Position numbers and translations under genes: made by a program
In this document: positions 1-64,000 of the stretch, one piece after another
Position numbering within the stretch: the first letter of the stretch is position 1
Layout of the letters: each line of letters opens with the position of its first letter
From: Clostridia bacterium
GTDB lineage: Bacteria > Bacillota > Clostridia > Christensenellales > CAG-138
Assembly (NCBI GenBank): GCA_016292635.1
Contig: JAEDIC010000001.1
Coordinates: 3,275 to 67,274, forward strand
Length of the DNA: 64,000 nucleotides
Direction: 5' to 3'
The notes under the pieces: model-generated
What the model was told of the DNA's origin: nothing
What the model saw: the letters and a program-made list of their open reading frames with translations, nothing else
Databases searched by the model: none

Positions 1-143
1 GCCACCAGCGCCACGCTTCCGAATATGGCAGGGGCGCCCATGCCGGGAGTGAATATCTCTATTGCCATAAGCACCATACCCACCACCAGACATATCACTG
101 CGGGGGTATTCCAGCCCATAATATATTGGGTTACGGAATCCAT
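1..143 (-). CDS. NfeD-like membrane protein, N-terminal fragment (continues past the window start)
   Basis: Reverse complement reads MDSVTQYIMGWNTPAVICLVVGMVLMAIEIFTPGMGAPAIFGSVALV. ATG at 141-143 with GAGGTG upstream. The hydrophobic helix plus EIFxPG pattern recalls NfeD N-termini. Family call is from memory only. Confidence 0.4.
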   Translation of the reverse strand, partial: MDSVTQYIMGWNTPAVICLVVGMVLMAIEIFTPGMGAPAIFGSVALV

Positions 144-233
144 AAAATCACCTCGAATAATATTTTACGGGAATTGTTCTGATATTATAATGCTATGATA
201 CCATAAACCCCTTTGGAAAATATGTACAAACGG

Positions 234-1052
234 TTAAAACAGCGGAAAAAGACGCGAATTGAACCATGCGATAAATCTCTGTATCAGCGGGCTGTTCCCT
301 CCGGGCAGCACATTGCGCCGCATAAGCATCACCACAAGGCAGAAAGCCACAACCGACAGCAGTATTATCAGCACCCATGCGCCGATTATAGGCAAAGCCG
401 GCTGTCTGGGCTTGCTTTCAAACAGGCTCTCGAATTCATCATCGTCGTCGTCATCGTCGTCATCGTCATCGTAATCATCGCAATCGTCGTAATCGTCGTC
501 GTCATCGTCACACTCATCTTCCTCATAGCTGGCGATGTGCTCCCAGCCCTTGCGCGCCCTGGCAAAGCCGTCTTCCTTTTCCCACGCGCCGGCCTCCATA
601 TCAAAGCACTGCGCAAATTCCTCTGCGGCGGATTTGGGCGCTTTCTCCGCGCTTACCACCTTTGCCCCCAGAGCCTCTGCCCCGCGCATTGCCCGATGGG
701 CCTCAATGGCATTGTTTTCCGCATCGCTCCTTGCCTTGGAGCGCACTTCCTCATCGGTTATTTCAGAAAGGGCTGTGTCAAAATCCGGCATATCCGCAAT
801 TACGCCATGCCGAAACACATCCTTTTTGCTGTCGTAATAAGCCTGCTCTTTGCAGCAGTCCTCCGTAAGCCGCTTTACCGTCTCCGGCGTTACAGAAAGC
901 CCCGTCTCATAGGTGCGCTTCAGCAGCGTCATCACCCTGCGGGTTATGTCCTTTGCGGCGGCCTGATCCCCCGCCCGCTCCAGCGCGGCCTTATATACCT
1001 CTCCTATGTTGCTTTCAAGTATTTCTCTGAGTTCGCCTTTATCCGCTGCCAT
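234..1052 (-). CDS. hypothetical tail-anchored protein with poly-Asp tract
   Basis: ORF 234..1082(-). Preferred start is MAADKGEL at 1052, behind GGAGGAAAATATG. Soluble N-terminal part, Asp-rich run DECDDDDDDYDDCDDYDDDDDDDDDDDE, and one TM helix (LPIIGAWVLIILLSVVAFCLVVMLM) near the C-terminus. No family recognised. Confidence 0.6.
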   Translation of the reverse strand: MAADKGELREILESNIGEVYKAALERAGDQAAAKDITRRVMTLLKRTYETGLSVTPETVKRLTEDCCKEQAYYDSKKDVFRHGVIADMPDFDTALSEITDEEVRSKARSDAENNAIEAHRAMRGAEALGAKVVSAEKAPKSAAEEFAQCFDMEAGAWEKEDGFARARKGWEHIASYEEDECDDDDDDYDDCDDYDDDDDDDDDDDEFESLFESKPRQPALPIIGAWVLIILLSVVAFCLVVMLMRRNVLPGGNSPLIQRFIAWFNSRLFPLF

Positions 1053-1159
1053 ATTTTCCTCCGATGCGACAAAATACCACATTTTTCATATATTATTATA
1101 ATCCACCCCATGCCCCGCCGCAATGTATTTTGTTCCGCGCCTGCGCATAGAGATATGTC

Positions 1160-2128
1160 ATGAAGCGCCGATTCTCTCCAAACCCCTATATCCTTCTGCT
1201 GTTTCTGGTTTTTTTCCTTTGTCTGCTCATTGCCGGCATAAGGGGCTGCGCCATATCCCGCAAGCAGCGCGCACAAAACATCACCTCTCCCGACATCGCC
1301 GTTTTTAGCGACGGGGAGGTGGTCGTCATGCCTCTGAACAAGTATCTCATAGGGGTGGTTGGGGGAGAGATGCCCGCTTCCTTCCCATTGGAAGCCCTAA
1401 AGGCCCAGGCGGTGGCAGCCCGCACATACGCGCTGCGCCGCATGGCTGCATACGGCGGCGAAGGCTGCGGCAAGGGGGGCGCCGATATCTGCACAGACAG
1501 CGCCTGCTGCCAGGCATACACCCCGCCGGAGGAGCTTGAGGACTCTTTTGGGAAAAACTCCCGCAGGTATATGGATAAGCTTACCGAGGCGGTGTACTCC
1601 ACCGACGGTGAGGTGATACTTTACGACGGTTCTCCCATTGAGGCCCTGTATCATTCCTCCGCAGGAGGCCGCACGGAGGATGCGCAAAACGTATTTTCCT
1701 CCGCACTGCCCTATCTCGTTGGGGTGGAAAGCCCCGGTGAGGAAGGCAGCAAATACCACGGGGAGCAGGAATACACTCCAAAGGAATTTGCCGCCGCAAT
1801 AAACAAAAAATGGCCCGATGCGAACCTGAACCGCAAAAAGCTCCAAAGTCAGGTAAAGATCCTTTCCCGCTATGACAGCGGGCAGGTGGAAAGCCTGAAG
1901 CTTGGAAATGTTACCGTATCCGGCAAGGAACTTCGCAAGCTGCTTGGGCTGAACAGCGCCAATTTTACCATTGACATATCCGACACCGTGCTCATCCGCA
2001 CAACCGGCTACGGCCACGGCGTTGGCATGAGCCAGTACGGCGCCCGGGCCATGGCCCTTGAGGGGGCGACATATCTGGAAATACTGACGCATTACTATAC
2101 CGGGGTGGACGTGGAGAAGATGGAATAA
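1160..2128 (+). CDS. spoIID: stage II sporulation protein D (SpoIID lytic transglycosylase family)
   Basis: 322 aa with an N-terminal TM helix. Motifs EALKAQAVAARTYA, ALYHSSAGGRTEDA and GYGHGVGMSQYGA are typical of SpoIID/LytB. Confidence 0.9.
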   Translation: MKRRFSPNPYILLLFLVFFLCLLIAGIRGCAISRKQRAQNITSPDIAVFSDGEVVVMPLNKYLIGVVGGEMPASFPLEALKAQAVAARTYALRRMAAYGGEGCGKGGADICTDSACCQAYTPPEELEDSFGKNSRRYMDKLTEAVYSTDGEVILYDGSPIEALYHSSAGGRTEDAQNVFSSALPYLVGVESPGEEGSKYHGEQEYTPKEFAAAINKKWPDANLNRKKLQSQVKILSRYDSGQVESLKLGNVTVSGKELRKLLGLNSANFTIDISDTVLIRTTGYGHGVGMSQYGARAMALEGATYLEILTHYYTGVDVEKME

Positions 2129-2176
2129 TGAATTATACCTTCTCTTTCTCTTTTCCCTAAAAAAAGACCGCACCGC

Positions 2177-2217
2177 AAAAAAGCCGCATGGTCTGAACAG
2201 GACCGTGCGGCTTTTAT
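2177..2217. terminator. bidirectional intrinsic terminator between spoIID and metG
   Basis: Stem GCCGCATGGTC / GACCGTGCGGC (2183-2193, 2201-2211), flanked by an A-run upstream and TTTTAT downstream. Confidence 0.65.
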
Positions 2218-2240
2218 GGTTAAGGTTTTTGTGCGGCTTA

Positions 2241-4226
2241 TCAGGATACCTGGCTGCCGCCGGGGATAACGTCCTCCATGGTGGTCAGCATGGACAGGGT
2301 CTCCTCGTCGCCGGTAATGGCGGAAAGTATCATGCCCTGGCTCTCTATGCCGGCTATCTTGCGGGGGGCAAGGTTTGCGGCGATTATGACGCTCCTGCCG
2401 ACAAGGGCTTCGGGATCGTCATACCACTTGCGGATGCCGGAGAGTATGGTGCGGGGCTGAGCCTCGCCTGCATCCAGGGTGAACTGAAGCAGCTTCTTGC
2501 TCTTTTCAACTATCTTGCAGTCCAGAACCTTTGCGACCTTCAGCTTAACCTTGCAGAAGGTATCAAAGTCGATGTATTCCTCTTCACTGGCCTCAGGCTC
2601 TGCCCCGGTCTCGGCGGGAACGCGGTTATTTGTCTCCGGGGCGGCCATGGCGGCAAGGGTTTCCGCCTCAAGCTCCTCCAGCTCCTTCTTTACATCGATG
2701 CGGGGGAACATGGCCTCTCCCTTGCATACCTTTGTGCCGGCCTTCAGCCTGCCGAACTCGCAGGCCTCATAGGTGGTCAGCTCGCCCTCAACGCCCAGCT
2801 GAGCAAACATCTTGGGGGAGGTGCTGGGAAGGTAGGGCTGGATGAGTATGGCAACCATGCGCAGCGCCTCTGCCAGGTTGTACATAACGGTGCCCAGGCG
2901 CTCCCTGTTGGCCTCGTCCTTGGCAAGTACCCAGGGGGCGGTAACGTCGATATACTTGTTGCTTGCGCCTATAAGTGCCCAGATGGCCTCCAGAGCCTCG
3001 GGTATCTTCAGCTCGTTCATGTACTGTTCAACCTTTTGCGGCAGCTCACGGGCCAGGGACAGTATCATATCATCCTGCTCGGCAACGGGGCGGCCGGGGG
3101 CGGGGATAACGCCGCCGAAGTACTTGTCTATCATGCTTACGGTACGGGACAGCAGATTGCCCAGATCGTTAGCAAGGTCGGAATTGATGCGGTATATCAG
3201 CGCCTCGTTGGAGAATACGCCGTCGCTGCCGAAAGGAACCTCACGCAGCAGGAAGTAGCGGATGGCGTCCACGCCGTAGCGGTTGCAGAGCTTAACCGGG
3301 TCAACCACGTTGCCCTTGGACTTGGACATCTTGCCGCCCTCAAGTATGAGCCAGCCGTGACCGAACACCTGTTTCGGCAGGGGTTCGCCCAATGCCATCA
3401 GCATGATGGGCCATATTATGGTATGGAAGCGGACTATCTCCTTGCCAACCAGATGAACATCGGCGGGCCAATACTTCTTATACAGGCTGTCGTCATCAGA
3501 ATAGAAGCCCAGCTTGGTTATATAGTTGCTGAGAGCGTCCAGCCAAACGTATACAACGTGCTTGTCGTCAAAGTCAACGGGGATACCCCACTTGAAGCTG
3601 GTGCGGGATACGCACAGGTCCTCAAGGCCGGGCAGCAGGAAGTTGTTCAGCATCTCGTTGGCGCGGGCAGGAGGCTGAATGAACTCGGGATGATCCTTTA
3701 TGTGCTGGATAAGACGGGGGGCATACTTGCTCATACGGAAGAAGTAGCTCTCCTCCTGCACCTTCTCAACGGGCCTGCCGCAATCGGGGCAGCAGCCGTC
3801 CTTAAGCTGGCGCTCAAGCCAGAAGCTCTCGCAGGGGGTGCAGTACAGGCCCTCATAGGAGGACTTATAGATATCGCCCTGCTCGTAGAGCTTTTTGAAT
3901 ATCTTCTGAACGCTTGCAACGTGATAGTCGTCGGTGGTGCGAACAAAGCCGTCGTTGGAGATGTCCATCAGCTTCCACAGGTCCTTAAAGGTGGCAACGA
4001 TGTCATCCACATACTTCTGGGGGGTTACGCCCTTATCCCTGGCCTTGCGCTCTATCTTCTGACCATGCTCATCAGAGCCGGTGAGGAAGTAAACGTCATA
4101 GCCGGTCATGCGCTTATACCGGGCGATGGCGTCCGCCGCAACGGTGGTATAGCTGTGGCCTATGTGCAGCTTGTCGCTGGGGTAATAAATAGGCGTGGTG
4201 ATGTAGAATGTCTTCTTCTCGCTCAT
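2241..4226 (-). CDS. metG: methionine--tRNA ligase with C-terminal tRNA-binding (EMAP-like) domain
   Basis: 661 aa. HIGH-type motif PSDKLHIGHSYT and KMSKS motif GKMSKSKGN. C-terminal tail KLKVAKVLDCKIVEKSKKLLQFTLDAGE. Confidence 0.97.
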   Translation of the reverse strand: MSEKKTFYITTPIYYPSDKLHIGHSYTTVAADAIARYKRMTGYDVYFLTGSDEHGQKIERKARDKGVTPQKYVDDIVATFKDLWKLMDISNDGFVRTTDDYHVASVQKIFKKLYEQGDIYKSSYEGLYCTPCESFWLERQLKDGCCPDCGRPVEKVQEESYFFRMSKYAPRLIQHIKDHPEFIQPPARANEMLNNFLLPGLEDLCVSRTSFKWGIPVDFDDKHVVYVWLDALSNYITKLGFYSDDDSLYKKYWPADVHLVGKEIVRFHTIIWPIMLMALGEPLPKQVFGHGWLILEGGKMSKSKGNVVDPVKLCNRYGVDAIRYFLLREVPFGSDGVFSNEALIYRINSDLANDLGNLLSRTVSMIDKYFGGVIPAPGRPVAEQDDMILSLARELPQKVEQYMNELKIPEALEAIWALIGASNKYIDVTAPWVLAKDEANRERLGTVMYNLAEALRMVAILIQPYLPSTSPKMFAQLGVEGELTTYEACEFGRLKAGTKVCKGEAMFPRIDVKKELEELEAETLAAMAAPETNNRVPAETGAEPEASEEEYIDFDTFCKVKLKVAKVLDCKIVEKSKKLLQFTLDAGEAQPRTILSGIRKWYDDPEALVGRSVIIAANLAPRKIAGIESQGMILSAITGDEETLSMLTTMEDVIPGGSQVS

Positions 4227-4574
4227 TTGTTTCTCCTTCGGTTTATGCCTTTAGTATTCACAGGTTTTATTTTTTCTCAATTTGTCCATACCCGCTCATG
4301 CTCCCTTTCAGGCAGCTTTTCCATCCGGGGGAAAGCTGAGGAATTTAAAGGAAAGGGGAGAGTGTCCGGCCTTTGTAATTGCGCGCCGGCTCAAACGACC
4401 CGCCCAGGCCGGTTTTTCAGGTTAAAAAGCTTTATGAGGCCCGTTTCGTTTTTACCGTAGGGGGAAAACACATCTATCCCTGCGGCACAAAGCATATTTA
4501 TACCGCTCCCTCCCTTTGCCGCGGGCGAAGCTGCGTTAAAAGGGCGGCGTGTGGGTTCAGATGAATATCTGCGG

Positions 4575-4852
4575 AAATAAAAAATCCCTCTGCCCATAAT
4601 CAGGCATAGGGACGACATTTATACGCCGCGGTACCACCCTACTTCCCGCAAAGGCAAATTTCCCTTTTGCGGCTCATAAGTTCCCCTGTATCGGGAGGAC
4701 CCGCCCAGGCCTCAGGGCAAAGCTCCGTTCGGCCCGGGGCGCTCGGGAGCCATGTTCGGCATGGGCCTTTCCCGCGGGGCTTGCACCCTCCCCCGCTCGC
4801 TGTGGGCTGCATCCATGCTTACTCTTTCCGTCTCTGCGCCGTTTGACTATTC
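4575..4852 (-). promoter_or_regulatory. T-box riboswitch leader (candidate Met specifier) with intrinsic terminator
   Basis: On the minus strand, the T-box 14-mer AGGGTGGTACCGCG is the complement of 4627-4640. A terminator hairpin CCCTATGCC/GGCAGAGGG plus U-run follows (4575-4612). AGAGA and AGTA boxes lie near 4820-4835. AUG triplets sit in the predicted specifier region (around 4751-4762). Confidence 0.75.
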
Positions 4853-4858
4853 CCTGCT

Positions 4859-4887
4859 ATTTTATAGATTTTACGCCGCTTTGTCAA
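4859..4887 (-). promoter_or_regulatory. sigma-A type promoter for the metG T-box leader
   Basis: Minus strand reads TTGACA (4882-4887), a 17-nt spacer, then TAAAAT (4859-4864). Confidence 0.55.
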
Positions 4888-5006
4888 TGGGCGGAGCAAA
4901 GTATACTTCCATATTGAGCCTTTTTGTTTTTCCGCCCAATAAAACAGCCCCGATGCCTTAAACATCGGAGCTATACGAAAGTCCATATCGGGCTTTAGCA
5001 GTCGTC

Positions 5007-5876
5007 TCAGCCGCTGTCGGAGTCTTCATAATTAGGGAAGATTATTTCATCCGGGTTGGCCGGCTTTGCCACCACCACGCAGCGCTCGTTGCGGGTTCCT
5101 ATGCCGGAGTTCCAGCTTTCGCCATAGCAGGTGATGAGGGTCATGCGGGCGTCCTCGGTATAAAAGGCCATTACCTCATCCGGTACAGAGTCGATATTAT
5201 AAATATCGTTGCTGGTAACAAGGAAGGACATGGTGGAGCCGTCGTCGTATTCCACAACTATCTCCTCGCCTATTTCCATCTTGGGCAGCACGGAGAATAC
5301 GCCCGCCACCTTTTTCCAGGAAACGTGTCCGTTGAAAAGGGCGTTGCCGTATTCGCCGGGGGAAGGTCCGCCTTCCAGCCATGCGGCCACCTTTTCTGAA
5401 TCTATTGTGCCCATGGTATATATGGGCTGGCCCTGTTCGTTGGTCATTTCGTTGCCCTTGGCGTCGGTATAGGGCACAAGACCCACCTTTTCCACCGGAA
5501 AGCTTATCTCCCGCTCAGTAAAGTACATCTTTACGGGTATCTTCTGAATATAGGGAGTGGGCTCAGGGGTGCTATCCGCCGCTGACTCTGCGGCAGGGGA
5601 CTCCGTGGGCGGAGCTTCGTATTCGCCGGGTATGAAGATATACTGACGGGCCAGTATAAATACCGCATAGGCAAGAAGCCCCAGGGCTATCGCTATCCTT
5701 ATGGGGCTGCGTTTCTTCTTTGGAGCCTCCTGTTCAGCTTCCGCGGCCCGCTCGCCTCCGCCGGCCTGCTCGCCCCGGACAGGCTGCTCGCCTTGTATGG
5801 GCCTCTCTTCCTCCGCAGATTCTGAAATCGTCTTTTGTTCTTGGGTCATTTCGCCGTTTATTTTCTTCTCGTCCAT
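5007..5876 (-). CDS. sortase-family transpeptidase, membrane anchored
   Basis: 289 aa. Low-complexity acidic N-terminus and TM helix (IRIAIALGLLAYAVFILA). His motif LFNGHVSW and catalytic Cys motif RMTLITC. Confidence 0.85.
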   Translation of the reverse strand: MDEKKINGEMTQEQKTISESAEEERPIQGEQPVRGEQAGGGERAAEAEQEAPKKKRSPIRIAIALGLLAYAVFILARQYIFIPGEYEAPPTESPAAESAADSTPEPTPYIQKIPVKMYFTEREISFPVEKVGLVPYTDAKGNEMTNEQGQPIYTMGTIDSEKVAAWLEGGPSPGEYGNALFNGHVSWKKVAGVFSVLPKMEIGEEIVVEYDDGSTMSFLVTSNDIYNIDSVPDEVMAFYTEDARMTLITCYGESWNSGIGTRNERCVVVAKPANPDEIIFPNYEDSDSG

Positions 5877-5912
5877 GGGGGTATTATAGCATCGGATTCA
5901 CCCGCCAACAAG

Positions 5913-5941
5913 TTAACATTTCACGAATTTTGTGGTATACT
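5913..5941 (+). promoter_or_regulatory. sigma-A type promoter for argS
   Basis: TTAACA (5913-5918), a 17-nt spacer, then TATACT (5936-5941), about 50 nt upstream of the argS start. Confidence 0.5.
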
Positions 5942-5989
5942 ATAAAATTGGAAAATATCGGTGTGAAAAACACCCTTAAAGGAGATATT

Positions 5990-7681
5990 ATGGACCACAA
6001 AACAGCCCTCGCAAATGCCCTCGCCGCCCTTACCGGCATGGAAGCGGACGCCCTCCGGGACTGGATGGAGACCCCTCCGGATCCTGAGATGGGCGACTAT
6101 GCCTTCCCCTGCTTCCGCCTGGCAAAAACCATGCGTAAGGCCCCGCCCGCAATTGCCGCAGAGCTGCAGGCCTCCCTTGCCCTGCCCGAAGGCATAAGCG
6201 AAGCAAGGGCAGTTGGCGGCTATCTTAACTTTTTCGCGGACAAGTCCGCCTATGCGGTCAGCGTGCTCGGCAAAGTCCTCTCCGCCGGGGAAAGCTACGG
6301 CAGCTCCCATGAGGGCGCGGGCAAGAACGTATGCGTGGAGTTTTCCTCCATAAATATAGCAAAGCCCTTCCATATAGGCCATCTTCCCAGCACCGCCATT
6401 GGCAGCTCGCTTTATCGCATATACAATACCCTTGGCTACAATGCCATCGCCATAAACCACCTTGGAGACTGGGGCACCCAGTTTGGCAAAATGATAGTTG
6501 CCTACAAAAAATGGGGCGAAAAGCCGGTGAATGAATGCACTGTTCGGGAGCTTGTAAAGCTGTACGTGCGCTTTCATCAGGAGGCGGAGCAGCACCCCGA
6601 ATTGGACGACGAGGCCCGTTTCTGGTTTAAAAAGATTGAATCCGGCGACCCGGAGGCCGTGGGGCTCTGGCAGCAGTTCAAGGACCTTACCCTTGCGGAA
6701 GTGGGTCAGGTATACGACCGTCTCGGCGTACATTTTGACAGCTATGCCGGCGAAAGCTTCTACGAGGACAAGATGGGCGCCGTAATAGACGATCTTCGTG
6801 CAAAGGGCCTGCTTACCGTGGACAAGGGCGCAACCATGGTTGACCTGTCCGAGTACGATATGCCCCCCTGCATAATACTCCGCTCAGACGGCGCAACACT
6901 TTACGCCACCCGTGACCTTGCCGCCGCAATATACCGCAAAAAACACTATGATTTCGTAAAGTCTCTTTACGTTGTGGCATACCAGCAAAACCTCCACTTT
7001 AAGCAGTTTTTCAAGGTGCTGGAGCTGATGGGGAATACCTGGGTAAAGGACTGCGAGCACGTTAACTTCGGCATGGTTTCCATGGAGGAAGGCACCCTCT
7101 CCACCCGCCACGGCAACGTGGTATACCTTGAGGACGTGCTGAACGCCGCCGTGGAAAAAACCGGCGAAATAATCGCCGAAAAGAGCTCCGACCTTGAGGA
7201 CAGGGACGCAGTCGCTGCCGCCGTGGGCGTTGGCGCGGTAATATGGGGCGTGCTGTACAACAGCCGCATTAAGGATACCACCTTTTCCTGGAGCAAGGTG
7301 CTGAATTTTGACGGGGAAACCGGCCCCTATGCCCAGTATACCCACGCACGCTGCTGTTCCGTGCTGCGCAAGGCGGAAGGATACGACGCCGATAATATGG
7401 ACGCATCCTGTCTGACCGACGCCGCCTCCGCCGCCCTCATAAAGGCCATAGACGCCTTCCCCGGCGCAATAAAGCTTGCGGCGGAAAAGAACGAGCCCTA
7501 TATTGTGGCCCGTGCCGCAATGGACGTATGCACCGCATACAATAAATTCTACTTTGACAACAAGATAATGGTGGAGGATCCCAAGGTGCGCAACGCCCGC
7601 CTCGCCCTTACCGATGCGGCCCGCATAGTCATAAAAAAGGGCCTGTATCTGGTTGGTCTGGAAGCGCCTGAAAGGATGTAG
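5990..7681 (+). CDS. argS: arginine--tRNA ligase
   Basis: Start is MDHKTALANA at 5990, after AAAGGAGATATT. The longer ORF from 5720 overlaps the sortase gene on the other strand. SSINIAKPFHIGHL (HIGH-type motif) and the anticodon-binding C-terminus are typical of ArgRS. Confidence 0.96.
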   Translation: MDHKTALANALAALTGMEADALRDWMETPPDPEMGDYAFPCFRLAKTMRKAPPAIAAELQASLALPEGISEARAVGGYLNFFADKSAYAVSVLGKVLSAGESYGSSHEGAGKNVCVEFSSINIAKPFHIGHLPSTAIGSSLYRIYNTLGYNAIAINHLGDWGTQFGKMIVAYKKWGEKPVNECTVRELVKLYVRFHQEAEQHPELDDEARFWFKKIESGDPEAVGLWQQFKDLTLAEVGQVYDRLGVHFDSYAGESFYEDKMGAVIDDLRAKGLLTVDKGATMVDLSEYDMPPCIILRSDGATLYATRDLAAAIYRKKHYDFVKSLYVVAYQQNLHFKQFFKVLELMGNTWVKDCEHVNFGMVSMEEGTLSTRHGNVVYLEDVLNAAVEKTGEIIAEKSSDLEDRDAVAAAVGVGAVIWGVLYNSRIKDTTFSWSKVLNFDGETGPYAQYTHARCCSVLRKAEGYDADNMDASCLTDAASAALIKAIDAFPGAIKLAAEKNEPYIVARAAMDVCTAYNKFYFDNKIMVEDPKVRNARLALTDAARIVIKKGLYLVGLEAPERM

Positions 7682-8016
7682 GCTTTATCTAATCCCGTCC
7701 GCCATACCTTTAGCGCAGCTTTTCCTTTTTTGGGAAAACCGGAAGGGTTTTAAGAAAGATTTACGCCCTTTTTTAATGTATCTTAGCCCTATGGCGAAGG
7801 CGAGGACGGTTCTTATTACCGCGAAATGCGCAAAGTAATAAAACCCCCGCCATAGCGGCAAGCTTTTGCCCCCTTGGGAAGATTTGGAAGGGACCAACAA
7901 AAAAACTTATAGCAAAAACAGCTTTTATCCTTTAGCTTTTTTCCCTTTTCTCTCGAAGGGAAAAAGAAAAAGACATAACATCGACCCATATTCACTCTAC
8001 TTAGGAGGAAATTTAT

Positions 8017-9285
8017 ATGCTGGACATCAAGCGCATACGTCAGAACCCGGAAGCACTGACCGAGGCCATGAGAAAGCGCCGCGGAAAGGGCGCGGATGTA
8101 TCTGCCCTTATCGAGCTGGACGCGAAGCGCCGGGAGCTCATGCAGGAGGCGGAGCTTCTTAAAGCCCGCCGCAACGAGGAATCCGCCAAGGTGCCCGCCA
8201 TGAAGAAGGCGGGTCAGGACACCGCCGGGCTTATGGCGGAGATGAAGCGGGTAAGCGCCCGCATAAAGGAGCTGGACGAGCAGATATCCGCCATGGATGA
8301 AGAACTGAGCGCCATGCTCATGTCCATCCCCAACATACCCCATGAATCCGTGCCAGAGGGGGCGGACGATCAGGACAACGTGGAAATGCGCCGCTGGGGC
8401 GAAGCTCCCTCCTTTGGCTTTGAGCCCAAGGCCCATTGGGACATCGGCGAGGGGCTGAACATACTGGACTTTGCCACCGCCGGCAAGATAACCGGTGCCC
8501 GCTTCACCGTATACCGCGGCCTTGGCGCAAGGCTTGAGCGTGCGATAATAAGCTATTTCCTTGATACCCATACCGAAAACGGCTATACCGAGATACTGCC
8601 CCCATATATGGTAAACCGTGCCTCCATGACCGGCACCGGTCAGCTTCCCAAGTTTGAGGAGGACGCCTTCAAGGTGACCAATACGGATTACTTCCTCATT
8701 CCCACTGCCGAGGTGCCGGTTACCAATATGCTCCGGGGGGATATAGTGGACGGCAGCCAGCTTCCCATAAGCTACTGCGCATACAGCGCCTGCTTCCGCA
8801 GCGAGGCGGGCAGCGCGGGCAGGGATACCCGCGGCCTTATCCGCCAGCATCAGTTCAACAAGGTGGAACTGGTGAAGTTCGTAAAGCCGGAGGAATCCTA
8901 CGCCGAGCTTGAAAAGCTCACCGCCGACGCGGAGAGGGTACTGCAGGGCCTTGGCCTGCCCTATCGTGTGGTGACCCTGTCCACGGGAGATCTGGGCTTC
9001 TCCAGCGCAAAGACCTACGACATAGAGGTTTGGATGCCCAGCTACAACAGGTATGTTGAAATAAGCTCCTGCTCCAACTTTGAAGATTTCCAGGCCCGCA
9101 GGGCTCAGATTCGCTTCCGCCGTGAAAAGGGCGCAAAGCCTGAGCTTGTGCACACCCTGAACGGTTCCGGCGTTGCCGTGGGCCGCACCGTTGCCGCCAT
9201 ACTGGAAAACTATCAGCAGGAGGACGGCTCGGTAAAGGTGCCGGATGCGCTTGTGAAGTACATGGGCTGCGATGTAATCAGGTAA
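8017..9285 (+). CDS. serS: serine--tRNA ligase
   Basis: 422 aa with RBS TTAGGAGGAAATTTATATG. N-terminal coiled-coil arm and class II motifs ([43 protein letters not shown]). Confidence 0.97.
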
Positions 9286-9310
9286 ATACGGAACACAGCG
9301 TTTATAATAC

Positions 9311-9340
9311 AAAGCCGCGCCTTATAGCGCGGCCTTTTGT
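9311..9340. terminator. intrinsic terminator after serS, facing sigH
   Basis: GCCGCGC-cttata-GCGCGGC followed by CTTTTGT. Confidence 0.65.
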
Positions 9341-9388
9341 GTGTAAAAGGGTTGGGCGGGCTGTTTTTGGCGGAGTATTCTTTTCATC

Positions 9389-9976
9389 TTATTCCAGAAC
9401 ACTACCCAGCTTTTTCTTCACCCTGCTCAGAGCGTTGTCCACGGACTTGGGGGGACGGTCGATGGCCTCGGCTATCTGCTGGTAGGTAAGTCCCTCCAGG
9501 AACAGCTCGGTGACCCGGCGCTCAAGAGGAGTAAGGCGGCTTTTCACCTGCCGGCGAAGGGTTTCGGAGGTCTCCTTGGAGATGAAGGCATCCTCCGGGC
9601 CGTCGTCGGATAGCTGAAGCAGCTCGATAAGCTCCCGGTCGTCCCCAGGGGAGGTGTTATACAGGGAAATGTAGCTGTTTAGGGGCAGATGCTTCTGGCG
9701 GCGGGAGGCGTTTATGGCGCTGATTATCTGGCGGGTAACGCACATCTCCGCAAAGGAGGAAAACGCGGTGCTGCAGTCAGGCCGATAATCCCTTATTGCC
9801 TTGTACAGGCCTATCATGCCCTCCTGGATAACGTCGTCCCTGTCCGCGCCAATGAGGAAATAGGGCCGGGCTATCATGCGCACCCTGTCCTTGTATCTGT
9901 CGCAAAGCTGCTCCATGGCGGCGGCGTCGCCGGTTTGGGCGGACGCTGCCAGATGCTCGTCCCTTATTTCTGTCAT
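9389..9976 (-). CDS. sigH: RNA polymerase sporulation sigma factor SigH
   Basis: 195 aa. YFLIGADRDDVIQEGMIGLYKAIRDY, RQKHLPLNSY and SVDNALSRVKKKL closely resemble Bacillus SigH. The start overlaps the rlmB stop (ATGA at 9973-9976). Confidence 0.88.
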   Translation of the reverse strand: MTEIRDEHLAASAQTGDAAAMEQLCDRYKDRVRMIARPYFLIGADRDDVIQEGMIGLYKAIRDYRPDCSTAFSSFAEMCVTRQIISAINASRRQKHLPLNSYISLYNTSPGDDRELIELLQLSDDGPEDAFISKETSETLRRQVKSRLTPLERRVTELFLEGLTYQQIAEAIDRPPKSVDNALSRVKKKLGSVLE

Positions 9977-11061
9977 CCCTGCCTCTTCTTTTCAAACATA
10001 AGCACGGCGGCGGCAACGGCGGCGTTAAGGGAATCTATGCGGCCCGCCATGGGAATGGACACAAGAAAGTCGCATTTTTCCTTTATAAGGCGGCTTATGC
10101 CGTCTCCCTCGCTGCCTATAACAAGGCCCAGCGCCCCCTTCATGTCCGCCTTGTCCATAGCGGTTCCCGCCATATCTGCGCCGGCGATCCACAGGCCCTC
10201 GTCCTTAAGCCGGTCGATTGCGCCGCCCAGATTGGACACCCGGGCCACCTTCATGTATTCAACCGCCCCTGCGGAAGCCTTGCAGGCGGAGGCGGTGACC
10301 GAGGCGCTGCGGCGCTTGGGTATTATCACGCCATGGGCGCCGGCACATTCCGCGCTACGAATTATGGAGCCCAGATTGTGGGGGTCCTCAACGCCGTCAA
10401 GGAGTATTATGAAGGGCTTTTCCTGACGCTCCCTGGCAACGTCCAGAATATCGGATATATCGCAGTATTCCACGCCGGGCACCTGGGCGATTATGCCCTG
10501 GTGATTGCCGGGCTTGCCGCCGTGACCAAAGGGCATACACATTTCGTCCAGCTTGCTGCGGTCAACTTCCCGTATCTGAATATTTCTGTCCCGTGCAAGG
10601 TTTATTACCTCACGAAGGGAGCCGTCCAGCTCCTTTATCACCAGAATACGGTCTATGCTGCGTCCGCTCTTTACCGCCTCGCGAACGGCGTTTCTGCCCA
10701 TTACGATATAGGGCAGCTGATCCTCCGCATAGGGATTGGGCTGTTCAAGGGCGGGACCGTCCTGATAGCGCTCCTGCTTTTTGTCCTTATAGGGCTTTTC
10801 AGAATCGCAGTTCTTCTTATGGGGCTTGTCGGAATCATAGCCCTTTTTGCCGTAGGAGCGGTCGTAGGGCCTGTCGGAATTGTAGTCCTTTTTATAGGGT
10901 CTGTCCGAATCATAGCCCTTTTTGTCGTAGGAGCGGTCGTAGGGCTTGTCCGAGTTGCGCTTTTTATATGGCTTGTCTCCATAGTTTCCGCCGCCCCTTC
11001 GGCTCATGTCCCTTTCAAAATCCTTCTGACCGTAGCCGCTTTTGTTATCCCTGAACGCCAT
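9973..11061 (-). CDS. rlmB: 23S rRNA 2'-O-methyltransferase RlmB (SpoU/TrmH family) with a repeat-rich N-terminal extension
   Basis: 362 aa. The C-terminal 250 aa is SpoU-like (ILLDGVEDPHNLGSIIRSAECAGAHGVI, SLNAAVAAAVLMFE). The N-terminal ~100 aa consists of DKPY/DRPY repeats. Confidence 0.85.
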   Translation of the reverse strand: MAFRDNKSGYGQKDFERDMSRRGGGNYGDKPYKKRNSDKPYDRSYDKKGYDSDRPYKKDYNSDRPYDRSYGKKGYDSDKPHKKNCDSEKPYKDKKQERYQDGPALEQPNPYAEDQLPYIVMGRNAVREAVKSGRSIDRILVIKELDGSLREVINLARDRNIQIREVDRSKLDEMCMPFGHGGKPGNHQGIIAQVPGVEYCDISDILDVARERQEKPFIILLDGVEDPHNLGSIIRSAECAGAHGVIIPKRRSASVTASACKASAGAVEYMKVARVSNLGGAIDRLKDEGLWIAGADMAGTAMDKADMKGALGLVIGSEGDGISRLIKEKCDFLVSIPMAGRIDSLNAAVAAAVLMFEKKRQG

Positions 11062-11083
11062 TTTTGGATATATCCTCCATGTA

Positions 11084-11530
11084 TTATTCTTCGCTTTGTA
11101 TAGAGAGCATTTCGCCCATCAGCCGGTCAAGGCGCTCGTCCTCACCCTTTAGATAAAGATATCCCAGCAGGGCTTCAAGGCCCGTTGCCGCACGGTAATC
11201 CGACATTTGCGCATGCTTTGGCACGGTGCCCATGTGGCTGTTTCGCCCGCGGCGGAAAATGTACTGCTCATCCTCGCTTAATGTGGGCAGTATCCGCTGC
11301 AGGGCCTCTGCCTGTGCCTTGGCGCATACCCGCTTTGAGGCCATAAGGTGCAGGCCGTGGGCGGTGGCGTCTCTGGTGAGCACCAGGTTTGTTCTCACAT
11401 AAAGGTCGTATACCGTATCCCCGATATACGCCAGCACCAATGGGTTAAGCAGCCTGGGCTCCTTCACATCCCGGCCCAGAGCGGCGGAAATCCTGCCTAT
11501 TAAGCTTTCCTTAAAAACTTTATTATTCAT
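11084..11530 (-). CDS. mrnC: mini-ribonuclease 3
   Basis: 148 aa. LAYIGDTVYDLYVR and ATGLEALLGYLYL motifs, in the conserved mrnC-rlmB-sigH order known from Bacillus. Confidence 0.85.
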   Translation of the reverse strand: MNNKVFKESLIGRISAALGRDVKEPRLLNPLVLAYIGDTVYDLYVRTNLVLTRDATAHGLHLMASKRVCAKAQAEALQRILPTLSEDEQYIFRRGRNSHMGTVPKHAQMSDYRAATGLEALLGYLYLKGEDERLDRLMGEMLSIQSEE

Positions 11531-11558
11531 CTATTGTATTATATAGGCAAAATCCCCT

Positions 11559-12248
11559 TTAGTCCAGCCCATTCCCGGCAAGATAGCCGTATACCCCCTC
11601 CGCTATGGCCTTCGCAAGAATTTTTTGATGGGCAGGGTCCTGAAGGAGCTTTACATCCTCGCTGTTTGAAAGAAAGCCGCACTCCACCAGCACCGCCACA
11701 GGTTTGCTTTCCCGTATAACGTAATAGTCCGCCGGATTGGCAAGGCGCGTAGGAGCGCCTATGGCGGCGGTAACGCTGTCTATCACGGTTTTGGCAAGCT
11801 TCTGCCCCTCCTCGCTGCCCTCCATATAAAAGGCCATGGGCCCATGAACGGAGCAGTCGGTAAACTTATTCATATGTATGCTTACCACCGCATCCACATC
11901 CCCCCGGTTCATTATGCTGCGGCGGGCCGCCATATCCGCTTTCTTTCCATCCGCAAGGGCGTTATCGTCCTCCCGTGTGAGTATCACCCCCATGCCCAGC
12001 GCTTCAAGCTCCCCCTTAAGCAGCTTTGACACCGTAAGGTTCAGCCCCGCCTCCGTAACTCCATCCGAACTTACCGCGCCACCGTCCGCTCCTCCGTGGC
12101 CCGGATCCACCACAACGGTGAATTTTCCGTCGGCCGCGGCGGGTATGCTTTCCGGTGAAAATACTGCGCCCAGTAATATAACCAGCAATCCGGCAGCCAA
12201 AACCCGCACCCTGTTTAAAATTCGCCTGCATTCCCCGCTAAGCTTCAT
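11559..12248 (-). CDS. cwlD: N-acetylmuramoyl-L-alanine amidase, CwlD-like (germination-specific)
   Basis: Start is MKLSGE at 12248, after AGGGGGTGATAAT. N-terminal TM helix, with Amidase_3 motifs VVVDPGHGGADGGA, VSIHMN and VLVECGFLSN. Confidence 0.8.
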   Translation of the reverse strand: MKLSGECRRILNRVRVLAAGLLVILLGAVFSPESIPAAADGKFTVVVDPGHGGADGGAVSSDGVTEAGLNLTVSKLLKGELEALGMGVILTREDDNALADGKKADMAARRSIMNRGDVDAVVSIHMNKFTDCSVHGPMAFYMEGSEEGQKLAKTVIDSVTAAIGAPTRLANPADYYVIRESKPVAVLVECGFLSNSEDVKLLQDPAHQKILAKAIAEGVYGYLAGNGLD

Positions 12249-12660
12249 ATTATCACCCCCTGTGACTATATGCGCCAAAAGCCGTGCTTATTACCAATTT
12301 AACATTTTGGGGCAATCCCGTCATTTGATATTTCATTTTTGAACGGCTTTTTCACTTGTCCTTCATTTCATTCATTGAATATGCAGTGTATATTCGCACC
12401 ATCTATCCACACTTTCAACATACTTATCAACATTTTGATCGCCAAAAACCCCCTTATGAAGCCTGTCCGCTGCTTTTTCCAACATTTGCATACCCACATA
12501 TGCCCATTCATTCTCCGTGTATATTAGTAACCGTGTTCCTATTTATGGAGCTTATAGCCGCCTGTTTTTTTGCAGCTTCCGCCATTGCAAACTGCTATGG
12601 CTTATTCGGCGTTTTTTTCTTGACACGCCCCCTGTCAATACTATCCTTAAAAAGTCTTAA

Positions 12661-12697
12661 AATAAAAAAAGAAACGGATTTTCGTCCGTTTCTTTTT
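12661..12697. terminator. intrinsic terminator after rplL
   Basis: GAAACGGA-ttttcg-TCCGTTTC, flanked by an A-run and a T-run. Confidence 0.8.
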
Positions 12698-12716
12698 GAA
12701 AGTATTACGGATGTAA

Positions 12717-13088
12717 TTACTTGATCTCGCAGACGGCGCCAACTTCCTTGAAAGCGGCAACGAGCTTCTCGGCGGCTTCCTTGTCGATGCCTTCCTTGAG
12801 GGGCTTGGGAGCGTTGTCAACAACTTCCTTAGCTTCCTTAAGGCCCAGGCCGGTGGTCTCACGAACAACCTTGATGACCTTGATCTTCTCGGGGCCCACG
12901 TCCTTGAGGATTACGTCGAACTCGGTCTTCTCTTCAACATCGGCAGCGGCGGCAACGGGGCCGGCAACTGCTACGGCGGTAGCGGCAGCGGATACGCCAA
13001 ACTCTTCCTCCAGGGCCTTTACCAGCTCGGAGAGCTCCAGAACGGTCATGGCTTTGATATCTTCAATAAACTGTTCCTTGTTAAACAT
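12717..13088 (-). CDS. rplL: 50S ribosomal protein L7/L12
   Basis: 123 aa. [20 protein letters not shown] and [12 protein letters not shown] motifs. Confidence 0.97.
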
Positions 13089-13148
13089 TGTGTTTTCCTC
13101 CTGTAAAAATTTTGATTGATTTAGTAGTTGATTACGCAGCCTGTAAAC

Positions 13149-13658
13149 TTACTCGGCAGCGGACTCGCCCTTCTTGGCGATCTGGTCCAGTACGATTGCC
13201 AGCCCGGAAACGGGGGACAGCATGCTGCCCAGCATCCTTGCAAGGAGAACCTCGCGGGAGGGCAGGTCAGCCAGGGTGTTCATCTCGGCGGCGCTGGATA
13301 CTGCGCCGTTGATGAGACCGCCCTTGATCTCGCACTTCTTGTACTTCTTGATGGCTTCCTTCAGCACCTTTGCAGGAGCAACGGCGTCTTCAACGCCGAA
13401 AGCAAAGGCGGAGGGGCCTTTCAACATCTCGCAGAAGCTCTCATCGATGCCGGCGGCCTTGGCTGCGCGCTCTACGATACCGTTCTTAAGAACTACGTAT
13501 TCCACGCCTGCCTTGCGCATATCGCTGCGGAGATTGGTAACCTCCTCGGCATTGAGTCCGCAATAGTCGAACACTACCAGAGACTGGGCAGCCTGGATCT
13601 TGGAAGCAACTTCCTCAACCTGAGCGGCCTTTGCCTGTATGTTCTGGATGTTTGCCAT
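13149..13658 (-). CDS. rplJ: 50S ribosomal protein L10
   Basis: 169 aa. The sequence and its position upstream of rplL are canonical. Confidence 0.97.
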   Translation of the reverse strand: MANIQNIQAKAAQVEEVASKIQAAQSLVVFDYCGLNAEEVTNLRSDMRKAGVEYVVLKNGIVERAAKAAGIDESFCEMLKGPSAFAFGVEDAVAPAKVLKEAIKKYKKCEIKGGLINGAVSSAAEMNTLADLPSREVLLARMLGSMLSPVSGLAIVLDQIAKKGESAAE

Positions 13659-13805
13659 GGTTTCACCTCCTGTTAGAATAAGAAAAAATCCTCCGCCGCA
13701 AGACAGAGGACGAAAAAGCGCATATAAACTAAGCTCTTATTCATCGCCTCGGCAGGATTTACGCTTGCGCTACCGGCTGTCTTGGGCAATAATTTTTGAT
13801 TTCCA
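13659..13805 (-). promoter_or_regulatory. candidate ribosomal protein L10 leader (autoregulatory attenuator)
   Basis: Minus-strand leader contains AGACAGCCGGTAGCGCAAGCGTAAATCCTGCCGAGG. A CCTC..GAGG hairpin with a TTTTTT run follows, just before the rplJ RBS. Resemblance to the Firmicute L10 leader is from memory. Confidence 0.55.
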
Positions 13806-13811
13806 CGGGGC

Positions 13812-13840
13812 AGTATATCAAACCGCCCCGCAGATGTCAA
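13812..13840 (-). promoter_or_regulatory. sigma-A type promoter for rplJ-rplL
   Basis: Minus strand reads TTGACA (13835-13840), a 17-nt spacer, then TATACT (13812-13817). Confidence 0.6.
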
Positions 13841-14020
13841 GCAAAATTTCGCAGGAATTCCGGCGATTTTTTCGCCGCATCCCACATTTCAGGCCAAGGG
13901 CGCATATCCCTTATGCCTTTGATCCGCTTTCATCCACATATGGGGCAAAAACGGATGGATTCCCTTAGGAATCGGTCCCCCATCAAACGCATTAAGCGCT
14001 TTAGCGAAATCGCCGGGCGA

Positions 14021-14710
14021 TTAGAACTTCAGGGGGTTGAACTTTACGCCGGGGCCCATGGTGGAGGATACCACCAGGGACTTGATGTAAGCGCCCTTGG
14101 CGGCGGCGGGCTTTGCCTTGATGACCGCGTCCATAAGGGTATTCAGGTTCTCTTCCAGCTTATCAACGCCGAAAGAAGCCTTGCCTACAGGTACGTGAAC
14201 GATAGCGGTCTTGTCAACGCGATACTCAACCTTACCGGCCTTGATGTCGCTGATGGCCTTAGCCACGTCCATGGTTACGGTGCCGCTCTTGGGGTTGGGC
14301 ATGAGGCCCTTAGGACCAAGCACACGAGCGATGCGGCCAACTACGCCCATCATGTCGGGGGTAGCTACGCAAACGTCGAAGCCAAACCAGTTTTCGGTCT
14401 GGATCTTCTTTACCAGATCCTCATCGCCTACGAAATCGGCGCCGGCGTCCTGAGCTTCCTTAGCCTTGTCGCCCTTTGCGAAAACCAGCACGCGAACCTT
14501 TTTGCCGGTACCGTGAGGCAGAACTACTGCGCCGCGGACCTGCTGGTCGGCGTGACGGGGGTCAACGCCCAGACGGGCGGAAACTTCGATAGTCTCATCG
14601 AACTTAGCCTTGGCGGTAGCAAGAACCATTTCGAGACCCTCACGGGGATCGTACAGCTTCTGCTTATCGAAGGACTTTACGCTATCCTGATACTTCTTTC
14701 CATGCTTCAT
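14021..14710 (-). CDS. rplA: 50S ribosomal protein L1
   Basis: 229 aa. Canonical L1 sequence ([24 protein letters not shown]). Confidence 0.97.
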
Positions 14711-14728
14711 ATTGAATAGCCCTCCTTC

Positions 14729-15154
14729 TTAGTCTACCACCACAACGCCCATGCTGCGGGCGGTGCCGGCTACCATGCTCATTGCAGCCTCGAGGCTTGC
14801 AGCGTTCAGATCGGGCATCTTCAGCTCCGCGATCTCCTGAACCTGTGCCTTGGTTATCTTGGCAACCTTCTGGGAATTGGGCTTGCCGGAGGCAGTCTCG
14901 ATTCCGCAGGCCTTCTTGATAAGAACGGCGGCGGGGGGAGTCTTGGTGATGAAGGTGAAGGAACGGTCCTGATAAACGGTGATAACAACGGGGATTATCA
15001 GGCCGGCCTGCTTGGCGGTCTTCTCATTGAACTCTTTGCAGAAGCCCATGATGTTTACGCCGTGCTGACCCAGAGCAGGGCCTACGGGGGGAGCGGGTGT
15101 CGCCTTACCGGCGGGGATCTGCAGCTTTATAAAGCCGGTGATCTTCTTTGCCAT
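14729..15154 (-). CDS. rplK: 50S ribosomal protein L11
   Basis: 141 aa. [28 protein letters not shown] motif. Confidence 0.97.
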
Positions 15155-15446
15155 TTTGTAAGTTTCCTCCTAATATAATGTGGTGCGAGCGGCGCGCCAT
15201 GGCGGGCACACCTCCCACAATGCAAGCACCCGAAAGTGCATACATACGCGTTTTGCAAAAGCCCGTTGGTTTTTGCGGTATATTGCGAATTCTGCCTTTT
15301 CCCGCAGGTCACGGGCGGCATAATCCGCGGGGAACGAAAACCCTGCGGTTTTCATCCGCTCCGCCGCGCATATCGCCGGAGCCGGATTGAAATTCACGGG
15401 GCTGCGGCCCCTTCACGGTCCCCATGGGGATCATACCTGAACGGAG

Positions 15447-15965
15447 CTATATTTTTTGTACTTCTATATAGTCCAGTTCCACGGGGGTGTTGCGTCCAAA
15501 CATGGACACGGTCAGCTTTACCTTCTGGTTCTCGGGGTCCAAGGCCTCCACGGTCCCCACAAAGTTCTCCAGAGGGCCGGAGACTATGCGGACGCTCTCG
15601 CCCACCGCCACATCCAGCTTCAGCGCAATGCGCTCTACGCCCATGGCGGTAACTTCCTCATCGGTAAGAGGTATGGGCTTGGATCCGGGGCCAACAAAGC
15701 CGGTAACGCCGCGGGTGTTTCGCACAACATACCAGGTCTTGTCGTTCATGATCATCTTGACCATAACGTAGCCGGGATAGGTTTTGCGGTGGGTCACCTT
15801 GCGCTTGCCGTCCTTTATCTCAACGACTTCCTCGGTGGGATACTTGACCTCGAGTATCATATCCTGAAGGTCGCGGTTCTTTACGGTTTTTTTAAGGTCC
15901 TCGGTGACCTTATCCTCATAACCGGAATAGGTATGGGCTACATACCACTTTGCTTCCTCGGACAT
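15447..15965 (-). CDS. nusG: transcription termination/antitermination factor NusG
   Basis: 172 aa. WYVAHTYSGYEDKV NGN start and a KOW domain (GESVRIVSGPLENFVGTVE). Confidence 0.97.
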   Translation of the reverse strand: MSEEAKWYVAHTYSGYEDKVTEDLKKTVKNRDLQDMILEVKYPTEEVVEIKDGKRKVTHRKTYPGYVMVKMIMNDKTWYVVRNTRGVTGFVGPGSKPIPLTDEEVTAMGVERIALKLDVAVGESVRIVSGPLENFVGTVEALDPENQKVKLTVSMFGRNTPVELDYIEVQKI

Positions 15966-15993
15966 ACTCTCTCCTTATAGGGCAGGCTGTGCT

Positions 15994-16209
15994 TTACAGG
16001 TTGGCAAGCAGGCCAAGACCTTTGCCGAATACCAGATCCAGAACGTATATGATTATTGCCATCAGTATGATGAAGGCGATAACGGTAAGAACGTAGGATG
16101 CCAGTTCCTTCTTGGTGGGCCAGGAGAGCTTCTTGACTTCGCCGGAAACTTCCTTGAAGAACTGCCTGATGCTTACCCTGTTCTTCTTTGCGTTGGTTTC
16201 GTTTGCCAT
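15994..16209 (-). CDS. secE: preprotein translocase subunit SecE
   Basis: 71 aa. FFKEVSGEVKKLSWPTKKEL followed by a single TM helix, positioned between rpmG and nusG. Confidence 0.9.
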   Translation of the reverse strand: MANETNAKKNRVSIRQFFKEVSGEVKKLSWPTKKELASYVLTVIAFIILMAIIIYVLDLVFGKGLGLLANL

Positions 16210-16228
16210 TGTTGATTACTCCTCGTAA

Positions 16229-16378
16229 TTACTTGGATTCCTTGTGCAGGGTGTGCTTGCGGCAGAAGCGGCAGTACTTCATGAACTCGATACGATCGGG
16301 ATCGTTCTTCTTGTTTTTGAAGGTGTTGTAGTTCCTCTGCTTGCATTCGGTGCAGGCCAATGTGATCTTTACGCGCAT
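16229..16378 (-). CDS. rpmG: 50S ribosomal protein L33
   Basis: 49 aa: [64 protein letters not shown]. The 114-aa ORF in the track is an upstream over-extension. Confidence 0.95.
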
Positions 16379-16479
16379 TTTTCTTTCTCCTTCTGTGAAT
16401 GTAAACGCAGAGCGGCTAAGCCCCGGCGCTACTGTTTTCGTACCTAAATAAACCCCCGCAAAGGGGGATACCTTAAGTA

Positions 16480-16507
16480 ATTTATCACAGAGACCGCCGT
16501 ATGTCAA
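16480..16507 (-). promoter_or_regulatory. candidate sigma-A promoter for rpmG-secE-nusG
   Basis: Minus strand reads TTGACA (16502-16507), a 16-nt spacer, then ATAAAT (16480-16485) preceded by TGTG. Confidence 0.45.
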
Positions 16508-16510
16508 TGC

Positions 16511-16540
16511 AAAAATCGCCCGAAGGGGGCGGTTTTTTGA
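16511..16540. terminator. intrinsic terminator after the 16611..17501 gene
   Basis: CGCCC-gaag-GGGGCG hairpin, flanked by an A-run and a T-run. Confidence 0.6.
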
Positions 16541-16610
16541 TATTTTTTCCCACCTTGTGTGCGGTCCCGTCAATTGTAGGCATATGTTGTGGTGGGCCGC
16601 CCGGGCAGGG

Positions 16611-17501
16611 CTACATCAAGCCGTATTTTGCATGAAGCTCGTACATCTCTCCGCTCTCCCACAGGTCGTTTATTACCATGCCTGCAATATCCGCCAGGAT
16701 GGAGTTGTCGGACGCGGTCATAACGCAGTAATCCACCGTTCCGAAGGAAAGGGACGTGGGCACTATGTCGTATTGGGTCTTTAACTGGTCAAAGTGCAGC
16801 CTGGTCAGGGCCACGCCGCCCACCTCGCCCTTCATAAGGCCTGTGATAAGGTCGTCATAGGAGGGATATGCCCGCTTTGTTATCACAAAGGAGGTATTCT
16901 CCGCCACAAAGGCGTCCACCAATGCGTCCTCGGCGCTGTTTCTAAGGGCATTATCCTGTATAAGGCCGATGGTAAAATTCTTCAGGGCAAAGGAGCTTGT
17001 GCCGCTCATTACCGCCAATATACACTCGTCGCTGTAGTAGCTTGAAGAATAATAATATGAAGGAGCCATGGAGGGGCTCATCATGGCGATCACCATATCC
17101 ACGGTGCCGTCGTCCAGCTTTGTGCTGCTGGTCATGGTGCTTACCTCCACCAGCTGCAAGCTGTTCTCCAAATCGGTCTCCGGCAGTATCCGCTCCGCAA
17201 TTCGCCTGGCCAGCGCCTGCTCAAGGCCGTCATCTCCGTTAAGGCCCGGCATATCTCTGCGTATACCCACCCTGAGCACGCCGCGCTCCTCTATTGTTTT
17301 TACCTCAGGGGTGGCCATGAGCTGGGTCTCCGTGCCCCCCACAAGCAGCAGTATTATAACCGCCAAAAGGCCCGCCCCAAACGCTATGGCTCTGCGCCAG
17401 GGCCTGCCCTCGTCTCCTATAAGGGTGAAATTCACCCGCTTGAAATTCAGCTGAAGGCGCTTTGCCCTGCGCCGCAGCCGCCTTGAGAAGCTCTCTTTCA
17501 T
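16611..17501 (-). CDS. membrane-anchored solute-binding protein (family 3 amino-acid-binding fold), orphan
   Basis: Preferred start is MKESFSRR at 17501. TM helix [19 protein letters not shown], then an SBP_bac_3-like body ([33 protein letters not shown]). No permease or ATPase gene lies adjacent. Confidence 0.65.
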
Positions 17502-17563
17502 GGTTATGATTATATCCCCATACCCTCTGCCTTGACAAGTAAACAATCATGCTGTCTGTTTCG

Positions 17564-17593
17564 TTGACAAAGGCACATATATAAAGGTATACT
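17564..17593 (+). promoter_or_regulatory. sigma-A type promoter for the alaS-like gene
   Basis: TTGACA (17564-17569), an 18-nt spacer, then TATACT (17588-17593). Confidence 0.5.
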
Positions 17594-17671
17594 TTATTTG
17601 TGCCAATGTGGCTTTTTATGGCTGTGACATACTGAATTCTCGTAAATCAAATTTCAAGAGAGGTATATAAT

Positions 17672-19465
17672 ATGAGACTGCTGAAATCCCACGAGCTTCG
17701 CAAGCTTTACCTTGACTTTTTCCGGGAAAAGGGCCATGCCATCATCCCCTCCGCCTCCCTGATACCCGAAAACGACCCCACTGTGCTGTTCACCACCGCC
17801 GGTATGCATCCCCTGGTACCCTACCTTATGGGTGAAAAGCATCCTGAGGGCGTGCGCCTTGCGGACGTTCAGAAGTGCATCCGCACAGGCGATATAGACG
17901 AAGTGGGCGATTCTTCCCACTGCACCTTCTTTGAAATGCTGGGCAACTGGTCCCTGGGCGATTATTTCAAGAAGGAATCCATCGCCTTCTCCTGGGAATT
18001 TCTTACCGATGAAAAGTGGCTTGGCATTGACAAGGACAAGCTGTATTTCACCTGCTTCGCCGGCGACGCCGACGCCCCCCGCGATACCTATTCCCACGAC
18101 CGCTGGGTAGAGATGGGCGTTGACCCCAGCCACATATTCTATCTTGACAAAAAGCACAACTGGTGGGGCCCTGCCGGTATCACCGGTCCCTGCGGCCCGG
18201 ACACCGAGATATTCTACGACACCGGCAAGCCCAAGTGCTGCGATGGCTGCGACCCCTCCTGCTCCTGCGGCAAGTATCTGGAGATATGGAACAACGTATT
18301 CATGGAATACAATAAAAAAGCGGACGGCACATTTGAGCCTCTGACCCAGCAAAACGTTGACACCGGCATGGGCCTTGACCGCACCATCGCCACCCTGCAG
18401 GGCGTTGAAAGCGTATACGACACCGACGCATTCACCGGCATAATCGCCGCCATAGAGCAGCTTTCCGGCAAGTCCTTCAAAGCGGACGCGGAAACCACCC
18501 GCGCCTTCCGCATAGTGGCAGACCACATCCGCTGCTCCACCTTCATCCTCGGAGACCACCGGGGCGTTACCCCCTCCAACGTGGACCAGGGCTACATCCT
18601 CCGCCGCCTTATCCGCCGTGCCATCCGCTTCGCAATGCAGCTTGGCATGCCCGAGGACAGCCTCCGCACCGTAGCCGAGGCGGTTATCGCCCAATACGGC
18701 GATGTATACCCCGAGCTCATCGAAAACCGGGAAAAGATCACCTCCGAGCTTTCCAAGGAGGAATCCCGCTTCCAGAAGGCTCTGCGCAACGGCACCAAGG
18801 AATTTGAGCGCATAAAGAACACCTTCCCCGATGGTCGCATAGACGGCGAGACCGCCTTCCACCTTTACGATACCTTCGGCTTCCCCATCGAATTTACCTG
18901 TGAGCTTGCGGGCGAAAACGGCCTTACCGTTGACATGGATGGCTTCAACGCCGCTTTCGAGGCACATCAGAAAAAGTCCCAGGCAGGCGCAGAGCAGCGC
19001 TTCAAGGGCGGCCTTGCGGATACCAGCGTTGAGACCGCGCGGCTCCACACCGCCACCCACCTGCTGCAGGCGGCCCTGCGCAAGGTGCTGAACGACGACA
19101 AGATATCCCAGCGCGGCTCCAACATCACCGCCGAGCGTCTCCGCTTTGACTTCAGCTTTGAGCGCAAGATGACCAAAGAAGAGCTCAGCGCCGTTGAAGC
19201 CCTGGTGAACCAGTGGATACAGGCCAAGGCTCCCATCTCCTGCGAGGAGATGACCGTTGACCAAGCCCGTGAGCAGGGCGCCGTAGGCCTCTTTGGCGAT
19301 AAGTACGGCGAGCGTGTAAAGGTTTATACCATGGGCGAATTCTCCAAGGAGATCTGCGGCGGTCCCCATGCGGAAAACACCGGCGATCTTGGCACCTTCA
19401 AAATAAAGAAGGAAGAAGCCTCCAGCGCGGGCGTGCGCCGCATAAAGGCCGTGTTGGAATACTAA
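17672..19465 (+). CDS. alaS: alanine--tRNA ligase, compact form lacking the C-Ala domain
   Basis: 597 aa. Class II AlaRS catalytic motifs are present (FTTAGMHPLVPY, FFEMLGNWSLGDYFK, GPCGPDTEIFYD, VDTGMGLDRT). Editing-domain motifs are also present (HTATHLLQAAL, CGGPHAENTGD). The ORF ends right after the editing domain. Confidence 0.88.
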   Translation: MRLLKSHELRKLYLDFFREKGHAIIPSASLIPENDPTVLFTTAGMHPLVPYLMGEKHPEGVRLADVQKCIRTGDIDEVGDSSHCTFFEMLGNWSLGDYFKKESIAFSWEFLTDEKWLGIDKDKLYFTCFAGDADAPRDTYSHDRWVEMGVDPSHIFYLDKKHNWWGPAGITGPCGPDTEIFYDTGKPKCCDGCDPSCSCGKYLEIWNNVFMEYNKKADGTFEPLTQQNVDTGMGLDRTIATLQGVESVYDTDAFTGIIAAIEQLSGKSFKADAETTRAFRIVADHIRCSTFILGDHRGVTPSNVDQGYILRRLIRRAIRFAMQLGMPEDSLRTVAEAVIAQYGDVYPELIENREKITSELSKEESRFQKALRNGTKEFERIKNTFPDGRIDGETAFHLYDTFGFPIEFTCELAGENGLTVDMDGFNAAFEAHQKKSQAGAEQRFKGGLADTSVETARLHTATHLLQAALRKVLNDDKISQRGSNITAERLRFDFSFERKMTKEELSAVEALVNQWIQAKAPISCEEMTVDQAREQGAVGLFGDKYGERVKVYTMGEFSKEICGGPHAENTGDLGTFKIKKEEASSAGVRRIKAVLEY

Positions 19466-19905
19466 GATATGATTCCTCCGGGAGGCCCTGCCCCCTGCGC
19501 CCCAGCTTCCCTTCCTAAGAAAGGAAGCGAAGGATGCCATGATATAGAATATTTCCGCCCGATACGGTATCTTTCCGCCAACGGCGCGGAAAGATACTCA
19601 ACAGGATAACCTTACTTTCAAATTTGCCCGGCCTCCCCGGGCAAATTTAGAATAGAGGAAAGCGCAGGGCGTCATTGCGTTTACAAGTATACGGGATTTT
19701 ACCCGTTCCCGCCTTCTTCGTCAGGCGGAGGTACATTAAAAGGGTGGTGCGTGGGGCAGTAAGCTAAAAAAGCCTCGCCAACAGCCAACGCGCCTGAGCC
19801 CGCTTATACCAACAGCGTTTTTACCCTCATCTTTTCTTTTGCTTCTTTTTTCTTTTCAATGCGAAAAGAAAAAAAGAAGATAACTACCCAAGCGAGGTGC
19901 ACATT

Positions 19906-20643
19906 ATGCCCGATTGGTTCACCTATGAATGGCACATGGAGGGAGACCCGGCGAATTTTGCCGTGGATACCTCCTATCTCTCAAAGGCGCCCCATCCCAA
20001 CAAGCCGGTGCTGATGCACATCCGCTGCGAAATGCAGGATCAGGGAGAGCTCAGCGCCCGGGGCCGGCGGCACATTGACCGCGTCGAGAAGAAATGCATA
20101 AAGGAGCTTAAAGCCCTGTACGTTGGCTATATTCAGGACGCCAGCCGCCGTGTCATGTTCTTTTATACAGACCGACCGGAGCGCAGCCGCGCCCTTGAGG
20201 AAATAGCGGACAAGGAAAGGTTCCTTTACTGCGCCGTGGGCTGCACGGATGACCCGGAATGGAACACCTACCTGGGCCTGCTGTATCCCGATGCGGCAAA
20301 ATTCCAAACCGAATCCAACCGCGAGAACATAGAGCTTTACCGCAGAAAAGGCGACTGCGTTACCGCCGCAAGGCGCATAACCTTCCATATGTATTTCCCC
20401 CTGGAAAATCACGTTGTCCAGTTTGCGGAGGAGGCCCGCCTTGCAGGCTTTGCCATAGGGGATGTGGAATTTTCCCCTGAGCTGGATGAGCCCTACGGCA
20501 TAGCTTTGCACCGGATAGGCACGCTGGAAAAGCCCTGCCTTGACGCATACACCACCGACGCCATATACCTTGCGGAAAAGTATCTTGGCAAGCTGCTGTA
20601 CTGGAACTGCCCTATGATACCCAAGAACAGCCCGCTGAGGTAA
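19906..20643 (+). CDS. two-domain protein, DUF695-like N-terminus plus RraB-like C-terminus
   Basis: ATG at 19906, with GCGAGG 8 nt upstream. The track starts at GTG 19897. Domain calls are from recollection of family patterns (the C-terminal GKLLYWNCP resembles the RraB-family end). Confidence 0.55.
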   Translation: MPDWFTYEWHMEGDPANFAVDTSYLSKAPHPNKPVLMHIRCEMQDQGELSARGRRHIDRVEKKCIKELKALYVGYIQDASRRVMFFYTDRPERSRALEEIADKERFLYCAVGCTDDPEWNTYLGLLYPDAAKFQTESNRENIELYRRKGDCVTAARRITFHMYFPLENHVVQFAEEARLAGFAIGDVEFSPELDEPYGIALHRIGTLEKPCLDAYTTDAIYLAEKYLGKLLYWNCPMIPKNSPLR

Positions 20644-20659
20644 AATGAATAAAAAGCAA

Positions 20660-20690
20660 GCGCCAGCGGCATGAGCCTCTGGCGCATTTT
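20660..20690. terminator. intrinsic terminator between the 19906..20643 gene and degV
   Basis: GCGCCAG-(11 nt)-CTGGCGC followed by ATTTTT. Confidence 0.65.
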
Positions 20691-20723
20691 TCGCATTTTA
20701 TTTTATATGCGGTTTTGCCGGCC

Positions 20724-21572
20724 TTACTTCCTCAGGAACAGAACGCCAAGGGTATTTCTGCCGCAGTGTGAGGATACGGTGCAGCCCGCCCGGGTGATTA
20801 TCACCTCTTCAAAGGGCAGCGCTTCCCTTACCTGGCTGGCGCACTGTTCCACTATCTCCTCATCGCAGCCCGCATGGGTGACGAACGCGCGTTCAAGGCT
20901 GATATCCTCGCCATCCTCCAGCTGGTCTGCGATATATTTCTTCAATACGGCGGCAAACCTGCCCCGGTATTTCCTGTCAACTCCCATTTTGCCCTCCTTA
21001 ACGGCTATGCAGGGCTTTATCTGCACAAGGTTCGCTCCGAGGGCGGCAAGGGCGGAGCAGCGCCCTCCCTTATAGAGAAAGGTAAGGTCATCCACCACGA
21101 AGGATGCGCTTACTTTTTCCCTAAGGGCGGTACATTCCCTTGCGATGTCCTCTGGACGCATCCCCCTGTCCCGCATATCGCAGGCGGACAGCAGGAGAAG
21201 GCCGCCGCCGGAGGACAGGTTTGCGGTATCCACAACGTACACGTTTTCGAATTCCTTTGCCGCAAGGCAGGCGTTGCCGTATGTGGAGGACATTGCCGAG
21301 CTTATGGTGAAAAACACAACGGCGCTGCCGTCGGCAGTGTGCTCCTTGAAGAACTCGTAAAAGTCCGCCGTATTTATTGCGGAAGTCTTGGGCAGCTCGC
21401 CGGTCTCCTCATAGAGCTTATATATCATGTCCGGATGGATGTCCACCCCGTCCGCATACAGCCTGTCCCCAAGGTTTATGCCAAGGGGAAGCACCTTTAC
21501 CCCATGGCGGGCGATAAGCTCAGGGCCTATGTCCGTGGTACTGTCGCTGGCAATTATCACTTTATTCATCAT
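20724..21572 (-). CDS. degV: DegV family fatty-acid-binding protein
   Basis: Start is MMNKVIIASDSTTDI at 21572, after CCGGAGAATTTTT. DegV-like throughout (SAINTADFYEFF, SSAMSSTYGNA). Confidence 0.9.
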   Translation of the reverse strand: MMNKVIIASDSTTDIGPELIARHGVKVLPLGINLGDRLYADGVDIHPDMIYKLYEETGELPKTSAINTADFYEFFKEHTADGSAVVFFTISSAMSSTYGNACLAAKEFENVYVVDTANLSSGGGLLLLSACDMRDRGMRPEDIARECTALREKVSASFVVDDLTFLYKGGRCSALAALGANLVQIKPCIAVKEGKMGVDRKYRGRFAAVLKKYIADQLEDGEDISLERAFVTHAGCDEEIVEQCASQVREALPFEEVIITRAGCTVSSHCGRNTLGVLFLRK

Positions 21573-21795
21573 AAAAATTCTCCGGAAAACCGTCCTGGCG
21601 GTTTTAATCAAATTTTAATCTTTGGTTATTATATTAAAATTTGCCATTCAGGTCAAAGGTTATAGGCCAAAAAAATGTGAAAGATGTATGAACTCGAGGC
21701 TTTCCGGCAAAATGCGGCAGGTTGGTACGGTTTTGCGCCGCCGGGAAGTATACGCGGCTCGCGGCGACGAGGGGGGCGAATTTTAACAACTCCTC

Positions 21796-21825
21796 ACAAA
21801 AAGAGACGCACGATGGCGTCTCTTT
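21796..21825 (-). terminator. intrinsic terminator after the xpaC-like gene
   Basis: Minus strand reads AAGAGACGC-catcgt-GCGTCTCTT followed by TTTGTG. Confidence 0.6.
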
Positions 21826-21839
21826 ATGCCCGCTTTAAA

Positions 21840-22499
21840 CTACAGGGTAAGGTTTATGGGAGCCGGCTGGCCGAAGTCATCATCCGCAAGAAGTCCGTCC
21901 CTCTTGCAGGCCAGAGTCAGGGCATCCATCTCCACGGTAAGGTCCAGTATGTCGTCGTCAAATAGGTTGGCATACTGCTTATCCATGGCAGTCTTGATAT
22001 CCCTTAGGCAGGATACGGCGTTGGCGGGCATATCCTTCATGGGCACGCCGCTCTTTTCCACCCGAACGAACTTGGTGAGTATATTTCCCATGGTGGGCAG
22101 GTAATAGTTGAAAAACTGGCGCACAGCCGGGATATTTTCCGGCTGCTCCTTAAGGGTGGTGAGTATAAGGTCAACGGAGGAGCATATCTCATTGCTTACG
22201 GCCCGCACCTCTTCATCCCCAATGCTCATTGCCATGCTGCGCAGCTTAACGAGATGGGAACGTCCCTTGGAAAGTATGGCGTCCCGTTCCCGCCTGGCAA
22301 CGTTTGCCGGGTCGTTGGATTTATTTATGGCCCGAATTATGAAGAAAGCGATAACCACCGCTATCAACGCTACACCTATTGCCGCCACGGTCAGTACAAC
22401 CTTCAGCACGCCCGGGAAAAAGCTTCTGCCAATAAAGAACGCCGCGGCGCACAGCAGCAGGCCGCCTATCCATGTGAATCGCGAACGGTTGTTCATCAT
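21840..22499 (-). CDS. XpaC-like (5-bromo-4-chloroindolyl phosphate hydrolysis) membrane protein
   Basis: 219 aa with two N-terminal TM helices and a helical C-terminus. It is paired with a TelA-like gene, as xpaC-yaaN is in Bacillus. Confidence 0.7.
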   Translation of the reverse strand: MMNNRSRFTWIGGLLLCAAAFFIGRSFFPGVLKVVLTVAAIGVALIAVVIAFFIIRAINKSNDPANVARRERDAILSKGRSHLVKLRSMAMSIGDEEVRAVSNEICSSVDLILTTLKEQPENIPAVRQFFNYYLPTMGNILTKFVRVEKSGVPMKDMPANAVSCLRDIKTAMDKQYANLFDDDILDLTVEMDALTLACKRDGLLADDDFGQPAPINLTL

Positions 22500-22538
22500 A
22501 ATGCTCCTTCCTTAAAACCAAGTATGCGACGGGCAATA

Positions 22539-23684
22539 TTAACCCCGGATATCCAGCAGCTTTGCCTTCAGCTCGTTCTCTATGCGGCCTATCTCCACTT
22601 CGGCAGTCCTGCGCTTCGCCCGGCCTTCCTCCTGAATGCGAAGAACTTCATCAAGGGTGGATATAAGCTGCTCGTTGGTGTATTTTACGGTCTCGATATC
22701 CACTATGCTCTTTTCGCTCTCGGCGGCTATCTCGATTGTGCCCTGCTTCAGCGCCTCGGCGTTTTCCTTGAGCAGCTCGTTTGTAAGCTCGTTTACCGCC
22801 TGCTGGGCCTCCATGGCCTGCTTGGAGTTTGCCATGCCGAGGGCAAGCACCATCTGGTTTTTCCAGAGGGGTATGGTGTTATTTATGGTAGACTGTATCT
22901 TTTCCGCCATCAGGGTGTTGCTGTTCTGGATGAGGCGTATCTGGGGCGCCATCTGTATGCTTACGGTGCGGGTAAGCTCAAGGTCGTGGAGCTTCTTTTC
23001 GAATCGTTCGCACATTGCGGCAAAGTCGTTTGCGGCCTGCGCGTCATGGGCCTCACCGGATGCCTTTGCCGCCGCCTCCATCTCGGGCAGGGTGGTGGAG
23101 CGTTCCTTCTCAAGCTTTTTCTTGCCCGCCATTATGTACATGGTAAGCTCCTTGAAGTAGCCAAGGTTCACCTCGTACATCTTATCCAGCATTACGATAT
23201 CCTTGAGGAGCTGATTCTGATGTCCCTCAAGCATTTCGGTGATCTTGTCAACATTCACCTCCGCCTTATCAAAGCGGGCCTTAAGACGGGTCACTTCATT
23301 GCCCGCCTTTTTGATGAAGCTGAACAGTCCCCTCTTTTCCTCATCCACAGAGAAGCCCTTAAGCTCCGTCATAAGATTGGCTATCATATCTCCCGCCGCC
23401 CCAAGGTCCTTTGTGCGGACCCCTTCAAGGGCGCTGTCGGAAAATCCGGCGATCTTTTTCTGGCAGGCAGAGCCATACTGCAGCACTATGCCGGAATCCT
23501 TAAGGTCTATCTTCTCGGAAAAATCATCCACCGCCTTAAGCTCCGCCTCGGTAAGTCCTGCCTGATCAGCATATACATCCACAGCCGCCTCCACAGGGGG
23601 CAGCAGGTCTATTCCGGATTCGGTTTCCACGGTCATGGTGGTATCCCCCAGTTCAAGCTGAATCATTTCGGTGTTTTCCGACAT
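22539..23684 (-). CDS. telA: TelA/YaaN-like toxic anion resistance protein
   Basis: Start is MSENTEMIQ at 23684, after AGGAGGACTTTTTACC. 381 aa, all-helical TelA-like sequence. The 464-aa ORF in the track is over-extended. Confidence 0.88.
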   Translation of the reverse strand: MSENTEMIQLELGDTTMTVETESGIDLLPPVEAAVDVYADQAGLTEAELKAVDDFSEKIDLKDSGIVLQYGSACQKKIAGFSDSALEGVRTKDLGAAGDMIANLMTELKGFSVDEEKRGLFSFIKKAGNEVTRLKARFDKAEVNVDKITEMLEGHQNQLLKDIVMLDKMYEVNLGYFKELTMYIMAGKKKLEKERSTTLPEMEAAAKASGEAHDAQAANDFAAMCERFEKKLHDLELTRTVSIQMAPQIRLIQNSNTLMAEKIQSTINNTIPLWKNQMVLALGMANSKQAMEAQQAVNELTNELLKENAEALKQGTIEIAAESEKSIVDIETVKYTNEQLISTLDEVLRIQEEGRAKRRTAEVEIGRIENELKAKLLDIRG

Positions 23685-23928
23685 GGTAAAAAGTCCTCCT
23701 CGTATTATTTCTTTTATGAACGGGCGCCGCCCGCATCTTTCTAATATGTTATTGTAACAGAATATGCACCCGGCGTAAATAAACAATGCGGCCTGCCCCT
23801 CATAGCGGACGGCCTCTGCGCCGACGCGCCGCCCGATGGCAGGCGGATGAAGATAAGGATAGTGTGGGAGTAAGCCTTTTATTCCATTGCTGACAGCCCT
23901 AACTCCAGTGTATCCTGTGGGGCAAATC

Positions 23929-23956
23929 CGCAAAACCCTTGCTTCGCAAGGGTTTC
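23929..23956 (-). terminator. intrinsic terminator after nudC
   Basis: AAACCCTTGC-ttc-GCAAGGGTTT hairpin with a short U-rich tail on the minus strand. Confidence 0.55.
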
Positions 23957-23960
23957 TTTG

Positions 23961-24833
23961 CTATCTGGGCTCTTTCCCCTCTGCGAAAATCCGCATCATT
24001 TCCCTCGTCAGGCTTATGCCGTCATCCTCTGCGGGAAGCGCCTCCCTGTGGTACCAGCCCGCCATGGAAAGCTCGTTTTCATCAAGGCGTATAGCGTCCT
24101 CCCCATCAAGGTCGCAGAAATATCCCAGGGAAAGATTGCCCGCAACGCCCCAGGGCTGACTCTTATAGTAGCGGATGTTCTTCACCCTGAGGCCCACTTC
24201 CTCCATTACCTCACGGGCCACAGCCTCCTCGGCGGTTTCGCCTATCTCGATAAAGCCGGCAAGGAGAGCATAGCGCTTGTAGTTTCTGTTGGCATATTGG
24301 CTAATAAGCAGCCTGTCCCCGTCCGTAAGGCCGATTATGACGGCAGGGGCTATCTTTGGAAAAATCATATTGCCGCAGGCGGGGCAGCGCATCATGCGCT
24401 CCTTATCGTCGTGAACCGTTGGCGCGGCGCAGCAGCCGCAAAAACGGTTTGCCCTGTACCAGCAGTATATATGCCACGCCGTCATGCAGGCGAAGCATAC
24501 GTCCTTTGAGCGAAGGTCGCGAAGGGTGGCGGCGGCCTCATAGGCGAAACCGTCCCGCGCCTCTCCCGCCTCCCCCATCCAAAGAAAATAATCCCTATTC
24601 TGCATGGTTAAGGCGAACCTTGTGGGCTCCTCGAACCATTTGCTCCAGTACGCGCCCCATGCTGAAACTTCCTTCCAGGTGGGAAGGATGAGTATGCCGT
24701 CCTCATCCCGCCGGAGCAGTATATCCCTGTCCCTTACGCATACCACCAGGTCCTCGTCCTTTGGCGAGGCATTGCGGTATTGGTTATCCAGGCTGCCGTA
24801 AGATATATCCTGAAGCATATTAAAGCTCCCCAT
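23961..24833 (-). CDS. nudC: NAD(+) diphosphatase (NADH pyrophosphatase) NudC
   Basis: 290 aa. Zinc ribbon (CGCCAAPTVHDDKERMMRCPACGN) precedes the Nudix box GFIEIGETAEEAVAREVMEEVG and SQPWG. Confidence 0.85.
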   Translation of the reverse strand: MGSFNMLQDISYGSLDNQYRNASPKDEDLVVCVRDRDILLRRDEDGILILPTWKEVSAWGAYWSKWFEEPTRFALTMQNRDYFLWMGEAGEARDGFAYEAAATLRDLRSKDVCFACMTAWHIYCWYRANRFCGCCAAPTVHDDKERMMRCPACGNMIFPKIAPAVIIGLTDGDRLLISQYANRNYKRYALLAGFIEIGETAEEAVAREVMEEVGLRVKNIRYYKSQPWGVAGNLSLGYFCDLDGEDAIRLDENELSMAGWYHREALPAEDDGISLTREMMRIFAEGKEPR

Positions 24834-24863
24834 AAAAAATATTTGCTTTGGCGCATATGCGGT

Positions 24864-25340
24864 TTACCCGTCCTGCCCTTCCGCCGCCTTTTGGGCCTCA
24901 GCCAGCATATAGCGCACCTCCTCGGGAGCGCACCTGTAATCCCCCTCCCCATTGCGGCGGTATGAGCCGGTGATGGGGTCCTCCCCTATGTATACCGGTC
25001 TGTCTTTCTTTTTTGCCCGGGGCACGGTTATCATTATTATGCGGCATCCGTCCACAGTGCAGATATCTACGTTTTCTTCCTTTAATATATTTACGCTGGT
25101 ACGCCTGGGATCGTTGACTATGGCCCAGAATTCCCCAATAAGGCCTTCCGGGTCCGGCAGGTCTACGGGGTGCAGGGATTTATCCTCACGCTCCTCCACG
25201 CCAAGAAGTATCACGCCGCCCAGCGCGTTTGCAAAGGCGGAGTAGGTTTCCCACAGACTTTCCGGCAGGCCGCCCAGCGCCTTCTTGGCCTCAAGGCGGT
25301 TGTTTTCCCGGTATTCATTCAGCCTGGAAAGGTCTATCAT
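24864..25340 (-). CDS. stand-alone AlbA_2 (Schlafen-type) putative DNA-binding domain protein
   Basis: Start is MIDLSRLNEY at 25340, after AAGGAGGCAGGT. ENNRLEAKKALGGLP, GGVILLGVEE and PVYIG patterns match the N-terminal AlbA_2 domain. The usual C-terminal ATPase-like/HTH part is absent. Confidence 0.6.
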   Translation of the reverse strand: MIDLSRLNEYRENNRLEAKKALGGLPESLWETYSAFANALGGVILLGVEEREDKSLHPVDLPDPEGLIGEFWAIVNDPRRTSVNILKEENVDICTVDGCRIIMITVPRAKKKDRPVYIGEDPITGSYRRNGEGDYRCAPEEVRYMLAEAQKAAEGQDG

Positions 25341-25524
25341 ACCTGCCTCCTTTTGTAATCCTATCAATTAAACTGTAACACAGAGGGAATGGTACGTCAA
25401 ACGGCGGCTGCGCTGTTTTCTTTCTTATTCATATAAGCTTACGGCCCATTATACTTGCCCCTCATAAGGTATATTTGGTAAAATTAAAATACGTATACAT
25501 CATTTTCTGCTTTGGAGATAACAT

Positions 25525-26748
25525 ATGCTCAATGTATTGACGCCGGATGAGACCCTGAAGCTTATACAGCGGGAGTTTTCACATATCGCCCCCATACGGG
25601 AGACCGTGGAGCTTTCACGGGCCGTGGGCCGTGTGCTTTATGAGGACGTGGAAGCCACGGAATACGTGCCGGGATTTGACCGCTCCACCGTGGACGGCTA
25701 CGCGGTAAGGGCGGCGGATACCTTCGGCTGCAGCGACGCGGTTCCCGCCATACTGGAAATCGCCGGCAAGGTGCTCATGGGGGAAGCTGCGGATATTACC
25801 ATCCGGGAGGGCCAATGCTGCGCCGTGCCCACCGGCGGCGCTCTTCCCATGGGCGCGGACAGCGTGGTAATGATAGAATACGCCGAGGACTACGGAGACG
25901 GCACGGTAGGCATAGGCAAGGCCGCAGCCCCGGGACAAAATGTGATATTCAAAGGGGATGACGTTTTCCCCGGCAAAACGGTGCTGAAAAAGGGCCGCCG
26001 CCTGTCCTCTCAGGATATAGGCGCCCTTGCCGCCATAGGCAAAGCCCGGGTATCCGTGGCGAAAAAGCCTCGCATAGCCATAATCTCCACCGGTGACGAG
26101 CTGGTGTCTCCCGCCGAGATCCCCGGCGCAGGGCAGGTTCGGGATGTAAACGGGGCGATGCTCTACGCAATGCTCACATCCTTTGGCGCTGAACCTGTGG
26201 AGCTTGGCATAATAAAGGACGATGAGGATGAACTTAGGCGGGCGGTTTCCCGGGCTGCGGAAAGCTGCGACGGCGTGCTGCTTTCCGGGGGCAGCAGCGT
26301 TGGGGAAAGAGACGCCGCAGCAAAGGTGATAGGCGGCCTTGGCGAGCTGCTGCTCCATGGCATAGCCATGAAGCCCGGCAAGCCCACCATAATGGGCCGG
26401 GTTTTCGGCAAGCCGGTAATAGGCCTTCCGGGACATCCCGTGGCGGTGTATTTTGTATCCCGCGTGGTGGTGCTGCCGCTGCTGGGCTTCTTTACGGGGC
26501 TTGATATGCCCCGCTATACCGTAGCGGCGGAGCTTGGCGAAAGCGTAAGCGCAAACCACGGCAGGGCGCAGTATCACTGCGTGCGGCTTGCAAAGGAACA
26601 GGATAAGCTTATCGCCCATCCCATACGCAGCAAATCCGGCCTTATCACCACTCTTGCAGGAGCGGACGGATATTTCTCTATACCCAGAGATTGTGAAGGG
26701 CTGCAAAAGGGTGCGATAATACAAGTAACTCTATGGGGAGAGGAATAA
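25525..26748 (+). CDS. moeA: molybdopterin molybdenum/tungsten transferase MoeA
   Basis: 407 aa. MoeA pattern (FDRSTVDGYAV, ISTGDELV, SGGSSVGERD, MKPGKP). Confidence 0.9.
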   Translation: MLNVLTPDETLKLIQREFSHIAPIRETVELSRAVGRVLYEDVEATEYVPGFDRSTVDGYAVRAADTFGCSDAVPAILEIAGKVLMGEAADITIREGQCCAVPTGGALPMGADSVVMIEYAEDYGDGTVGIGKAAAPGQNVIFKGDDVFPGKTVLKKGRRLSSQDIGALAAIGKARVSVAKKPRIAIISTGDELVSPAEIPGAGQVRDVNGAMLYAMLTSFGAEPVELGIIKDDEDELRRAVSRAAESCDGVLLSGGSSVGERDAAAKVIGGLGELLLHGIAMKPGKPTIMGRVFGKPVIGLPGHPVAVYFVSRVVVLPLLGFFTGLDMPRYTVAAELGESVSANHGRAQYHCVRLAKEQDKLIAHPIRSKSGLITTLAGADGYFSIPRDCEGLQKGAIIQVTLWGEE

Positions 26749-26752
26749 ACTT

Positions 26753-28660
26753 ATGGCCTTTGAATACCTTACAAACCTGCCCCTTGACCGGGCAAGGCGG
26801 GACTATATTGAGCTGCTGATAAATAACGGCATGGGCCCCAGGGCGGAAACGGTACCCGTATCACAGGCGGCGGGCCGGATGACCGCCGAAGCGGTATACG
26901 CTTCCATCTGCTCGCCCCATTACGCCGCAAGCGCCATGGACGGCATAGCTTTGCTTGCAAAGGACAGCTTCGGCGCTACGGAATCCACCCCCGTAACATT
27001 GCGGCCCGGTAAGTTTACCGTGGTGGACACAGGCGACCCTCTGCCCGATGGGTGCGACGCCGTTATAATGATAGAAGACATAGTGGAAAACTCCGATGGC
27101 AGCGTGACCATACACTCCGCCGCCGCCCCATGGCAGCATATCCGCCAGATAGGCGAGGATATATGCGCCGGGGAAATGATAATCGGCAGCTTTATGGAGC
27201 TTACTCCCGCCGCGATAGGCGCCATGATAGCGGGGGGCGTCGGGGAGGTAAAAGTGATAAAGCGGCCCCGTGTTGGCATAATCCCCACGGGAGACGAGAT
27301 AATCCCCCCCTGCGCAAACCCGGAACCGGGGCAGATACTGGAATTCAACTCCGCCATATTCTCCTCCATGCTGAAAAGCTGGGGCGCGGAGCCGGTGACC
27401 TATCCCATAGTGCCGGATAAGTATGATATGATACTCCATGCCCTTGAGATGGCCCTGTCCCAATGCGACATGGTGCTGCTGAACGCAGGCTCCTCCGCAG
27501 GGCGGGATGACTGCTCCGCGAAGGCCATCGCCGAGGCGGGGCAGGTGCTGTATCACGGCATTGCCATTAAGCCGGGCAAGCCTGCCATACTGGGCTGCAA
27601 AGACGATAAGCCCATTCTGGGCGTACCGGGGTATCCCGTATCCGGCATAATAGTAATAGAGGAGCTGCTCAAGCCCATTATAGAGCACTGCACGGGCAAA
27701 GCCGCTGCCAGGGAAGACCGCGCCGAAGCCGTCCTTACCCGGCCTGTGGTATCCGGCCTTAAATATCAGGAATTCGTAAGAGTTCGCCTTGGCTTCGTTG
27801 GGGATAAGCTTATCGCCTCCCCCCTTAACCGCGGCAGCGGCGTTGTGTCCTCCTTTATGAAGGCGGACGGCATACTGGAAATTCCCCAGGGGCAGGAGGG
27901 CTATGAGGCGGGGCAAAGGGTCAGCGTTCGCCTGCTTACGGAAAAAAGCCGCCCTTCCAATACCCTTGTTGTGATAGGCAGCCACGACCCCCTTCTGGAC
28001 GAACTGGCGGATATGATGCACCGGGATGACAGAAAAATATACATGAGCTCCTCCCATGTAGGCTCAATGGGCGGCATAATGGCCCTTAAGCGGGGGGAGG
28101 CCCACGCCGCGGGCTGCCATCTGCTGGACCCGGAAACCGGCATATACAACCTTTCCTTTATTAAAAGGTACTTCCCCAACGGGGGGATAAGGCTTATCCG
28201 CTGCGTGGGCAGACAGCAGGGCCTTATGGTGCAAAAGGGCAATCCCCTGGGCCTTAACGGGTTTGAGGACGTTGCAAATGACGGCGTTCGCTATGTTAAC
28301 CGGCAGAAGGGCTCAGGCACTCGCATACTTGCAGACTACCTCTGCTCAAAAGCGAATATTGACAAGGCCTCCATATACGGCTATGACCGGGAGGAACTTA
28401 CCCACACCTCCGTTGCCATACAGATAGCCGCGGGCTCCGCCGACGCGGGCATGGGCATATACTCCGCCGCCCGGCTGTACGATCTGGATTTCCTTCCGGT
28501 ATGTATTGAGGAATACGACCTGCTCATTCCGGATTTCGCCTATGATACTCCCATGGTAAGGCGCATGCTGGATACCCTGAAAAGCCCTGAATTTCATGCC
28601 CGGCTCTCCGCAATGGGCGGCTATACGCTTGAGGGAATCGGAGAGGAGATATCCCTCTGA
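26753..28660 (+). CDS. MoeA fused to a C-terminal periplasmic-binding-protein-like (PBP-like) domain
   Basis: 635 aa. The N-terminal ~400 aa is a second MoeA (SAMDGIAL, IPTGDEI, AGSSAGRDD, IKPGKP). The C-terminal ~230 aa is PBP-like (VVIGSHDP, NRQKGSGTRIL, GSADAGMGIYSAA). Confidence 0.85.
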   Translation: MAFEYLTNLPLDRARRDYIELLINNGMGPRAETVPVSQAAGRMTAEAVYASICSPHYAASAMDGIALLAKDSFGATESTPVTLRPGKFTVVDTGDPLPDGCDAVIMIEDIVENSDGSVTIHSAAAPWQHIRQIGEDICAGEMIIGSFMELTPAAIGAMIAGGVGEVKVIKRPRVGIIPTGDEIIPPCANPEPGQILEFNSAIFSSMLKSWGAEPVTYPIVPDKYDMILHALEMALSQCDMVLLNAGSSAGRDDCSAKAIAEAGQVLYHGIAIKPGKPAILGCKDDKPILGVPGYPVSGIIVIEELLKPIIEHCTGKAAAREDRAEAVLTRPVVSGLKYQEFVRVRLGFVGDKLIASPLNRGSGVVSSFMKADGILEIPQGQEGYEAGQRVSVRLLTEKSRPSNTLVVIGSHDPLLDELADMMHRDDRKIYMSSSHVGSMGGIMALKRGEAHAAGCHLLDPETGIYNLSFIKRYFPNGGIRLIRCVGRQQGLMVQKGNPLGLNGFEDVANDGVRYVNRQKGSGTRILADYLCSKANIDKASIYGYDREELTHTSVAIQIAAGSADAGMGIYSAARLYDLDFLPVCIEEYDLLIPDFAYDTPMVRRMLDTLKSPEFHARLSAMGGYTLEGIGEEISL

Positions 28661-28670
28661 CGGGGCAGCT

Positions 28671-28931
28671 TTTTTAAAAATGTGGCGGTAATTCCCCGCC
28701 CCTCCGGGCTTTTGAAAAGTAGCGTCGCGCCACTTTTTCAAGGGTTACACGGCTCCCTTGTGCCTGCGGCACGGCCGGGAAGCCACGCAAGGAAACCCTT
28801 GCCGCGCAATGCTTCAATCGGATTTGCCTCTCATGTCGCCAAATCCGATTGAATCCTCCGGGGGCTGCGGTCCCCGAATCCCTCAGGTGTTTTTTTGAAA
28901 GGCAGCGGGGGCGATAATTCCCCGCCCCTCC
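28671..28931. repeat. intergenic element: about 35-nt direct repeats flanking a hairpin cluster
   Basis: GGCGGTAATTCCCCGCCCCTCC (28685-28706) and GGCGATAATTCCCCGCCCCTCC (28910-28931) flank a perfect 14-bp hairpin, TTCAATCGGATTTG/CAAATCCGATTGAA (28813-28853). A GGGGCTGCGGTCCCC hairpin also lies between them. Confidence 0.7.
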
Positions 28932-28984
28932 TTTCTTACTTGCCTGTATTCTCCTTAATATATTCCAATTTTGTCACAATTCCC

Positions 28985-29013
28985 TTTACTTTGTCTTTCT
29001 TTTTACTTATAAT
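28985..29013 (+). promoter_or_regulatory. candidate promoter for the nuoE/nuoF-like operon
   Basis: TTTACT (28985-28990), a 17-nt spacer, then TATAAT (29008-29013), inside a very AT-rich island. Confidence 0.45.
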
Positions 29014-29168
29014 GGATATATATATACTTTGTTAATCTAATAATTATCAACTGATCGAACACATATTTTATATATATATCGTGCTCTCATATTGAACTTG
29101 TATTGTTGATAATGCACCCGCAATATCATAGATGTCCCAAAAACTTTTATAGGAGAAAGGAACTGCTT

Positions 29169-29657
29169 ATGGCTCAAATCAGCGAAAACGGAAGAGCGGA
29201 AATATGCGCTATCTGTGAAAAGTACGCAAATGAAACCACCCCACTGATGATGATCCTCAGCGACATCCAGAAGAAATTCGGCTATATTCCTCTGGAGGCT
29301 CAGGAAATAGTATCCGAGAAGACCGGTATATCCGTAGCCGAGATATATGGCGTGGTCACGTTTTATTCATTCTTCTCCCTCAAACCAAAGGGCAAATACA
29401 TTATCGGCTGCTGTCTGGGCACCGCCTGCTACGTTAAGGGCGCCCAGCAGATAATCGACAAATTCTCCGAAATACTTGGCATCGCCCCCGGCGAGACCAC
29501 CGCAGACGGTCTCTTTACCATAGACGCGCTGCGCTGTATTGGCGCCTGCGGCATTGCCCCCGCCGTTACCATAAACGGCAAGGTATACCCCAAGATGACG
29601 GTGGATAAGGTTGCCGAAGTGGTTAAGGAATATCGCAGCATGGGAGGTGCGGAATAA
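29169..29657 (+). CDS. NuoE/HydC-like [2Fe-2S] subunit of an NAD(H)-linked flavoprotein module
   Basis: Start is MAQISENG at 29169, after GGAGAAAGG. The Cys pattern CCLGTACYVKG...CIGACGIAP is typical of NuoE-family thioredoxin-like 2Fe-2S proteins. Confidence 0.85.
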   Translation: MAQISENGRAEICAICEKYANETTPLMMILSDIQKKFGYIPLEAQEIVSEKTGISVAEIYGVVTFYSFFSLKPKGKYIIGCCLGTACYVKGAQQIIDKFSEILGIAPGETTADGLFTIDALRCIGACGIAPAVTINGKVYPKMTVDKVAEVVKEYRSMGGAE

Positions 29658-31540
29658 TGATTAAAACTTATGACGAACTCAATGCTAAAATAGCAAGCTG
29701 CACCACCGCTATGGCCTGGAAGCTTGACGGCAGGAGCGGCAAGCGGGCCGTAGTTCTCTGCGGCGGCACCGGCTGCCTCTCTTCGGATTCCGCTGCCATA
29801 AGGGAAGAATTCGAAAAGAAGGTGAAAGAAAAGGGTCTCTCCGATAAGGTCACCGTAAATCAGGTTGGCTGCTTCGGCTTCTGCTCCCAGGGTCCCTTCG
29901 TAAAGATATATCCCGAAGATACCCTTTACCGTCTGGTAAAGCTGGAGGACGTTGAAGAGATAGTTGAAAAAGACCTCATCGGCGGCCAGGTTGTTGAGCG
30001 TCTGCTGTTCGTGGACCCCAAAACCAAAGAAAAGATCGTTAAGCAGGATGAGATTAATTTCTACAAAAAGCAGCGCCGTGTTGCGCTGGCTGCCTGCGGC
30101 GTTATCAATCCCGAGGAGATTGACGAAGCTCTGGGCTTCGGCGCATTCCAGGGCCTTGCCCGTGCCCTTAAAATGGACCGGCAGGAAGTTATAAACGAGA
30201 TACTGGCCTCCGGTCTGCGCGGACGGGGCGGCGGCGGCTTCCCCACCGGCCGCAAGTGGCAGTTTGCCTACAACTCCCCCGGCAATGAAAAATACGTGGT
30301 CTGCAACGGCGACGAGGGCGACCCCGGCGCATTCATGGACCGCTCCATATTCGAAGGCAACCCCCTGGCGGTAATCGAGGGCATGATGATCGCCGGCTAC
30401 GCAATCGGCGCGCAGAACGGCTATTTCTACGTTCGCGCCGAGTATCCCGTTGCGGTGAACCGCCTTCAGATTGCCATTAGCCAGGCCCGTGAATACGGCC
30501 TCCTTGGCGAAAACATTCTGGGCAGCGGCTTTAATTTCGATCTGCACATCCGCCTTGGTGCGGGCGCATTCGTATGCGGCGAAGAAACCGCCCTGCTCAA
30601 CTCCATCGAGGGCAAACGCGGAACTCCCCGTCCCCGTCCTCCCTTCCCCGCCGTTAAGGGTCTTTGGGGCAAGCCCACCATCGTAAACAACGTTGAGACC
30701 ATGGCCTGCGTTCCCTACATCATGCGTGAAGGCGCAGCCAAGTTTGCCGAGTGCGGCACCGAAAATTCCAAGGGCACCAAGGTATTCGCTCTGGGCGGCA
30801 AGGTCAATAACGTGGGCCTTGTGGAGATCCCCATGGGCACCACCATCCGTGAGCTGGTATACGATATCGGCGGCGGCATCCCCGGCGATAAGCAGTTCAA
30901 AGCCATACAGACCGGCGGTCCTTCCGGCGGCTGCCTTACCGCTGAGTTCCTTGATGAACCCATCGACTTCGATACCCTTACCGCAAAGGGCTCAATGATG
31001 GGCTCCGGCGGCGCAATAGTAATGGACGAGGACAACTGCATGGTGGACGTTGCCAAGTTCTACATGGAGTTCATCTGCGATGAATCCTGCGGAAAGTGCA
31101 CTCCCTGCCGCGTTGGCACCAAGCGCATGCTTGAGACCCTCACCAAAATAACCGAAGGCAAGGGCACCCTTGAGGACCTTGACAAGCTGGAAGAGCTCAG
31201 CGCCCTCATAAAGAGCAGCTCCCTCTGCGCACTGGGTCAGACTGCCTCCAACCCCGTTATGTCCACCCTCAGGCACTTCCGTGATGAATACGTTGCCCAC
31301 GTTGTGGATAAGAAGTGCCCCGCAAAGGTCTGCAAGAACCTGATGCAGTACGTTATTGACAAGGAAAAGTGCATCGGCTGCGGAATGTGCGCACGTCAGT
31401 GCCCCGCCGACGCCATCCACAAGACGGATTACACCGCCCCCGGCAAGAAGCTGCCTGCAATGGCTATCGATACAGACAAGTGCGCCAAGTGCGGCGCCTG
31501 TATCGCCACCTGCAAATTCAACGCCATATCCAAGCAGTAA
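29657..31540 (+). CDS. NuoF/HydB-like FMN and NAD(H)-binding subunit with extra 2Fe-2S and 2x[4Fe-4S] domains
   Basis: 627 aa. N-terminal thioredoxin-like domain (CGGTGC...GCFGFCSQGP) and FMN site GRGGGGFPTGRKW. Also ESCGKCTPCR and a C-terminal ferredoxin (CIGCGMCARQCP, CAKCGACIATC). Confidence 0.9.
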   Translation: MIKTYDELNAKIASCTTAMAWKLDGRSGKRAVVLCGGTGCLSSDSAAIREEFEKKVKEKGLSDKVTVNQVGCFGFCSQGPFVKIYPEDTLYRLVKLEDVEEIVEKDLIGGQVVERLLFVDPKTKEKIVKQDEINFYKKQRRVALAACGVINPEEIDEALGFGAFQGLARALKMDRQEVINEILASGLRGRGGGGFPTGRKWQFAYNSPGNEKYVVCNGDEGDPGAFMDRSIFEGNPLAVIEGMMIAGYAIGAQNGYFYVRAEYPVAVNRLQIAISQAREYGLLGENILGSGFNFDLHIRLGAGAFVCGEETALLNSIEGKRGTPRPRPPFPAVKGLWGKPTIVNNVETMACVPYIMREGAAKFAECGTENSKGTKVFALGGKVNNVGLVEIPMGTTIRELVYDIGGGIPGDKQFKAIQTGGPSGGCLTAEFLDEPIDFDTLTAKGSMMGSGGAIVMDEDNCMVDVAKFYMEFICDESCGKCTPCRVGTKRMLETLTKITEGKGTLEDLDKLEELSALIKSSSLCALGQTASNPVMSTLRHFRDEYVAHVVDKKCPAKVCKNLMQYVIDKEKCIGCGMCARQCPADAIHKTDYTAPGKKLPAMAIDTDKCAKCGACIATCKFNAISKQ

Positions 31541-31566
31541 TCTTCACATACGCCTTACACACAAGT

Positions 31567-31595
31567 CCGCCCGGCTTATGCCGGGCGGCTTTTTG
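31567..31595 (+). terminator. intrinsic terminator after the nuoF-like gene
   Basis: CCGCCCGG-cttatg-CCGGGCGG followed by CTTTTTG. Confidence 0.8.
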
Positions 31596-31670
31596 TATAC
31601 CGAAAACCACGGGATAGCGGCGCGGTTGGAAAGAGGCTAATGGCGATGAACAGAAAACAGGGGAATAACT

Positions 31671-31805
31671 CAAAAGCTCCCCTTTGTGTAAAGAAGGGAA
31701 GCAAAATCAAAAATTTTTGCGGGGGGATTGTGGAACAAGAACAATCCCCCAGTCTTTTGTTTGGGGCAAAAGACGGCTCCCTTTACACAAGGGAGCCGTG
31801 ATTTG
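31671..31805 (+). repeat. four-hairpin intergenic repeat element, copy A
   Basis: The element is a run of four hairpins. They are CCCCTTT..AAGGG, GGGGGATTGT..ACAATCCCCC, GTCTTTTG..CAAAAGAC and GGCTCCCTT..AAGGGAGCC. It aligns to the reverse complement of 43750-43882. Confidence 0.85.
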
Positions 31806-32079
31806 GAATGTGCGGAGTGATGTAAGTCAGGTTGTAAAATACATCCGTTCTGACGCACATGTCGTCAGAGCCGGATTAAACATAAGGGGCTGCGGCCCCT
31901 TATCAACCCCGGAGTTTTTTGACAGAGTGAAATATCCCCCGATATGGGGGATATTTATTGGCTATCGAAAAAGCGGCCGCTTTTTGGGGATTTACATGAC
32001 TACCCTGTGCCTGCAGCACGGGTCAGGCCGCCAAACCGCCGGAAGGATATCGGTCCTGATTTCTCCGATAAGTATGCTG

Positions 32080-33396
32080 TCAGGCGTTTTCAGCCTGAGC
32101 GGCAAGCTTCGCTGCCTTTTCCGCCTGCTTTGTGGGGATATCCTTGCAGAGGGCATTCAGTATGGGTATGAGCACCATGGTAACTATGCCGGAAGTGAAA
32201 CCGCCGTTATACACATTGAAGCCCAGATGGAAGGAGGCCGTGTTGAACACAAGGCAGGCATGCAGCGCGCCCGCCAAAACGCCCCATATGAGACCCCAGC
32301 GCCCCGCCACGGGAGACATGCCTGTGGCAAAGCAGATACCAACTGCCCATGCAGTGGCGCTGAGGGGCGTGCCGGTTATGAGGGACACCAGCATATAGCC
32401 CAGCATGATGGGAAATACATTGCGGGGATGTGAGCCATTGCCCGCCCAGCAGGTTATGCAGAGCAATGAGCCCATTATTGGGCCGGTGAACTTTGCGCCT
32501 GCAATGGCAAAATAGGCAAGGCACATTATGCCCAGAAAGCCAAAGTTGATAAGCACGTTGCCGGCGCCGTCCAGCTTTGAGAAATCGCAGCTGTGGCCGG
32601 TGCGCATGATAAGGGCGCCGTAGCCCTTGAAGCCCTTGTTGATTATCGCGCCGGCTATTACCGAGGCTATGAATATGCCGCCGAAGAAGAACAGGAAAAA
32701 GCTGCGGTATCCGTCGCTCACTATGCTGTTTGTAGTAAACTCGATTCCCATGGGGGCGAGAACGGCGTTTTTATATATGCCCGCCCACAGTACGCCGATA
32801 AGGCCGGCGGAAAGGCCAACGTTAAACAGGTTATGGCCCTGATGCATGGTGGCGGCGTGGGCGGATACGGCGGGGATGATAAAGCCTATCAGTCCCCCTG
32901 CCATTACCGCCAGCGGTATGCCCAGGGGAAGGGGTATATCAATGAACCTGTTGAAGAGCATTTCGCTGACCACGGGGGCAAGCGCGCCGCCGAAGAGGGC
33001 AAAGTGCGCGTACTTGGTGAAGGATTCCTTTTTTACCCTGGCATACAACCACGTGCCCAGCAGGATGGGCCACATATTGACGCAGTTTTTGCCGAAGAAG
33101 CTGAATCCTATGGTAAGAAAGAACGCGCCCACGGTTATGCCGGAGGCCTCCACCTTTGCTGTCTTCAGTATGGCTATGGCGATAAGGCCCAGCATACCCG
33201 CCTGGAACAGACCGCCGTTGAGCCCGCCCACGGCCAGGGCGTCCACGGTAAGGGACTGGGGGCTGGTGAGTATGGCCCAGAAGCCTTTGAACATTTCATT
33301 TACGGGGCCGGTAAGGGATCCGGCAACTATCAGTGCCAGAGAAAAAGCGAGGAAAAATATGTATAATACCTTGGAAGTGTTTTTATTAGCTTCCAT
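32080..33396 (-). CDS. polytopic membrane protein, DUF1576-like
   Basis: 438 aa with about 10-12 predicted TM helices. FFGKNCVNMWPILLG and FGGALAPVVSE patterns recall DUF1576. It is the last gene of the fdhA-mobA-fdhD string. Confidence 0.6.
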   Translation of the reverse strand: MEANKNTSKVLYIFFLAFSLALIVAGSLTGPVNEMFKGFWAILTSPQSLTVDALAVGGLNGGLFQAGMLGLIAIAILKTAKVEASGITVGAFFLTIGFSFFGKNCVNMWPILLGTWLYARVKKESFTKYAHFALFGGALAPVVSEMLFNRFIDIPLPLGIPLAVMAGGLIGFIIPAVSAHAATMHQGHNLFNVGLSAGLIGVLWAGIYKNAVLAPMGIEFTTNSIVSDGYRSFFLFFFGGIFIASVIAGAIINKGFKGYGALIMRTGHSCDFSKLDGAGNVLINFGFLGIMCLAYFAIAGAKFTGPIMGSLLCITCWAGNGSHPRNVFPIMLGYMLVSLITGTPLSATAWAVGICFATGMSPVAGRWGLIWGVLAGALHACLVFNTASFHLGFNVYNGGFTSGIVTMVLIPILNALCKDIPTKQAEKAAKLAAQAENA

Positions 33397-33436
33397 ACAT
33401 TAAGCCTCCTGAATATACCCTATTTTGTTATCTATG

Positions 33437-34174
33437 CTATTCGAGCAGGCTGTCCACGGGGCAGCCCTTGAGCCTGTAAGGCGCGGTGTATATGTTGAAG
33501 CGATTTTCTCTTGAAAAGCCCAGAAGCGTTATATTTGCTTTCTTCGCCACCTCCACCGCCGCAATGGTGGGGGTGGAGCGGGAAACTATCATTGGTATGC
33601 CTATGGCAACGGCCTTTTGTATCATATCCTTGGGAATGCGGCCGCTGGTGATTATGTATTTATCATGGAGGGACACGCCGTTCATCAGCGCCTTGCCCGT
33701 TACCTTGTCTATGGTATTATGGCGGCTTACGTCTATGCAGGCCATATGTGTGCCCCAATCGCTGCAAAGGGCGCTGCGGTGTATTCCGGCGGTGGCCTTC
33801 TGCAGGGTGGATTCGTCATAAAACCGCTCCTGATTGCGAAGGAGAGCCTCCGGGTCGAAAACTATTTTATCCGACAGGGGAATGTCCTCGGTAACTATGC
33901 GGTTTGCCTCGGCAGTATTCAGCTTAACGGTGGCGATGCCGGCCTCCTCGTCCACATCCATTGTCTCAATGTCCGCAATGCGGCGGATATACCGCTGGGT
34001 ATAAAGATGGCCCAGCACCAGCTCGAAAAGCTCGCTTGGGGAGCAATACAGCGCCTTGTGCGCCACATCCAGTATATTGAGATGCAAAGTCATCTCATGG
34101 ACCATAAGGTCCCTGAGCTCCACATATTCGCCGTTGATATAGCGCACTATATTTCGCTTATCTGCAAGCGTCAT
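33437..34174 (-). CDS. fdhD: formate dehydrogenase accessory sulfurtransferase FdhD
   Basis: 245 aa. DVSRHNTIDKVTGKAL and SGRIPKDMIQKAVAIGIPMIVSRSTPT motifs. Confidence 0.9.
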   Translation of the reverse strand: MTLADKRNIVRYINGEYVELRDLMVHEMTLHLNILDVAHKALYCSPSELFELVLGHLYTQRYIRRIADIETMDVDEEAGIATVKLNTAEANRIVTEDIPLSDKIVFDPEALLRNQERFYDESTLQKATAGIHRSALCSDWGTHMACIDVSRHNTIDKVTGKALMNGVSLHDKYIITSGRIPKDMIQKAVAIGIPMIVSRSTPTIAAVEVAKKANITLLGFSRENRFNIYTAPYRLKGCPVDSLLE

Positions 34175-34196
34175 GCCGTTATCCCCCTTAAAGCCA

Positions 34197-34856
34197 TCAA
34201 ACTATGCCGCTGAGATACGCATCGTACTCGCTGCGGGTGTTGATGTTGGTAAACATCCGAAATTCCCTGTCGTATTTTTTTACCGTTTCCTCCGGAATCA
34301 CCAAAGGCTCAGCCTCGCTTATGAAGCGGAACAGAGAACCGCTGCCCTCCTGCAGCCTTTTCGTAGCATCCGCAAGCAGCTCCCTGGAATAAAACCCGTT
34401 GAACGGCTCAAAGCGGTCGTTCCTGCGGCAAACGCATACCTTTGCCTCGGTTTCCGCTATACGCTGCTTCATGTGGCGTATATAGGGCAGGCATACCACC
34501 GGCATATCGCAGGCGATAAGGTAAACGTATTTGCTGCGTGCGTTGGCAAGGGCCGCGTGTATCCCCGCAAGAGGACCCATATCCTGAAATTCATCCGAGC
34601 ACACCCGAACCTTCATTCCGTCATAAAGTTCCGGCTTTGCGGTCACTATCAGTATATCAGAGAATTCCCTTTTAAGGGCATCCGATACTATTTCCAGTAT
34701 GCGCCGGTTGTTGTCCGTTAAAAGCTGCTTATCAAACCCCATGCGGGAGGATTTGCCGCCGGCAAGTATTGCCGCCGTTGCAAAAACCTCATCCTTGCAT
34801 ATGTCCTCCCGGGGCAAGGACGCCCCGGGAAGAATTTGGGTATTGATGTCTTTCAT
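34197..34856 (-). CDS. mobA: molybdenum cofactor guanylyltransferase MobA
   Basis: 219 aa. AAILAGGKSSRMGFDKQLL nucleotide-binding start. Its start abuts the fdhA stop. Confidence 0.85.
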   Translation of the reverse strand: MKDINTQILPGASLPREDICKDEVFATAAILAGGKSSRMGFDKQLLTDNNRRILEIVSDALKREFSDILIVTAKPELYDGMKVRVCSDEFQDMGPLAGIHAALANARSKYVYLIACDMPVVCLPYIRHMKQRIAETEAKVCVCRRNDRFEPFNGFYSRELLADATKRLQEGSGSLFRFISEAEPLVIPEETVKKYDREFRMFTNINTRSEYDAYLSGIV

Positions 34857-37535
34857 TTATGCTTTCTCTATCCTTGCGGCGCAGACTTTCAGCTCAGGTA
34901 TCTTTGCTGTGGGATCGATAACGGTGTTGGTAAGGACATTTGCGGGGCCATCGGCAAAGTGGAAGGGCATGAACAGCACCCCTTCGGCTACTATGTCGGT
35001 TACCCTTGCCTCTACAACCAGACTGCCCCTGCGGGAGGTGACCCTTACCCTGTCGCCGCTTACAACTTCCAGCTTGGCGGCGTCTGCGGGGTTGATTTCA
35101 ACATAGGAGCGGCCGGATATATTCATAAGGCCCTCTACCCTGCCGGTCATGGTGCTGGTGTGATAGTGGTAAAGTATGCGTCCGGTGGTGAATATCATGG
35201 GGTATTCACCATCGGGAGTTTCGGCGGAGGGACGATAGGGAGCGGGCTTGAAGAGAGCCCTCTCGCCCCTGCTGAATTTGCCGATGTGCAGTATGGGGGT
35301 GCCGGGATGATCCGCAGTGGGGCAGGGCCACTGGAGAGAGCCCAGCTCCTCAAGGCGCGCGTAGCTCATTCCGCCGTAGGAGGGAGTTACAGCAGCCATT
35401 TCGGCGAATACTTCCTCAGCGGTCCTGAAGCTGTTTTTGTAGCCGATGGCAGCCATCACGTCGGAAAGTATCTCGAAATCCGCGCGGCTCTCGCCGATGG
35501 GATTGATGGCCTTGCGTATGCGCTGTACACGGCGCTCGGTGCTGGTGAAGGTGCCGTCCTTCTCAGCAAAGGAGGCGCCGGGAAGAACAACGTCCGCAAG
35601 CGCTGCGGTCTCGGTGAGGAATATATCCTGAACCACCAGCAGCTCGCACTTTTTAAGGGCCTTTTCAACATGGCCCAGGTCGGGGTCGGACATCATGGGA
35701 TTCTCGCCCATGATGTACAGGCCGCGAATCTTGCCTTCCTCAACGGCGTTGAGCATCTCGGTAACGGTAAGGCCGGGCTTGGAGGGCAGGCTTACGCCCC
35801 ATGCCTTTTCGAATTTTTCACGGGCCTCATCCTTGAATACTTTCTGGTATGCGGGATAGTCGGTGGGCAGGCAGCCCATATCGCAGGCGCCCTGAACGTT
35901 GTTCTGTCCGCGCAGGGGGTTTACGCCGCAGCCGTACTTTCCGATCTTGCCGCAGAGCAGAGCCAGGTTGGATGTGCCCATAACGCCCTCGGTGCCGGTG
36001 GAGTGCTGGGTAACGCCCATTGCGTAGTAGATGCCGGCCTTTTCAGCCTTGGCATAGAGGCGGGCGGCCTTTTTGAGCTCCTCGGCGTCGATATTGCATA
36101 TCTCCGCAACCACTTCGGGAGTGTAGTCCTTAACTGTTTCAACAAGCTCCTCGTAGCCCTCGGTGCGCTCGTCTATGTATTTCTGATCCTGCAGACCCTC
36201 GTTGATGATAACGTTCATCATGCCGTTGAAAAGGGCAACGTTGGTGCCGGGCTTTATCTGGAGGAATACATCGGCCTCACGGCAAAGGGGTATGCGGCGG
36301 GGTTCCGCAACGATTATCTTTGCGCCCTTCTTGTGTGCCTGGCGGATAAGGGAGCCGATAACGGGGTGCGTCTCGGTGGTATTGGAGCCCGTTACGAACA
36401 CAACGTCCTGATCCGCCGCCTCCGCGATGGAATTGGTCATTGCGCCGGAGCCGAGGGTTATGGCGAGGCCCGCAACTGTGGAGGCATGGCAGAGACGCGC
36501 GCAGTGGTCAACGTTGTTTGTGCCAATGGCGGCGCGCATCATCTTCTGGAATACATAGTTATCCTCATTGGAACAGCGGGCGCTGGAAAGACCCGCCAGA
36601 GCATCCGGGCCGCTTTCCGCCTTGATGGCCTTTATCTTATCGGCAATGTATGCGATGGCCTCGCTCCACTCCGCCTCAACCAGCTCCCCTCCCTTGCGGA
36701 TAAGGGGCTTCTTAAGGCGATCCTTGTGGTTGATGAAGCTGTAGCCAAATTTGCCCTTCACGCACATGAGGCCCTTATTGGCGGGGCCGTAAAGGGGCTG
36801 AGCGCCAACCACCTTGTCGTCCTTAACGATAAGGTCCATCTGGCAGCCAACGCCGCAATATGTGCAGGTGGTGGGCACTTTCTTGGTTTCAAAGGAGCGG
36901 AAGCGTTCCTTTGACTTGGGAAGCAGCGCGCCAACGGGGCAAACGGATACGCAGTTGCCGCAGGATACGCAGTTGCTGCTCTTGAGCAGATTCTGGAAGG
37001 GGGTGGATACCCTTGCCTTGAAGCCGCGGTTCACTACGCCTATTACAGCCTCGCCGTGGAGGTTCTGGCATACCTGAACGCAGCGCTGGCAAAGTATGCA
37101 CTGCTGAGGATTATAGGTGAAAAACTCGTTGGAATCGTCTATGGGATATTCGTTCTTTACGCCGGCATAGCTGGTCTTTTCCACGCCGTACTCATAGCAG
37201 AGATTCTGCAGCTGGCATTCGCCGTTTTTGGCGCAGCTGAAGCAGTCCGCATTGTGGGTGGAAAGTATAAGGTCCAGAACGTTCCTTCTGGCTTCGATAA
37301 CCTTTTCGGATTTGGTGAAAATCACATTGCCCTCTGCCACTGGGGTGGAGCAGGCGGTAAACAGCTTTGGCATACCCTCTATTTCCACCAGACACATACG
37401 GCAGGAAGCCTCGGGAGTAAGGTCCTTAAGGTAGCACAGGGTAGGGATCTCTATCCCCACGCTTTCCGCTGCCTGCAAAATCGTGGTTCCCTCGGGTACT
37501 TGCAGCCTGATTCCATCGATAGTTACGTTCAGCAT
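34857..37535 (-). CDS. fdhA: formate dehydrogenase catalytic subunit (bis-MGD, Cys-type) with fused NuoG-like Fe-S N-terminus
   Basis: 892 aa. N-terminal 2Fe-2S and 4Fe-4S Cys clusters, and a molybdopterin oxidoreductase body. The active-site region reads HCARLCHASTVAGL, with Cys where selenoenzymes have Sec. There is no in-frame TGA. Confidence 0.95.
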   Translation of the reverse strand: MLNVTIDGIRLQVPEGTTILQAAESVGIEIPTLCYLKDLTPEASCRMCLVEIEGMPKLFTACSTPVAEGNVIFTKSEKVIEARRNVLDLILSTHNADCFSCAKNGECQLQNLCYEYGVEKTSYAGVKNEYPIDDSNEFFTYNPQQCILCQRCVQVCQNLHGEAVIGVVNRGFKARVSTPFQNLLKSSNCVSCGNCVSVCPVGALLPKSKERFRSFETKKVPTTCTYCGVGCQMDLIVKDDKVVGAQPLYGPANKGLMCVKGKFGYSFINHKDRLKKPLIRKGGELVEAEWSEAIAYIADKIKAIKAESGPDALAGLSSARCSNEDNYVFQKMMRAAIGTNNVDHCARLCHASTVAGLAITLGSGAMTNSIAEAADQDVVFVTGSNTTETHPVIGSLIRQAHKKGAKIIVAEPRRIPLCREADVFLQIKPGTNVALFNGMMNVIINEGLQDQKYIDERTEGYEELVETVKDYTPEVVAEICNIDAEELKKAARLYAKAEKAGIYYAMGVTQHSTGTEGVMGTSNLALLCGKIGKYGCGVNPLRGQNNVQGACDMGCLPTDYPAYQKVFKDEAREKFEKAWGVSLPSKPGLTVTEMLNAVEEGKIRGLYIMGENPMMSDPDLGHVEKALKKCELLVVQDIFLTETAALADVVLPGASFAEKDGTFTSTERRVQRIRKAINPIGESRADFEILSDVMAAIGYKNSFRTAEEVFAEMAAVTPSYGGMSYARLEELGSLQWPCPTADHPGTPILHIGKFSRGERALFKPAPYRPSAETPDGEYPMIFTTGRILYHYHTSTMTGRVEGLMNISGRSYVEINPADAAKLEVVSGDRVRVTSRRGSLVVEARVTDIVAEGVLFMPFHFADGPANVLTNTVIDPTAKIPELKVCAARIEKA

Positions 37536-37818
37536 AGTTTCCTCCTCATTGATTTATAAAACTGAAATTATTAATTATAGCGGCCTTCTCCACTAAAAAA
37601 TGCAAATTTGCGCCATGGGGCGATGGATAATACAACAAAAAACCGGCACGGGTACATATCCGTATCCCCTGCGGCACGATAAGTTTTCTCTTTTTTTAAA
37701 ACGGAAACATCAAAGAAATGCTTTATAAGCCCATCGCTCCGTAATCAGCGAACGCGCCTGAAAATGAGAAAGCTGCATCCTGTGGAAAAAAACCATATAA
37801 TCGCGTGCTAACAAAGAT

Positions 37819-37847
37819 ATTATCCTATATCGGCAGAGATTTGTCAA
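37819..37847 (-). promoter_or_regulatory. candidate sigma-A promoter upstream of fdhA
   Basis: Minus strand reads TTGACA (37842-37847), a 17-nt spacer, then GATAAT (37819-37824). This would give a ~280-nt leader. Confidence 0.45.
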
Positions 37848-37851
37848 ATGT

Positions 37852-37864
37852 TTGATAATATCAA
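37852..37864. promoter_or_regulatory. perfect 13-bp palindrome TTGATAATATCAA, candidate operator
   Basis: It lies immediately upstream of the candidate fdhA -35 box, in the fdhA/moa divergent region. Confidence 0.4.
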
Positions 37865-37922
37865 AAAAAGCCGAAAACCGGCTCAAAATGACCCACGCGG
37901 GCAGGCTGGTTAAAGCCATCTA

Positions 37923-37951
37923 TTGCAAACTGAGAGCAAAACCCGTATAAT
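37923..37951 (+). promoter_or_regulatory. sigma-A type promoter for the MOSC-moaA-moaC-moaB-tupABC operon
   Basis: TTGCAA (37923-37928), a 17-nt spacer, then TATAAT (37946-37951). Confidence 0.6.
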
Positions 37952-38004
37952 GATAAAAAAATACCATAACACATTTGTCAATGTATTAACATATCAACAT
38001 TCCG

Positions 38005-38188
38005 ATTCCTCCTCCCTAAAGCGTTTTTGCCACGGGAGCCGGAACGATAGGGTGCGGAGGGAAACCGCCGTTGCCTGCCGGTGCGCAAAGGGACTGTTTT
38101 TTGGCATATGTCGGGTTCATTTTAGCTTTTATTCCAGCTGTTGATCCCATATGTGCCCTGCGCCGCAAAAGGCGCTTTTATTTTTATT
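38005..38188 (+). promoter_or_regulatory. candidate Moco/Tuco riboswitch with terminator expression platform
   Basis: Structured leader CCTCCTCCC...GGGAGCCGG...CGGAGGGAAACCG...CCTGCCGG...CAAAGGGA. An intrinsic terminator GCGCC-gcaaaa-GGCGC plus TTTTATTTTTATT follows (38160-38188), 50 nt before the first gene of a moa operon. The motif match is from memory of the Moco RNA consensus. Confidence 0.5.
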
Positions 38189-38236
38189 GGTTTATGTATA
38201 TCCTTAACTCACAGGCGGCAGGAGGCGTATCGGGAA

Positions 38237-38662
38237 ATGAAAATCAAGGAACTTTACATAGGCGGCAAAAAGGGTTTACCGCCCCAAAGGGTAAGCTCAA
38301 TGGAGCTTATGGCGGGGCAGGGCCCTGCCGGAGAAGCCCACGGCAAGCGTCAGGCGGGTATGTGGAGCGAAGAAGACAGGGAACGGCTTGAGTCCCTGAA
38401 GGAGCAGGCCCTCTGCGGCAAAAGATTCTTCGCGAACATTATGGTAGACAGTTTTGACGCCGGCCTTAAGGCGGGAGATATTCTCCGCTCAGGCGGTGCA
38501 GTAATGAAAATAGCCCCCGAAGGCAAGCGCTGCTTCGGCGAAGAATGCGAGCTTTTCCTTTCCGGCATACCCTGTCCGCTCCGTAGCTGCATATATCTCA
38601 CCATTGAGACAGGCGGCACAATATCCGAAAACGACCAAATCATCAGGGAGGACAGCCTGTGA
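38237..38662 (+). CDS. MOSC domain protein
   Basis: Start is MKIKELYIGG at 38237, after GGCAGGAGGCG. 141 aa with a MOSC-like beta-barrel pattern and conserved Cys (GKRCFGEEC). Confidence 0.7.
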   Translation: MKIKELYIGGKKGLPPQRVSSMELMAGQGPAGEAHGKRQAGMWSEEDRERLESLKEQALCGKRFFANIMVDSFDAGLKAGDILRSGGAVMKIAPEGKRCFGEECELFLSGIPCPLRSCIYLTIETGGTISENDQIIREDSL

Positions 38663-39609
38663 AAGACAGCTTTGGCAGAGAGATAAAGTATTTGCGCCTG
38701 TCCGTAACTGAGCTGTGCAATCTGCGCTGCAGGTACTGCATGCCGGAGGACGGCATATGCAAAAAGAGCCACGCCGATATGCTTACCGCAGAGGAAACGA
38801 TAGCGGCGGTAAGGGCGGCGGCCTCATTGGGCATAACCAAGGTGCGCATAACCGGGGGGGAGCCCCTTGTTAAGCGGAATGTAGTATCCCTTTGCCGCAG
38901 CGTGGCAAATGTTCCGGGCATAACCGAAGTATGTGTCACCACCAACGCCACACTGCTGGGCAGCCTTGCAATACCCCTCAGGGAAGCGGGGGTGAGCCAT
39001 GTAAACCTCAGCATGGACACCCTTGACCCGGACAAGTATCGCTACATCACCCGCCGGGGAGAGCTTAAGGACGCCCTGGATGGCCTGGACGCGGCGTTAA
39101 ACGCCGGGTTTGACAAGTTAAAACTCAACGCGGTTTTGATAGGCGGCTTTAACGACGACGAAATACCCGCAATTGCGGAGCTTAGCCGCAAGTATCCCAT
39201 GGACGTCAGGTTCATAGAGCTTATGCCCATGCATGACGGAGGGGAATTCGGCCCCGATGCGTACATACCCTGCGCAAAGGTGCTGGAATATCTTAAGGAC
39301 GCCGAGCCCGTTGGTCAGGATGGTGTGGCGGGAATGTACCGGCTGTCCGGGGCAAAGGGCCGCATTGGCCTGATAAGCCCCGTAAGCGCCCATTTCTGCG
39401 GCGCCTGCGACAGGCTGAGATTAACGGCGGACGGCAAGCTTAAGCCCTGCCTCCATTCCCCGGTGGAATACCCCATAAAGGGCCTTAACCAGGAGCAGAT
39501 GGCGGCGGAGATGAAGCGGGCCATACTTGCAAAGCCCCCCTGCCACGATGAGCTTTCCGCCACCAGCAGAAGCCATGCGGGGCGAACCATGAACCGGATA
39601 GGAGGATAG
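38659..39609 (+). CDS. moaA: GTP 3',8-cyclase MoaA (radical SAM)
   Basis: GTG start overlaps the MOSC stop (GTGA). LRLSVTELCNLRCRYCMPE radical-SAM cluster and a C-terminal CGACDRLRLTADGKLKPCL cluster. Confidence 0.95.
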   Translation: MKDSFGREIKYLRLSVTELCNLRCRYCMPEDGICKKSHADMLTAEETIAAVRAAASLGITKVRITGGEPLVKRNVVSLCRSVANVPGITEVCVTTNATLLGSLAIPLREAGVSHVNLSMDTLDPDKYRYITRRGELKDALDGLDAALNAGFDKLKLNAVLIGGFNDDEIPAIAELSRKYPMDVRFIELMPMHDGGEFGPDAYIPCAKVLEYLKDAEPVGQDGVAGMYRLSGAKGRIGLISPVSAHFCGACDRLRLTADGKLKPCLHSPVEYPIKGLNQEQMAAEMKRAILAKPPCHDELSATSRSHAGRTMNRIGG

Positions 39610-39611
39610 CC

Positions 39612-40091
39612 ATGGGAGACTTTACCCACTTTGACAATAAAGGCGGCGCGAAAATGGTGGACGTGGGCGAAAAGGACGTTACACGGCGCAAGGCCACGGC
39701 TGCAGCCCGGGTGCTGGTAAACGACGGCACATTTGAGCTTATCAGGGGCGGCGGCATGAAAAAGGGCGACGTGCTGCAGGTTGCCCGCATCGCCGGCATA
39801 ATGGGAGCAAAGCGCACCCCCGACATTATTCCCATGTGCCATCCCGTAATGATCGACGGAATAGAGATGGATCTCTGGCTGGACGAGGAACGCAAAAGCG
39901 TTGAGATCCGCTCATCGGTAAGCTGCAGCGGCCGCACCGGCGTTGAAATGGAAGCGCTTACCGCCGTATCCACAGCCGCCCTCACCGTATACGATATGTG
40001 CAAGGCGGTTCAGCGGGATATTACCATTACCGACATACGCCTCCTGAGCAAAGCAGGCGGCATACACGGCGATTACGCCGGGGAGAAATAA
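39612..40091 (+). CDS. moaC: cyclic pyranopterin monophosphate synthase MoaC
   Basis: 159 aa. KGDVLQVARIAGIMGAKRTPDIIPMCHP and MEALTAVSTAALTVYDMCKA motifs. Confidence 0.95.
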   Translation: MGDFTHFDNKGGAKMVDVGEKDVTRRKATAAARVLVNDGTFELIRGGGMKKGDVLQVARIAGIMGAKRTPDIIPMCHPVMIDGIEMDLWLDEERKSVEIRSSVSCSGRTGVEMEALTAVSTAALTVYDMCKAVQRDITITDIRLLSKAGGIHGDYAGEK

Positions 40092-40093
40092 AT

Positions 40094-41026
40094 ATGCAAT
40101 ACACCGCAGCGGTTTTGACAATAAGCGACAAGGGCTCGAGGGGCGAGCGCATAGACACCAGCGGCCCCGCCCTCTGCAAAATACTTAAAGAGCATGGCTA
40201 CAATGTTACCTACACAGCCATTTTGCCCGACGATATGGAAACCATAAAGGCGGAGCTTATCGACTGCTGCGACAGGCGGCAGACCGCCCTTGTGCTTACC
40301 ACCGGCGGCACAGGCTTTGCTCCCCGGGATGTTACCCCGGAGGCCACGCTGGCAGTTATAGAGCGGGAGACACGGGGCATAGCTGAGGCCATGCGCTCAG
40401 CCAGCATGGCTATAACTTCCCGGGGCTGCCTTTCAAGGGCGGCGGCGGGCATACGGGGAAACAGCCTTATAGTAAACCTGCCCGGAAGCGAAAAGGCCGC
40501 AAAGGAAAACATACTTTCCGTAATAGACCCCATAGGCCACGGTCTGGATGTGCTGAGGGCGGAGGTGCCCACGGACTGCGGCCCACAGACCGCCCTGATA
40601 AAGGCCGTATGCATAAGCGAGCGCAAAGGCACGCAAAAGCATACTGTGGACAGCATAGAGCTTAAGCCGGGTCACGGCATTGTGGGGGATTCCCACGGGG
40701 GGCAGTGGCACCGTCAAGTAAGCATACTTGGGACGGAGAGCGTTGCAAAGCTTCAGGAAAAGATATCCTTTACCCTGCTGCCCGGCGCTTTCGCGGAAAA
40801 CATTCTTTGCGAGGGCATATGTCTCTTCAGGCTGCCCGTCGGCACAAGGCTGAGAATAGGCACCGCCATATGCCGGGTCACCCAGATAGGCAAGGCCTGC
40901 CATGCGGACTGCGCTATTCGCCAAGCCGCCGGCGACTGCGTAATGCCGAGAGAAGGCATATTTGTGGAAGTGCTTGAAGGGGGCATCGCAAGGGCCGGGG
41001 ATACCATAGAGACCCTGCCCCAATAA
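40094..41026 (+). CDS. MoaB/MogA-like MoCF-biosynthesis domain fused to a MOSC domain
   Basis: Start is MQYTAAVLTISDKGS at 40094. The N-terminal ~165 aa is MoaB/Mog-like (LVLTTGGTGFAPRDVTPEAT, LPGSEKAA). The C-terminal ~140 aa is MOSC-like. Confidence 0.85.
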   Translation: MQYTAAVLTISDKGSRGERIDTSGPALCKILKEHGYNVTYTAILPDDMETIKAELIDCCDRRQTALVLTTGGTGFAPRDVTPEATLAVIERETRGIAEAMRSASMAITSRGCLSRAAAGIRGNSLIVNLPGSEKAAKENILSVIDPIGHGLDVLRAEVPTDCGPQTALIKAVCISERKGTQKHTVDSIELKPGHGIVGDSHGGQWHRQVSILGTESVAKLQEKISFTLLPGAFAENILCEGICLFRLPVGTRLRIGTAICRVTQIGKACHADCAIRQAAGDCVMPREGIFVEVLEGGIARAGDTIETLPQ

Positions 41027-41106
41027 TTTTCCTTGCAGACAATACGCCCGCCTTTGGACGATTGCTGATAAACTAAACACCTAAGCAAAAAACAGGAGGA
41101 ACCAAA

Positions 41107-42144
41107 ATGAAGAAACTGTTGGCAACCCTTTTGATCGCCCTTATGACGCTGGGCCTCGTGGCAGGCTGCGCTCCCGCTCAGGAAGCCGTTGAAGCCCCCG
41201 TGGAGGAAGCTGCAGAAGAAGTAGTGGCTGAGGAAGTTGTTGAGGAGCCCATTGAAGAAGCCGCAGCTCTGAACACAGTTATCCTCAAGGAGCAGGATGA
41301 CAAGATGATCAACACCTACTCCGTTATCGCCGTTGACCCCGAGGCTCCCTTTGCGGACGCTGACGGCAACGCTGTTGAAGACGTGGCAATAAACACCGCC
41401 GGCGCAGACGCTCTCATCAAGTTCCTCCTCAGCGAGGAAGGCCTTAAGCTGGCAGGCGAATACGGCGTTGAGCAGTATGGCGACTATCTCTTCTATGTAA
41501 AGGAAGACGCTCCCCGTTACGAGGGCGAAATAGCCGCCGCAACCGAGGAGACCAAGGTCATCCGTCTCTCCACCACCACCTCCGTAAATGACTCCGGCCT
41601 CCTGGGCTATCTGCTGCCCGCCTTTGAAAACGCCTATGGCTACACCGTGGAAGTTCAGTCCGCCGGCACCGGCAAGGCCATCGCCGCCGCCAAGTACGGC
41701 AACGCCGACCTTATCCTCGTTCACTCCAAGAGCCAGGAAGAAGCCTTTGTTGAGGAAGGCTTTGCCCGTGTATTGGACGGTTTTGAGGGCGAGCGTCTCT
41801 CCTTCCTCTATAACTTCTTTGTACTCTGCGGCCCCAGCGAAGACCCCGCCGGCGCAGCCGCTGCCGCCGATGTTCTCACCGCTTTCGCATCCATTGCCGA
41901 TGGTAAGTACACCTTCATCTCCCGCGGCGATGCTTCCGGCACCCATACCAAGGAGCTGTCCCTCTGGCCCGAGGAGCTTGGCATAACCGCCGAGGCCGAT
42001 TCTTTTGCCGGCTACACCGATTGGTATGTTTCCGCCAACACCGGCATGGGCGCCTGCCTTGTAATGGCTGAGGAAATGGGCGGCTATATCCTTACCGATA
42101 AGGCCACCTTCCTTACCTTCGTTGCCAACGGCGGCGTAATGTAA
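41107..42144 (+). CDS. tupA: tungstate ABC transporter substrate-binding lipoprotein (TupA-like), apparently circularly permuted
   Basis: Lipobox LVAGC followed by an acidic linker. The TupA anion-binding motifs RLSTTTSVNDSGLL and SRGDASGTHTKE are present. The NTYSVIAVDP...FLLSEEG segment, normally C-terminal, lies N-terminal to them. Confidence 0.8.
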   Translation: MKKLLATLLIALMTLGLVAGCAPAQEAVEAPVEEAAEEVVAEEVVEEPIEEAAALNTVILKEQDDKMINTYSVIAVDPEAPFADADGNAVEDVAINTAGADALIKFLLSEEGLKLAGEYGVEQYGDYLFYVKEDAPRYEGEIAAATEETKVIRLSTTTSVNDSGLLGYLLPAFENAYGYTVEVQSAGTGKAIAAAKYGNADLILVHSKSQEEAFVEEGFARVLDGFEGERLSFLYNFFVLCGPSEDPAGAAAAADVLTAFASIADGKYTFISRGDASGTHTKELSLWPEELGITAEADSFAGYTDWYVSANTGMGACLVMAEEMGGYILTDKATFLTFVANGGVM

Positions 42145-42227
42145 GGTATTGAAAAGAATTTCTGAATAAAGCATAATACCATTGGGCGGAGCCTTCCGCC
42201 CAATGACGACTTTTGGGAGGTTACATA

Positions 42228-42914
42228 ATGCAGTCTGCGCTGGAAAAGGCCGTTGAGCTCATATTATCCGGCAACCGGGAGCTTATGAGCATACTCTCGG
42301 TTACCGCCCGCATGAGCATAAGCAGCTCCCTCATTGCGCTGCTTATAGGCGTGCCCATCGGCATATGGTTGGGCTCCTGCTCCTTTAGGGGGAGGGAGGC
42401 GCTTGTGGTGATAAACCGCACCCTTATGAGTATGCCCCCGGTGGTATGCGGACTGCTTTTTTATCTGCTTTTCTCAGGGGTAGGCCCCTTCAGGAGCATG
42501 AAGCTGCTGTTCACCGTTGAAATAATGATAATGGCTCAGGTGGTGCTGATAACCCCAATAGTGGTTGGCAATATGGAAAGCTATGTTGCCGCCGTTGCCC
42601 TCCCTGTAAAGGAAACCGCAAGGGGCCTTGGCATAGGGGGCGGAAAGACCCTGCTGCTGCTCCTCAATGAATGCGTATATCAGATATTTTCGGTATATCT
42701 TCTGGCCTTCGCAAGGGCCATAGCCGAGGTTGGCGCCGTAAGTATGGTTGGCGGGGCAATAGCATGGAAAACCAACGTAATGACCACCGCCATAATGCAG
42801 TATACCAACCGTGGAGATTTTTCCATGGGAATAGCCTTGGGCATAATACTTATGACATCGTCCTTGCTTGTTAATATAGCCATATCCCTGCTGCAAAGGA
42901 GGGTAAGCCGATGA
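42228..42914 (+). CDS. tupB: tungstate ABC transporter permease (TupB-like)
   Basis: Start is MQSALEKA at 42228. About 228 aa with 5-6 TM helices. ETARGLGIGGGKT corresponds to the EAA-loop region. Confidence 0.8.
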   Translation: MQSALEKAVELILSGNRELMSILSVTARMSISSSLIALLIGVPIGIWLGSCSFRGREALVVINRTLMSMPPVVCGLLFYLLFSGVGPFRSMKLLFTVEIMIMAQVVLITPIVVGNMESYVAAVALPVKETARGLGIGGGKTLLLLLNECVYQIFSVYLLAFARAIAEVGAVSMVGGAIAWKTNVMTTAIMQYTNRGDFSMGIALGIILMTSSLLVNIAISLLQRRVSR

Positions 42915-43567
42915 AAATAAAGCCCTTTACAAAGACATATGACGGCAGAACGGTATTGGATATGCCTGAACTTGAATTGACAGAGGGCAGTATATACGCG
43001 GTTATCGGCGCAAACGGCAGCGGCAAATCCACCATGGCCCGCATTCTTGCCGGGGCGCTGCCATGCGACAGCGGCAGCCCCGTGCTGGATAGAGCCGTAT
43101 CCGTTGGCTATATGCCCCAAAAGAGCTACGCCTTCCGCATGAGCGCGGAGAAAAACATACTGCTCAGCGGCGGCAATGCAAAAAAGGCAAAGGAGCTTAT
43201 GGAGCGCCTTGGTATTATATCCCTCGCCCGCAACCGTGCGGATAAGCTTTCCGGCGGGGAGACCTCCCGCATGGCCCTCGCCCGGCTGATGATGGGCAAA
43301 TACGGCCTTGTGATACTGGATGAACCCACCGCCGCCATGGATATGGAATCCACCGCCCTGTCCGAGGAGCTTATACGGGATTATTGCAGGGAAACCGGCT
43401 GCACCCTGCTGCTGGTCACCCACAGCCTCCGTCAGGCCCGCCGCCTTGGGGATGAGGCTATATTCCTACATGAGGGCAAGCTTTGGGAGCGGGGTTCTGT
43501 GGAAAAGGTTCTCTTTGCCCCGGAAAAGCCTGAAACCGCCCAGTTTTTGGAGTTTTACGGGGTATAA
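42911..43567 (+). CDS. tupC: tungstate ABC transporter ATP-binding protein (TupC-like)
   Basis: 218 aa. Walker A GANGSGKST, signature LSGGETSR and Walker B LVILDEPT. The start overlaps the tupB stop. Confidence 0.85.
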   Translation: MKIKPFTKTYDGRTVLDMPELELTEGSIYAVIGANGSGKSTMARILAGALPCDSGSPVLDRAVSVGYMPQKSYAFRMSAEKNILLSGGNAKKAKELMERLGIISLARNRADKLSGGETSRMALARLMMGKYGLVILDEPTAAMDMESTALSEELIRDYCRETGCTLLLVTHSLRQARRLGDEAIFLHEGKLWERGSVEKVLFAPEKPETAQFLEFYGV

Positions 43568-43638
43568 TATCCCATGCAATAACGATTCCCCCATAGCGGG
43601 AGATATTTCAGTTTCGGGCATAGTCCTGATACAATTAG

Positions 43639-43683
43639 CAGGGCGCAAGCGCACATAAAGCGCCTGCCGGCTTGCGCTTTTTA
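43639..43683 (+). terminator. intrinsic terminator after tupC
   Basis: GCGCAAGC...GCTTGCGC followed by TTTTTA. Confidence 0.65.
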
Positions 43684-43749
43684 CCCGCCGCCCTTAAGCA
43701 GGGCTATATCTCTTACTTTACAACTGGACTTGCATCCCTCTGCGCAAGC

Positions 43750-43882
43750 AAAATCATGGCTCCCTTGTGTAAAGGGAGCCGTCTTTTGCCCAGGGCAAAA
43801 GACCGAGGGATTGTCGCTGTTACACAATCCCCCCGCAAAAACCTTTGATTCCGCTTCCCCCTTTACACAAAGGGGGCTTTTA
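43750..43882 (-). repeat. four-hairpin intergenic repeat element, copy B (inverted relative to copy A)
   Basis: The reverse complement aligns along its length with 31671-31805. The GGCTCCCTTTACACAAGGGAGCC hairpin is identical in both copies. Confidence 0.85.
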
Positions 43883-43982
43883 TATGTACGCGTTATCATG
43901 CCCGGCACATGGCTGCGGAGGAATCTTTTCCGGGAATATAAGCCCGGCGGCGCTCAACCGATATACCCTGGGCAAAACACGC

Positions 43983-44043
43983 ATAATAAACCGCCCCGTT
44001 TACAGACACAGGCCCTTTGTCGTGCTCGTCTGATAAACGGGGT
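43983..44043 (-). terminator. long-stem intrinsic terminator after nfnB
   Basis: Minus strand reads CCCCGTTTATCAGAC...GTCTGTAAACGGGG followed by CGGTTTATTAT. Confidence 0.6.
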
Positions 44044-44098
44044 AAAGTTTAAATCCTTCTTCTCTTTTAACAGGTATTATTTATCCTTTGCCGCGGCC

Positions 44099-45487
44099 TT
44101 ACGCCCTGGCGCGGATGGCCTCATCTATTGCCTTTGCGGCGGTCTTGCCGGCGCCCATGGCAAGGATAACGGTGGCGGCGCCGGTAACGGCATCGCCGCC
44201 TGCGTAAACGCCCTCGCGGGAAGTAAGACCATCTTCGTTTACCACGATGCAGCCCTTTCTGTTGAACTCAAGGCCCTTGGTGGTGTCCTTGATGAGGGGG
44301 TTGGGGCTTGTGCCCAAGGCCATGATAACGCAGTCCACGTCAATGTCAAACTCGCTGCCGGGTATCTCGATAGGGCGGCGGCGCCCGGAGGCATCCGGCT
44401 CGCCCAGCTCCATCCTTATGCAGCGAACCCTGTTTACATCGTCGTTTTCATCGGCAAATATCTCAACAGGATTGTGGAGGGTCTTGAAGATGATGCCCTC
44501 CTCCTCTGCGTGCTCAACCTCCTCCTTGCGGGCAGGAAGCTCCTCCATGCCCCGGCGGTATACGATGTATACCTCCGCCCCAAGGCGCTTTGCGCAACGA
44601 GCCGCGTCCATTGCCACATTGCCGCCGCCCACTACCGCTACAGTCCTGGGGCGCTGTATGGGGGTATCGGATTCCGGCAGATACGCCTTCATCAGGTTGA
44701 TGCGGGTAAGGAACTCATTGGCGGAATATACGCCCCGATAATTGATTCCGGGAATGTCCATAAACATGGGCAGGCCTGCGCCGGAGCCGATAAACACAGC
44801 CTCAAAGCCATACTCGTCCTGAAGCTCGTCTATGGTGATGGTGCGGCCGATTACCGTATCCGTGGCGATGGTAACGCCCAGAGCCTTAAGGCCTTCAACC
44901 TCCTTTTGAACTATCGCCTTGGGCAGGCGAAACTCGGGGATGCCGTATACCAGTACGCCGCCCGCAAGATGCAGCGCCTCAAATACCGTTACCTCATAGC
45001 CCAGCCTCGCAAGGTCTCCTGCGCAGGTAAGGCCGGCGGGACCGGAGCCCACCACAGCCACCTTGTGACCGTTGGATTCGGGCTTTTCGGGCAGCTCTTT
45101 GTTATTGTCGTTGTGCCAGTCCGCAACAAAGCGCTCCAGACGACCAATGCCGACGGGCTCGCCCTTTATTCCGCGAACGCAGTATTTTTCGCACTGGGAT
45201 TCCTGGGGGCATACTCGTCCGCATACGGCGGGCAGCGCGGAGGTTTTGGCGATTATCTGATAGGCTTCCTCAAAATTGCCTGCGGCTATCTGGGCTATGA
45301 ACTCGGGAATGTGTACCATTACCGGGCAGCCTTTCATGCAGAAGGGATTCTTGCAGTTAAGGCAGCGCTGCGCCTCGTCTATGGCCTGCTCTTTGGTGTA
45401 GCCCAGAGCTACCTCGTCAAAGTTTTTATTGCGAACCTGGGGATCCTGAGAAGGCATGGGGTTCTTGGCAAGGGACATATTTGGCAT
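44099..45487 (-). CDS. nfnB: NfnB-type NADPH-dependent oxidoreductase (glutamate synthase small-subunit GltD family)
   Basis: 462 aa. Two N-terminal Fe-S Cys clusters (CLNCKNPFCMKGCP, CGRVCPQESQCEKYC) and two Rossmann motifs (VAVVGSGPAGL, VAVVGGGNVAMD). It is paired with an NfnA-like gene 1 nt upstream. Confidence 0.85.
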   Translation of the reverse strand: MPNMSLAKNPMPSQDPQVRNKNFDEVALGYTKEQAIDEAQRCLNCKNPFCMKGCPVMVHIPEFIAQIAAGNFEEAYQIIAKTSALPAVCGRVCPQESQCEKYCVRGIKGEPVGIGRLERFVADWHNDNNKELPEKPESNGHKVAVVGSGPAGLTCAGDLARLGYEVTVFEALHLAGGVLVYGIPEFRLPKAIVQKEVEGLKALGVTIATDTVIGRTITIDELQDEYGFEAVFIGSGAGLPMFMDIPGINYRGVYSANEFLTRINLMKAYLPESDTPIQRPRTVAVVGGGNVAMDAARCAKRLGAEVYIVYRRGMEELPARKEEVEHAEEEGIIFKTLHNPVEIFADENDDVNRVRCIRMELGEPDASGRRRPIEIPGSEFDIDVDCVIMALGTSPNPLIKDTTKGLEFNRKGCIVVNEDGLTSREGVYAGGDAVTGAATVILAMGAGKTAAKAIDEAIRARA

Positions 45488-45488
45488 A

Positions 45489-46331
45489 TTACTGCGCCTC
45501 CTTCTTCAGCAGATTGCAGGTTTCTTCGTATTTATGCTTTTCAAATTCGGAATACATCTGGTTGCGCTTTACCGCAATGTTCCAATCCACCTTATGCCCG
45601 TCAAAATCAGGCCCATCCACGCAGGCAAACTTCGTCTCTCCGCCCACGCTCAGGCGGCAGCCGCCGCACATGCCGGTTCCGTCTATCATTATGGGGCTCA
45701 TGGACACTGTGGTGGGGATGCCGTAAGGCTCGGTGGTCTTGCTGACGAATTTCATCATTACCATGGGGCCGATGGCGAATACCTCGTCATATTTATTCCC
45801 TGCGTCGATAAGCTCCTTGAGCGCCTCGGTAACAAGGCCTTTGCGCCCGTAAGAGCCGTCGTCGGTGCATACCACCAGCACATCGCTGGCAGCCCTGAAC
45901 TCCTCTTCAAGTATTAGCAGCTCCTTGCTGCGGAAACCGATGATGGCGTGTACCTCCGCGCCGTCGTCGTGGAATTTTTTAAGAACGGGATACGCAATGG
46001 CGCAGCCTACGCCGCCGCCCACAACAGCCACCTTTTTGCGTCCCTCGGTTTCCGTCGCCTTGCCGAGAGGGCCTACGAAATCCTGCAGGCAATCGCCCTG
46101 GTTCAGCATGGCCAGCTTGGCGGTGGTGGCGCCTATGGTCTGCACTATTATTGTTACGGTACCCTTTTCAATATCATAATCGTGGATGGTGATGGGGATA
46201 CGCTCTCCGTTTTCATCTACCCTGAGTATTATAAACTGACCGGGCTGAGCCTTTTTTGCTATCAGCGGAGCCTCGATCTCATATAGAGTCACGGCAGGCT
46301 GAAGTGCTTCTTTTCTTACAATGCGAAACAT
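45489..46331 (-). CDS. nfnA: NfnA-type FAD/NAD-binding ferredoxin-NADP reductase-like subunit
   Basis: 280 aa. RIPITIHDY, VAVVGGGVGCAIAYP and the C-terminal 2Fe-2S loop MIDGTGMCGGCRL. Confidence 0.85.
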   Translation of the reverse strand: MFRIVRKEALQPAVTLYEIEAPLIAKKAQPGQFIILRVDENGERIPITIHDYDIEKGTVTIIVQTIGATTAKLAMLNQGDCLQDFVGPLGKATETEGRKKVAVVGGGVGCAIAYPVLKKFHDDGAEVHAIIGFRSKELLILEEEFRAASDVLVVCTDDGSYGRKGLVTEALKELIDAGNKYDEVFAIGPMVMMKFVSKTTEPYGIPTTVSMSPIMIDGTGMCGGCRLSVGGETKFACVDGPDFDGHKVDWNIAVKRNQMYSEFEKHKYEETCNLLKKEAQ

Positions 46332-46426
46332 ATTCCCTCCTGTTTAATGATAAAATAAGCTGTTTAAGCATTCCGTATTCATTGCTGCCCAAAAGCCGAT
46401 TATTTACTGTGGCCCCGGGTCCATAT

Positions 46427-46976
46427 TCAGGCCCAGGGCTGATCCTTTGTGAAAGCCACAGGCGTTCCAGCCGCCATCAGCAAGTCACCCTTTACATACC
46501 TGGATTCATCGCCGGCAAGGGACAGGGCAGCGTTTGCGATTTCCCCCGCTTTCGCCGGGTTCCTGAGCGCAGCCCATCACGCTTTTGACTCTGCCGGGGT
46601 ACGCCCACGGAGCCGCTTATCCGGGTCTTTATTCCGCCGGGAGCAATAACGCTTCAGCGGACGCCCGGGACGTATGCATAAAGGCGGTTTTCTTTGAGAC
46701 GGGCGCTATTGCCGCCTTGGAGCCGCAGTATATTGCGCCTGCGCGGGTATGCGTTGCGCCTGCAGAGGCGACGTTTATGACATTTCCGCCGCCCTGCTCA
46801 AGGAATACCTTTACGGCGCTGCCCATGGCATACACAGGGACAAAGGTATTGAACCGGAATACCCGTTCCGTCTTTTTGTTTATGATCTCCCCTATGTGGG
46901 ACATATCGTCCATGACGCACGAATTGTTTATGAGCGCATCCGGTCTGCCGAATTCCCTGACGGCAAGCAGCATCAA
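46427..46976 (-). pseudogene. decayed short-chain dehydrogenase/reductase (SDR) gene
   Basis: Three different minus-strand frames carry consecutive SDR segments. The first is FGRPDALINNS...NVASAGA...AIYCGSKAAI, which includes the Y-x-x-x-K motif. The second is GVR*SVIAPGGIKT, with an in-frame TGA. The third is PAKAGEIANAALSLAGDESRYVKGDLLMAAG, ending at a stop at 46427. A possible degraded N-terminus extends to about 47224. Confidence 0.6.
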
Positions 46977-47600
46977 TTGATTTTATCACAGCGAGCCATC
47001 ATTGTATATATCGCATTCCCTTTTGTCTTCCCTTTCACATATCTGCAAATAATTGGGCGTAAATAATAATCCCCATAGCGTAAAGCCGCGAATCTGCGGC
47101 GGGGATATTCTATTTCTCCATTGGTCGAAGGAACCGCTCCGACAATTTTCCCAATGGCATATTCATTTGATCGTCCGTCGTCCCGCTTCTTCGCGGTTTC
47201 GCAATGGCAACACTTATATTCCATTGTTTCCCCCTGCTTGCGTATCGTCCCAAGGCGAGGTTCCAGTCCTTTTAAGATATTAATTTAAAGATATGTATTC
47301 ATTTGGTGTTTAATTTTTAAATATACATTTCCCCATGGGAACGCTCCGCAAAAGGCCGCAATCCCTCCCTTTGGCAATAGTGTGGAGCAAAGGATAAAGT
47401 ACCCGATTTCCCGCCATTTTTGCCAGCCGCATACGGTATATTCTTCCTTGAAAAAACAATGTTGACTTTGGTTATTTTTATGCATTATAATGTCCTTGGA
47501 TCTAATCATCTTTCCATATTATATTTTACAATGTGCCCTGACCGACCATTGTAAAATTCCATCATCCAATCTTTACTATATTCTAACGGAGATACCTCCC

Positions 47601-48380
47601 ATGAATAAGACCACCCGTATAATTAAGCAGGTAATACTGTGTACTCTGGCCTTTGCCTCGCTATGGGCATATTCTGCGCCTGCCTTTGCGGCGTCGGATC
47701 ATAACTATACGCAAAACTGGGCAGAATCCGCTGTGTTTTATACCTCTCCCTGTGATGAGACTGAGGCCTTCCTCATGACAGATGAAGAGTTTTTATTCCA
47801 CAGAATAAATCTGGAAAACAGGCTGGTATGCGCTTACAGCGTTTTCCTCGGCAGCCTTGAGGGCGACCGTAAGGAAGCGCTGAAATCCGCTCAAAAAGCC
47901 TGGCTTGACTGCTATTATGCTTATGTTGCTGCCCTTGAGCAGCTATGGCTTGAACCGGTAAAGATCCACTTTGCCGTTACCGGTCACGAGCGCCGCACAA
48001 ACGTATATCGCGAGCTGGTGCTGCTGCTGCTTACAAACCGAATAACCGACCTTGAAGAATGGAATATGGGCCGTATGGTTTCAATGGATGAGGGTCTGCT
48101 TGAGCAGAAAACAGAAGAACTCAATGAGATGCGCCGCCAGCTTCAAATAGACATGGGCCTGTGCAATTACGTTATTCAGGAAGAATACCGCCTTAAAATA
48201 ATGGACTCACATAAAAAATTCTTTATATTTTTCGATAAGAATCAGGAATTTGTTTCCCTCCTTACGGACGACCCCTCCGTCATCACTGGCGAGGGCCTTC
48301 TCCAACTGGACCGTATGACCTACATGACGGGCGTACACTATGAGGGCTGCCGTTTTTTCCGCAGAGAAAGGGAAGAATAG
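47601..48380 (+). CDS. secreted hypothetical protein (possible DUF1311/LprI-like segment)
   Basis: Start is MNKTTRIIKQ at 47601. Signal peptide ends AYSAPAFAAS. AQKAWLDCYYAYV weakly recalls DUF1311. Composition looks lower in GC than the flanks. Confidence 0.55.
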   Translation: MNKTTRIIKQVILCTLAFASLWAYSAPAFAASDHNYTQNWAESAVFYTSPCDETEAFLMTDEEFLFHRINLENRLVCAYSVFLGSLEGDRKEALKSAQKAWLDCYYAYVAALEQLWLEPVKIHFAVTGHERRTNVYRELVLLLLTNRITDLEEWNMGRMVSMDEGLLEQKTEELNEMRRQLQIDMGLCNYVIQEEYRLKIMDSHKKFFIFFDKNQEFVSLLTDDPSVITGEGLLQLDRMTYMTGVHYEGCRFFRREREE

Positions 48381-48473
48381 ACCCCTCCCTTACATCGTTT
48401 AGCTTTGGGTGCTGCGCCAATGGGGATAAGCGCATAGCCCATTTAAAAAAAATAAAAGAAAGGTAATAACCCA

Positions 48474-50330
48474 ATGAAGAAGATTCTGTCTCTAACCCTG
48501 GTTCTGGCAATGGCGCTGTCTCTTGCGGCATGTGCGGCTCCCGTTGAGGAAACCGTTCCCGCGGAGGAGGTACCTGCCGAGGCTCCCGCAGAACCCGAAG
48601 TTGACTCTCAGGCCATACTGGCCGAACTTAAGACGCCCGCTGAGGAAAGCAACTGGGAACGTACCACCTCCTCACAGGAAGTGATCGATTTCCTTGAAAT
48701 TGTGGCAGAGCATAGCGGCGGCCGTATCATTCTGGATACCACCACTTTTGCAACTGAATTCGGCACTCCCATTCCTTACATGATCGTTAGCGACGTGGCC
48801 CCCTCCACCCCCGCTGATGTTCCCGAAGATAAGGGAGTGGTATATGTAAACGCCAATATCCACTCCGGAGAAATTGAGGGTAAGGAAGCAATGCTGATCT
48901 TTGCCCGTGAAGTTGCGCAGGGTATGCACGACGAGCTGCTGAAGGATCTGGTGGTTATTATCGTTCCCAACAACAGCCCCGACGGCAACGACGCTCTTGA
49001 CAAGAACCGTATCAATACCCAGTTCACCCCTAAACTGGTCGGTACCCGTCCCGAGGGCAACGGTTTCAACATCAACCGCGACATGACCAAGCTGGAGACC
49101 GCCTGCGCTCGCACCATCGTTCAGCTGATGAATGACTGGAACCCCATCCTCTTCATCGACTGCCATGCAACCGACGGCAGCTATATGCGTCATGCCGTAA
49201 CCTATAACTGGGGTCTCAACGCCGGTACCGATGCTGAGCTCCTCGCTTACAACCGGGATGTATTCTGCTCCCGCGCTCTGCGTGAAGGCTCCTACCTGGC
49301 CTCCAAGGGCAAGGTAGCCGTTCCTTACGGCAACTGGGGCTTCTACTACAGCGGCATCGTTGAAGAAGGCTGGCGTACCTTTGAAGACTACGCCCGCTAT
49401 ACCACCAACTACGCGGGCCTGCGCAACCGTCTGGCGTTGCTGCTTGAAGTATACTCCTATGATGAGTTCTCCGTCCGCGTTGACACCCAGTATGAGTGCG
49501 TTTACGGCGCTCTGCAGGTTGTAGCGCAGGATAAGGACGAGATCAAAGCCATGATTGCCGCAGCCGATGCCCGCTCCGAAGCCCGCGCCACCGATGGCAT
49601 CGACCCCGAGACCGACATCGTTGCCCTGAACTCCGAAATGACCCCCATGCCCTTCGAAGGCAAGGACACCCTCACCGTTCTCTCCTATGAGACCGATGAA
49701 AACGGCCTGGTAATCGGCGAGCGTCTGTATGACGACGAAGGCGATCCCTACGCAATCGAGCACGGCGAGCCCGTTGACTACGAGACCGAGTACTGGGGAA
49801 CCTTTATCCCCACCGATGTTGAGACCATGGGCGCATATTACCTCATCGATCAGGACTGCGCAGAGTTTATTGAGCTCATGCAGTTCCATGGCGTTGAAAT
49901 GACCCAGCTTACAGAAGACCTTACCCTCAGCGGCGATAAGTATCTCCACTTCGGCATTGAATCCTACACCAGCGGCGGCGCCGTTATCGACGGCAAAGAG
50001 CGCAAAGAATACGAAGGCCACTATCAGACCCTCGTGACCGGTGAGTGGGAAGAAGGCGACAAGGAAATCGTGATCCCCGCCGGCACCTATGTAATATCCA
50101 CTGCCCAGCGCTTCGGCTCCTTCGCAGCCCTTATGTGCGAGCCTGCAGCAGTTGACGGCGGCGTAGCCTGGAACTTCTTCGATAACTACTTTGATGCCAA
50201 GGAAGGCACCTTCCGCGCCAACTACAGCAACAACGTTATCGCTGCAGCCGGTTCCGAAAACGAACGTGAGGAGCAGGTATGCATCCCCATCCTCAAGATC
50301 CCCGCTTTCGATACCATCACCATCGGTTAA
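48474..50330 (+). CDS. M14-family zinc carboxypeptidase-like lipoprotein
   Basis: 618 aa. Lipobox LSLAAC and an acidic/Pro-rich linker. Zinc motif NANIHSGEIEG (HxxE) and a later IDCHATDG His. Confidence 0.75.
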   Translation: MKKILSLTLVLAMALSLAACAAPVEETVPAEEVPAEAPAEPEVDSQAILAELKTPAEESNWERTTSSQEVIDFLEIVAEHSGGRIILDTTTFATEFGTPIPYMIVSDVAPSTPADVPEDKGVVYVNANIHSGEIEGKEAMLIFAREVAQGMHDELLKDLVVIIVPNNSPDGNDALDKNRINTQFTPKLVGTRPEGNGFNINRDMTKLETACARTIVQLMNDWNPILFIDCHATDGSYMRHAVTYNWGLNAGTDAELLAYNRDVFCSRALREGSYLASKGKVAVPYGNWGFYYSGIVEEGWRTFEDYARYTTNYAGLRNRLALLLEVYSYDEFSVRVDTQYECVYGALQVVAQDKDEIKAMIAAADARSEARATDGIDPETDIVALNSEMTPMPFEGKDTLTVLSYETDENGLVIGERLYDDEGDPYAIEHGEPVDYETEYWGTFIPTDVETMGAYYLIDQDCAEFIELMQFHGVEMTQLTEDLTLSGDKYLHFGIESYTSGGAVIDGKERKEYEGHYQTLVTGEWEEGDKEIVIPAGTYVISTAQRFGSFAALMCEPAAVDGGVAWNFFDNYFDAKEGTFRANYSNNVIAAAGSENEREEQVCIPILKIPAFDTITIG

Positions 50331-50371
50331 ACAGATCCTGAACCCTTGAACCGGGAAAACGAAAAAAAACG

Positions 50372-50402
50372 GCACATATCCCTTTGGATATGTGCTGTTT
50401 TT
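50372..50402 (+). terminator. intrinsic terminator after the M14 peptidase gene
   Basis: GCACATATCC-cttt-GGATATGTGC followed by TGTTTTT. Confidence 0.8.
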
Positions 50403-50670
50403 GCAGTATGGGGCTTTTCCCTTGCAAAACCGCATAGCCGGGAGCCCATTCGAAATCATCCGGAAAGCCTTAGCCGAGCTTCCCTGTCGCCGCAGGATCA
50501 GACTTTTCCGCAATGTACAGCGCCAGACTGCGACGGCTGCATGACGGCATAATTTACAAACGAGAACAGGTTAAGCCTGCCAGATATGGTAACAAGCTCT
50601 ACGCCTGCGCATAACTCAAATATCCCCCCGAAGCTTTACGGGGGGATGAAGCCGTGTAGGTTATTTGGCT

Positions 50671-51735
50671 TTATAGCTTATATATACCTTTTTCCATTAT
50701 CATCTTGCCATCCACATATACGGCGCCCTCATGTCTGAGGTCTTTGACGATATCCCAGTGGAGCGCGGAATCATTTAAGCCGCCGCATTTAGGATAGCCG
50801 CGGCCCATTGCCAAATGTATGGTGCCGCCGATTTTTTCGTCGTAAAGTATATCGTAGCAATAGCGGTTGATGCCGCTGTTGAGGCCTATTCCGAATTCGC
50901 CTACTCGGCAGGCGCCCTCATCCATGTGAAGAATAGTATCCAGGAATTCGCCTTCAGTTTCGGAAGAATAATCAATCAGCTTTCCGTTTTCAAATCTCAG
51001 CCTTATTCCCTGAATCACCTTGCCTGCGTATACTCCGGGGAATTCAAAGTAAATATGACCGTTTATACTGTCCTCAACGGGCGAGGTAAACAGCTCTCCA
51101 TCCGGCATATTGCAGTGACCGTCGGCTATCTCATACTCTCTGCCCTTTGTAGAGAAGGTGATATCCGTTTCCTTGCCTGTGATGCGCACGGTAGTACCGG
51201 AAGTATACAGTTTCTTGATTTTTTCAAGATATTCCAGCTGAGAGTTCCAGTCCACCAACGTAGACGCAAAATAGAAATCCATCATATCGTCCAAAGGCAT
51301 GTTGGCCTGCTGCGCAAAGGATTCATTCGGCACTCTGGACAATACCCAACGGGTACGGTTTCGTCTTGCGGATATCACTCCCATGGAATGCTTGTGAAGC
51401 GACAGTACGTCTGAAGGTATGCCGTCAAATTCGGCCGGATTGCGGGCGCCGCGCAGGCCGATATAACAGTCTGCCCAGTCCATGCCCGCAAGGTGCATAT
51501 CGTTTACCCATTCCACCTGCTCTTTGCTGCCCAGCGTCATTATGTCTTTTTCCAAATATGCCGACTGAAACTCAATAAACGGCAGACCTCCGACGCGAAC
51601 CGCCTCCTGATAGCAGGCCCTGGCGAGAGGCCATGTTTCGATCTCCATCATTGTTATCAGCAGCTTCTCGCCCTTTTTAAGGCCTACAGAATAGTTCACC
51701 AACACCTTTGCAAGCTCACTCCATCTTTTATCCAT
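50671..51735 (-). CDS. M29-family aminopeptidase (AmpS/PepS-like)
   Basis: 354 aa. MDKRWSELAKVLVNYSVGLKKGEKLLI start and GGTIHLAMGRGYP metal-site region are typical of M29 thermophilic-metalloprotease-family aminopeptidases. Confidence 0.8.
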   Translation of the reverse strand: MDKRWSELAKVLVNYSVGLKKGEKLLITMMEIETWPLARACYQEAVRVGGLPFIEFQSAYLEKDIMTLGSKEQVEWVNDMHLAGMDWADCYIGLRGARNPAEFDGIPSDVLSLHKHSMGVISARRNRTRWVLSRVPNESFAQQANMPLDDMMDFYFASTLVDWNSQLEYLEKIKKLYTSGTTVRITGKETDITFSTKGREYEIADGHCNMPDGELFTSPVEDSINGHIYFEFPGVYAGKVIQGIRLRFENGKLIDYSSETEGEFLDTILHMDEGACRVGEFGIGLNSGINRYCYDILYDEKIGGTIHLAMGRGYPKCGGLNDSALHWDIVKDLRHEGAVYVDGKMIMEKGIYKL

Positions 51736-51753
51736 AGCCTGTACCTCTTTCGC

Positions 51754-52710
51754 TTATTTGGTGTTCCAGTTGATTAGCTTCTGTACCATCCGCCTGCTCA
51801 TATGGTCCGGATCCATCATGCCTGCTACGCTGCCGGTGGAGATAACGCCGTTTTCAGTGATTATTCCGCTAATAAGTTTGGGCGGTATCAGCTCAAAGGA
51901 AACGTTAGCTATCCTGCATCCCTCGGGAACAGCCATATCAGATACCTCGTCTGAAGGCCTGGAGCTATCCTTGAGAGGAAAGCCCAGCATGGATAGCAGG
52001 TCAAACTTACTGGTATCCGCCGCCACATAGAAGGGAACGGAAAATTCCTGGCAGGCCAGCGCGGCAAGGTATGAGCCCATCTTTGCATATACCTGACCGA
52101 TTGAAGTAATGGCATCGGCGCCTATTATGAAAATATCGGACTTGGGCAGCAGGTCAGTAATTGCGGCATCGGTGCCGAGGGTTACCGGGAAGCCCAGTTC
52201 AGCCACCTCTTTAAAAGTGCGGTAGCCTTCATTATGCGGCCTTGCTTCATGGCAGGTGACGGAGATATGCTTGCCTGCGTCCTTTACCTTTTGCAGTATG
52301 GACATTACAGAGCCGCTTGTGGAAAAGGTGGAAAACTTAGCGCCGTCGGGCACCATTTTTTCGCCTACCTCGCCTATGCGGTCAAGGCAGGAAGCCTGCT
52401 CTTTTCTGCGCTTTTCCAGCATTTCACAGGCTTTGTCCACAGTTTCTTCGACGGAAAGGCCGATGTTTTCGTTTTCTTCTACAAAGCTCATGCAGATATT
52501 TAGCAGGTTTATGAGTGGCAGTATGGGGCTGCACACCTCAAGGGTAGCGTCTACGTTGTGCTCAATGTTTTTGAATACATCCTCAGCGGAGGCAAACTTT
52601 CCTGAGCGCAGTTCATTTACATAGCAAAGTATGGCGTCATCCACCAGCTCCGCACTTCCACCATAAGCATCCTTGCTTACTTTCATTGTGAATTCATCGA
52701 TTAACAGCAT
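51754..52710 (-). CDS. eIF-2B alpha/beta/delta family protein (sugar-phosphate isomerase-like), paralog 1
   Basis: 318 aa. TFSTSGSVMSIL, CHEARPHNEGYRT, IIGADAITSIGQVYAKMGSYLAALAC and FYVAADTSKFD follow the IF-2B/MtnA/ribose-1,5-bisphosphate isomerase family pattern. Confidence 0.7.
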   Translation of the reverse strand: MLLIDEFTMKVSKDAYGGSAELVDDAILCYVNELRSGKFASAEDVFKNIEHNVDATLEVCSPILPLINLLNICMSFVEENENIGLSVEETVDKACEMLEKRRKEQASCLDRIGEVGEKMVPDGAKFSTFSTSGSVMSILQKVKDAGKHISVTCHEARPHNEGYRTFKEVAELGFPVTLGTDAAITDLLPKSDIFIIGADAITSIGQVYAKMGSYLAALACQEFSVPFYVAADTSKFDLLSMLGFPLKDSSRPSDEVSDMAVPEGCRIANVSFELIPPKLISGIITENGVISTGSVAGMMDPDHMSRRMVQKLINWNTK

Positions 52711-52736
52711 ATATACCCTCCTGTTTTATAATGTTT

Positions 52737-53198
52737 CTACTTTTCCATGCACCACATTATGGCATCCACTATTTTCTGATATCCGGTACAGCGGCATAGA
52801 TTCCCCTCGATAGCTCTTCGCACCTCCTGCGGCGTTCGGCATTTTTTCTGGCGCAGTATTGACACTCCCGTCATTACCATGCCAGGCGTGCAGTAGCCGC
52901 ATTGCGCAGCTCCAAAGGCCGCCAGAGCCTTCATCATTTTCTCGGCTGTGGGGTCTCCTCGCAGTCCTTCTATAGTAGTAACTTCGTGACCGTTTAAGCT
53001 GCAAACAGCCACCAGGCAAGAATTGACCGTTTTACCGTCCAGCATTACCGTGCACGCCCCGCACTCTCCTTCCCTGCAGGATTCTTTTGTACCTGTAAGG
53101 TGCAGCTTATCCCGCAAGAGGTCTATCAGCATCATCTGGGACGGTACGTCTACCGATATATGATTACCATTCAGTATAAACTGTACATTCTGCATCAT
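52737..53198 (-). CDS. [2Fe-2S]-binding small subunit of a xanthine dehydrogenase-family molybdoenzyme
   Basis: 153 aa. CREGECGACTV and CGYCTPGMVM...CRCTGY clusters. Confidence 0.9.
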   Translation of the reverse strand: MMQNVQFILNGNHISVDVPSQMMLIDLLRDKLHLTGTKESCREGECGACTVMLDGKTVNSCLVAVCSLNGHEVTTIEGLRGDPTAEKMMKALAAFGAAQCGYCTPGMVMTGVSILRQKKCRTPQEVRRAIEGNLCRCTGYQKIVDAIMWCMEK

Positions 53199-54049
53199 AA
53201 GCTTACCTCCAGCAGCTGCTCCAGGTTTCGCGCAAGTATGTTCCTAATGACCTTCATACGGTATTCGGCAGTGGCGCGAATATCGTCTATTGGGGTGCAT
53301 CGGGAGAGCATGGCCTGCACTGCGCCGGGGATATCGCCTTTTTCGGCCATCCTTTCCCCGTCGGCGTTCACTACTGTTTTAGAACTCATGGAGCCTAGCG
53401 CAATATGCACCTGACCTGTATTCTCCACAAGTATGGCGGCACTGGCCACCGATATTGCCATAGCAGAACGAAGGCCAACCTTTTCATATACATACCTGCT
53501 GCCGATATATGCAGGCATTTTAAAGCGCAGCAGCAGCTCATCGGGCCTTCTCAAGGTTTTTCGGGGCCCTATCACCAGCTGTGCGACCGGTATACTTCTC
53601 GTGCAAACCTCACCGTCTTCTTTATGGGCCAATACCGCCGTCGCTCCCAGGCACACCAGCGCAGTTAGGGCATCTCCCGCCGGACTTGCGTTCATTACGT
53701 TTCCGCCCACCGTGGCAACGGCCCTTATCTGTGGGCTGGCTATTTTCAGTGACGCATCAACAAGCAGAGGCGCAGCCTCCTTTATAAGGTCAGAATCTAT
53801 AATATCTGAGAACGTACAGCCAGCGCCCACGGACAGCACGCCTTGCTCCAAAGTTATCTCAGCGAGTTCAGGCAGTTCTCTTATGCACATCAGAGTTTCG
53901 CTTATCACGGGTGTCTTTGGATGCAGCCGAGCCGCAACAAAAAGGTCCGTGCCTCCTCCAGATACCGTAACATGCTCACCCTGCTCCGCAAGCAACGACA
54001 AGGCCTCGTCAAGTGAGCGGGGACATAATATTCGTTCGCACCCTATCAT
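53195..54049 (-). CDS. FAD-binding medium subunit of a xanthine dehydrogenase-family molybdoenzyme
   Basis: 284 aa. GGGTDLFV and ATVGGNVMNASPAGD motifs (CO dehydrogenase flavoprotein/FAD_binding_5 type). It overlaps both neighbouring genes by 4 nt. Confidence 0.88.
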   Translation of the reverse strand: MIGCERILCPRSLDEALSLLAEQGEHVTVSGGGTDLFVAARLHPKTPVISETLMCIRELPELAEITLEQGVLSVGAGCTFSDIIDSDLIKEAAPLLVDASLKIASPQIRAVATVGGNVMNASPAGDALTALVCLGATAVLAHKEDGEVCTRSIPVAQLVIGPRKTLRRPDELLLRFKMPAYIGSRYVYEKVGLRSAMAISVASAAILVENTGQVHIALGSMSSKTVVNADGERMAEKGDIPGAVQAMLSRCTPIDDIRATAEYRMKVIRNILARNLEQLLEVSL

Positions 54050-55527
54050 GATAAGCTCCTTTCCACAGCCTGCCTGAATTCTTCAAGCGCCTTTTTGCCC
54101 GCCGTGTATTCCGCATACGCCCGTTGGTAATACGCCGTAGCCTCAGCGTTTCGCGGAACAGGCCGCTCCTCGTCTCTTACACAGGCAGCAATAGCTCCAG
54201 CTCCATCCTGGTACAACCCAACGCCCAGGCCCGCTGTCATGGCGGCGCCCAGCAAACTATCCGCCACGGCACGGCGGCCGTTAATATCCAACACGTCGCA
54301 TACTATAGATCGCCAAAGCGGGCTTTTCATGCCCCCTCCGGTAAGCTTTATGTCGTTCCATGGATAGCCCATATTGCGGAAGAGGCTGCCCATATCCTTA
54401 AGTGCAAAGGCCAGCCCCTCAAATATGGCGCGAGCGCAGTCACCCCGGGTATGGTGGCGGCCCATCCCCATGAAGCAGGCTTCCGGCTTCTCCGTAGCGC
54501 TTGGCGAACCCCGCCCCAAAAGCCATGGATAGAATACTATTCCTCGGGCACCTGTCCCGCTTTTCTCCGCCTCCTCATTAAATATGTTCAGCCTGTTCTT
54601 AGGTGCGCAGTCGCCGTATGACATGTCCAGAAACCACTGCACAGTGTCTCCGGCGGTTTTTGTAAACCCGCCTGCCACATATTTGCCTTCCAAATAGGGC
54701 CAGCAAAACATTGAATGCTCATACATGAACTTGCCGGGCAGCTTTTTCTCCAGCACTACCCTGGCTATGCCATTGGTGCTCACACTTACGGCGCCGCTTC
54801 CCGGCGTCAGCGTACCTGCCCCAAACATGGCGGCTGCGCCGTCGTTAAGTCCGCAAACCACCGGCGTTCCCGCCTTAAGCCCGGTTTTCTCTGCGACTTC
54901 CTTGCTAAGGCCGCCCGCTACCGCTGTAGACGGCAATATTTCGTCCATCATTTCCTCTGAAAGGCCGCAGATGCCCAGCATGGACTTGTCCCACTTCACA
55001 TTTCCGGCGCTTGATGAGGGCTCGGTCACAAATCTGCCAGTAAGAAAGTGTAATAGAAATCCCTTAATATCGTGTATGTGACTTATTTTTCCAACCATAT
55101 CCGGCCACTGACCCAGTGACCATCTCAACCTTGCCGCAAATCCCGTCTGCGGCATGCCGTGGCCGACCCAGTCATAACCTATTTCCTCAAAAAGCTTGTA
55201 TCCCTCAGAGGCGCAACGGTTATCCTGCCATATCGCCACGGGGCACAGGGACGCGCCGTGTTTATCTACAAATACGACGCCAGGCCCATGAGCCGACACA
55301 CCTATTGCGGCCACGTCCATTTCTCCGTCCATATGCCGTGCCGCATCGGCAAGAACGCCTGTTATGGCGCTTATCCAGTCTCCCGGCTGCTGCTGCGCCC
55401 CATTGGGAATGGAGTGATCTGTTTCAACGGGCCTGGAGGCCACTATCAACTGTTTTCCGTCTAGGCTGTATACGGCGCACTTGCACAGGGTCGTACCCAG
55501 ATCCAGCCCCATTATTACAGGCCTCAT
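54046..55527 (-). CDS. FGGY-family carbohydrate kinase
   Basis: Start is MRPVIMGLDLGTT at 55527, an ATGA overlap with the upstream stop. FGGY N- and C-domain patterns (GVSAHGPGVVFVD, LTGGGMKSPLWRSIVCDVL). Confidence 0.88.
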   Translation of the reverse strand: MRPVIMGLDLGTTLCKCAVYSLDGKQLIVASRPVETDHSIPNGAQQQPGDWISAITGVLADAARHMDGEMDVAAIGVSAHGPGVVFVDKHGASLCPVAIWQDNRCASEGYKLFEEIGYDWVGHGMPQTGFAARLRWSLGQWPDMVGKISHIHDIKGFLLHFLTGRFVTEPSSSAGNVKWDKSMLGICGLSEEMMDEILPSTAVAGGLSKEVAEKTGLKAGTPVVCGLNDGAAAMFGAGTLTPGSGAVSVSTNGIARVVLEKKLPGKFMYEHSMFCWPYLEGKYVAGGFTKTAGDTVQWFLDMSYGDCAPKNRLNIFNEEAEKSGTGARGIVFYPWLLGRGSPSATEKPEACFMGMGRHHTRGDCARAIFEGLAFALKDMGSLFRNMGYPWNDIKLTGGGMKSPLWRSIVCDVLDINGRRAVADSLLGAAMTAGLGVGLYQDGAGAIAACVRDEERPVPRNAEATAYYQRAYAEYTAGKKALEEFRQAVERSLS

Positions 55528-57731
55528 ATTTCGCCTCTCCTTTTTTCCAGGGCAAGCAGCACCTTGTCCGGCGACGCGGGCAAGTCGGTTATCCATATTC
55601 CGGCAGCGTCGTGTATTGCTGCTATGACTGCGGGGGCCGCTGCGGTTATGGCCAGCTCTGCAAGACCCTTTGTGTGGATGTAGCCGGCGTCAGCCGGCTT
55701 ATCAATGAATTTTACGCTGATGTTCGGAGCGTCTGAAGCGGTCGGAAACAGGTAATCCGAAAAGCCATGCTGCAAAGGCCTTCCGTCTTTTTGCATGAAG
55801 TTTTCCATAAGAGCCATTCCCAGACCCTGTGTAGCCGCGCCCTGCACCTGTCCTTCGGCGCCTGTTTGGTTTATCACGGTGCCGCAATCGCAGACTATGG
55901 AAAGATCCAATACGCGAACCATGCCAGTATCTATATCCACCAATACCTCTGCGCGCTGTATATCGTAGCCGTACTGATTTACCGGATATCCGTGCCCATT
56001 ATCATCGGGGGCAGATGTGAGCGGCGGCATATATGAAGCATGAACCTCCATGCCCGCACCCTTTTCCTCAAGCCAGGCAGCCAGCTCAGGCCCGCTTTGC
56101 GGGCCGCCTGCCGCGCATATTTTCTCCTTTAATCTGATGGCAGCGAGATAAGCCGCATTGCCGGTTGTACTTGTCTGACGAGATGCGCCAGACGGACCTC
56201 CCTCCGGATACCGGGTGTTAGGCCGGCAGTACCTTATCCTATCCACAGGATAGCCATTCATTACCCTGGATACAATTAACGACAACGTGGTTTCCAAACC
56301 CTGGCCCAGGTCGTTCGCGCAGGTCATTATCTCGATTATCCCGCCGGACACAACGCTAAGCTTTACCGTAGATTCATCATTATGACCAAAGTGGAGGTTA
56401 CAGCCTTGAGACGCCCCGGCGTACCCTACTCCATAAAGGTAGCGAGGAGATACGGCATCCTTGTGCAAAGGCAATTTACTCACCTTTTCAATACATTCAT
56501 CATACCTGGCACAGGGTGGAACCAAATGCTCCGACAGCGTATGGTCGCCGTCGCGTATAGCGTTGACCGAGCGTATATCGAGCTGGCTCATTCCCAGCCG
56601 CTCTGCCGCCATTCCCATCATGCACTCGTTTGCGAAGGTGATGCCTGTCATTCCCCAGGAGCGCATCGCGCCCATTGCCACGCCGTTTGTGTAGTAGACC
56701 TTGGTGTCCACCCTTACATTGGGCATACGATAAGGGCCGCAAGCATTGACCGAAATGAATTTGGCTATATTCTCTCCGTGATGAGAAGAAGATCCGGTAT
56801 TCAACCGCACCCAGTAATGCGCGCCCAGTATCCTGCCCTTCTCATCAAAGCCCATACGGACGTCAATTTCCTGTCCATGGCGCTTTGTATGGAATACCAT
56901 TTCTTCATCCCGATCAATATATACGCGCACCGAGCGCTTCGCATAGAAAGCTAAAAGAGCAGCATAGGACGCTATCAGCCCATCGTCCTTTCCGCCGAAA
57001 GAGCCTCCCATAAAAGGCAGCTCTACATGCACCTTATCCAACGGCATGTTTAATACCGCCGCAAGTATCTCCCGCTCATAAGTAACCGTGTGACAACCCA
57101 GGCGAACATCTAATGAACCATCGTCATTGAAGCGGGCTATGGCACAGTCGTTTTCCAGGTAACAATGCTCAATCGGCGGAAGAGTAAAGCTGTGCTCCAC
57201 GCACACCGGAGCGCCGGCAATAGCATCGTCTGCGTTGCCCGTAGAGTAATTATACTCTCGCAGCAAGTTGGAGTCCCGCACCATGTCCGGCCGCGCCCTG
57301 GGGCTATCCGGCAACACAGCTTCGCTCAGCTCATACACCGCAGGCAGCTCAACATATTGCACATCCACCGCCTCTGCCGCAGCCCTGGCCTGCTCTTTTG
57401 TCTCCGCCGCCACAAGGGCGACGGCATCATATGCACCGTATGTCTCCTCATCGCACAGAATGGGCTGATCCATCACGGTTTTTCCAATACGATTCTCCCC
57501 GGGAATATCTCCGGCTGTGACCACCGCGTGAACGCCGTCCATATTACGGGCAGCCGAAACGTCTATCTTCAGTATTCGACACCTTGGCACCGGCGCACGC
57601 ACTATAACGCCTTCCAGCGTTCCAGGCCACTTTATGTCACTTACAAACACTGCGGAGCCATCTGCCTTAGGCATGCATGTATGCATATGGGCTCGCATCA
57701 GTTCATCGGCAAACAAATCTTTCTGCTGCAT
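55524..57731 (-). CDS. molybdopterin-binding large subunit of a xanthine dehydrogenase/aldehyde oxidase-family enzyme
   Basis: 735 aa. a/b-hammerhead N-terminus and Mo-binding domains (GGSFGGKD, GQGLETTL). C-terminal KGLAELAI carries the family Glu. Confidence 0.9.
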   Translation of the reverse strand: MQQKDLFADELMRAHMHTCMPKADGSAVFVSDIKWPGTLEGVIVRAPVPRCRILKIDVSAARNMDGVHAVVTAGDIPGENRIGKTVMDQPILCDEETYGAYDAVALVAAETKEQARAAAEAVDVQYVELPAVYELSEAVLPDSPRARPDMVRDSNLLREYNYSTGNADDAIAGAPVCVEHSFTLPPIEHCYLENDCAIARFNDDGSLDVRLGCHTVTYEREILAAVLNMPLDKVHVELPFMGGSFGGKDDGLIASYAALLAFYAKRSVRVYIDRDEEMVFHTKRHGQEIDVRMGFDEKGRILGAHYWVRLNTGSSSHHGENIAKFISVNACGPYRMPNVRVDTKVYYTNGVAMGAMRSWGMTGITFANECMMGMAAERLGMSQLDIRSVNAIRDGDHTLSEHLVPPCARYDECIEKVSKLPLHKDAVSPRYLYGVGYAGASQGCNLHFGHNDESTVKLSVVSGGIIEIMTCANDLGQGLETTLSLIVSRVMNGYPVDRIRYCRPNTRYPEGGPSGASRQTSTTGNAAYLAAIRLKEKICAAGGPQSGPELAAWLEEKGAGMEVHASYMPPLTSAPDDNGHGYPVNQYGYDIQRAEVLVDIDTGMVRVLDLSIVCDCGTVINQTGAEGQVQGAATQGLGMALMENFMQKDGRPLQHGFSDYLFPTASDAPNISVKFIDKPADAGYIHTKGLAELAITAAAPAVIAAIHDAAGIWITDLPASPDKVLLALEKRRGEI

Positions 57732-57747
57732 ATTGACGCTTGTCCTT

Positions 57748-58572
57748 TCATTCCTTCACTCCGCCTGAGGTCAATCCAGATATGATGGATTTCTGTATGA
57801 AAATAAACAGGATTATTATAGGAACGCTGGCTATTACCGAAGTAGTGAGCAGACTCGCATAATCCACAGAAAACTGACCTATGGTAGAAGCTATCTTCGC
57901 GGTTATAAGCTGTTTTGAAGTAGAGCTAATAAAGGTTATAGCAAACAAGTATTCATTCCATGCCATGATAAAAACATAGGTGAATGTTGCCACCAGTCCA
58001 GGCAGTGCCATGGGCAACGATATGCGGAATATGGTTCCCATGCGGGTCAAACCGTCCACCATTCCGCTTTCTTCTACCTGAACGGGAATTGAATCTATAA
58101 CCGATATGCTGTTCCACACCGCAAATGGTAGGTTCAGCATTGTGTTTGCCAGAATTATCGGCACAAAGCTATCATACAGCCCCAGCTTTACCACCCAAAC
58201 AAATAGAGCTATAGCCAGCAGCAGCGCCGGGAATGTACGCAAGCACATAAATATGCTCATTAGAAAGCTGCGCCCTTTGAATTCAAACCTGGAAAAACCA
58301 TAGGCTGTTGTCACAGCTATTACCTCTGTAAGCAGGGCCGCTGAAAAAGAACAGAGAACGGAGTTTCCTATTGAGCGCATGGACGATGAGTCGCTGAAAA
58401 CCTTGATATAATTCTCCAGCGTAAACTTCTGAGGAAATATAGAGCTTGCAAAGGTGTCTCCGCTTCCTCTGAAAGTATTGATAAGCATCCACAGGTATGG
58501 CGTAAACAGCACGGCAACTATCAAAGTCGCTATAGTATACAGCGCTATTCTCTTTATGGTTTTACTTTTCAT
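57748..58572 (-). CDS. carbohydrate ABC transporter permease (MalG-like, CUT1)
   Basis: Start is MKSKTIKR at 58572, after AAGGAGTGATCTGT. An alternative GTG at 58581 overlaps the upstream stop. Six TM helices, with EAA-like loop VEESGMVDGLTRMGTIFRISLPM. Confidence 0.88.
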   Translation of the reverse strand: MKSKTIKRIALYTIATLIVAVLFTPYLWMLINTFRGSGDTFASSIFPQKFTLENYIKVFSDSSSMRSIGNSVLCSFSAALLTEVIAVTTAYGFSRFEFKGRSFLMSIFMCLRTFPALLLAIALFVWVVKLGLYDSFVPIILANTMLNLPFAVWNSISVIDSIPVQVEESGMVDGLTRMGTIFRISLPMALPGLVATFTYVFIMAWNEYLFAITFISSTSKQLITAKIASTIGQFSVDYASLLTTSVIASVPIIILFIFIQKSIISGLTSGGVKE

Positions 58573-58577
58573 ACAGA

Positions 58578-59468
58578 TCACTCCTTGTTCATGCGACGAA
58601 GCACCACAACAGAAAACACCACCGCTACCAGGAACATTATCACGCCTATTGCCGAAGCTTGGCCGAACTGATAGCTGTTAAACGCAGTACGGTACGCATA
58701 TGTTGCGAGCACCTCCGTAGAATAAAGAGGGCCGCCCTCTGTCATTATCCAGGTAAGATCCATATATGTAAACGTCGCGCAGAAATTGAACAGCATCAGC
58801 GTAAGAAGGTTATTTTTAAGTATCGGCAGCGTTATGCGGAAAAACTGCTGTCTTCCGTTAGCGCCGTCTATGATAGCCGCCTCATAAAGATTTTCATTGA
58901 TTGCCTGCAGCGAGGCTAGCAAGGAAAGGAAGTAAAACGGCATATACATATACACATTTGTCAAAATAATTGTAAGTAGCGCCGTCTTAGTGCTCCCCAA
59001 TGGGTCAAACACTATGCTTGAGCACAGCTTTTGCAGTATTTGGGCAATTGGCCCTATTTGCGGATGCAGCATGACCTTGGCCATTACCGCCACTACTGTG
59101 GGAGACAGCGCCCAGGAAACCAGCACTATTGTGCGCGTGACACGCAGATAGCGTATATTCAGGCATTTTTGATTCAGAAGCACCGCCAGCGCCAAACCTA
59201 CAGAAAGGTTCAGCAGCATAACGACTCCGGCATACACAAAGCTTTGCCCCGTAATCTGCCAGAACCTCGTATTGGAGAATACTTTTATAAAGTTCTCTAA
59301 GCCTATAAATGACGGGTCTATTGCTATACCTTTTCCCGATGAGAAAAAGGCAAGGTATATAACAAACGCGGCGGGATATACCGCCATTATCATAAAGAAA
59401 AGCACACCGGGCGAAGAGAATAGATAACCCGCATTTATTTTTTTACCAAATATTCTTATATCCTGCAT
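58578..59468 (-). CDS. carbohydrate ABC transporter permease (MalF-like, CUT1)
   Basis: 296 aa. EAA loop YEAAIIDGANGRQQFFRITLP. Confidence 0.88.
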   Translation of the reverse strand: MQDIRIFGKKINAGYLFSSPGVLFFMIMAVYPAAFVIYLAFFSSGKGIAIDPSFIGLENFIKVFSNTRFWQITGQSFVYAGVVMLLNLSVGLALAVLLNQKCLNIRYLRVTRTIVLVSWALSPTVVAVMAKVMLHPQIGPIAQILQKLCSSIVFDPLGSTKTALLTIILTNVYMYMPFYFLSLLASLQAINENLYEAAIIDGANGRQQFFRITLPILKNNLLTLMLFNFCATFTYMDLTWIMTEGGPLYSTEVLATYAYRTAFNSYQFGQASAIGVIMFLVAVVFSVVVLRRMNKE

Positions 59469-59590
59469 ATTTTGTAAAACCTCAATTTTCGTCTGGCGGC
59501 TTTTGTTCGCCTATGGACATTTGGGAATCAAGTTCAATTTTGCGGGGCGCTTTTTGCAGAGCGCCCCGCAGACCAGTTTAGCTAAAGATA

Positions 59591-60892
59591 TTAGCCGCCA
59601 TAGTACTCGTCAAGTATAACGTTCCACTCCTCGGCCATAGCATTCAGGGCAGCCATAGGCTCCATCTCACCCATGTATACAGCCTGGATATATCCACGCA
59701 TTATGGAGTTGAGCGCATCGGAATCAGGATAATGATTGGCTACTATAGTACCGGGATCCCTCAGCTGCTGCAGCTTCATCTTATAATCCTGAGTATTGTA
59801 GTAATCCGTATCGGCAGTCTCAGACAGAGGAGATACCTGACCGAACTGCTCGCACCAGTAATTGAGGGAGTCATCGCTGGTCATGAATTCAATGAATCGC
59901 CAAGCGGCTTCCTTGTTGTCGCTCTTGGAAGACATACCGAGAGCGGTGCCGCCCGCCAGGGAACCGGAAGTGACGCCAGTGGGCATGGGCAGGGCAACTA
60001 TCTCATAGTTATCGCCGGCCTTCTGCTGGATGGTGCTCTGGAACCAGGGGCCATCAGAGAACAGCGCCAGCTTGCCGGAGGCCATCAGCTCGCCCTGCTG
60101 ATCCACGTTGGTAGAAGCGATGCTGGGAGGAATTATGCCAGCATCTATCATGGACAGGATATACTCGAACGCAGCCACGCCTGCCTCATTATTGAAGGCG
60201 GCCTTATTGTTTTCGTCTATGAGCTCGCAGCCGGCCTGCAACAGCACGGACTGGAACTGCCATTCTGTACCGGTGTCACTGGAGTCGCCACAGATGGAGT
60301 AGCCGTACACGCCGTTTGCAGGGTCAGTCAGCTGCTCGGCTATTGCATAGAACTCGTTCCAAGTCCAGCCATCGTAAGGCAGTTCTATGCCCGCCTGCTC
60401 AAACAGTGTGGCATTAGCAAACATTACGGAGCAACCACTGCGGTAAGGTATGGCATAAATGTGGCCTTCCCACTCGCCGTAGCCTTGGCCGGCCTCAGTG
60501 AAGCGGGACTTGAAGCTATCTATGTCTATGAATTCATCCAGCTCTGCAGCCAGGCCGTTTGTTGCTGCGGATATGGTCCAGAAGGTCATATAAACATCAG
60601 GCGCTGCATTTGCCTCGGTTTGCAGAACAAGCTGATCATAAGTATCGTTTGCAGCTACTTCGTTTACCTCAACCTTTATGTCGGGGTTTTCCTCCTCGAA
60701 TTTCTCAATCAGAGTGTACATGCACTCAGGAGAACCTGCCTGGGCCATAAAGGTGATGGTAGTTACATCGCCTGCTTGTCCTGCGGCAGCCGTACCACTG
60801 CCAGAATCTGCTGCGGCATTTGGCTGAGCCGAGCAGGCAACAGCACTGAATGCCAATACGGCAATCAGCAACAATGACATCAATTTCTTCAT
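59591..60892 (-). CDS. extracellular solute-binding lipoprotein (family 1, sugar type)
   Basis: 433 aa. Lipobox FSAVACS, with an SBP_bac_1-like body. Confidence 0.85.
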   Translation of the reverse strand: MKKLMSLLLIAVLAFSAVACSAQPNAAADSGSGTAAAGQAGDVTTITFMAQAGSPECMYTLIEKFEEENPDIKVEVNEVAANDTYDQLVLQTEANAAPDVYMTFWTISAATNGLAAELDEFIDIDSFKSRFTEAGQGYGEWEGHIYAIPYRSGCSVMFANATLFEQAGIELPYDGWTWNEFYAIAEQLTDPANGVYGYSICGDSSDTGTEWQFQSVLLQAGCELIDENNKAAFNNEAGVAAFEYILSMIDAGIIPPSIASTNVDQQGELMASGKLALFSDGPWFQSTIQQKAGDNYEIVALPMPTGVTSGSLAGGTALGMSSKSDNKEAAWRFIEFMTSDDSLNYWCEQFGQVSPLSETADTDYYNTQDYKMKLQQLRDPGTIVANHYPDSDALNSIMRGYIQAVYMGEMEPMAALNAMAEEWNVILDEYYGG

Positions 60893-60984
60893 AGGGTTTA
60901 CCTCCTTAATTGATTATAATGCTTACCGCAGACCTGACGGCAACCGTATTGTTTCACTCAGGTGGTTACGATAGCAATCTTTAA

Positions 60985-61866
60985 TTACCTTGAAATACAG
61001 CTCAACAAATAGCCGCTCACTCTTTTCGATGTAAAGTGCGATGATGCTTCGGGTGATATGATGCCGTTTTCTGTTATTACTCCCGATATATAGCGTGCAG
61101 GCGTCACGTCAAAATAACACGCAGATATGCTTCCTGCCGGAATAGAAACTTCACGAATTAGATTTGATACGCATTGCAATGGTCCCGGAAGCAGTTTTTC
61201 ACATCCGGCGTAAATGTACACCGGTACGCTTCTTCTGTGGCACCAATATGCCATTGTACTCTGCCCTACCTTACCTATTACACTTCCGTTGGGCAATACG
61301 GCTTCACACCCAAACAGAGCAATATCGGCCTCATCGGCCGCCTTGCGCATATCTGCATCAAGTGTTGCCCGGCAGGGTATCCCTTGCTTTGAAAGCAACC
61401 GTACGGTATCCAGCCCATCTTTGTTTGGGCCGGACTCTGTAACTATAACGGAAAAATCCAGCCCCAATGCTTTGCATCGGCTCAGGCAGCTGCTGACAGT
61501 TTGGCTGAAAGTGAATGTACAGACATTCTTTCGTCCTGCAATCAACCTGCACGCAATTGACCGCATTCGCTCAGCTGTATCTTCCCGGCTCCACGCCTCG
61601 CATACCGGGCGTATTGCTTCTTCCTTGCCTTCCAGTAAAAGGCAGAAGCGATTTATGGAATTTACCAGCGGAGCGTATGGCGGCATTACTTTACAAATAT
61701 CCTCTACGGCTTTTAATGCCGCCGTACAAAACTCTTCCCTGCAAGAAAAGCTCTGCTCATACGCTTTCATGGCCAAATCAAACATTTGGGCGCTTTGCGT
61801 CGCGTGCAGGCGATAATTAGCCAAGCCTTGTATCAGGCTCTCCAGTTCTGCATAAGCCGCCCTCAT
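60985..61866 (-). CDS. eIF-2B family protein, divergent paralog 2
   Basis: 293 aa. VIVTESGPNKDGLDT, LFGCEAVLPNGSVIGKVGQSTMAYWC, VPVYIYAGCEKL and FDVTPARYISGVITENG follow the IF-2B family core. Confidence 0.65.
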   Translation of the reverse strand: MRAAYAELESLIQGLANYRLHATQSAQMFDLAMKAYEQSFSCREEFCTAALKAVEDICKVMPPYAPLVNSINRFCLLLEGKEEAIRPVCEAWSREDTAERMRSIACRLIAGRKNVCTFTFSQTVSSCLSRCKALGLDFSVIVTESGPNKDGLDTVRLLSKQGIPCRATLDADMRKAADEADIALFGCEAVLPNGSVIGKVGQSTMAYWCHRRSVPVYIYAGCEKLLPGPLQCVSNLIREVSIPAGSISACYFDVTPARYISGVITENGIISPEASSHFTSKRVSGYLLSCISR

Positions 61867-61869
61867 GAG

Positions 61870-62682
61870 CTATATCCTGCTGCGGAAGCTGCGCACCTTA
61901 TCCATAAAGCGCAGTACCCGCTCCTTGTCCACGGCATTTTCAAATATGCCGTCCACTTTGAATGTTGTACCAACTACAGCTCCGTCGGCCACGCTAAGCT
62001 GCTTTTCAATATTTTCAAGGCGACAGCCGGTATTGGCAAACACTACTGTGTTTGGAACCATGCTCTTTACATTTTTAAGCAGCTGGTTGTCGGTTTCTTC
62101 GCCCGCGGTCAAGCCTGAAACGCAAAGCGCGTCGGCCTTGCAATTGAAAACTGTGGTCTTGGCTATCTGGGCAGTATCTCTGTTCGCAAGGTATCGTGCG
62201 GCTTCGGGTACAATATTGAAAAGAAGCTTAACGTTTTCTCCGCCAACGGCCATACGATGCCTTGACACCTCGCCGTAGTTAGTGTTCCACAGACCAAAGT
62301 CACTGGCATATACGCCGGTGAATATTTCGCGTACAAACTTTGCGCCGGTAGCTACCGCTATATCTATTGACGCTCCTCCATCCCACAGGGCATTGACGCC
62401 GAAGGGAATTTTTATTTCAGGCAACAGCTGACCTATTATGCGCGCCATTGCAGCAACGGTCTCCTTACGAACGTCGGTAAGATATGGAAGGCTGAACTCA
62501 TTGGAAAACATTACCGCATCGACGCCGCCCTCCTGAAGGGCCATAAAGTCCTTATATGCCTGCTCCACTACCCACTCCATGCCTTTTTCCTTGGAGTATC
62601 CCGGGTCTCCCGGCAGGGGTTGCAAATGGCACATGGCAATTACCGCTTTTTCAGTACCGATAACGTCTTTTAACCAGCTCAT
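61870..62682 (-). CDS. BtpA/SgcQ family TIM-barrel protein
   Basis: 270 aa. AVIAMCHLQPLPGDPGY, GGVDAVMFSNEFSLPY, PFGVNALWD, FVREIFTG and VFANTG follow the BtpA family pattern. Confidence 0.75.
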   Translation of the reverse strand: MSWLKDVIGTEKAVIAMCHLQPLPGDPGYSKEKGMEWVVEQAYKDFMALQEGGVDAVMFSNEFSLPYLTDVRKETVAAMARIIGQLLPEIKIPFGVNALWDGGASIDIAVATGAKFVREIFTGVYASDFGLWNTNYGEVSRHRMAVGGENVKLLFNIVPEAARYLANRDTAQIAKTTVFNCKADALCVSGLTAGEETDNQLLKNVKSMVPNTVVFANTGCRLENIEKQLSVADGAVVGTTFKVDGIFENAVDKERVLRFMDKVRSFRSRI

Positions 62683-62943
62683 TTCGAGTCCTCCTGGATA
62701 TAATTATTATTTGCGAGGTATTGCAAATCGATTGCTCAGGATAAATAGATTAGTTAGTTTCGTTTTTGTGCTTTTAATGTTACCAATTATATCATTCTGC
62801 CTTATGATTCGCAATATTATATTTCGTTTCATTACAAATCGTAACTTTATTGTTTCATTATTTTGTCAATTGAATTGACTTTATGTTAATTGTATGGCAA
62901 TATGTAAATAAGGAATTAACGACATTGGAGTTTGTTATTGGCT

Positions 62944-63765
62944 ATGAGAAAAGCGGAGCGTTTACTGCAGCTTCAGGAAATACTTATAAGTAAAAACGAG
63001 GTTCTTGTTGAGGATCTTGCCTCACAGTTTGGCGTTTCCTGCGTGACCATACGAAAAGATTTAAACGAATTGGAAAGCCAGGGTTATGTGCAGCGTACAT
63101 ACGGCGGCGCGGTGATCAAGCAGCAGGGAATCCACTCCTTCTTCCCGCGCTCCATAATTCGCAGCGAAATACTAAACTTCAGCCAGGATAAACGCTACAT
63201 CGCCACCATAGCCCAGCAGCTGGTGCATGACGGAGACAATGTTTTTTTAGGCTGCGGCGACACCTGCGCCGCCATAGCCCAGGCGCTGCTTAACCACAAG
63301 GCCAACTTTGTTACCAATAACATATTGGTTGCCGCTATTCTTTCTACAAACCCTCACGCGGTGGTTCGCGTCACAGGCGGCACCCTCAGTGGCTACGACA
63401 GGCATTTTCTGAGCGGCGATCTGTTTACCCGCTCAATGGAAAACATATATTTTAAATATGCCTTTTTGGGGGCTGCCGGCGCTGATATTCACAATGGTTT
63501 TACCACATATTCCGACTTCGAGCATAGCGTATGCGATACTGTGCGCGCAGTATCAGACACACTCGTATTTGCCCTCGGCTCTTCAAAGTTTGGAAAAACC
63601 AACTTTATGCATATTGGAAATCTTAATGTAGCTGACCTGATAATTACAGATGCCGGAATACCGGACGAGTACCAGCAGTACTTTGACCGCCACGGCATAA
63701 CGGTGCTTACCTCTGTCAATAAGCTCCAGTTAATGCCGAGGCACAACACGGATATTTCGGTTTAG
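62944..63765 (+). CDS. DeoR/GlpR-family transcriptional regulator
   Basis: ATG at 62944. The track starts at TTG 62932. HTH VEDLASQFGVSCVTIRKDLNELESQGYVQRTYGGAV and a DeoR C-terminal sugar-phosphate sensor domain. It is divergent from the 11-gene operon. Confidence 0.88.
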   Translation: MRKAERLLQLQEILISKNEVLVEDLASQFGVSCVTIRKDLNELESQGYVQRTYGGAVIKQQGIHSFFPRSIIRSEILNFSQDKRYIATIAQQLVHDGDNVFLGCGDTCAAIAQALLNHKANFVTNNILVAAILSTNPHAVVRVTGGTLSGYDRHFLSGDLFTRSMENIYFKYAFLGAAGADIHNGFTTYSDFEHSVCDTVRAVSDTLVFALGSSKFGKTNFMHIGNLNVADLIITDAGIPDEYQQYFDRHGITVLTSVNKLQLMPRHNTDISV

Positions 63766-64000
63766 CTGCGCAGACGGCAACCCAGCAGGAGGCAGTTTGA
63801 CCTGGCCCTTTGGGATCACGGCCCATTATGCCAACAGGCTTATCACGCTCCTGCTGACGAACTCAGTAAGAAGCCCCGGCGGACCCTATATCCATTTTCC
63901 CCAACGCCAATCATTTCATGGTCAGATTGTTCAAAGCATATCCATTGCTTACAAATTGTTAACACACCGATGCGGTTTTGATTACACCGTATGCGCTATT

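Follow-up and report, generated by a model that had tools for sequence, protein, structure and literature searches.

The first gene of a tupA-tupB-tupC operon in a Clostridia bacterium very probably (probability about 0.9, as judged from sequence) codes for the lipoprotein that binds substrate outside the cell for a tungstate ABC importer of the TupABC type, with a chain order that corresponds to canonical TupA after natural circular permutation. The gene lies in the window, the whole stretch of 64,000 nucleotides that was analysed; its ORF (41107..42144, plus strand, 345 aa and stop) is present, and the translation is exactly the one quoted with the sequence. Canonical TupA runs from the signal peptide through the first part of lobe A, a crossover strand, lobe B and a second crossover strand to the second part of lobe A. 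Here the cut falls in a surface loop, after the last lobe B helix (DKATFLTFVA) and before the second crossover strand (VILKEQ), so that a C-terminal module of ~80 residues follows the lipobox and an acidic tether, and a linker of ~15 residues ties the former C-terminus (…LFYVKED) to what was the mature N-terminus (…KVIRLSTTTS). The parts of the gene and its closest neighbours are listed below.

38659..41026, plus strand: moaA, moaC and moaB-MOSC, directly upstream, for pterin cofactor biosynthesis (NCBIfam MoaA 322 bits, MoaC 229 bits; MoaB and MOSC domains)
41107..42144, plus strand: probable circularly permuted TupA-like substrate-binding lipoprotein gene (ORF and translation; TupA homology in swapped order)
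41107..41169, plus strand: lipoprotein signal peptide, aa 1-21, MKKLLATLLIALMTLGLVAGC, with lipobox VAGC and Cys21 at 41167-41169 (sequence reading)
41170..41268, plus strand: acidic, low-complexity tether rich in Ala, Glu, Pro and Val, aa 22-54 (length and sequence vary among homologues; pLDDT <50 at residues 14-51)
41269..41508, plus strand: relocated TupA C-terminal module, aa 55-134 (canonical profile h212-281; BLASTP to P0144; shuffle control; DSSP)
41509..41553, plus strand: junction linker between the former C-terminus and the former mature N-terminus, aa 135-149, APRYEGEIAAATEET (outside both profile matches)
41554..42141, plus strand: old N-terminal core, aa 150-345, comprising lobe A1, the crossover strand that comes first in canonical TupA, and lobe B, ending after helix DKATFLTFVA (canonical profile h29-210, 234 bits; PDB; Foldseek)
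41572..41583, plus strand: TTTS anion-binding motif, T156-S159 (equivalent of Thr9-11/Ser12 in DaG20 TupA; PMC5517513)
41722-41724, plus strand: H206, ligand equivalent (alignment to 5my5)
41923..41943, plus strand: R273...T279 part of the SRGDASGTH motif (equivalent of Arg118 and Thr124 in DaG20 TupA; alignment to 5my5)
42097-42099, plus strand: D331, ligand equivalent (alignment to 5my5)
42213..42914, plus strand: tupB-like ABC permease (NCBIfam TupB 150 bits, below the cutoff of 320 bits; ABC_perm1 169 bits)
42911..43567, plus strand: tupC-like ABC ATPase of 218 aa, without a C-terminal TOBE domain (ABC ATPase family matches; TupC and WtpC models below their cutoffs)

A minus-strand ORF of 473 aa (40753-42174), which overlaps the tupA-like gene, is without support.

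Swapped order of the TupA segments

The N-terminal stretch MKKLLATLLIALMTLGLVAGC is a signal peptide that ends in a bacterial lipobox of the pattern [LVI][ASTVI][GAS]C; its cysteine, C21, is invariant among 44 homologues, and a helix is predicted at residues 2-17 in the AF2 model. The relocated module that follows the tether has three strands, VILKEQ (the second crossover), NTYSVIAV and LFY, with two helices before the last of them. A junction linker homologous to that of the query, 'AP.Y.GEI..AT..TK', is found in the relatives P0121, P0123, P0124, P0131 and P0145.

The swapped order was examined with a canonical TupA profile of 284 positions (h), built from 45 canonical representatives. The native chain matches it as two segments, aa 54-134 to h212-281 (40.8 bits, E 5e-15) and aa 143-339 to h29-210 (234 bits), which together cover the domain; the re-permuted sequence gives a single collinear match (h37-281, 282.8 bits), as does the centre of the doubled sequence (h29-281, 284.3 bits). 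In a shuffle control, the moved segment scored 44.3 bits versus 8.5 bits for the best of 1000 shuffles. The curated family models confirm this: Pfam PBP_like_2 matches aa 145-338 of the native protein at profile positions 3-207 of 267 and the re-permuted one at 14-267 of 267, and NCBIfam TupA matches aa 150-341 at positions 15-192 of 266 in two stretches, and the re-permuted sequence in a single stretch (18-249 of 266). The known structures 3muq, 3lr1 and 5my5 align to aa 146-340, and for 3muq the alignment can be followed in swapped order, from query 150-338 (chain 5-178) to query 55-103 (chain 182-232). In BLASTP searches against the canonical-order relative P0144, the core (query 146-338) matches residues 45-224 with 56% identity (1e-64) and the moved module (query 56-134) matches residues 230-303 with 51% identity (2e-19); over P0144, P0142, P0151 and P0128 together, the core is 53-60% identical. 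The native chain thus departs from the canonical collinear order (lobe A1, lobe B, lobe A2), and at the sequence level a circular permutation of TupA is demonstrated. There is next to no chance that the protein is a TupA cut short at its C-terminus to which an unrelated domain, residues 55-134, was joined at the N-terminus with no permutation, a reading suggested by the Pfam match and the best NCBIfam stretch, which span only aa ~145-341, and refuted by the profile, BLASTP and shuffle tests, in which this segment matches the canonical C-terminal module (40.8-44.3 bits, E ~1e-15), well above the shuffle maximum, and the C-termini of the four canonical-order relatives (46-51% identity), while re-permutation gives an uninterrupted alignment to each of three independent profiles.

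These results bear out the sequence-only reading, which had proposed a circular permutation with the canonical terminal segment at residues ~55-131 (DNA 41269-41499), directly after the lipobox and an acidic linker. The translation has this segment at those positions, as well as RLSTTTSVNDSGLL at residues 153-166, SRGDASGTHTKE at residues 272-283 and a C-terminus that reads ...GYILTDKATFLTFVANGGVM*. The same reading placed the stop where the canonical order would enter the ILVEGD segment, and on the profile the chain does end at ~210, with the new N-terminus at ~212, at the 'L.IL.E.D' strand. Neither observation that it had named as contrary to a permutation was made: no collinear alignment to TupA covers the full mature length, and residues 55-134 share homology with the C-terminal module of TupA.

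The AF2 model is of moderate confidence (pLDDT 73.9, pTM 0.69), and the protein would fold into the normal two-lobe Venus-flytrap shape. The top Foldseek matches are the TupA structures 3lr1, 3muq, 3kn3 and 5my5, with ~195-202 collinear columns aligned and target-normalised TM scores of 0.55-0.63 for the better-superposed TupA chains, the sequential alignment ending at ~200 columns, as would be compatible with a permutation. In the model, the moved module has the order strand-strand-helix-helix-strand (DSSP strands E57-62 and E69-76, helices H97-108 and H110-124). Lobe A of DaG20 TupA (5MY5) consists of residues 2-76 plus 201-251 (PMC5517513), which agrees with the proposal that the last unit of the fold is again part of the first lobe. 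In physical terms, the permutation would mainly shift the exit of the membrane tether, from lobe A to lobe B near the hinge.

Ligand residues, operon and substrate

The tungstate ligands proposed for DaG20 TupA are Thr9-11/Ser12, His59, Arg118, Thr124 and Asp170 (PMC5517513). All of them have equivalents in the query (TTTS 156-159, H206, R273, T279 and D331), none of which lies within the moved piece; T156-T157-T158-S159 align to the TTTS of 3muq, 3lr1 and 5my5, and the whole set is invariant among the 44 homologues of the family alignment A1.

The permuted tupA is the first gene of a tupA-tupB-tupC operon located inside a Mo/W-cofactor and formate-dehydrogenase island, where the other neighbours include two MoeA proteins, an FdhA-like oxidoreductase and a xanthine-dehydrogenase-family subunit. 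Among 83 related loci (80 of the query type and 3 of the P0123 type), a tupB homologue stands immediately 3' of the permuted tupA in 76, and tupC is conserved after tupB; the upstream moaA/moaC/moaB-MOSC trio is found in 18 of the 83. Tungstate would be bound in the cleft and then delivered to TupB/TupC, and the imported tungstate might feed the adjacent cofactor-biosynthesis genes and the FdhA-like enzyme.

On the NCBIfam TupA equivalog model NF041772 (cutoff 400 bits), the native protein scores 129.6 bits and the re-permuted one 142.5 bits. The permutation was rejected as the main cause of this shortfall, which mostly reflects divergence of the lineage, since re-permuting adds little and two Clostridial relatives of canonical order, P0144 and P0142, themselves score no more than ~175 bits. 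As the query and these relatives fall so far below the cutoff, selectivity for tungstate over molybdate is read here from the motifs only. It is accordingly conceivable, albeit unlikely, that the topology is permuted and the protein binds molybdate or another tetrahedral oxyanion, or serves both metals. Besides the missed TupA cutoff, TupB and TupC are below their cutoffs too, the neighbours (the FdhA-like oxidoreductase and the xanthine-dehydrogenase-family subunit) are ambiguous between Mo and W, and the deeper permuted paralogues P0126, P0127 and P0138 have neither the TTTS nor the SRGD motif any more, which is evidence of drifting ligand specificity on this scaffold. In the query, however, every proposed tungstate-binding residue of DaG20 TupA is kept, including the equivalent of Arg118, and the best structural and sequence matches are to TupA rather than to ModA or WtpA. 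The latter two belong to the same superfamily and are likewise two-lobe oxyanion binders of ABC importers, but their similarity is only distant and they lack the TupA-defining TTTS and SRGDxSGTH motifs; the SBP_bac_11 model matches the query at aa 169-259 with 31.7 bits.

Origin of the permuted order and other breakpoints

Two steps are proposed for the origin of the permuted gene: first a tandem duplication with in-frame fusion of a lipoprotein tupA, then an in-frame deletion just behind the signal peptide combined with a 3' truncation. We only infer this route of duplication, fusion and trimming; it is consistent with the tandem TupA-TupA fusions P0147 and P0154 elsewhere in the family and with the homologous signal peptide retained in the re-permuted relative (P0123 type). 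Among the best 150 representatives, no tandem-fusion intermediate was found in the clade of the query, and P0147 and P0154, the only tandem TupA-TupA proteins seen, belong to other lineages. In tblastn searches with three protein segments, no relic of a trimmed second copy was detected downstream of tupA in the window or in 95 loci.

The lack of such an intermediate and of relic DNA would favour another route, for example one in which tupA was split into two genes that re-fused in reversed order, or in which two diverged tupA paralogues recombined; for the permuted glucose-binding protein TpMglB-2, it was also considered that the permuted part might come from another gene (PMC4990184). We regard such a route as quite improbable. 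The same relatives of canonical order, P0144 for one, match both the moved module and the core at ~50-56% identity, so the two parts share one origin; in-frame tandem fusions do exist in other lineages; and five breakpoints are the product expected from differential trimming of a doubled gene.

Besides the query breakpoint at profile position ~212, relatives open the same fold, as judged from profile matches, at four other loops (~100, ~174, ~195 and ~239), two of which were confirmed as intact genes in tupABC operons. All the permuted products bear a signal, and those checked at the DNA level are located in tupABC operons. In neighbour-joining trees, the query, P0121 and P0123 are grouped with 94% bootstrap support, P0123 being nested inside the query-type family; the P0123 type would be a secondary re-permutation, and its signal peptide is homologous to those of query-type relatives, while its internal junction is compatible with an ancestral connection or with a re-fusion. 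P0155 and P0151 are grouped at 92%, P0220 never falls within an all-permuted clade, and bootstrap support for where the h195 and h239 classes belong is 12% or less. Permutation looks to have happened independently at least three times, in one case in an archaeal lineage. The TupA lineage might therefore be read as a natural permutation series, with the fold re-opened at five or more surface loops through three or more independent primary events (in the Clostridial query family, in the P0155 type and in an archaeal Kariarchaeaceae protein) and at least one secondary re-permutation (the P0123 type); this reading is tentative and rather doubtful. Between repeated events and a single ancient fusion trimmed differently, the neighbour-joining bootstrap is firm on only three groupings (the 94% and 92% groups and the position of P0220).

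Conservation and comparison with known proteins

The same architecture was looked for in relatives, as the sequence-only reading had suggested, and was found widely. At least 120 full-length homologues at 72-97% identity occur among the matches listed; all 239 other sampled family clusters share the breakpoint (start h~200-220, end h~210); and 80 species genomes of Oscillospiraceae and Lachnospiraceae, including the isolates Hominiventricola aquisgranensis and H. filiformis, carry a tupA with the query-type breakpoint. The permuted form is conserved across hundreds of gut Clostridia, and homologues number ~4,000-6,000 in all. That it is an artefact of assembly or gene calling, or the remnant of a local rearrangement decaying as a pseudogene, is virtually impossible and is refuted by the same full-length architecture in hundreds of independent contigs and the 80 species genomes, by 80% mean column identity in the family alignment A1 with invariant ligand residues, and by the conserved operon.

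Canonical TupA proteins (5MY5 from Desulfovibrio alaskensis G20, 3LR1 from Geobacter sulfurreducens, 3MUQ and 3KN3) share with the query the Pfam PBP_like_2 fold family, 35-40% identity over ~200 residues, the TTTS, His, SRGDxSGTH and Asp ligand set, and the tupA-tupB-tupC operon by pterin-cofactor genes. In the query, by contrast, the last ~70-80 residues (second part of lobe A and second crossover strand) come first, the old termini are joined by the new linker, and the new termini are located in a lobe B loop. Its closest non-permuted relatives are the canonical-order Clostridial TupA-like proteins P0144, P0142, P0151 and P0128, which have the same lineage-specific insertion after the NTYS.IAV strand and, except for P0128, which has none, a lipobox signal; unlike the query, they keep the ordinary N-to-C order and end at ...LFY(LL/VI)..., where the query runs on into the junction linker.

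No report of a TupA permutation was found in the literature on TupA, tungstate or solute-binding proteins with circular permutation. The nearest precedent found is a type I binding protein, TpMglB-2 (Tp0684) of Treponema pallidum, described as a 'Type Ic / Cluster Bc' circularly permuted glucose-binding protein (PMC4990184). It is likewise a naturally permuted, tethered lipoprotein of an ABC transporter, with permuted homologues mainly in Gram-positive gut bacteria; it keeps ligand binding, and its authors speculated on a link to membrane tethering (PMC4990184). TpMglB-2 is, however, a type I / cluster B sugar binder, whereas the query is a type II oxyanion binder. In TpMglB-2, N-terminal strands were moved to the C-terminus, a fourth crossover arose and the moved part shows poor sequence homology (PMC4990184), whereas in the query it is the C-terminal module that went to the N-terminus, with clear homology.

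The literature has few examples of ABC-transporter binding proteins with a natural circular permutation, TpMglB-2 being the documented case found. A permuted TupA would add a type II oxyanion binder, one whose moved part has much clearer sequence homology and whose family is very large and conserved. The alternative breakpoints would offer evolution-validated cut sites to engineers, who routinely permute binding proteins for biosensors, and the family could serve as a system for testing duplication, fusion and trimming on a secreted protein, in which the signal peptide must stay in place. If the choice of breakpoint is under selection, for example through the tether exit relative to the permease-docking face, these proteins would constitute a natural experiment on connectivity and tether geometry in Venus-flytrap binding proteins.

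Tungsten enzymes in gut bacteria are of current interest (PMC11725836, PMC11980592), and recognition of the permutation would improve the annotation of tungsten uptake in the abundant gut Oscillospiraceae and Lachnospiraceae. In NCBI, these proteins are named only 'substrate-binding domain-containing protein', the domain models span about two-thirds of the chain, and for at least one variant the deposited protein is a truncated 192-aa form. The idea that gut-microbiome surveys miss the permuted proteins entirely was rejected, as IMG gives family members the tungstate-transport COG name and a published survey used COG2998.

Evidence for the circular permutation

The query is the product of a tupA ORF that had been read, from the sequence alone, as a circularly permuted form of the tungstate-binding protein TupA; the residues quoted in that sequence-only reading match the translation of the ORF exactly. 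Its chain is laid out as follows.

41107-42144, + strand: permuted tupA ORF, 345 residues, translated
Query N-terminus: lipoprotein signal MKKLLATLLIALMTLGLVAGC, as read from the sequence
aa 22-54: acidic low-complexity tether
aa 56-131: NTVILKEQDDKMINTYSVIAVDP...LFYV
aa 153-166: RLSTTTSVNDSGLL
aa 272-280: SRGDASGTH
Query C-terminus: ...GYILTDKATFLTFVANGGVM*

A Gly/Ala-rich, low-complexity ORF of 473 aa on the opposite strand (40753-42174, -) spans all of tupA; it is unsupported and resembles a shadow ORF of the GC-rich coding sequence.

Two parts of the chain are distinguished here: the moved module (aa 55-134), C-terminal in canonical TupA, and the core (aa 150-345), N-terminal in canonical TupA. 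Against a TupA profile of 284 positions (h1 to h284) built from 45 canonical-order representatives, the native query gives two matches whose order is swapped: aa 54-134 cover h212-281 at 40.8 bits (E 5e-15), and aa 143-339 cover h29-210 at 234.1 bits. Once re-permuted (150-345 + 55-149), it gives a single collinear match, h37-281 at 282.8 bits, and the doubled mature query contains a central full-length match, h29-281 at 284.3 bits. Public models behave likewise: only the second part of the native chain matches Pfam PBP_like_2 (aa 145-338 to 3-207/267), and NCBIfam TupA is matched as two stretches (aa 150-341 to 15-192/266), while the re-permuted query aligns in one stretch with both (14-267/267 and 18-249/266, respectively). 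BLASTP with the canonical-order relative P0144 returns q146-338 at 45-224 (56% identity, 1e-64) and q56-134 at 230-303 (51% identity, 2e-19); the other closest canonical-order relatives, P0142, P0151 and P0128, also give two strong HSPs in swapped order. In the TupA structure 3muq, the core (aa 150-338) aligns with chain positions 5-178 and aa 55-103 separately with 182-232, and 3lr1 and 5my5 show the same swap.

The proposed permutation is thus borne out by matches that become collinear only upon re-permutation, and both observations that could have overturned it are excluded. A collinear alignment of the whole mature protein with TupA does not occur, as the native query gives two swapped matches; that aa 55-131 form an unrelated domain is ruled out by the profile match, by BLASTP to canonical relatives and by a shuffle control, in which aa 55-134 scored 44.3 bits against a maximum of 8.5 bits in 1000 shuffles. 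On these alignments, the permuted TupA is real and its interpretation as a circular permutation is correct.

An AlphaFold2 model of the query (44 homologues; mean pLDDT 73.9, pTM 0.69) predicts three strands (57-62, 69-76 and a short one at 129-130) and two helices (97-108, 110-124) for the moved module, followed from residue 151 by the usual alternating strand-helix core. Its top Foldseek matches are the TupA structures 3lr1, 3muq, 3kn3 and 5my5 (E ~1e-11). Sequential alignment extends over no more than ~195-202 columns (target-normalised TM 0.55-0.63 for the better-superposed chains), a limit consistent with that expected of a permutation. In TupA of Desulfovibrio alaskensis G20 (DaG20; structure 5my5), lobe A comprises residues 2-76 and 201-251, lobe B residues 91-200, and the central crossover strand residues 77-89 (PMC5517513). 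By the numbering offset of the 5my5 alignment, the query chain break would correspond to about DaG20 residues 184/185, in the loop between the last lobe B helix and the second crossover strand, so that both crossovers are probably kept. Lobe B would carry the new termini close to the hinge, and the linker APRYEGEIAAATEET would connect the two old termini of lobe A.

Distribution and alternative breakpoints

A search of relatives for the same architecture, as the sequence-only reading had suggested, returned the query order in all 239 sampled family clusters (start h~200-220, end h~210) and in 80 species genomes. These genomes are for the most part gut MAGs (human and ruminant) of Oscillospiraceae, Lachnospiraceae and Faecousia, and they include two isolates, Hominiventricola aquisgranensis and H. 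filiformis. At least 120 full-length matches share 72-97% identity with the query. The NCBI label of these proteins is nothing more specific than 'substrate-binding domain-containing protein', and IMG gives family members the tungstate-transport COG name. The tupB gene lies directly downstream of permuted tupA in 76 of 83 loci (80 query-type, 3 P0123-type). In the closest genome locus, L001 (88-93% identity), the tupA-tupB gap is ~300 bp (7044-7347) versus 68 bp in the window, and a tblastn search of this locus with TupA segments detected no relic.

Mapping of the best 150 representatives from an exhaustive search onto the canonical profile gave 80 of canonical order, 31 of query order and several with other start and end points. 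Their breakpoint classes are listed below.

Class a (P0145, P0146, P0158, ORF 4775-5866 of locus L084): start h~195 at GAY(I/V)..DK.T(F/Y)L, ends after the GMG.CL.MA helix
Class b (P0155 type, 10 cluster members): start h~174 at WYVSAGAGMG, ends after SGTHKAELKIW
Class c (P0150, 2 members): start h~239 at the GADAFIKWM helix, ends after NTYSMIAL
Class d (P0123 type, 5 members, 13 contigs): start h~100 at the first crossover strand ERMSYMYNYFVLCGP, ends after EEAFIADGFARLVDG...
Class e (P0220, Candidatus Kariarchaeaceae archaea): start h213, with a transmembrane anchor in place of the lipobox

In the AlphaFold2 model, every breakpoint maps to a loop between secondary-structure elements. The class a gene of L084 is intact and followed by tupB and tupC; class d is intact in three loci (L081-L083; L081 gene 6001-7089), where two MoeA genes precede it and tupB and tupC come after it. 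The class b members come from ENA, NCBI and Logan. Two NCBI records of this cluster, P0275 (MBQ3086657.1) and P0277 (MBR6779882.1), are annotated as 192 aa from an internal Met, while other sources call a 322-aa form with signal peptide, and the deposited gene calls may be truncated.

A bootstrapped neighbor-joining (NJ) tree of re-permuted sequences supports three statements only. The query groups with P0121 and P0123 (94% bootstrap), which nests the h100 form within the query-type family; P0155 (h174) pairs with canonical P0151 (92%); and P0220 falls in no all-permuted clade across the bootstraps. The old-C/old-N junction 'LFY..DAP.Y.GEI..AT..TK.IR.STTTS' is common to the query, P0121, P0123, P0124, P0131 and P0145 and is missing from P0155. 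From the sequence comparisons we conclude that primary permutation would have occurred independently three times or more, with a minimum of one secondary breakpoint change; the archaeal case (~h213) appears independent.

Origin and known precedents

The permuted order would have arisen by duplication-fusion followed by trimming of the doubled tupA. Since a secreted protein must keep its signal peptide, the 5' trimming step would be an in-frame deletion directly after it; the close likeness of the P0123 signal peptide MKKFISLFLAVLMICALCAC to that of query-type P0288, MKKSISLLLALLMLCSLCAC, is consistent with such a deletion. Candidate examples of the duplication-fusion stage are in-frame tandem TupA-TupA fusions in other lineages: P0147 (466 aa), in which a complete canonical copy precedes a frameshifted second one that enters Arg/Pro-rich, out-of-frame-looking sequence, and P0154 (827 aa), in which two TupA-like copies without TTTS come after a ModA-like domain. 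No tandem intermediate of the query's own clade was found among the best 150 representatives, and no relic DNA of a trimmed copy was detected by tblastn with three protein segments in the window and 95 loci. The query permutation event is old.

Canonical TupA is the parent family, with which the query shares ligand motifs, operon and predicted fold; the query is without collinear order and scores under the NCBIfam equivalog cutoff. Among ABC-transporter binding proteins, the type I sugar binder TpMglB-2 has been described as naturally circularly permuted; its permuted homologues, too, are mostly tethered and from Gram-positive gut bacteria, and the authors of that study speculated on a link to tethering (PMC4990184). 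We found no mention of a permuted TupA or permuted type II oxyanion binder in the literature, of which our coverage was incomplete, so an earlier notice is possible. The added interest lies in a large, conserved permuted TupA family with a series of alternative breakpoints.

Proposed ligand residues and genomic context

The proposed tungstate ligands of DaG20 TupA, Thr9-11, Ser12, His59, Arg118, Thr124 and Asp170 (PMC5517513), align with T156-158, S159, H206, R273, T279 and D331 of the query. All these equivalents are invariant in the family alignment, and the moved module contains none. The query scores far under the strict NCBIfam TupA cutoff even when re-permuted (as do canonical-order Clostridial relatives), so that its tungstate selectivity is predicted from motifs only. 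Deeply diverged paralogues of query order (P0126, P0127, P0138, P0169, P0195) lack TTTS and/or SRGDxSGTH, with replacements such as IRLFAPKEIV, VRLLTTTALAES and AYTGNSDLGD where SRGDASGTH is expected, which suggests that the oxyanion specificity of the permuted scaffold has changed or been lost in them.

The moaA, moaC and moaB-MOSC genes lie immediately upstream of tupA; other genes of its surroundings are listed below.

25525-26745 and 26753-28657, + strand: MoeA pair, further upstream
29657-31537, + strand: NuoF-like FMN/Fe-S subunit, near the FdhA-like gene
32080-33396, - strand: DUF1576 membrane protein
34857-37535, - strand: FdhA-like molybdopterin oxidoreductase, 892 aa, NuoG-like Fe-S N-terminus
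42213-42914, + strand: TupB-like permease, downstream of tupA
42911-43567, + strand: TupC-like ABC ATPase, 218 aa, after the permease
55524-57731, - strand: xanthine-dehydrogenase-family molybdopterin-binding subunit (MoCoBD_1/2, Ald_Xan_dh_C), downstream of tupA

The query most likely serves as the tethered receptor for tungstate in a TupABC importer that supplies pterin-cofactor enzymes. TupB scores 150 bits against a 320-bit NCBIfam cutoff, and TupC is likewise under its equivalog cutoff; the NCBIfam TupC model (319 positions) includes a C-terminal TOBE-type domain that is absent from the ATPase. The likely consumer of the imported metal is the FdhA-like oxidoreductase with the NuoF-like subunit; the oxidoreductase gene is one uninterrupted ORF, therefore without in-frame TGA, and the enzyme is presumably not a selenocysteine enzyme. 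The xanthine-dehydrogenase-family subunit is a further Mo-cofactor enzyme close to the transporter. An adjacent MoeA pair also adjoins the h100-type tupA in L081 (2727-4637, 4627-5847). In the window, the second MoeA (635 aa) has a PBP_like domain (PF12727, 233 bits) fused at its C-terminus; this domain may serve the metal-insertion enzyme as an oxyanion-binding module.

Follow-up and report, generated by a model that had tools for sequence, protein, structure and literature searches.

In an uncultured gut Clostridia bacterium, eleven tightly packed, co-directional genes on the minus strand of the window (the whole 64,000-nucleotide stretch of DNA analysed here) form a genuine, evolutionarily conserved operon, which probably degrades an imported sugar derivative. 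Observed directly are the gene content, the operon-like packing, the conservation, the modularity and the state of the active-site residues. The reading we prefer, at slightly better than even, is that the operon serves DeoR-controlled catabolism of an imported carbohydrate derivative through a front end that varies and a BtpA/IF-2B/M29 back end that is conserved. Three poorly understood enzymes and an optional molybdenum oxidation module would then be used in one operon for sugar-derivative breakdown.

Gene content and organization

The eleven genes occupy 50671-62682 in the ORF list of the window. Families were assigned to the ORFs with Pfam and NCBIfam, and the features are as follows.

50622-50647, minus strand: terminator-like hairpin at the operon end, 9-bp stem with 7 GC, then AUUUGAGUUA
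50671-51735, minus strand: short M29 metallo-aminopeptidase-like protein, 354 aa, cytoplasmic; Peptidase_M29, 203 bits (Pfam)
51754-52710, minus strand: IF-2B paralog 1 (IF2B1), Ser/Asp type, 318 aa; IF-2B, PF01008
52737-53198, minus strand: [2Fe-2S] small subunit (FeS), 153 aa; Fer2 and Fer2_2
53195-54049, minus strand: FAD-binding medium subunit (FAD), 284 aa; FAD_binding_5 and CO_deh_flav_C
54046-55596 as ORF, 54046-55527 as called gene, minus strand: FGGY sugar kinase; FGGY_N/C
55524-57731, minus strand: xanthine-dehydrogenase-family Mo-binding large subunit (MoL), 735 aa; Ald_Xan_dh_C and MoCoBD_1/2
57748-58581, minus strand: ABC permease 2, 274 aa (ATG 58572) or 277 aa (GTG 58581); BPD_transp_1
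58578-59468, minus strand: ABC permease 1, 296 aa; BPD_transp_1
59541-59570, minus strand: GC-rich hairpin just past the SBP gene, 11-bp stem without a U tract
59591-60892, minus strand: CUT1 solute-binding lipoprotein (SBP), 433 aa; SBP_bac_1/SBP_bac_8
60985-61866, minus strand: IF-2B paralog 2 (IF2B2), Thr/Glu type, 293 aa; PF01008
61870-62682, minus strand: BtpA/SgcQ-family protein, 270 aa; TIGR00259, 323 bits
62683-62931: divergent AT-rich control region, 249 nt, with a promoter-like site and short repeats
62932-63765, plus strand: divergent DeoR-family transcriptional regulator; HTH_DeoR and DeoRC domains

This inventory confirms an earlier note on the same DNA, which had described eleven packed minus-strand genes of these families with a divergent DeoR gene. 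It had also reported the cluster to be without ABC ATPase, XdhC and MocA genes, and indeed none of these occurs among the eleven, all of whose products are assigned otherwise. Intergenic gaps within the cluster measure 3, 92, 122, 16, 26 and 18 nt, and there are 4-nt overlaps at the MoL/FGGY, FGGY/FAD and FAD/FeS junctions, so that the kinase gene is nested among the Mo-enzyme subunit genes with an overlap at either side. Public gene callers start the kinase at the ATG that gives 493 aa, and make permease 2 274 aa long; the junction between the two permeases is a 5-nt gap with ATG 58572 or a 4-nt overlap with GTG 58581.

The divergent regulator, 273 aa long if it starts near 62944 instead, has AgaR as its top NCBIfam match (158 bits, under that model's cut-off). 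The control region contains a promoter-like TTGCGA-17-TGnTATAAT with its extended TG (62814-62786, minus strand) and two copies of the direct repeat GTTTCATTA (62826-62834 and 62852-62860); the short repeats here could be operators. The ATG of BtpA is preceded by an AGGAGG ribosome-binding site. In cluster types A, C and D, BtpA has a DeoR-family gene as its neighbour. The type-B loci that reach upstream of BtpA show one too, and so do unrelated BtpA loci. At the operon end, 50622-50647 is the sole good terminator-like hairpin. The strong GC hairpin at 59541-59570 had been overlooked in the earlier note; the 122-nt gap that holds it folds at -36.1 kcal/mol (z-score -3.2), and the hairpin may serve as an attenuator or stabilise the mRNA.

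Conservation and modularity

All eleven genes were found in divergent Clostridia metagenome assemblies. They stand in the order of the window in three loci (L014, L016, L018) with proteins only 41-81% identical, and in two further loci (L015, L022) with components up to 89% identical. Five Anaerolineae loci (L017, L020, L032, L033, L035) also hold the complete set, in the different order BtpA-IF2B1-IF2B2-M29-SBP-perm-perm-MoL-FGGY-FAD-FeS. Since the set persists in divergent Clostridia and, reordered, in Anaerolineae, we regard it as one selected unit, and the single unit of the earlier note, which was staked on conservation of this neighbourhood, stands. It is very improbable that the sugar-importer, Mo-dehydrogenase and peptidase genes are merely chance neighbours here rather than one functional unit: although a strong hairpin follows the SBP gene, and internal signals could hide in the 92- and 122-nt gaps, the full set persists in two gene orders and two phyla amid differing flanking genes, with mobile elements close by, and the kinase is translationally coupled within the Mo gene set. 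The conservation evidence comes entirely from MAG and metagenome contigs, as neither of two pattern-based scans, run over 185,579 species-representative genomes, returned a relative.

Related clusters retain BtpA, the Ser-type IF-2B, M29, a CUT1 importer and an FGGY kinase. Two of them (L021/L030) consist of DeoR followed by BtpA-SBP-perm-perm-IF2B1-M29 plus a kinase, with neither Mo enzyme nor IF2B2, and this kinase clears the ribulokinase equivalog cut-offs (607 bits vs 428). Type C clusters are without the Mo enzyme, and in L028, L031 and L044 a luciferase-like oxidoreductase replaces the Mo enzyme/second IF-2B beside BtpA, IF2B1 and M29, with an SBP and FGGY kinase ~20-25% identical to those of the window. 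Orthology of BtpA, M29 and IF2B1 holds across all cluster types; IF2B1 is found in every one, usually with M29 as its neighbour. IF2B2 occurs solely alongside the Mo enzyme, and only six representative clusters match it at E<=1e-30 in a set of 1.84 billion proteins. The order MoL-FGGY-FAD-FeS is identical in every Mo-containing locus. Sister clusters with BtpA, IF-2B and M29 lack the Mo module or have it swapped, which makes it dispensable or exchangeable there, and the Mo enzyme is an accessory, optional module of the pathway.

IF-2B paralogs

The earlier note had the sugar isomerised by IF-2B proteins acting as ribose-1-phosphate-type isomerases. We rejected both paralogs as canonical isomerases of this type because the catalytic Cys and the 1-phosphate binders are replaced. 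In place of the Cys stands an invariant Ser in IF2B1 (Ser130) and a Thr in IF2B2 (Thr119), and C135S abolishes activity of a characterised isomerase (PMC5789824). The 1-phosphate-binding Gln has become acidic in both (Glu161 in IF2B1, Asp150 in IF2B2), and in IF2B1, to which mapping of the 1-phosphate Arg position was confined, Arg65 has given way to Cys60. IF2B1 invariantly retains Asp199, the second catalytic residue, while IF2B2 has Glu188 in place of the Asp. Retained also are Ser132, Lys210 and Lys235 of the terminal-phosphate and sugar site in IF2B1, and Ser121, Lys199 and Lys224 in IF2B2.

By analogy with eIF2B-alpha, the Ser/Thr replacements could make these proteins non-catalytic binders. 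Taken further, both paralogs would be non-enzymatic sugar-phosphate-binding regulators or scaffolds that tune the kinase, M29 or the Mo enzyme, and only these three and BtpA would be catalytic. Such a role would suit the strict tie of IF2B2 to the Mo enzyme, and there is a described case in eIF2B-alpha, which has lost the catalytic Cys and kept phosphate/sugar-binding residues (PMC5789824) and, according to PMC8187479, binds sugar phosphates. We nevertheless consider it rather unlikely, given the invariant Asp199 and the strong conservation across phyla of the pocket-lining motifs of IF2B1, and given how rare two dedicated non-catalytic subunits are in catabolic operons.

Molybdenum enzyme and kinase

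The Mo site of MoL is intact, its motifs GGSFGGKDDG, HTKRH, GAMRxWG, GASRQ and KGxAE being invariant. MoL falls below every NCBIfam equivalog cut-off, with its top score to PucD (426 bits), and among solved structures the Mo enzyme is most closely related to D. gigas aldehyde oxidoreductase. The Glu802/Glu232 position of xanthine dehydrogenase stays acidic, as Asp249, whereas the purine-orienting Arg is absent and the Arg880/Arg310 position is occupied by the invariant Phe325. The FGGY kinase scores 245 bits against XylB (cut-off 380); in the PDB, gluconate kinase 3gbt and xylulokinase 2itm match it best.

These residues bear on the idea that the cell imports a glycoside or ribosylated heterocycle whose ribose is phosphorylated and isomerised by IF-2B as a ribose-1-phosphate-type sugar, and whose N-heterocyclic aglycone is attacked by the Mo hydroxylase. 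The PF01008 membership of both paralogs, the xanthine-dehydrogenase family architecture, the PucD score and the acidic Asp249 would all fit. Against them stand the Phe in place of Arg880, the missed equivalog cut-offs and the loss or replacement of the Mo module in sister clusters, as well as the remodelled IF-2B sites described above. Furthermore, the cluster holds no nucleosidase or phosphorylase to yield a sugar-1-phosphate, FGGY kinases phosphorylate terminal hydroxyls, and nucleoside import is, to our knowledge, not usual for CUT1 importers. We judge this route unlikely, and of the two Mo-enzyme roles in the earlier note the N-heterocyclic aglycone is weakened while aldehyde oxidation remains compatible with the data.

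BtpA/SgcQ, M29 and the importer

BtpA clears the TIGR00259 cut-off of 153 bits by a wide margin, and identities of 58-78% link it over all cluster types and sgc-like loci. A sequence search against the PDB gave no match; its AF2 model (pLDDT 89.8), which predicts a phosphate-binding-type TIM barrel, has PcrB/GGGPS, KDPG aldolase, HisF/HisA and NanE as top PDB fold matches at TM ~0.6 only. The five M29 metal ligands (Glu214, Glu280, His307, His326, Asp328) are invariant in all cluster types, with identities of 53-72% between types and up to 86-89% inside type A, although the gene could encode a merely co-regulated peptidase. The SBP begins with a lipoprotein-like signal with Cys20 at its end, and its nearest solved structures are generic sugar-binding proteins.

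Methylthioribose and 5-deoxyribose are processed by a kinase, an IF-2B isomerase and an aldolase. A variant of this 'DHAP shunt' would have a 5-substituted pentose phosphorylated, isomerised by IF-2B and cleaved by BtpA as aldolase, and the aldehyde oxidised to the acid by the Mo enzyme. KDPG aldolase is among the fold neighbours of BtpA and the nearest solved Mo enzyme is an aldehyde oxidoreductase, but the scheme is distinctly unlikely: the IF-2B catalytic Cys is gone and the 1-phosphate site remodelled, the kinase is of FGGY and not MtnK/DrdK type, BtpA resembles aldolases only at the TM-score given and has no invariant inner-strand Lys as in class I aldolases (its invariant Lys are K5, K12 and K242), and type C clusters would leave the aldehyde untreated.

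Proposed pathway

We infer each chemical step that follows, as well as the nature of the substrate. In the two-layer pathway we favour, the exchangeable front end here would comprise the CUT1 importer, with an ATPase supplied from another genome location, the three-subunit Mo/FAD/[2Fe-2S] dehydrogenase, the nested kinase and IF2B2. The Mo enzyme may take oxygen from water to oxidise an aldehyde/aldose-type carbon, either in the imported compound itself or in an early intermediate, and the kinase would then phosphorylate the product. Sugar oxidation in this Mo-enzyme branch has few known precedents, namely archaeal glyceraldehyde oxidoreductase and Mo-dependent deoxyribose dehydrogenase.

The cytoplasmic substrate of the back end (BtpA/SgcQ, IF2B1 and M29) would be a terminally phosphorylated sugar. 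In IF2B1 the sugar/terminal-phosphate site of ribose-1,5-bisphosphate isomerase is kept, with a 1-phosphate pocket minus its basic and polar binders. Because that pocket is remodelled (one position now Glu) and the terminal-phosphate site retained, its substrate is expected to be a pentose- or pentulose-5-phosphate-like compound whose C1 group is other than phosphate, plausibly cationic and N-linked, and IF2B1 probably isomerises it at C1-C2. BtpA would convert the phosphosugar onward to the pentose phosphate pathway, and M29 may hydrolyse an aminoacyl or amide bond in the substrate or a product. An intermediate common to the cluster types is an assumption, since kinases and SBPs vary among them. 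The 'glycated amino compound' of the earlier note is compatible with these results and mildly favoured, and its interpretation as a whole is partly supported.

Comparison with known systems

A literature search found no published description of the cluster and no characterised pathway matching it, in line with the earlier note, which knew of none with this combination. Like eIF2B-alpha, both IF-2B paralogs lose the catalytic Cys yet keep phosphate/sugar-binding residues. Elsewhere, a Brevibacillus BtpA locus combines DeoR, FGGY, an M42 peptidase and an ABC importer, and one in Thermoanaerobacterium combines a PTS, M42 and a ribulose-phosphate epimerase. The function of E. coli sgcR/Q/X/E was still unknown in 2026 (PMC13343008), and this orphan sgc operon parallels such loci, in which BtpA/SgcQ keeps company with DeoR, with an M42 aminopeptidase and with either a kinase or a PTS.

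Operon organisation and gene content

The operon consists of 11 minus-strand open reading frames (ORFs), read from 62682 down to 50671, with a plus-strand ORF at 62932-63765 that Pfam and NCBIfam identify as a divergent DeoR regulator. From 62682 the genes encode BtpA/SgcQ, the Thr/Glu-type IF-2B paralog IF2B2, a CUT1 solute-binding lipoprotein (SBP), two permeases, the molybdenum-containing large subunit of a xanthine dehydrogenase (XDH)-family enzyme (MoL), an FGGY kinase, the FAD and [2Fe-2S] (FeS) subunits, the Ser/Asp-type paralog IF2B1 and an M29 aminopeptidase. These Pfam and NCBIfam assignments agree exactly with the families listed in the earlier note, and its three 4-nt overlapping junctions were located at MoL/kinase, kinase/FAD and FAD/FeS when the kinase is started at 55527 (493 aa) as in public gene callers. 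The note reported no gene for an ABC ATPase, an XdhC-type chaperone or a MocA cytidylyltransferase in the cluster, and Pfam and NCBIfam searches of the cluster likewise found none of the three. The largest intergenic gaps are 92 nt and 122 nt, and the following candidate signals accompany the genes.

Candidate expression signals of the operon
62814-62786, minus strand: promoter-like site with an extended -10 element, from the sequence
59541-59570, minus strand: strong GC hairpin with an 11-bp stem and without a U tract, in the 122-nt gap just 3' of the SBP gene
50622-50647, minus strand: terminator-like hairpin at the operon end, from sequence and folding

The GC hairpin may boost expression of the SBP over that of the genes that follow it. 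Hairpins after the SBP gene are common in ABC operons, and this predicted element is no argument against a single transcript.

The importer is represented by an SBP_bac_1 binding protein and two BPD_transp_1 permeases; in Firmicutes, importers commonly share ATPases such as MsmX. The nearest solved structures to the SBP are generic sugar binders and do not indicate its ligand. Both FGGY_N and FGGY_C are present in the kinase, which is xylulokinase- or gluconokinase-like and falls under the equivalog cut-offs (best XylB, 245 bits against 380). The M29 protein is a short form of 354 aa that matches PF02073 at 203 bits and has all five metal ligands (Glu214, Glu280, His307, His326 and Asp328) invariant; on this match and these ligands it belongs to the family, and peptidase activity is predicted.

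Near-identical copies of the sequence are present on many metagenome contigs. A 618-aa plus-strand ORF (48474-50330) converges on the operon end and weakly matches M14 carboxypeptidases (E = 3.9e-7). Opposite it, on the other strand, runs a long ORF (48672-50513) that matches no family and is likely to be spurious. Just past the right end of the window, in the same genome (L001 1-7688), a response-regulator gene adjoins the DeoR gene, followed further out by an M19 dipeptidase, a complete Opp-type peptide ABC importer and an S15 X-Pro dipeptidyl peptidase, a peptide-uptake unit that is not conserved beside the cluster in other genomes. Elsewhere in the window, a ribosomal protein L10 leader (13674-13804, minus strand; 59 bits against a gathering score of 44) places the rplJ/rplL region there.

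Conservation and modularity of the cluster

Comparative data came entirely from metagenome-assembled genomes (MAGs) and metagenome contigs, and by gene content and order four types of cluster were distinguished. Smaller relatives such as type C surfaced through an IF2B1 profile search and one metagenome scan.

Cluster types (perm, permease; identities are to the window proteins)
Type A, contigs carrying IF2B2 relatives (L014, L015, L016, L018, L022): the window's 11 genes in identical order; 41-81% identity in L014, L016 and L018, up to 89% in the closer L015 and L022
Type B, Anaerolineae: DeoR-BtpA-IF2B1-IF2B2-M29-SBP-perm-perm-MoL-FGGY-FAD-FeS; 29-64% identity
Type C, a Clostridiales MAG (L021/L030): DeoR/BtpA-SBP-perm-perm-IF2B1-M29 plus a kinase above the ribulokinase equivalog cut-offs (607 bits against 428); without Mo enzyme and without IF2B2
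Type D (L028, L031, L044): DeoR-BtpA-luciferase-like oxidoreductase-perm-SBP-perm-FGGY-IF2B1-M29

All 11 genes, M29 included, thus stay together across two phyla and a rearrangement, which bears out the neighbourhood conservation on which the earlier note had made its reading depend. That the 11 genes are adjacent by chance is effectively excluded by a gene set conserved through rearrangement. BtpA (58-78% pairwise identity), M29 (53-72%) and IF2B1 (29-68%) are orthologous in all types, while the SBP, kinase and oxidoreductase vary jointly from type to type. The order MoL-FGGY-FAD-FeS is constant in every locus with the Mo enzyme, and IF2B2 is restricted to those loci. The comparison shows that the cluster is conserved as a single unit, in which the front end varies (importer, kinase and an optional oxidoreductase accompanied by IF2B2) and the back end of BtpA, IF2B1 and M29 is fixed. 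In Anaerolineae, IF2B1 proteins 71% identical to each other sit in one type B and one type D locus; modules have therefore been exchanged within this lineage.

IF2B2 is rare, with 8 relatives in a word-indexed search and only 6 representative clusters at E<=1e-30 among 1.84 billion proteins searched exhaustively with HMMER. Among 185,579 species-representative genomes no confirmed relative was found, an absence that is only suggestive since the two scans used exact peptide patterns (TFSQT and GCE for IF2B2; AELVDDAI and TCHEARPH for IF2B1). A tblastn search of PLSDB plasmids with IF2B1 returned no cluster copy, only ordinary MtnA genes at ~32% identity. The cluster occurs on a human-gut metagenome contig (L025), on a sediment metagenome contig (L028, a type D relative) and in MAGs of Clostridia and Anaerolineae. 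Given this spread, its substrate may be a compound that is common in diet, plant matter or microbial debris yet has been overlooked.

Type A flanks vary between loci and often include transposases. The L015 copy (9185-20448) is flanked by recombinase, IS21-type and IS110-type transposase genes, and three of its genes appear shortened (BtpA, 236 aa; permease 2, 240 aa; M29, 166 aa), so that this copy may be decaying or recently moved; IS elements also flank the L014 and L018 clusters. A CE7 acetyl (acetyl-xylan-esterase-type) esterase gene lies within two of the three type D clusters (L028 8313-9275; L031 18056-19093), and esterases near the BtpA/IF2B1/M29 core hint that some substrates may be O-acylated. 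Beside the type C cluster there is an alpha/beta-hydrolase esterase (L021 3962-4867).

Two IF-2B paralogs outside the known isomerase class

Both paralogs have the PF01008 fold by Pfam (IF2B1, 318 aa, 51754-52710, 152 bits; IF2B2, 293 aa, 60985-61866, 105 bits). In the characterised ribose-1,5-bisphosphate isomerase (R15Pi) PH0208, catalysis depends on Cys135 and Asp204, a C135S variant being inactive; Arg22, Arg65, Gln166 and Lys215 bind the 1-phosphate, and Ser137 and Lys240 the 5-phosphate (PMC5789824). We mapped these residues using gap-free HMMER alignments to PH0208 together with family alignments.

PH0208 residues and their counterparts in the two paralogs
Cys135 (Cys133 in Tk-R15Pi): IF2B1 Ser130; IF2B2 Thr119; invariant in all homologs
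Asp204: IF2B1 Asp199; IF2B2 Glu188
Gln166: IF2B1 Glu161; IF2B2 Asp150
Arg65: IF2B1 Cys60 (Thr in Anaerolineae); IF2B2 not mapped
Ser137: IF2B1 Ser132; IF2B2 Ser121
Lys215: IF2B1 Lys210; IF2B2 Lys199
Lys240: IF2B1 Lys235; IF2B2 Lys224

Apart from the Arg65 position, the mapped states are invariant across both phyla. On this mapping, both paralogs retain the sugar/terminal-phosphate half of the site, with the catalytic thiol gone and the 1-phosphate pocket partly acidic. Neither reaches the ribulose_e2b2 equivalog (135 bits for IF2B1 and 90 for IF2B2, against a cut-off of 314) or salvage_mtnA (101 and 36 bits, against 279). By residues and scores, the two proteins lack defining features of their nearest functional class and are placed outside MtnA/R15Pi. 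An IF-2B branch with a replaced catalytic Cys and a replaced 1-phosphate pocket points to new chemistry or a new ligand.

A salvage route resembling the DHAP shunt would require isomerase residues that both paralogs have lost as well as a kinase of another type, and this explanation fails. A similar residue pattern has been described in eIF2B-alpha, for which a sugar-5-phosphate ligand was proposed (PMC5789824), and the IF-2B proteins of the cluster could be non-catalytic sugar-phosphate sensors.

The Mo enzyme and its cofactor supply

Pfam identifies the complete three-subunit domain set of large Mo, FAD and [2Fe-2S] subunits. The Mo-site motifs GGSFGGK, GAMRxWG and GASRQ and the C-terminal KGxAE (Glu692, assigned by motif) are invariant in 10 homologs. 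MoL (55524-57731) scores below every NCBIfam equivalog cut-off, including those of PucD, XdhA and XdhB, and among proteins of solved structure it is closest to D. gigas aldehyde oxidoreductase, 4-hydroxybenzoyl-CoA reductase and nicotinate dehydrogenase. In a numbered alignment, Glu232 of R. capsulatus XDH (bovine Glu802) aligns with MoL Asp249, and Arg310 (bovine Arg880) with Phe325, a residue that does not vary among the cluster homologs. The Arg of an HTKRH motif, considered as the Arg880 equivalent, was ruled out by the same alignment. With the Mo-site motifs kept but Phe325 at the purine Arg position, MoL would be part of an active-looking dehydrogenase and probably not a purine hydroxylase. 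In some Anaerolineae MoL is split into two overlapping ORFs (~421 and 323 aa; L017 6614-8847 and L020 16264-18503) between its two MoCoBD domains, resembling the two-chain nicotinate dehydrogenase; L032 and L033 carry it as a single ORF.

These results weaken the riboside or heterocycle form of the scheme in the earlier note, in which the sugar of the imported compound would be phosphorylated and isomerised while the aglycone or an aldehyde is oxidised. Against it stand the loss of the catalytic Cys and 1-phosphate site in the IF-2B proteins, the Phe at the purine Arg position of MoL, the lack of any nucleosidase or phosphorylase in the cluster, and a Mo module that is dispensable.

A molybdenum cofactor (Moco) island occupies 25.5-43.6 kb of the window.

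Genes and signals of the Moco island
25525-26748: MoeA, first of two
26753-28660: MoeA fused to a PBP-like domain, second of two
29103-31540: NuoE/NuoF-like subunits
33437-34174: FdhD
34197-34856: MobA-like nucleotidyl transferase, adjoining the formate dehydrogenase gene
34857-37535: formate-dehydrogenase-type bis-MGD enzyme
37988-38109, plus strand: Moco (molybdenum/tungsten cofactor) riboswitch, 54.7 bits against a gathering score of 36
38659-39609, plus strand: MoaA, in the cofactor-gene run directly downstream of the riboswitch
39998-41026, plus strand: MogA/MOSC protein, same run
41107-43567, plus strand: molybdate/tungstate-type ABC system, same run

The genome is therefore able to make the cofactor, with genes 13-25 kb from the operon; an XdhC-type chaperone was not seen alongside the Moco genes of the window. 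Control of the operon by a Moco riboswitch was considered and rejected, as the sole such element in the window precedes the cofactor genes instead.

BtpA/SgcQ and its recurrent companions

Assignment of BtpA to its family is secure (TIGR00259, 323 bits against a cut-off of 153; PF03437, 306 against 30), and the photosystem I BtpA equivalog is missed (146 bits against 400). It evolves very slowly, being ~74% identical to Brevibacillus and Thermoanaerobacterium proteins, and a homology search found more than 7,000 relatives. There was no sequence match in the PDB and no secondary Pfam family even at E<=10. BtpA is predicted to be a TIM barrel (pLDDT 89.8), and the folds nearest to the model in Foldseek, at a TM-score of only ~0.6, are the generic phosphate-binding barrels PcrB/GGGPS, KDPG aldolase, HisF/HisA/PriA and NanE.

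Related loci place BtpA with a PTS, an M42 peptidase and a ribulose-phosphate epimerase in Thermoanaerobacterium; with DeoR, FGGY, M42 and a CUT2 ABC system in Brevibacillus brevis; and with DeoR, HAD, FGGY and an amidohydrolase in a further locus. The recurrent companions of BtpA are a DeoR regulator, a phosphorylating uptake step and a dinuclear-metal aminopeptidase-like protein, M42 or M29. As BtpA is accompanied by an aminopeptidase-like protein of either unrelated fold, the alternation looks like non-homologous replacement of one function. A 2026 study of the E. coli sgc operon stated that its substrate and biochemistry are unknown and reported induction on nitrogen-containing carbon sources (PMC13343008).

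A proposed pathway

The CUT1 binder, DeoR regulator and FGGY kinase suggest that the imported compound would be a sugar derivative. The kinase would phosphorylate a terminal hydroxyl, which fits the terminal-phosphate site kept in both IF-2B proteins. IF2B1 would then bind, and probably isomerise at C1-C2, a molecule like a pentose- or pentulose-5-phosphate whose C1 substituent would not be phosphate and, as Gln166 is replaced by an acidic residue, may be cationic. BtpA would convert the phosphosugar further and M29 would cleave an aminoacyl or amide bond. Since the Mo enzyme is absent in type C and a flavoenzyme takes its place in type D, it would be an accessory oxidation, most plausibly of an aldehyde or aldose-type carbon, and its product may be phosphorylated by the kinase nested between the Mo-enzyme genes. 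Taking the conserved unit and the proposed steps together, we lean cautiously towards accepting this architecture-level account as a whole.

A more specific reading, which we regard as rather improbable, is that BtpA/SgcQ, the Ser-type IF-2B protein and M29 (or M42) form a previously unknown "deglycation-type" route for conjugates of a pentose or pentulose linked through nitrogen, such as Amadori or glycosylamine-type adducts with amino acids or peptides. Once the terminal carbon of the ketose or pentose moiety had been phosphorylated, either the IF-2B protein or the BtpA barrel would catalyse a C1-C2 isomerisation, a nitrogen analogue of ribose-1-phosphate to ribulose-1-phosphate; and the amine would be freed, with the pentose phosphate entering central metabolism. 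The Mo dehydrogenase would provide a water-dependent oxidation, a step that the luciferase-like flavoenzyme would perform in other lineages. If true, such a route would give the BtpA/SgcQ family, E. coli SgcQ included, its first function, and would explain the frequent aminopeptidases in orphan sugar operons.

All of the genes come from known superfamilies, and in its overall design the operon is conventional, combining a repressor, ABC importer and kinase with enzymes that act downstream; it is best described as an uncharacterised carbohydrate-derivative catabolic operon and not a new kind of system. The gene combination itself is not described in the searchable literature, in line with the earlier note, which knew of no characterised pathway that uses it. 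The cluster offers pathway discovery a clean and conserved starting point. It connects the BtpA/SgcQ family, and with it the orphan sgc operon of E. coli, with fixed partners, namely a non-canonical IF-2B protein and an aminopeptidase-like metalloenzyme, and it presents an XDH-family enzyme as an exchangeable module inside a sugar operon. Its natural variants, with Mo enzyme, flavoenzyme or neither, are ready-made experimental comparisons.

Comparison with known systems

The Amadori operons frlBONMD of B. subtilis and frlABCDR of E. coli are of the kinase-plus-deglycase type. By functional analogy, the window operon shares with them a CUT1 importer without its own ATPase gene, a sugar kinase, a local repressor and possibly a C1-C2 isomerase-type step that would free the amine, but it has no SIS-domain deglycase and no PfkB kinase. 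The one basis for this analogy would be the C1 pocket of the IF-2B proteins, which is remodelled and acidic, together with the peptidase partner.

With R15Pi, MtnA and 5-deoxyribose-1-phosphate isomerase the paralogs share the PF01008 fold, the residues equivalent to Ser137, Lys215 and Lys240 and, in IF2B1, the catalytic Asp. They differ in having Ser (IF2B1) or Thr (IF2B2) for the Cys, Glu or Asp for Gln166, Cys or Thr for Arg65 in IF2B1 and Glu for the Asp in IF2B2, and in scoring far under every equivalog cut-off. In its subunits, Mo-site motifs and C-terminal catalytic Glu motif the Mo enzyme matches three-subunit XDH-family dehydrogenases (D. gigas aldehyde oxidoreductase, nicotinate dehydrogenase, 4-hydroxybenzoyl-CoA reductase, PucCDE/XdhABC and archaeal glyceraldehyde oxidoreductase). 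Unlike these, it reaches no equivalog cut-off, has Phe at the purine-binding Arg position, carries an FGGY gene between its subunit genes and is encoded within a sugar operon.

The E. coli sgc operon (sgcR, the sgcA/B/C PTS, sgcE, sgcQ and sgcX) and the sgc-like loci of Firmicutes also have BtpA/SgcQ adjoining a DeoR-family regulator, phosphorylation-linked uptake and a dinuclear-metal "aminopeptidase", and in the Thermoanaerobacterium locus BtpA is 74% identical to that of the window. In contrast to sgc, the window operon uses a CUT1 ABC importer and an FGGY kinase instead of a PTS, and its peptidase is M29, of a fold unrelated to M42; it dispenses with the ribulose-phosphate epimerase and adds two IF-2B proteins and a Mo dehydrogenase.

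Follow-up and report, generated by a model that had tools for sequence, protein, structure and literature searches.

Why should the gene of a sugar kinase lie between the subunit genes of a molybdenum (Mo) hydroxylase, with its start and stop codons overlapping theirs? Such an arrangement was seen in a 64,000-nt stretch of clostridial DNA (the window), and the initial annotation took it to suggest stoichiometric co-production of the FGGY-family kinase (K) with the large, FAD-binding medium and 2Fe-2S small subunits (L, M and S) of the enzyme, and perhaps even a physical association between them. The gene order L, K, M, S was borne out by coordinates and Pfam domains, and the three 4-nt ATGA overlaps by direct reading of the minus-strand sequence (Table 1).

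The L-K-M-S block lies inside an 11-gene operon in the order BtpA, IF-2B-like a, sugar ABC importer, L-K-M-S, IF-2B-like b and M29-family gene, with a DeoR gene at its flank, as is also the case in L005, L006, L007 and L073-L075 among the related loci. In a pattern scan, a single promoter-like and a single terminator-like site enclose this 12-kb unit, and no strong internal site of either kind was found between the site upstream of BtpA and the hairpin following the M29 gene. From the sequence, we infer that all eleven genes are carried on a single mRNA. At all three junctions of the L-K-M-S block a stop/start overlap is combined with a Shine-Dalgarno-like motif in the upstream gene (GGAGAGG, GGAAAGGAG and GGAGG, respectively, each ending 5-7 nt 5′ of its ATG), that is, the structure of a translationally coupled pair. 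The two permease genes share a further overlap of this kind, GTGA (58581-58578), the fourth in the operon. A mechanical list of open reading frames places the kinase start at 55596 (516 aa); the start at 55527 is backed by the Shine-Dalgarno-like motif and by the orthologues, which have their start at this M..(I/L)GLDLGTT position too and are mostly 488-499 aa long (480-505 aa in two loci). Since ATGA is the commonest overlap type in bacterial operons, these overlaps show tight packing and nothing exceptional. Nevertheless, with promoter- and terminator-like sites only at the operon ends, coupled translation from one mRNA is the natural reading of the sequence, and the proposal of co-production thus appears sound.

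Table 1. Positions in the window of the operon genes, their overlapping junctions and the flanking features.
Feature	Position	Strand	Evidence
Divergent DeoR-family regulator gene	62932..63765	+	HTH_DeoR + DeoRC
Best promoter-like site, TTGCGA-17-TATAAT with TG, 5′ of BtpA	62786..62814	-	Consensus scan, 10/12 matches; pattern match only
BtpA/SgcQ-family TIM-barrel protein, operon gene 1	61870..62682	-	PF03437, 306 bits
IF-2B-family paralogue a, 293 aa	60985..61866	-	PF01008
CUT1-type sugar ABC substrate-binding protein	59591..60892	-	SBP_bac_1 / SBP_bac_8; PDB relatives are sugar-binding proteins
ABC permease 1	58578..59468	-	BPD_transp_1; UgpA/MalF-like
ABC permease 2	57748..58581	-	BPD_transp_1; GTGA overlap with permease 1
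Mo-hydroxylase large (molybdopterin) subunit L, 735 aa	55524..57731	-	PF01315 (Ald_Xan_dh_C) + PF02738 (MoCoBD_1) + PF20256 (MoCoBD_2)
ATGA overlap, L stop / K start	55524..55527	-	GGAGAGG ends 6 nt before ATG
FGGY-family carbohydrate kinase K, 493 aa	54046..55527	-	PF00370 (FGGY_N) + PF02782 (FGGY_C)
ATGA overlap, K stop / M start	54046..54049	-	GGAAAGGAG upstream
FAD-binding medium subunit M, 284 aa	53195..54049	-	FAD_binding_5 + CO_deh_flav_C
ATGA overlap, M stop / S start	53195..53198	-	GGAGG upstream
2Fe-2S small subunit S, 153 aa	52737..53198	-	Fer2 + Fer2_2
IF-2B-family paralogue b, 318 aa	51754..52710	-	PF01008
M29-family metallohydrolase-like protein, last operon gene	50671..51735	-	PF02073, 203 bits
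Best terminator-like hairpin, 24 nt past M29 stop	50622..50647	-	9-bp stem, 7 GC pairs; pattern match only

We then asked how unusual the interposed kinase (hereafter, the wedge) is. In all 30 XDH-family large-subunit loci sampled as a baseline from related genomes the three subunit genes stay together, as the initial annotation had presumed to be normal: M or S always adjoins L, and no gene, FGGY or other, is interposed beside L in any of them. The genome of the window also carries a canonical contiguous L-M-S set (contig C20) and encodes XdhC-like maturation factors elsewhere. The L-K-M-S order was, however, found in 15 further loci (L005-L008, L012-L016, L018, L019, L022, L031, L032 and L076) from Bacillota, Chloroflexota and Planctomycetota, which rules out a recent, lineage-specific insertion. 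All of the related loci come from metagenome assemblies, and L022 and L032 look degraded or mis-assembled. Across the 15 loci the L/K junctions range from -19 to +10 nt and the K/M junctions from -41 to +38 nt, with a Shine-Dalgarno-like motif before K in most. The wedge kinases, which are about 40% identical, form one clade in the kinase tree (SH-aLRT 100), and the internal topology of the L tree matches it. Judged from these comparisons, the L-K-M-S order is ancient and has been kept in three phyla.

Could a chance rearrangement nevertheless have put the kinase between L and M, and could the gene, being functionally unrelated, have been kept only because its removal would disrupt the operon? 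Gene order by itself is no proof of a functional link, overlaps of 4 nt are the most frequent kind in bacteria, and the glyceraldehyde oxidoreductases of Sulfolobus tokodaii assemble with two L genes located far from the M and S genes (PMC4726530). But the kinase and L trees are congruent, and K orthologues accompany L, M and S in two operon layouts and a BtpA/IF-2B/M29 core in a third, so that an accident is disfavoured and seems extremely improbable.

The second of these layouts is that of the type II sister operons (L073, L074 and L075), in which L-M-S are contiguous and K follows the permease genes, about 7 kb away. These operons hold orthologues of BtpA, L, M, S, IF-2B, the substrate-binding protein (SBP), both permeases (P) and K, together with two TudS-related desulfidase genes and, in L073 and L074, an MtaA-like methyltransferase gene; an M29 orthologue is present in L074 and L075, and the L073 locus stops inside K. 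The pathway link thus outlives rearrangement, given that an orthologous gene set is kept in another order. In the Mo-free versions, creatininase-, ATC-hydrolase- or FmdA-type amidohydrolases adjoin K. L027 and L029 combine K with the BtpA/IF-2B/M29 core and have no Mo enzyme, and L009 (BtpA, two IF-2B genes and M29, with K next to an F420-type LLM oxidoreductase) lacks L, M and S and yet is nested within the wedge clade, indicating that it descends from a wedge operon which lost the Mo enzyme genes and kept the kinase. The retention of K without L, M and S in these three loci also indicates that the kinase does not depend on the Mo enzyme. In L023, L024 and L028, an LLM oxidoreductase gene, non-homologous to the Mo enzyme, lies directly 5′ of K; the two genes overlap by 1 nt (TGATG) in L024 and are separated by 1 nt in L028 and by roughly 8 nt in L023. 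The wedge, the contiguous L-M-S and the Mo-free architecture together amount to a natural experiment on core versus exchangeable parts, showing a putative core of BtpA, IF-2B-like, M29 and kinase genes to which the oxidoreductase and the importer would be exchangeable additions.

These layouts also bear on the suggested physical association. K could bind LMS in a stoichiometric assembly channelling a reactive aldehyde or lactone, with the wedge and its overlaps delivering K in a 1:1 ratio. Such a complex would fit the retention of a tight L-K-M-S in three phyla while the rest of the operon was rearranged, the uninterrupted baseline loci and the coupling of an unrelated oxidoreductase gene directly to K; moreover, FGGY kinases are capable of forming protein complexes, as illustrated by the LsrK-HPr structures found among the fold matches of the K model. 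Against it stand the separation of K from L-M-S in type II operons and the persistence of K in L009, and conservation extends over the entire seven-gene block SBP-P-P-L-K-M-S rather than singling out the K junctions. Nor does the kinase itself show a sign of docking: the alignment revealed no clade-specific indel of more than three residues in the wedge-clade kinases, and no fused FGGY/XDH-domain protein occurs among the homologues listed.

With FGGY_N and FGGY_C scores of 129 and 73 bits, K falls within the FGGY carbohydrate kinase family; residues D9, G11, T12, T13, D229 and G397-G398, to which the catalytic Asp and the ATP-binding motifs belong, do not vary among 17 orthologues, and the predicted model overlays xylulokinase and gluconate kinase over its entire length (5vm1 and 3gbt; TM 0.87). 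As far as sequence and predicted fold can tell, K is an ordinary FGGY sugar kinase with intact catalytic motifs and no extra module. Assignment as a XylB or GntK equivalog was rejected (245.8 bits against a cut-off of 380.25, and 154.9 against 648.55, respectively). Although it shares the full-length fold, the catalytic Asp and the ATP-binding motifs with XylB and GntK, K belongs to a separate subfamily of about 30 sequence clusters, set off by a score gap from other FGGY kinases. Taken together, the physical association put forward by the initial annotation is not supported, and a stable K-LMS complex appears quite unlikely.

What, then, may the two enzymes do in one operon? L contains an a/b-hammerhead and two molybdopterin-binding domains (PF01315, PF02738 and PF20256, scoring 86, 208 and 187 bits), and with a separate FAD subunit and a 2x[2Fe-2S] subunit the enzyme belongs to the three-subunit LMS Mo-hydroxylase family. 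The catalytic Glu, near the C-terminus of L, aligns with the GVGEL of 1sij (E869 in the D. gigas aldehyde oxidoreductase, E1261 in bovine XDH), within an AEL motif that is invariant in seven aligned L subunits. L, M and S all score below every NCBIfam equivalog cut-off. Thus, L was rejected as a bona fide xanthine dehydrogenase (pucD, 425.8 against 783.65; XdhA, 351.9 against 780; the purine-binding Glu is replaced by Asp and the Arg is not conserved), as was LMS as a glyceraldehyde dehydrogenase (NF041018-NF041020; 258.8 against 790, 115.6 against 350 and 152.6 against 290 for the alpha, beta and gamma subunits). The closest solved structure to L is the D. gigas aldehyde oxidoreductase, and the AF2 model of BtpA (pLDDT 87.7) has KDPG aldolase (class I), PcrB/GGGPS, HisF and ThiE as its nearest folds, i.e. 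class I aldolases and other phosphate-binding barrels. Together these resemblances point to an aldehyde/sugar theme. Among the other operon proteins, IF-2B paralogue b has 5yfs and 3a11 as its best PDB matches and is closest to ribose-1,5-bisphosphate isomerase, and the M29-family protein is matched by PDB aminopeptidases over residues 207-316 only. Neither IF-2B paralogue could be accepted as MtnA or ribose-1,5-bisphosphate isomerase: the catalytic Cys is replaced by Ser or Thr in both groups (Ser in b of the window) and the Asp by Glu in the a group, including a of the window, while b keeps the Asp. Since both paralogues lack the catalytic Cys, the assumed sugar-phosphate logic may be wrong.

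The chemistry of the Mo enzyme could instead be heterocycle hydroxylation, given that in L an Asp within a conserved GGKDD motif stands in for the Glu by which xanthine dehydrogenase binds purines and that desulfidase-, amidohydrolase- and methyltransferase-type genes occur in the related operons. In that case the substrate might be of a glycoside or nucleoside type, with the Mo enzyme acting on an N- or S-heterocycle on or from a sugar and with K, the IF-2B-like proteins and BtpA handling the sugar half. The best NCBIfam scores of L, which are to pucD/XdhA-type models, would agree with this, as would the affinity of paralogue b to an enzyme of nucleoside-ribose salvage. However, no nucleosidase or phosphorylase gene was found in the operon by Pfam annotation, L remains far under every xanthine dehydrogenase cut-off, the position equivalent to the second purine-binding residue (Arg) varies (R/K/D/W), the nearest structure is an aldehyde oxidoreductase and the importer is of the sugar (CUT1) type. 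We therefore regard a glycoside- or nucleoside-type substrate as unlikely, if worth bearing in mind.

The explanation that we favour, and consider probable, is that K and the Mo enzyme are translated together and serve one pathway, their genes belonging to a catabolic operon under DeoR control whose substrate would be a carbohydrate-like compound taken up by the importer. The kinase gene would have lodged once between L and M, in the ancestor of one operon clade, after which the importer genes and L-K-M-S would have been passed on as one block, by both descent and transfer, in anaerobic Bacillota, Chloroflexota and Planctomycetota. On the presumed eleven-gene mRNA, ribosomes that reach the end of L would start again at the overlapping codons of K and, in turn, of M and S, tying M and S synthesis to that of L across the inserted K, and the kinase would be made in similar amounts as a by-product of this coupling. 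K and the oxidoreductase would act on free metabolites in one pathway, probably at consecutive or near-consecutive steps, the Mo enzyme possibly oxidising a sugar-derived aldehyde or hemiacetal (C1 of the sugar, or an aldehyde from an aldolase-type cleavage) and K phosphorylating a sugar or sugar acid; a phosphate-binding TIM barrel (the presumed role of BtpA), two non-canonical IF-2B/MtnA-family proteins, a CUT1 ABC importer and an M29 metallohydrolase would be part of the same system. A stable kinase-hydroxylase complex would not be required. Yet sharing a pathway does not by itself account for K having stayed precisely at the L-M boundary over so long a divergence, which a selected stoichiometric or physical link would fit as well. 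In its boldest form, K and the Mo hydroxylase would be an obligate pair, either physically associated or acting in strict succession on an intermediate that is phosphorylated or unstable, in a new anaerobic Mo-dependent oxidation of a sugar or deoxy/thio-sugar, and the wedge would be the signature of a four-protein unit; this we judge quite improbable.

Purines, other heterocycles, aldehydes and CO are the main substrates known for XDH-family enzymes. The joining of one of them, in a conserved operon, to a kinase and an importer for sugars as well as to enzymes of the sugar-phosphate type indicates an undescribed Mo-dependent step in carbohydrate-like catabolism of strict anaerobes, possibly a new role for the family. 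No study of any gene from this operon type was found in the literature searched, and the wedge provides a clean genomic marker for finding the pathway. It also carries a caution, namely that even deep conservation of an interposed gene with overlapping codons does not necessarily signify a protein complex.

The operon can be compared with several known systems. Canonical XDH-family operons include E. coli xdhABC, B. subtilis pucCDE and Oligotropha coxMSL. With these and with the C20 set it shares the three subunit types and their Pfam domains, and the catalytic Glu and cofactor motifs are conserved; it differs from the canonical operons in the kinase between L and M and in a context of the sugar-import and sugar-phosphate type rather than of purine, CO or aromatic catabolism. 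Mo hydroxylases do have a precedent in sugar catabolism, in glyceraldehyde oxidoreductase (PMC4726530) and deoxyribose dehydrogenase (PMC6365646). GAOR1-3 of S. tokodaii is the glyceraldehyde oxidoreductase of a non-phosphorylative Entner-Doudoroff branch, in which glycerate kinase follows (PMC4726530, PMC2063504), and its L need not be encoded beside M and S (PMC4726530). Common to both systems, as archaeal features there and as proposed here, are an LMS Mo hydroxylase, oxidation of a sugar-derived aldehyde, and a class I aldolase and a kinase in the pathway. In contrast, the archaeal kinase is a glycerate kinase and not an FGGY kinase, the archaeal subunit genes have no kinase gene inside, and here the hosts are anaerobic bacteria and the subunits score below the glyceraldehyde dehydrogenase cut-offs. 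The Mo-dependent deoxyribose dehydrogenase of Pseudomonas simiae (PS417_10890/10885 with cytochrome c) was shown genetically to initiate a catabolic route by oxidising C1 of the sugar, which yields a lactone; the last enzyme of this route is a kinase (PMC6365646). Both Mo enzymes are of the wider CoxL/IorB type, but that of P. simiae is IorAB-type, two-subunit and aerobic, pairs with a cytochrome c and lacks an FAD subunit, and its kinase, a glycerate kinase, is encoded elsewhere. Finally, the 3-hydroxypyridine dehydrogenase HpdA1-4 of Ensifer adhaerens HP1 requires the PPDK-like orf9 and orf10, which are genetically essential for the hydroxylase reaction by a mechanism still unsolved (bioRxiv 10.1101/2020.01.08.898148). 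This is the sole case found in the literature searched of phosphotransferase genes essential to a Mo hydroxylase; there, however, the phosphotransferase is of the PEP-utilising/PPDK type and not FGGY, the substrate is an aromatic heterocycle, and the phosphotransferase genes flank the subunit genes, whereas here the kinase splits them.

The FGGY kinase gene (K) that stands between the large-subunit (L) and FAD-subunit (M) genes of the molybdenum hydroxylase, ahead of the 2Fe-2S-subunit gene (S), is an old gene-order variant of the XDH-family cluster, of single origin and set within an uncharacterised catabolic operon. The order L-K-M-S and the three overlaps described in the initial annotation were confirmed, the coding strand reading ATGA at the L/K, K/M and M/S junctions alike. 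All three subunits are members of the XDH/Mo-hydroxylase family but of none of its curated functional subgroups, and they scored below the cut-off of the models for xanthine dehydrogenase, glyceraldehyde dehydrogenase, PaoABC, CO dehydrogenase and 4-hydroxybenzoyl-CoA reductase; the kinase belongs to the FGGY family and is neither XylB nor GntK. The operon consists of eleven closely spaced genes on the minus strand (62682-50671). A pattern scan of the region found no promoter-like or terminator-like site inside L-K-M-S comparable to the best ones listed in the table, and the latter would fit a single 12-kb transcript. A gene for an ABC ATPase is absent from the operon (50671-62682). In two related loci (L005 and L006), a MalK-like gene follows the M29 gene; the window's genome codes for a 76%-identical ATPase on contig C37 (28236-29426), outside the operon, which probably serves the importer in trans. 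IS110/IS66 transposase genes adjoin the regulator gene in L005 and L006.

Features of the operon in the window and of related loci in other genomes
Feature	Locus	Position	Strand	Remark
BtpA	window	62682-61870	-	
IF-2B-family protein (a group)	window	61866-60985	-	
CUT1-type sugar-binding protein	window	60892-59591	-	
ABC permeases, two	window	59468-58578 and 58581-57748	-	
Mo-hydroxylase large subunit (L)	window	57731-55524	-	
FGGY kinase (K)	window	55527-54046	-	
FAD subunit (M)	window	54049-53195	-	
2Fe-2S subunit (S)	window	53198-52737	-	
Second IF-2B-family protein (b group)	window	52710-51754	-	
M29-family protein	window	51735-50671	-	
DeoR regulator gene	window	62932-63765		divergent from operon
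Best promoter-like site of region	window	62814-62786		upstream of BtpA; pattern match only
Best terminator-like hairpin	window	50647-50622		just 3' of M29 gene; pattern match only
TudS-related/MtaA-like genes	L073 (sister operon)	~13265-13912, ~16105-16749		
TudS-related/MtaA-like genes	L074 (sister operon)	14318-15675, 11642-12796		
TudS-related/MtaA-like genes	L075 (sister operon; unnamed ORFs matching the TudS-related genes)	8016-9374		
Split L	L013	7760-9999		equivalents in L014, L018, L019

That such an order departs from the usual one was borne out by a baseline of 30 related genomes, each represented by its best XDH-family large-subunit locus. An FAD- or Fe-S-subunit gene directly adjoined L in all 30 loci, in the orders L-M, S-L, M-S-L or L-S, and none had a gene interposed beside L. 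The window's own genome carries three XDH-family sets, including an L-M-S set in the canonical, uninterrupted order on contig C20 (26807-30334) and an S-L pair on contig C22 (83922-86432), the latter contig also encoding a second M29 paralogue (119111-120181). These enzymes are abundant in the bacterial family as a whole, where a single genome may have as many as 15 large-subunit genes (relatives G011-G023 among them).

The kinase gene is not a recent, lineage-specific insertion, as L-K-M-S is found across Bacillota, Chloroflexota and Planctomycetota loci. The kinase orthologues, in about 30 sequence clusters (36-100% identity), are set well apart from other FGGY kinases by a gap in score, and the same operon with the same order was found on contigs whose kinases are 65, 54, 50 and 44% identical. 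A single-protein pattern scan of species genomes gave no matches, and a scan based on alignment, with each species represented by one genome, was used instead. The latter revealed ten more K-M-S or L-K-M-S loci: eight belong to Chloroflexota, for the most part to Anaerolineae, and the other two are from an Oscillospiraceae MAG and a Planctomycetota fragment. L-K-(M) is also carried by another fragment (L076). Chloroflexota operons are laid out as BtpA, IF-2B, IF-2B and M29, then sugar-binding protein, two permeases and L-K-M-S, so that the seven-gene block from the sugar-binding protein through S is intact despite the rearranged remainder. Their L is encoded by two overlapping genes (about 425 and 325 codons; order L1-L2-K-M-S), a split also known from the large subunit of Eubacterium barkeri nicotinate dehydrogenase. 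The wedge kinases, i.e. those encoded between L and M, form one clade in the kinase tree (SH-aLRT 100), and the internal topology of the L-subunit tree is the same; therefore, the wedge has a single origin, after which the genes of the block diverged together. No kinase orthologue was found in eight congeners, 32 further relatives and 398 other sampled genomes of the class, from which the operon is presumably missing as well. The whole operon is thus accessory within its own lineage, and horizontal spread is likely. There is no compositional sign of recent transfer, the GC content being 50.8% for the operon and 51.7% for the genome (GC3 of 0.60 for K and the sugar-binding protein, and 0.57 for L). 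The nearest outgroup of L, at 35-37% identity, lies in a sister operon type (L073-L075) known from three lineages that share 58-67% identity in L.

Overlaps of 4 nt are the commonest type in bacteria, and the ATGA overlaps are therefore a matter of tight packing and no oddity by themselves. GGAGAGG, GGAAAGGAG or GGAGG is present at Shine-Dalgarno distance 5' of each of the three junctions. A mechanical ORF list places the kinase start at 55596; it was taken here at 55527 because that position agrees with the Shine-Dalgarno motif as well as with the lengths and N-terminal ends of the orthologues. Across wedge loci, the distances range from -19 to +10 nt at L/K, from -16 to +12 nt at M/S and from -41 to +38 nt at K/M (88 nt in a single, degraded-looking locus), and most loci have Shine-Dalgarno-like motifs 5' of K. 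An L-K fusion through frameshifting at ATGA was rejected, as there is no slippery heptamer and the junction geometry of the orthologues varies over the range just given. Among the three sister operons, two have an ATGA overlap that couples L directly to M, and a gene inserted between L and M would break this coupling unless it were coupled on both sides. The simplest account would be that the three overlaps hand ribosomes on from L to K and then to M and S, which would keep the L:M:S balance, the production of K in similar amounts being a by-product. Co-production of the kinase with the Mo-enzyme subunits, as proposed in the initial annotation, is plausible on this sequence evidence.

Physical association of the kinase with the Mo enzyme, also put forward at that stage, found no support. 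Sister operons hold orthologues of BtpA, L, M, S, one IF-2B-family protein, the sugar-binding protein, both permeases and K (and of M29 in L074 and L075, the sister loci reaching beyond K), with L-M-S contiguous and K located after the permeases, about 7 kb away. The kinase of an Anaerolineales MAG (L009) is nested inside the wedge clade, yet its operon lacks L, M and S, the order being BtpA, IF-2B, IF-2B, M29, an F420-type luciferase-like oxidoreductase, a different ABC system, an amidase and K. Other Mo-free operons also retain K with the BtpA/IF-2B/M29 core. Moreover, no docking module could be recognized in the wedge-clade kinases, which show only indels of 1-3 residues and 14 clade-specific positions. 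Xylulokinase and gluconate kinase match the AlphaFold model of the kinase (pLDDT 89.8) along the whole chain (TM 0.87). All catalytic and ATP-binding motifs are invariant among the orthologues, which rules out a degenerate scaffold protein. Among the 96 kinase and 120 L homologues listed there were no FGGY/XDH-domain fusions, the only fusions being S-L. Taken together, the sister layout, L009 and the other Mo-free operons, the ordinary kinase and the lack of fusions argue against an obligate complex, although a weak or lineage-specific association may occur.

The co-occurrence of kinase and oxidoreductase through three gene orders indicates that the two belong to one pathway. In three Mo-free loci, a non-homologous F420-type LLM oxidoreductase gene lies directly upstream of K; the two genes overlap by 1 nt (TGATG) in L024 and are separated by 1 nt in L028 and by about 8 nt in L023. 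Thus, a kinase-coupled oxidoreductase gene arose with two unrelated enzyme families, and this adjacency suggests a close link between the two activities. The core consists of BtpA, the IF-2B-like proteins, M29 and K, with the oxidoreductase as the part that can be exchanged. Mo-free operons also have other importers, of HAAT or CUT2 type (L009, 4400-9992; L027 and L029, downstream of the kinase). The solved structure closest to L is the Desulfovibrio gigas aldehyde oxidoreductase, and K is nearest to gluconate kinase and xylulokinase. No PDB entry is related in sequence to BtpA/SgcQ (61870-62682), which AF2 models (pLDDT 87.7) as a phosphate-binding TIM barrel; its residues K12, K206 and K242 are completely or almost completely conserved. 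The closest matches in fold are class I KDPG aldolases, PcrB/GGGPS, HisF and ThiE, all generic phosphate-binding barrels at a modest TM of about 0.6, so that an aldolase role is a weak proposal. Because of these three resemblances, we favour a reading in which the kinase and the Mo enzyme would act at consecutive or near-consecutive steps, the latter oxidising a sugar-derived aldehyde or hemiacetal and the former phosphorylating a sugar or sugar acid.

The main chemical alternative is that the substrate is a glycoside or nucleoside-like compound with an N- or S-containing ring. L has a conserved GGKDD, which puts an acidic residue at the site of the purine-binding Glu of xanthine dehydrogenases; the residue at the second purine-binding position differs among L subunits, and the active site gives mixed signals as to the substrate. 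Sister operons contain two genes for TudS-related putative desulfidases (scored in L074, and unnamed ORFs at matching places in L073 and L075), two of the three (L073 and L074) an MtaA-like methyltransferase of the URO-D family, and L073 corrinoid-protein and RACo-like genes nearby. The TudS-related and MtaA-like genes hint at a thio- or methylthio-substituted substrate. In Mo-free versions, FmdA/AmdA (formamidase-type), creatininase-family or ATC-hydrolase-like genes adjoin the kinase gene (L009, L027 and L029). Furthermore, when the window's two IF-2B-family proteins were compared with orthologues in L005-L029 and L073-L075, both groups had Ser or Thr in place of the catalytic Cys of MtnA and ribose-1,5-bisphosphate isomerase, and the catalytic Asp was kept in the b group and replaced by Glu in the a group. 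The lack of the Cys sets both apart from ordinary members of these families, and they are probably not ordinary sugar-1-phosphate isomerases.

The literature searched yielded nothing relevant on BtpA/SgcQ or on FGGY kinases with XDH-family enzymes and no paper on this operon type, which merits study in its own right as an uncharacterised catabolic operon. Only one published case was found in which the function of a Mo hydroxylase is linked to a phosphotransferase: HpdA of Ensifer adhaerens requires PPDK-like proteins by an unexplained mechanism (bioRxiv 10.1101/2020.01.08.898148); that system differs from the present one in kinase family, substrate and gene layout. For the preferred sugar pathway, precedents are the archaeal glyceraldehyde oxidoreductases, Mo hydroxylases whose step in sugar catabolism comes between those of an aldolase and a kinase and for which two L genes are located well away from the M and S genes (PMC4726530), and the Mo-dependent deoxyribose dehydrogenase of Pseudomonas simiae (PMC6365646).
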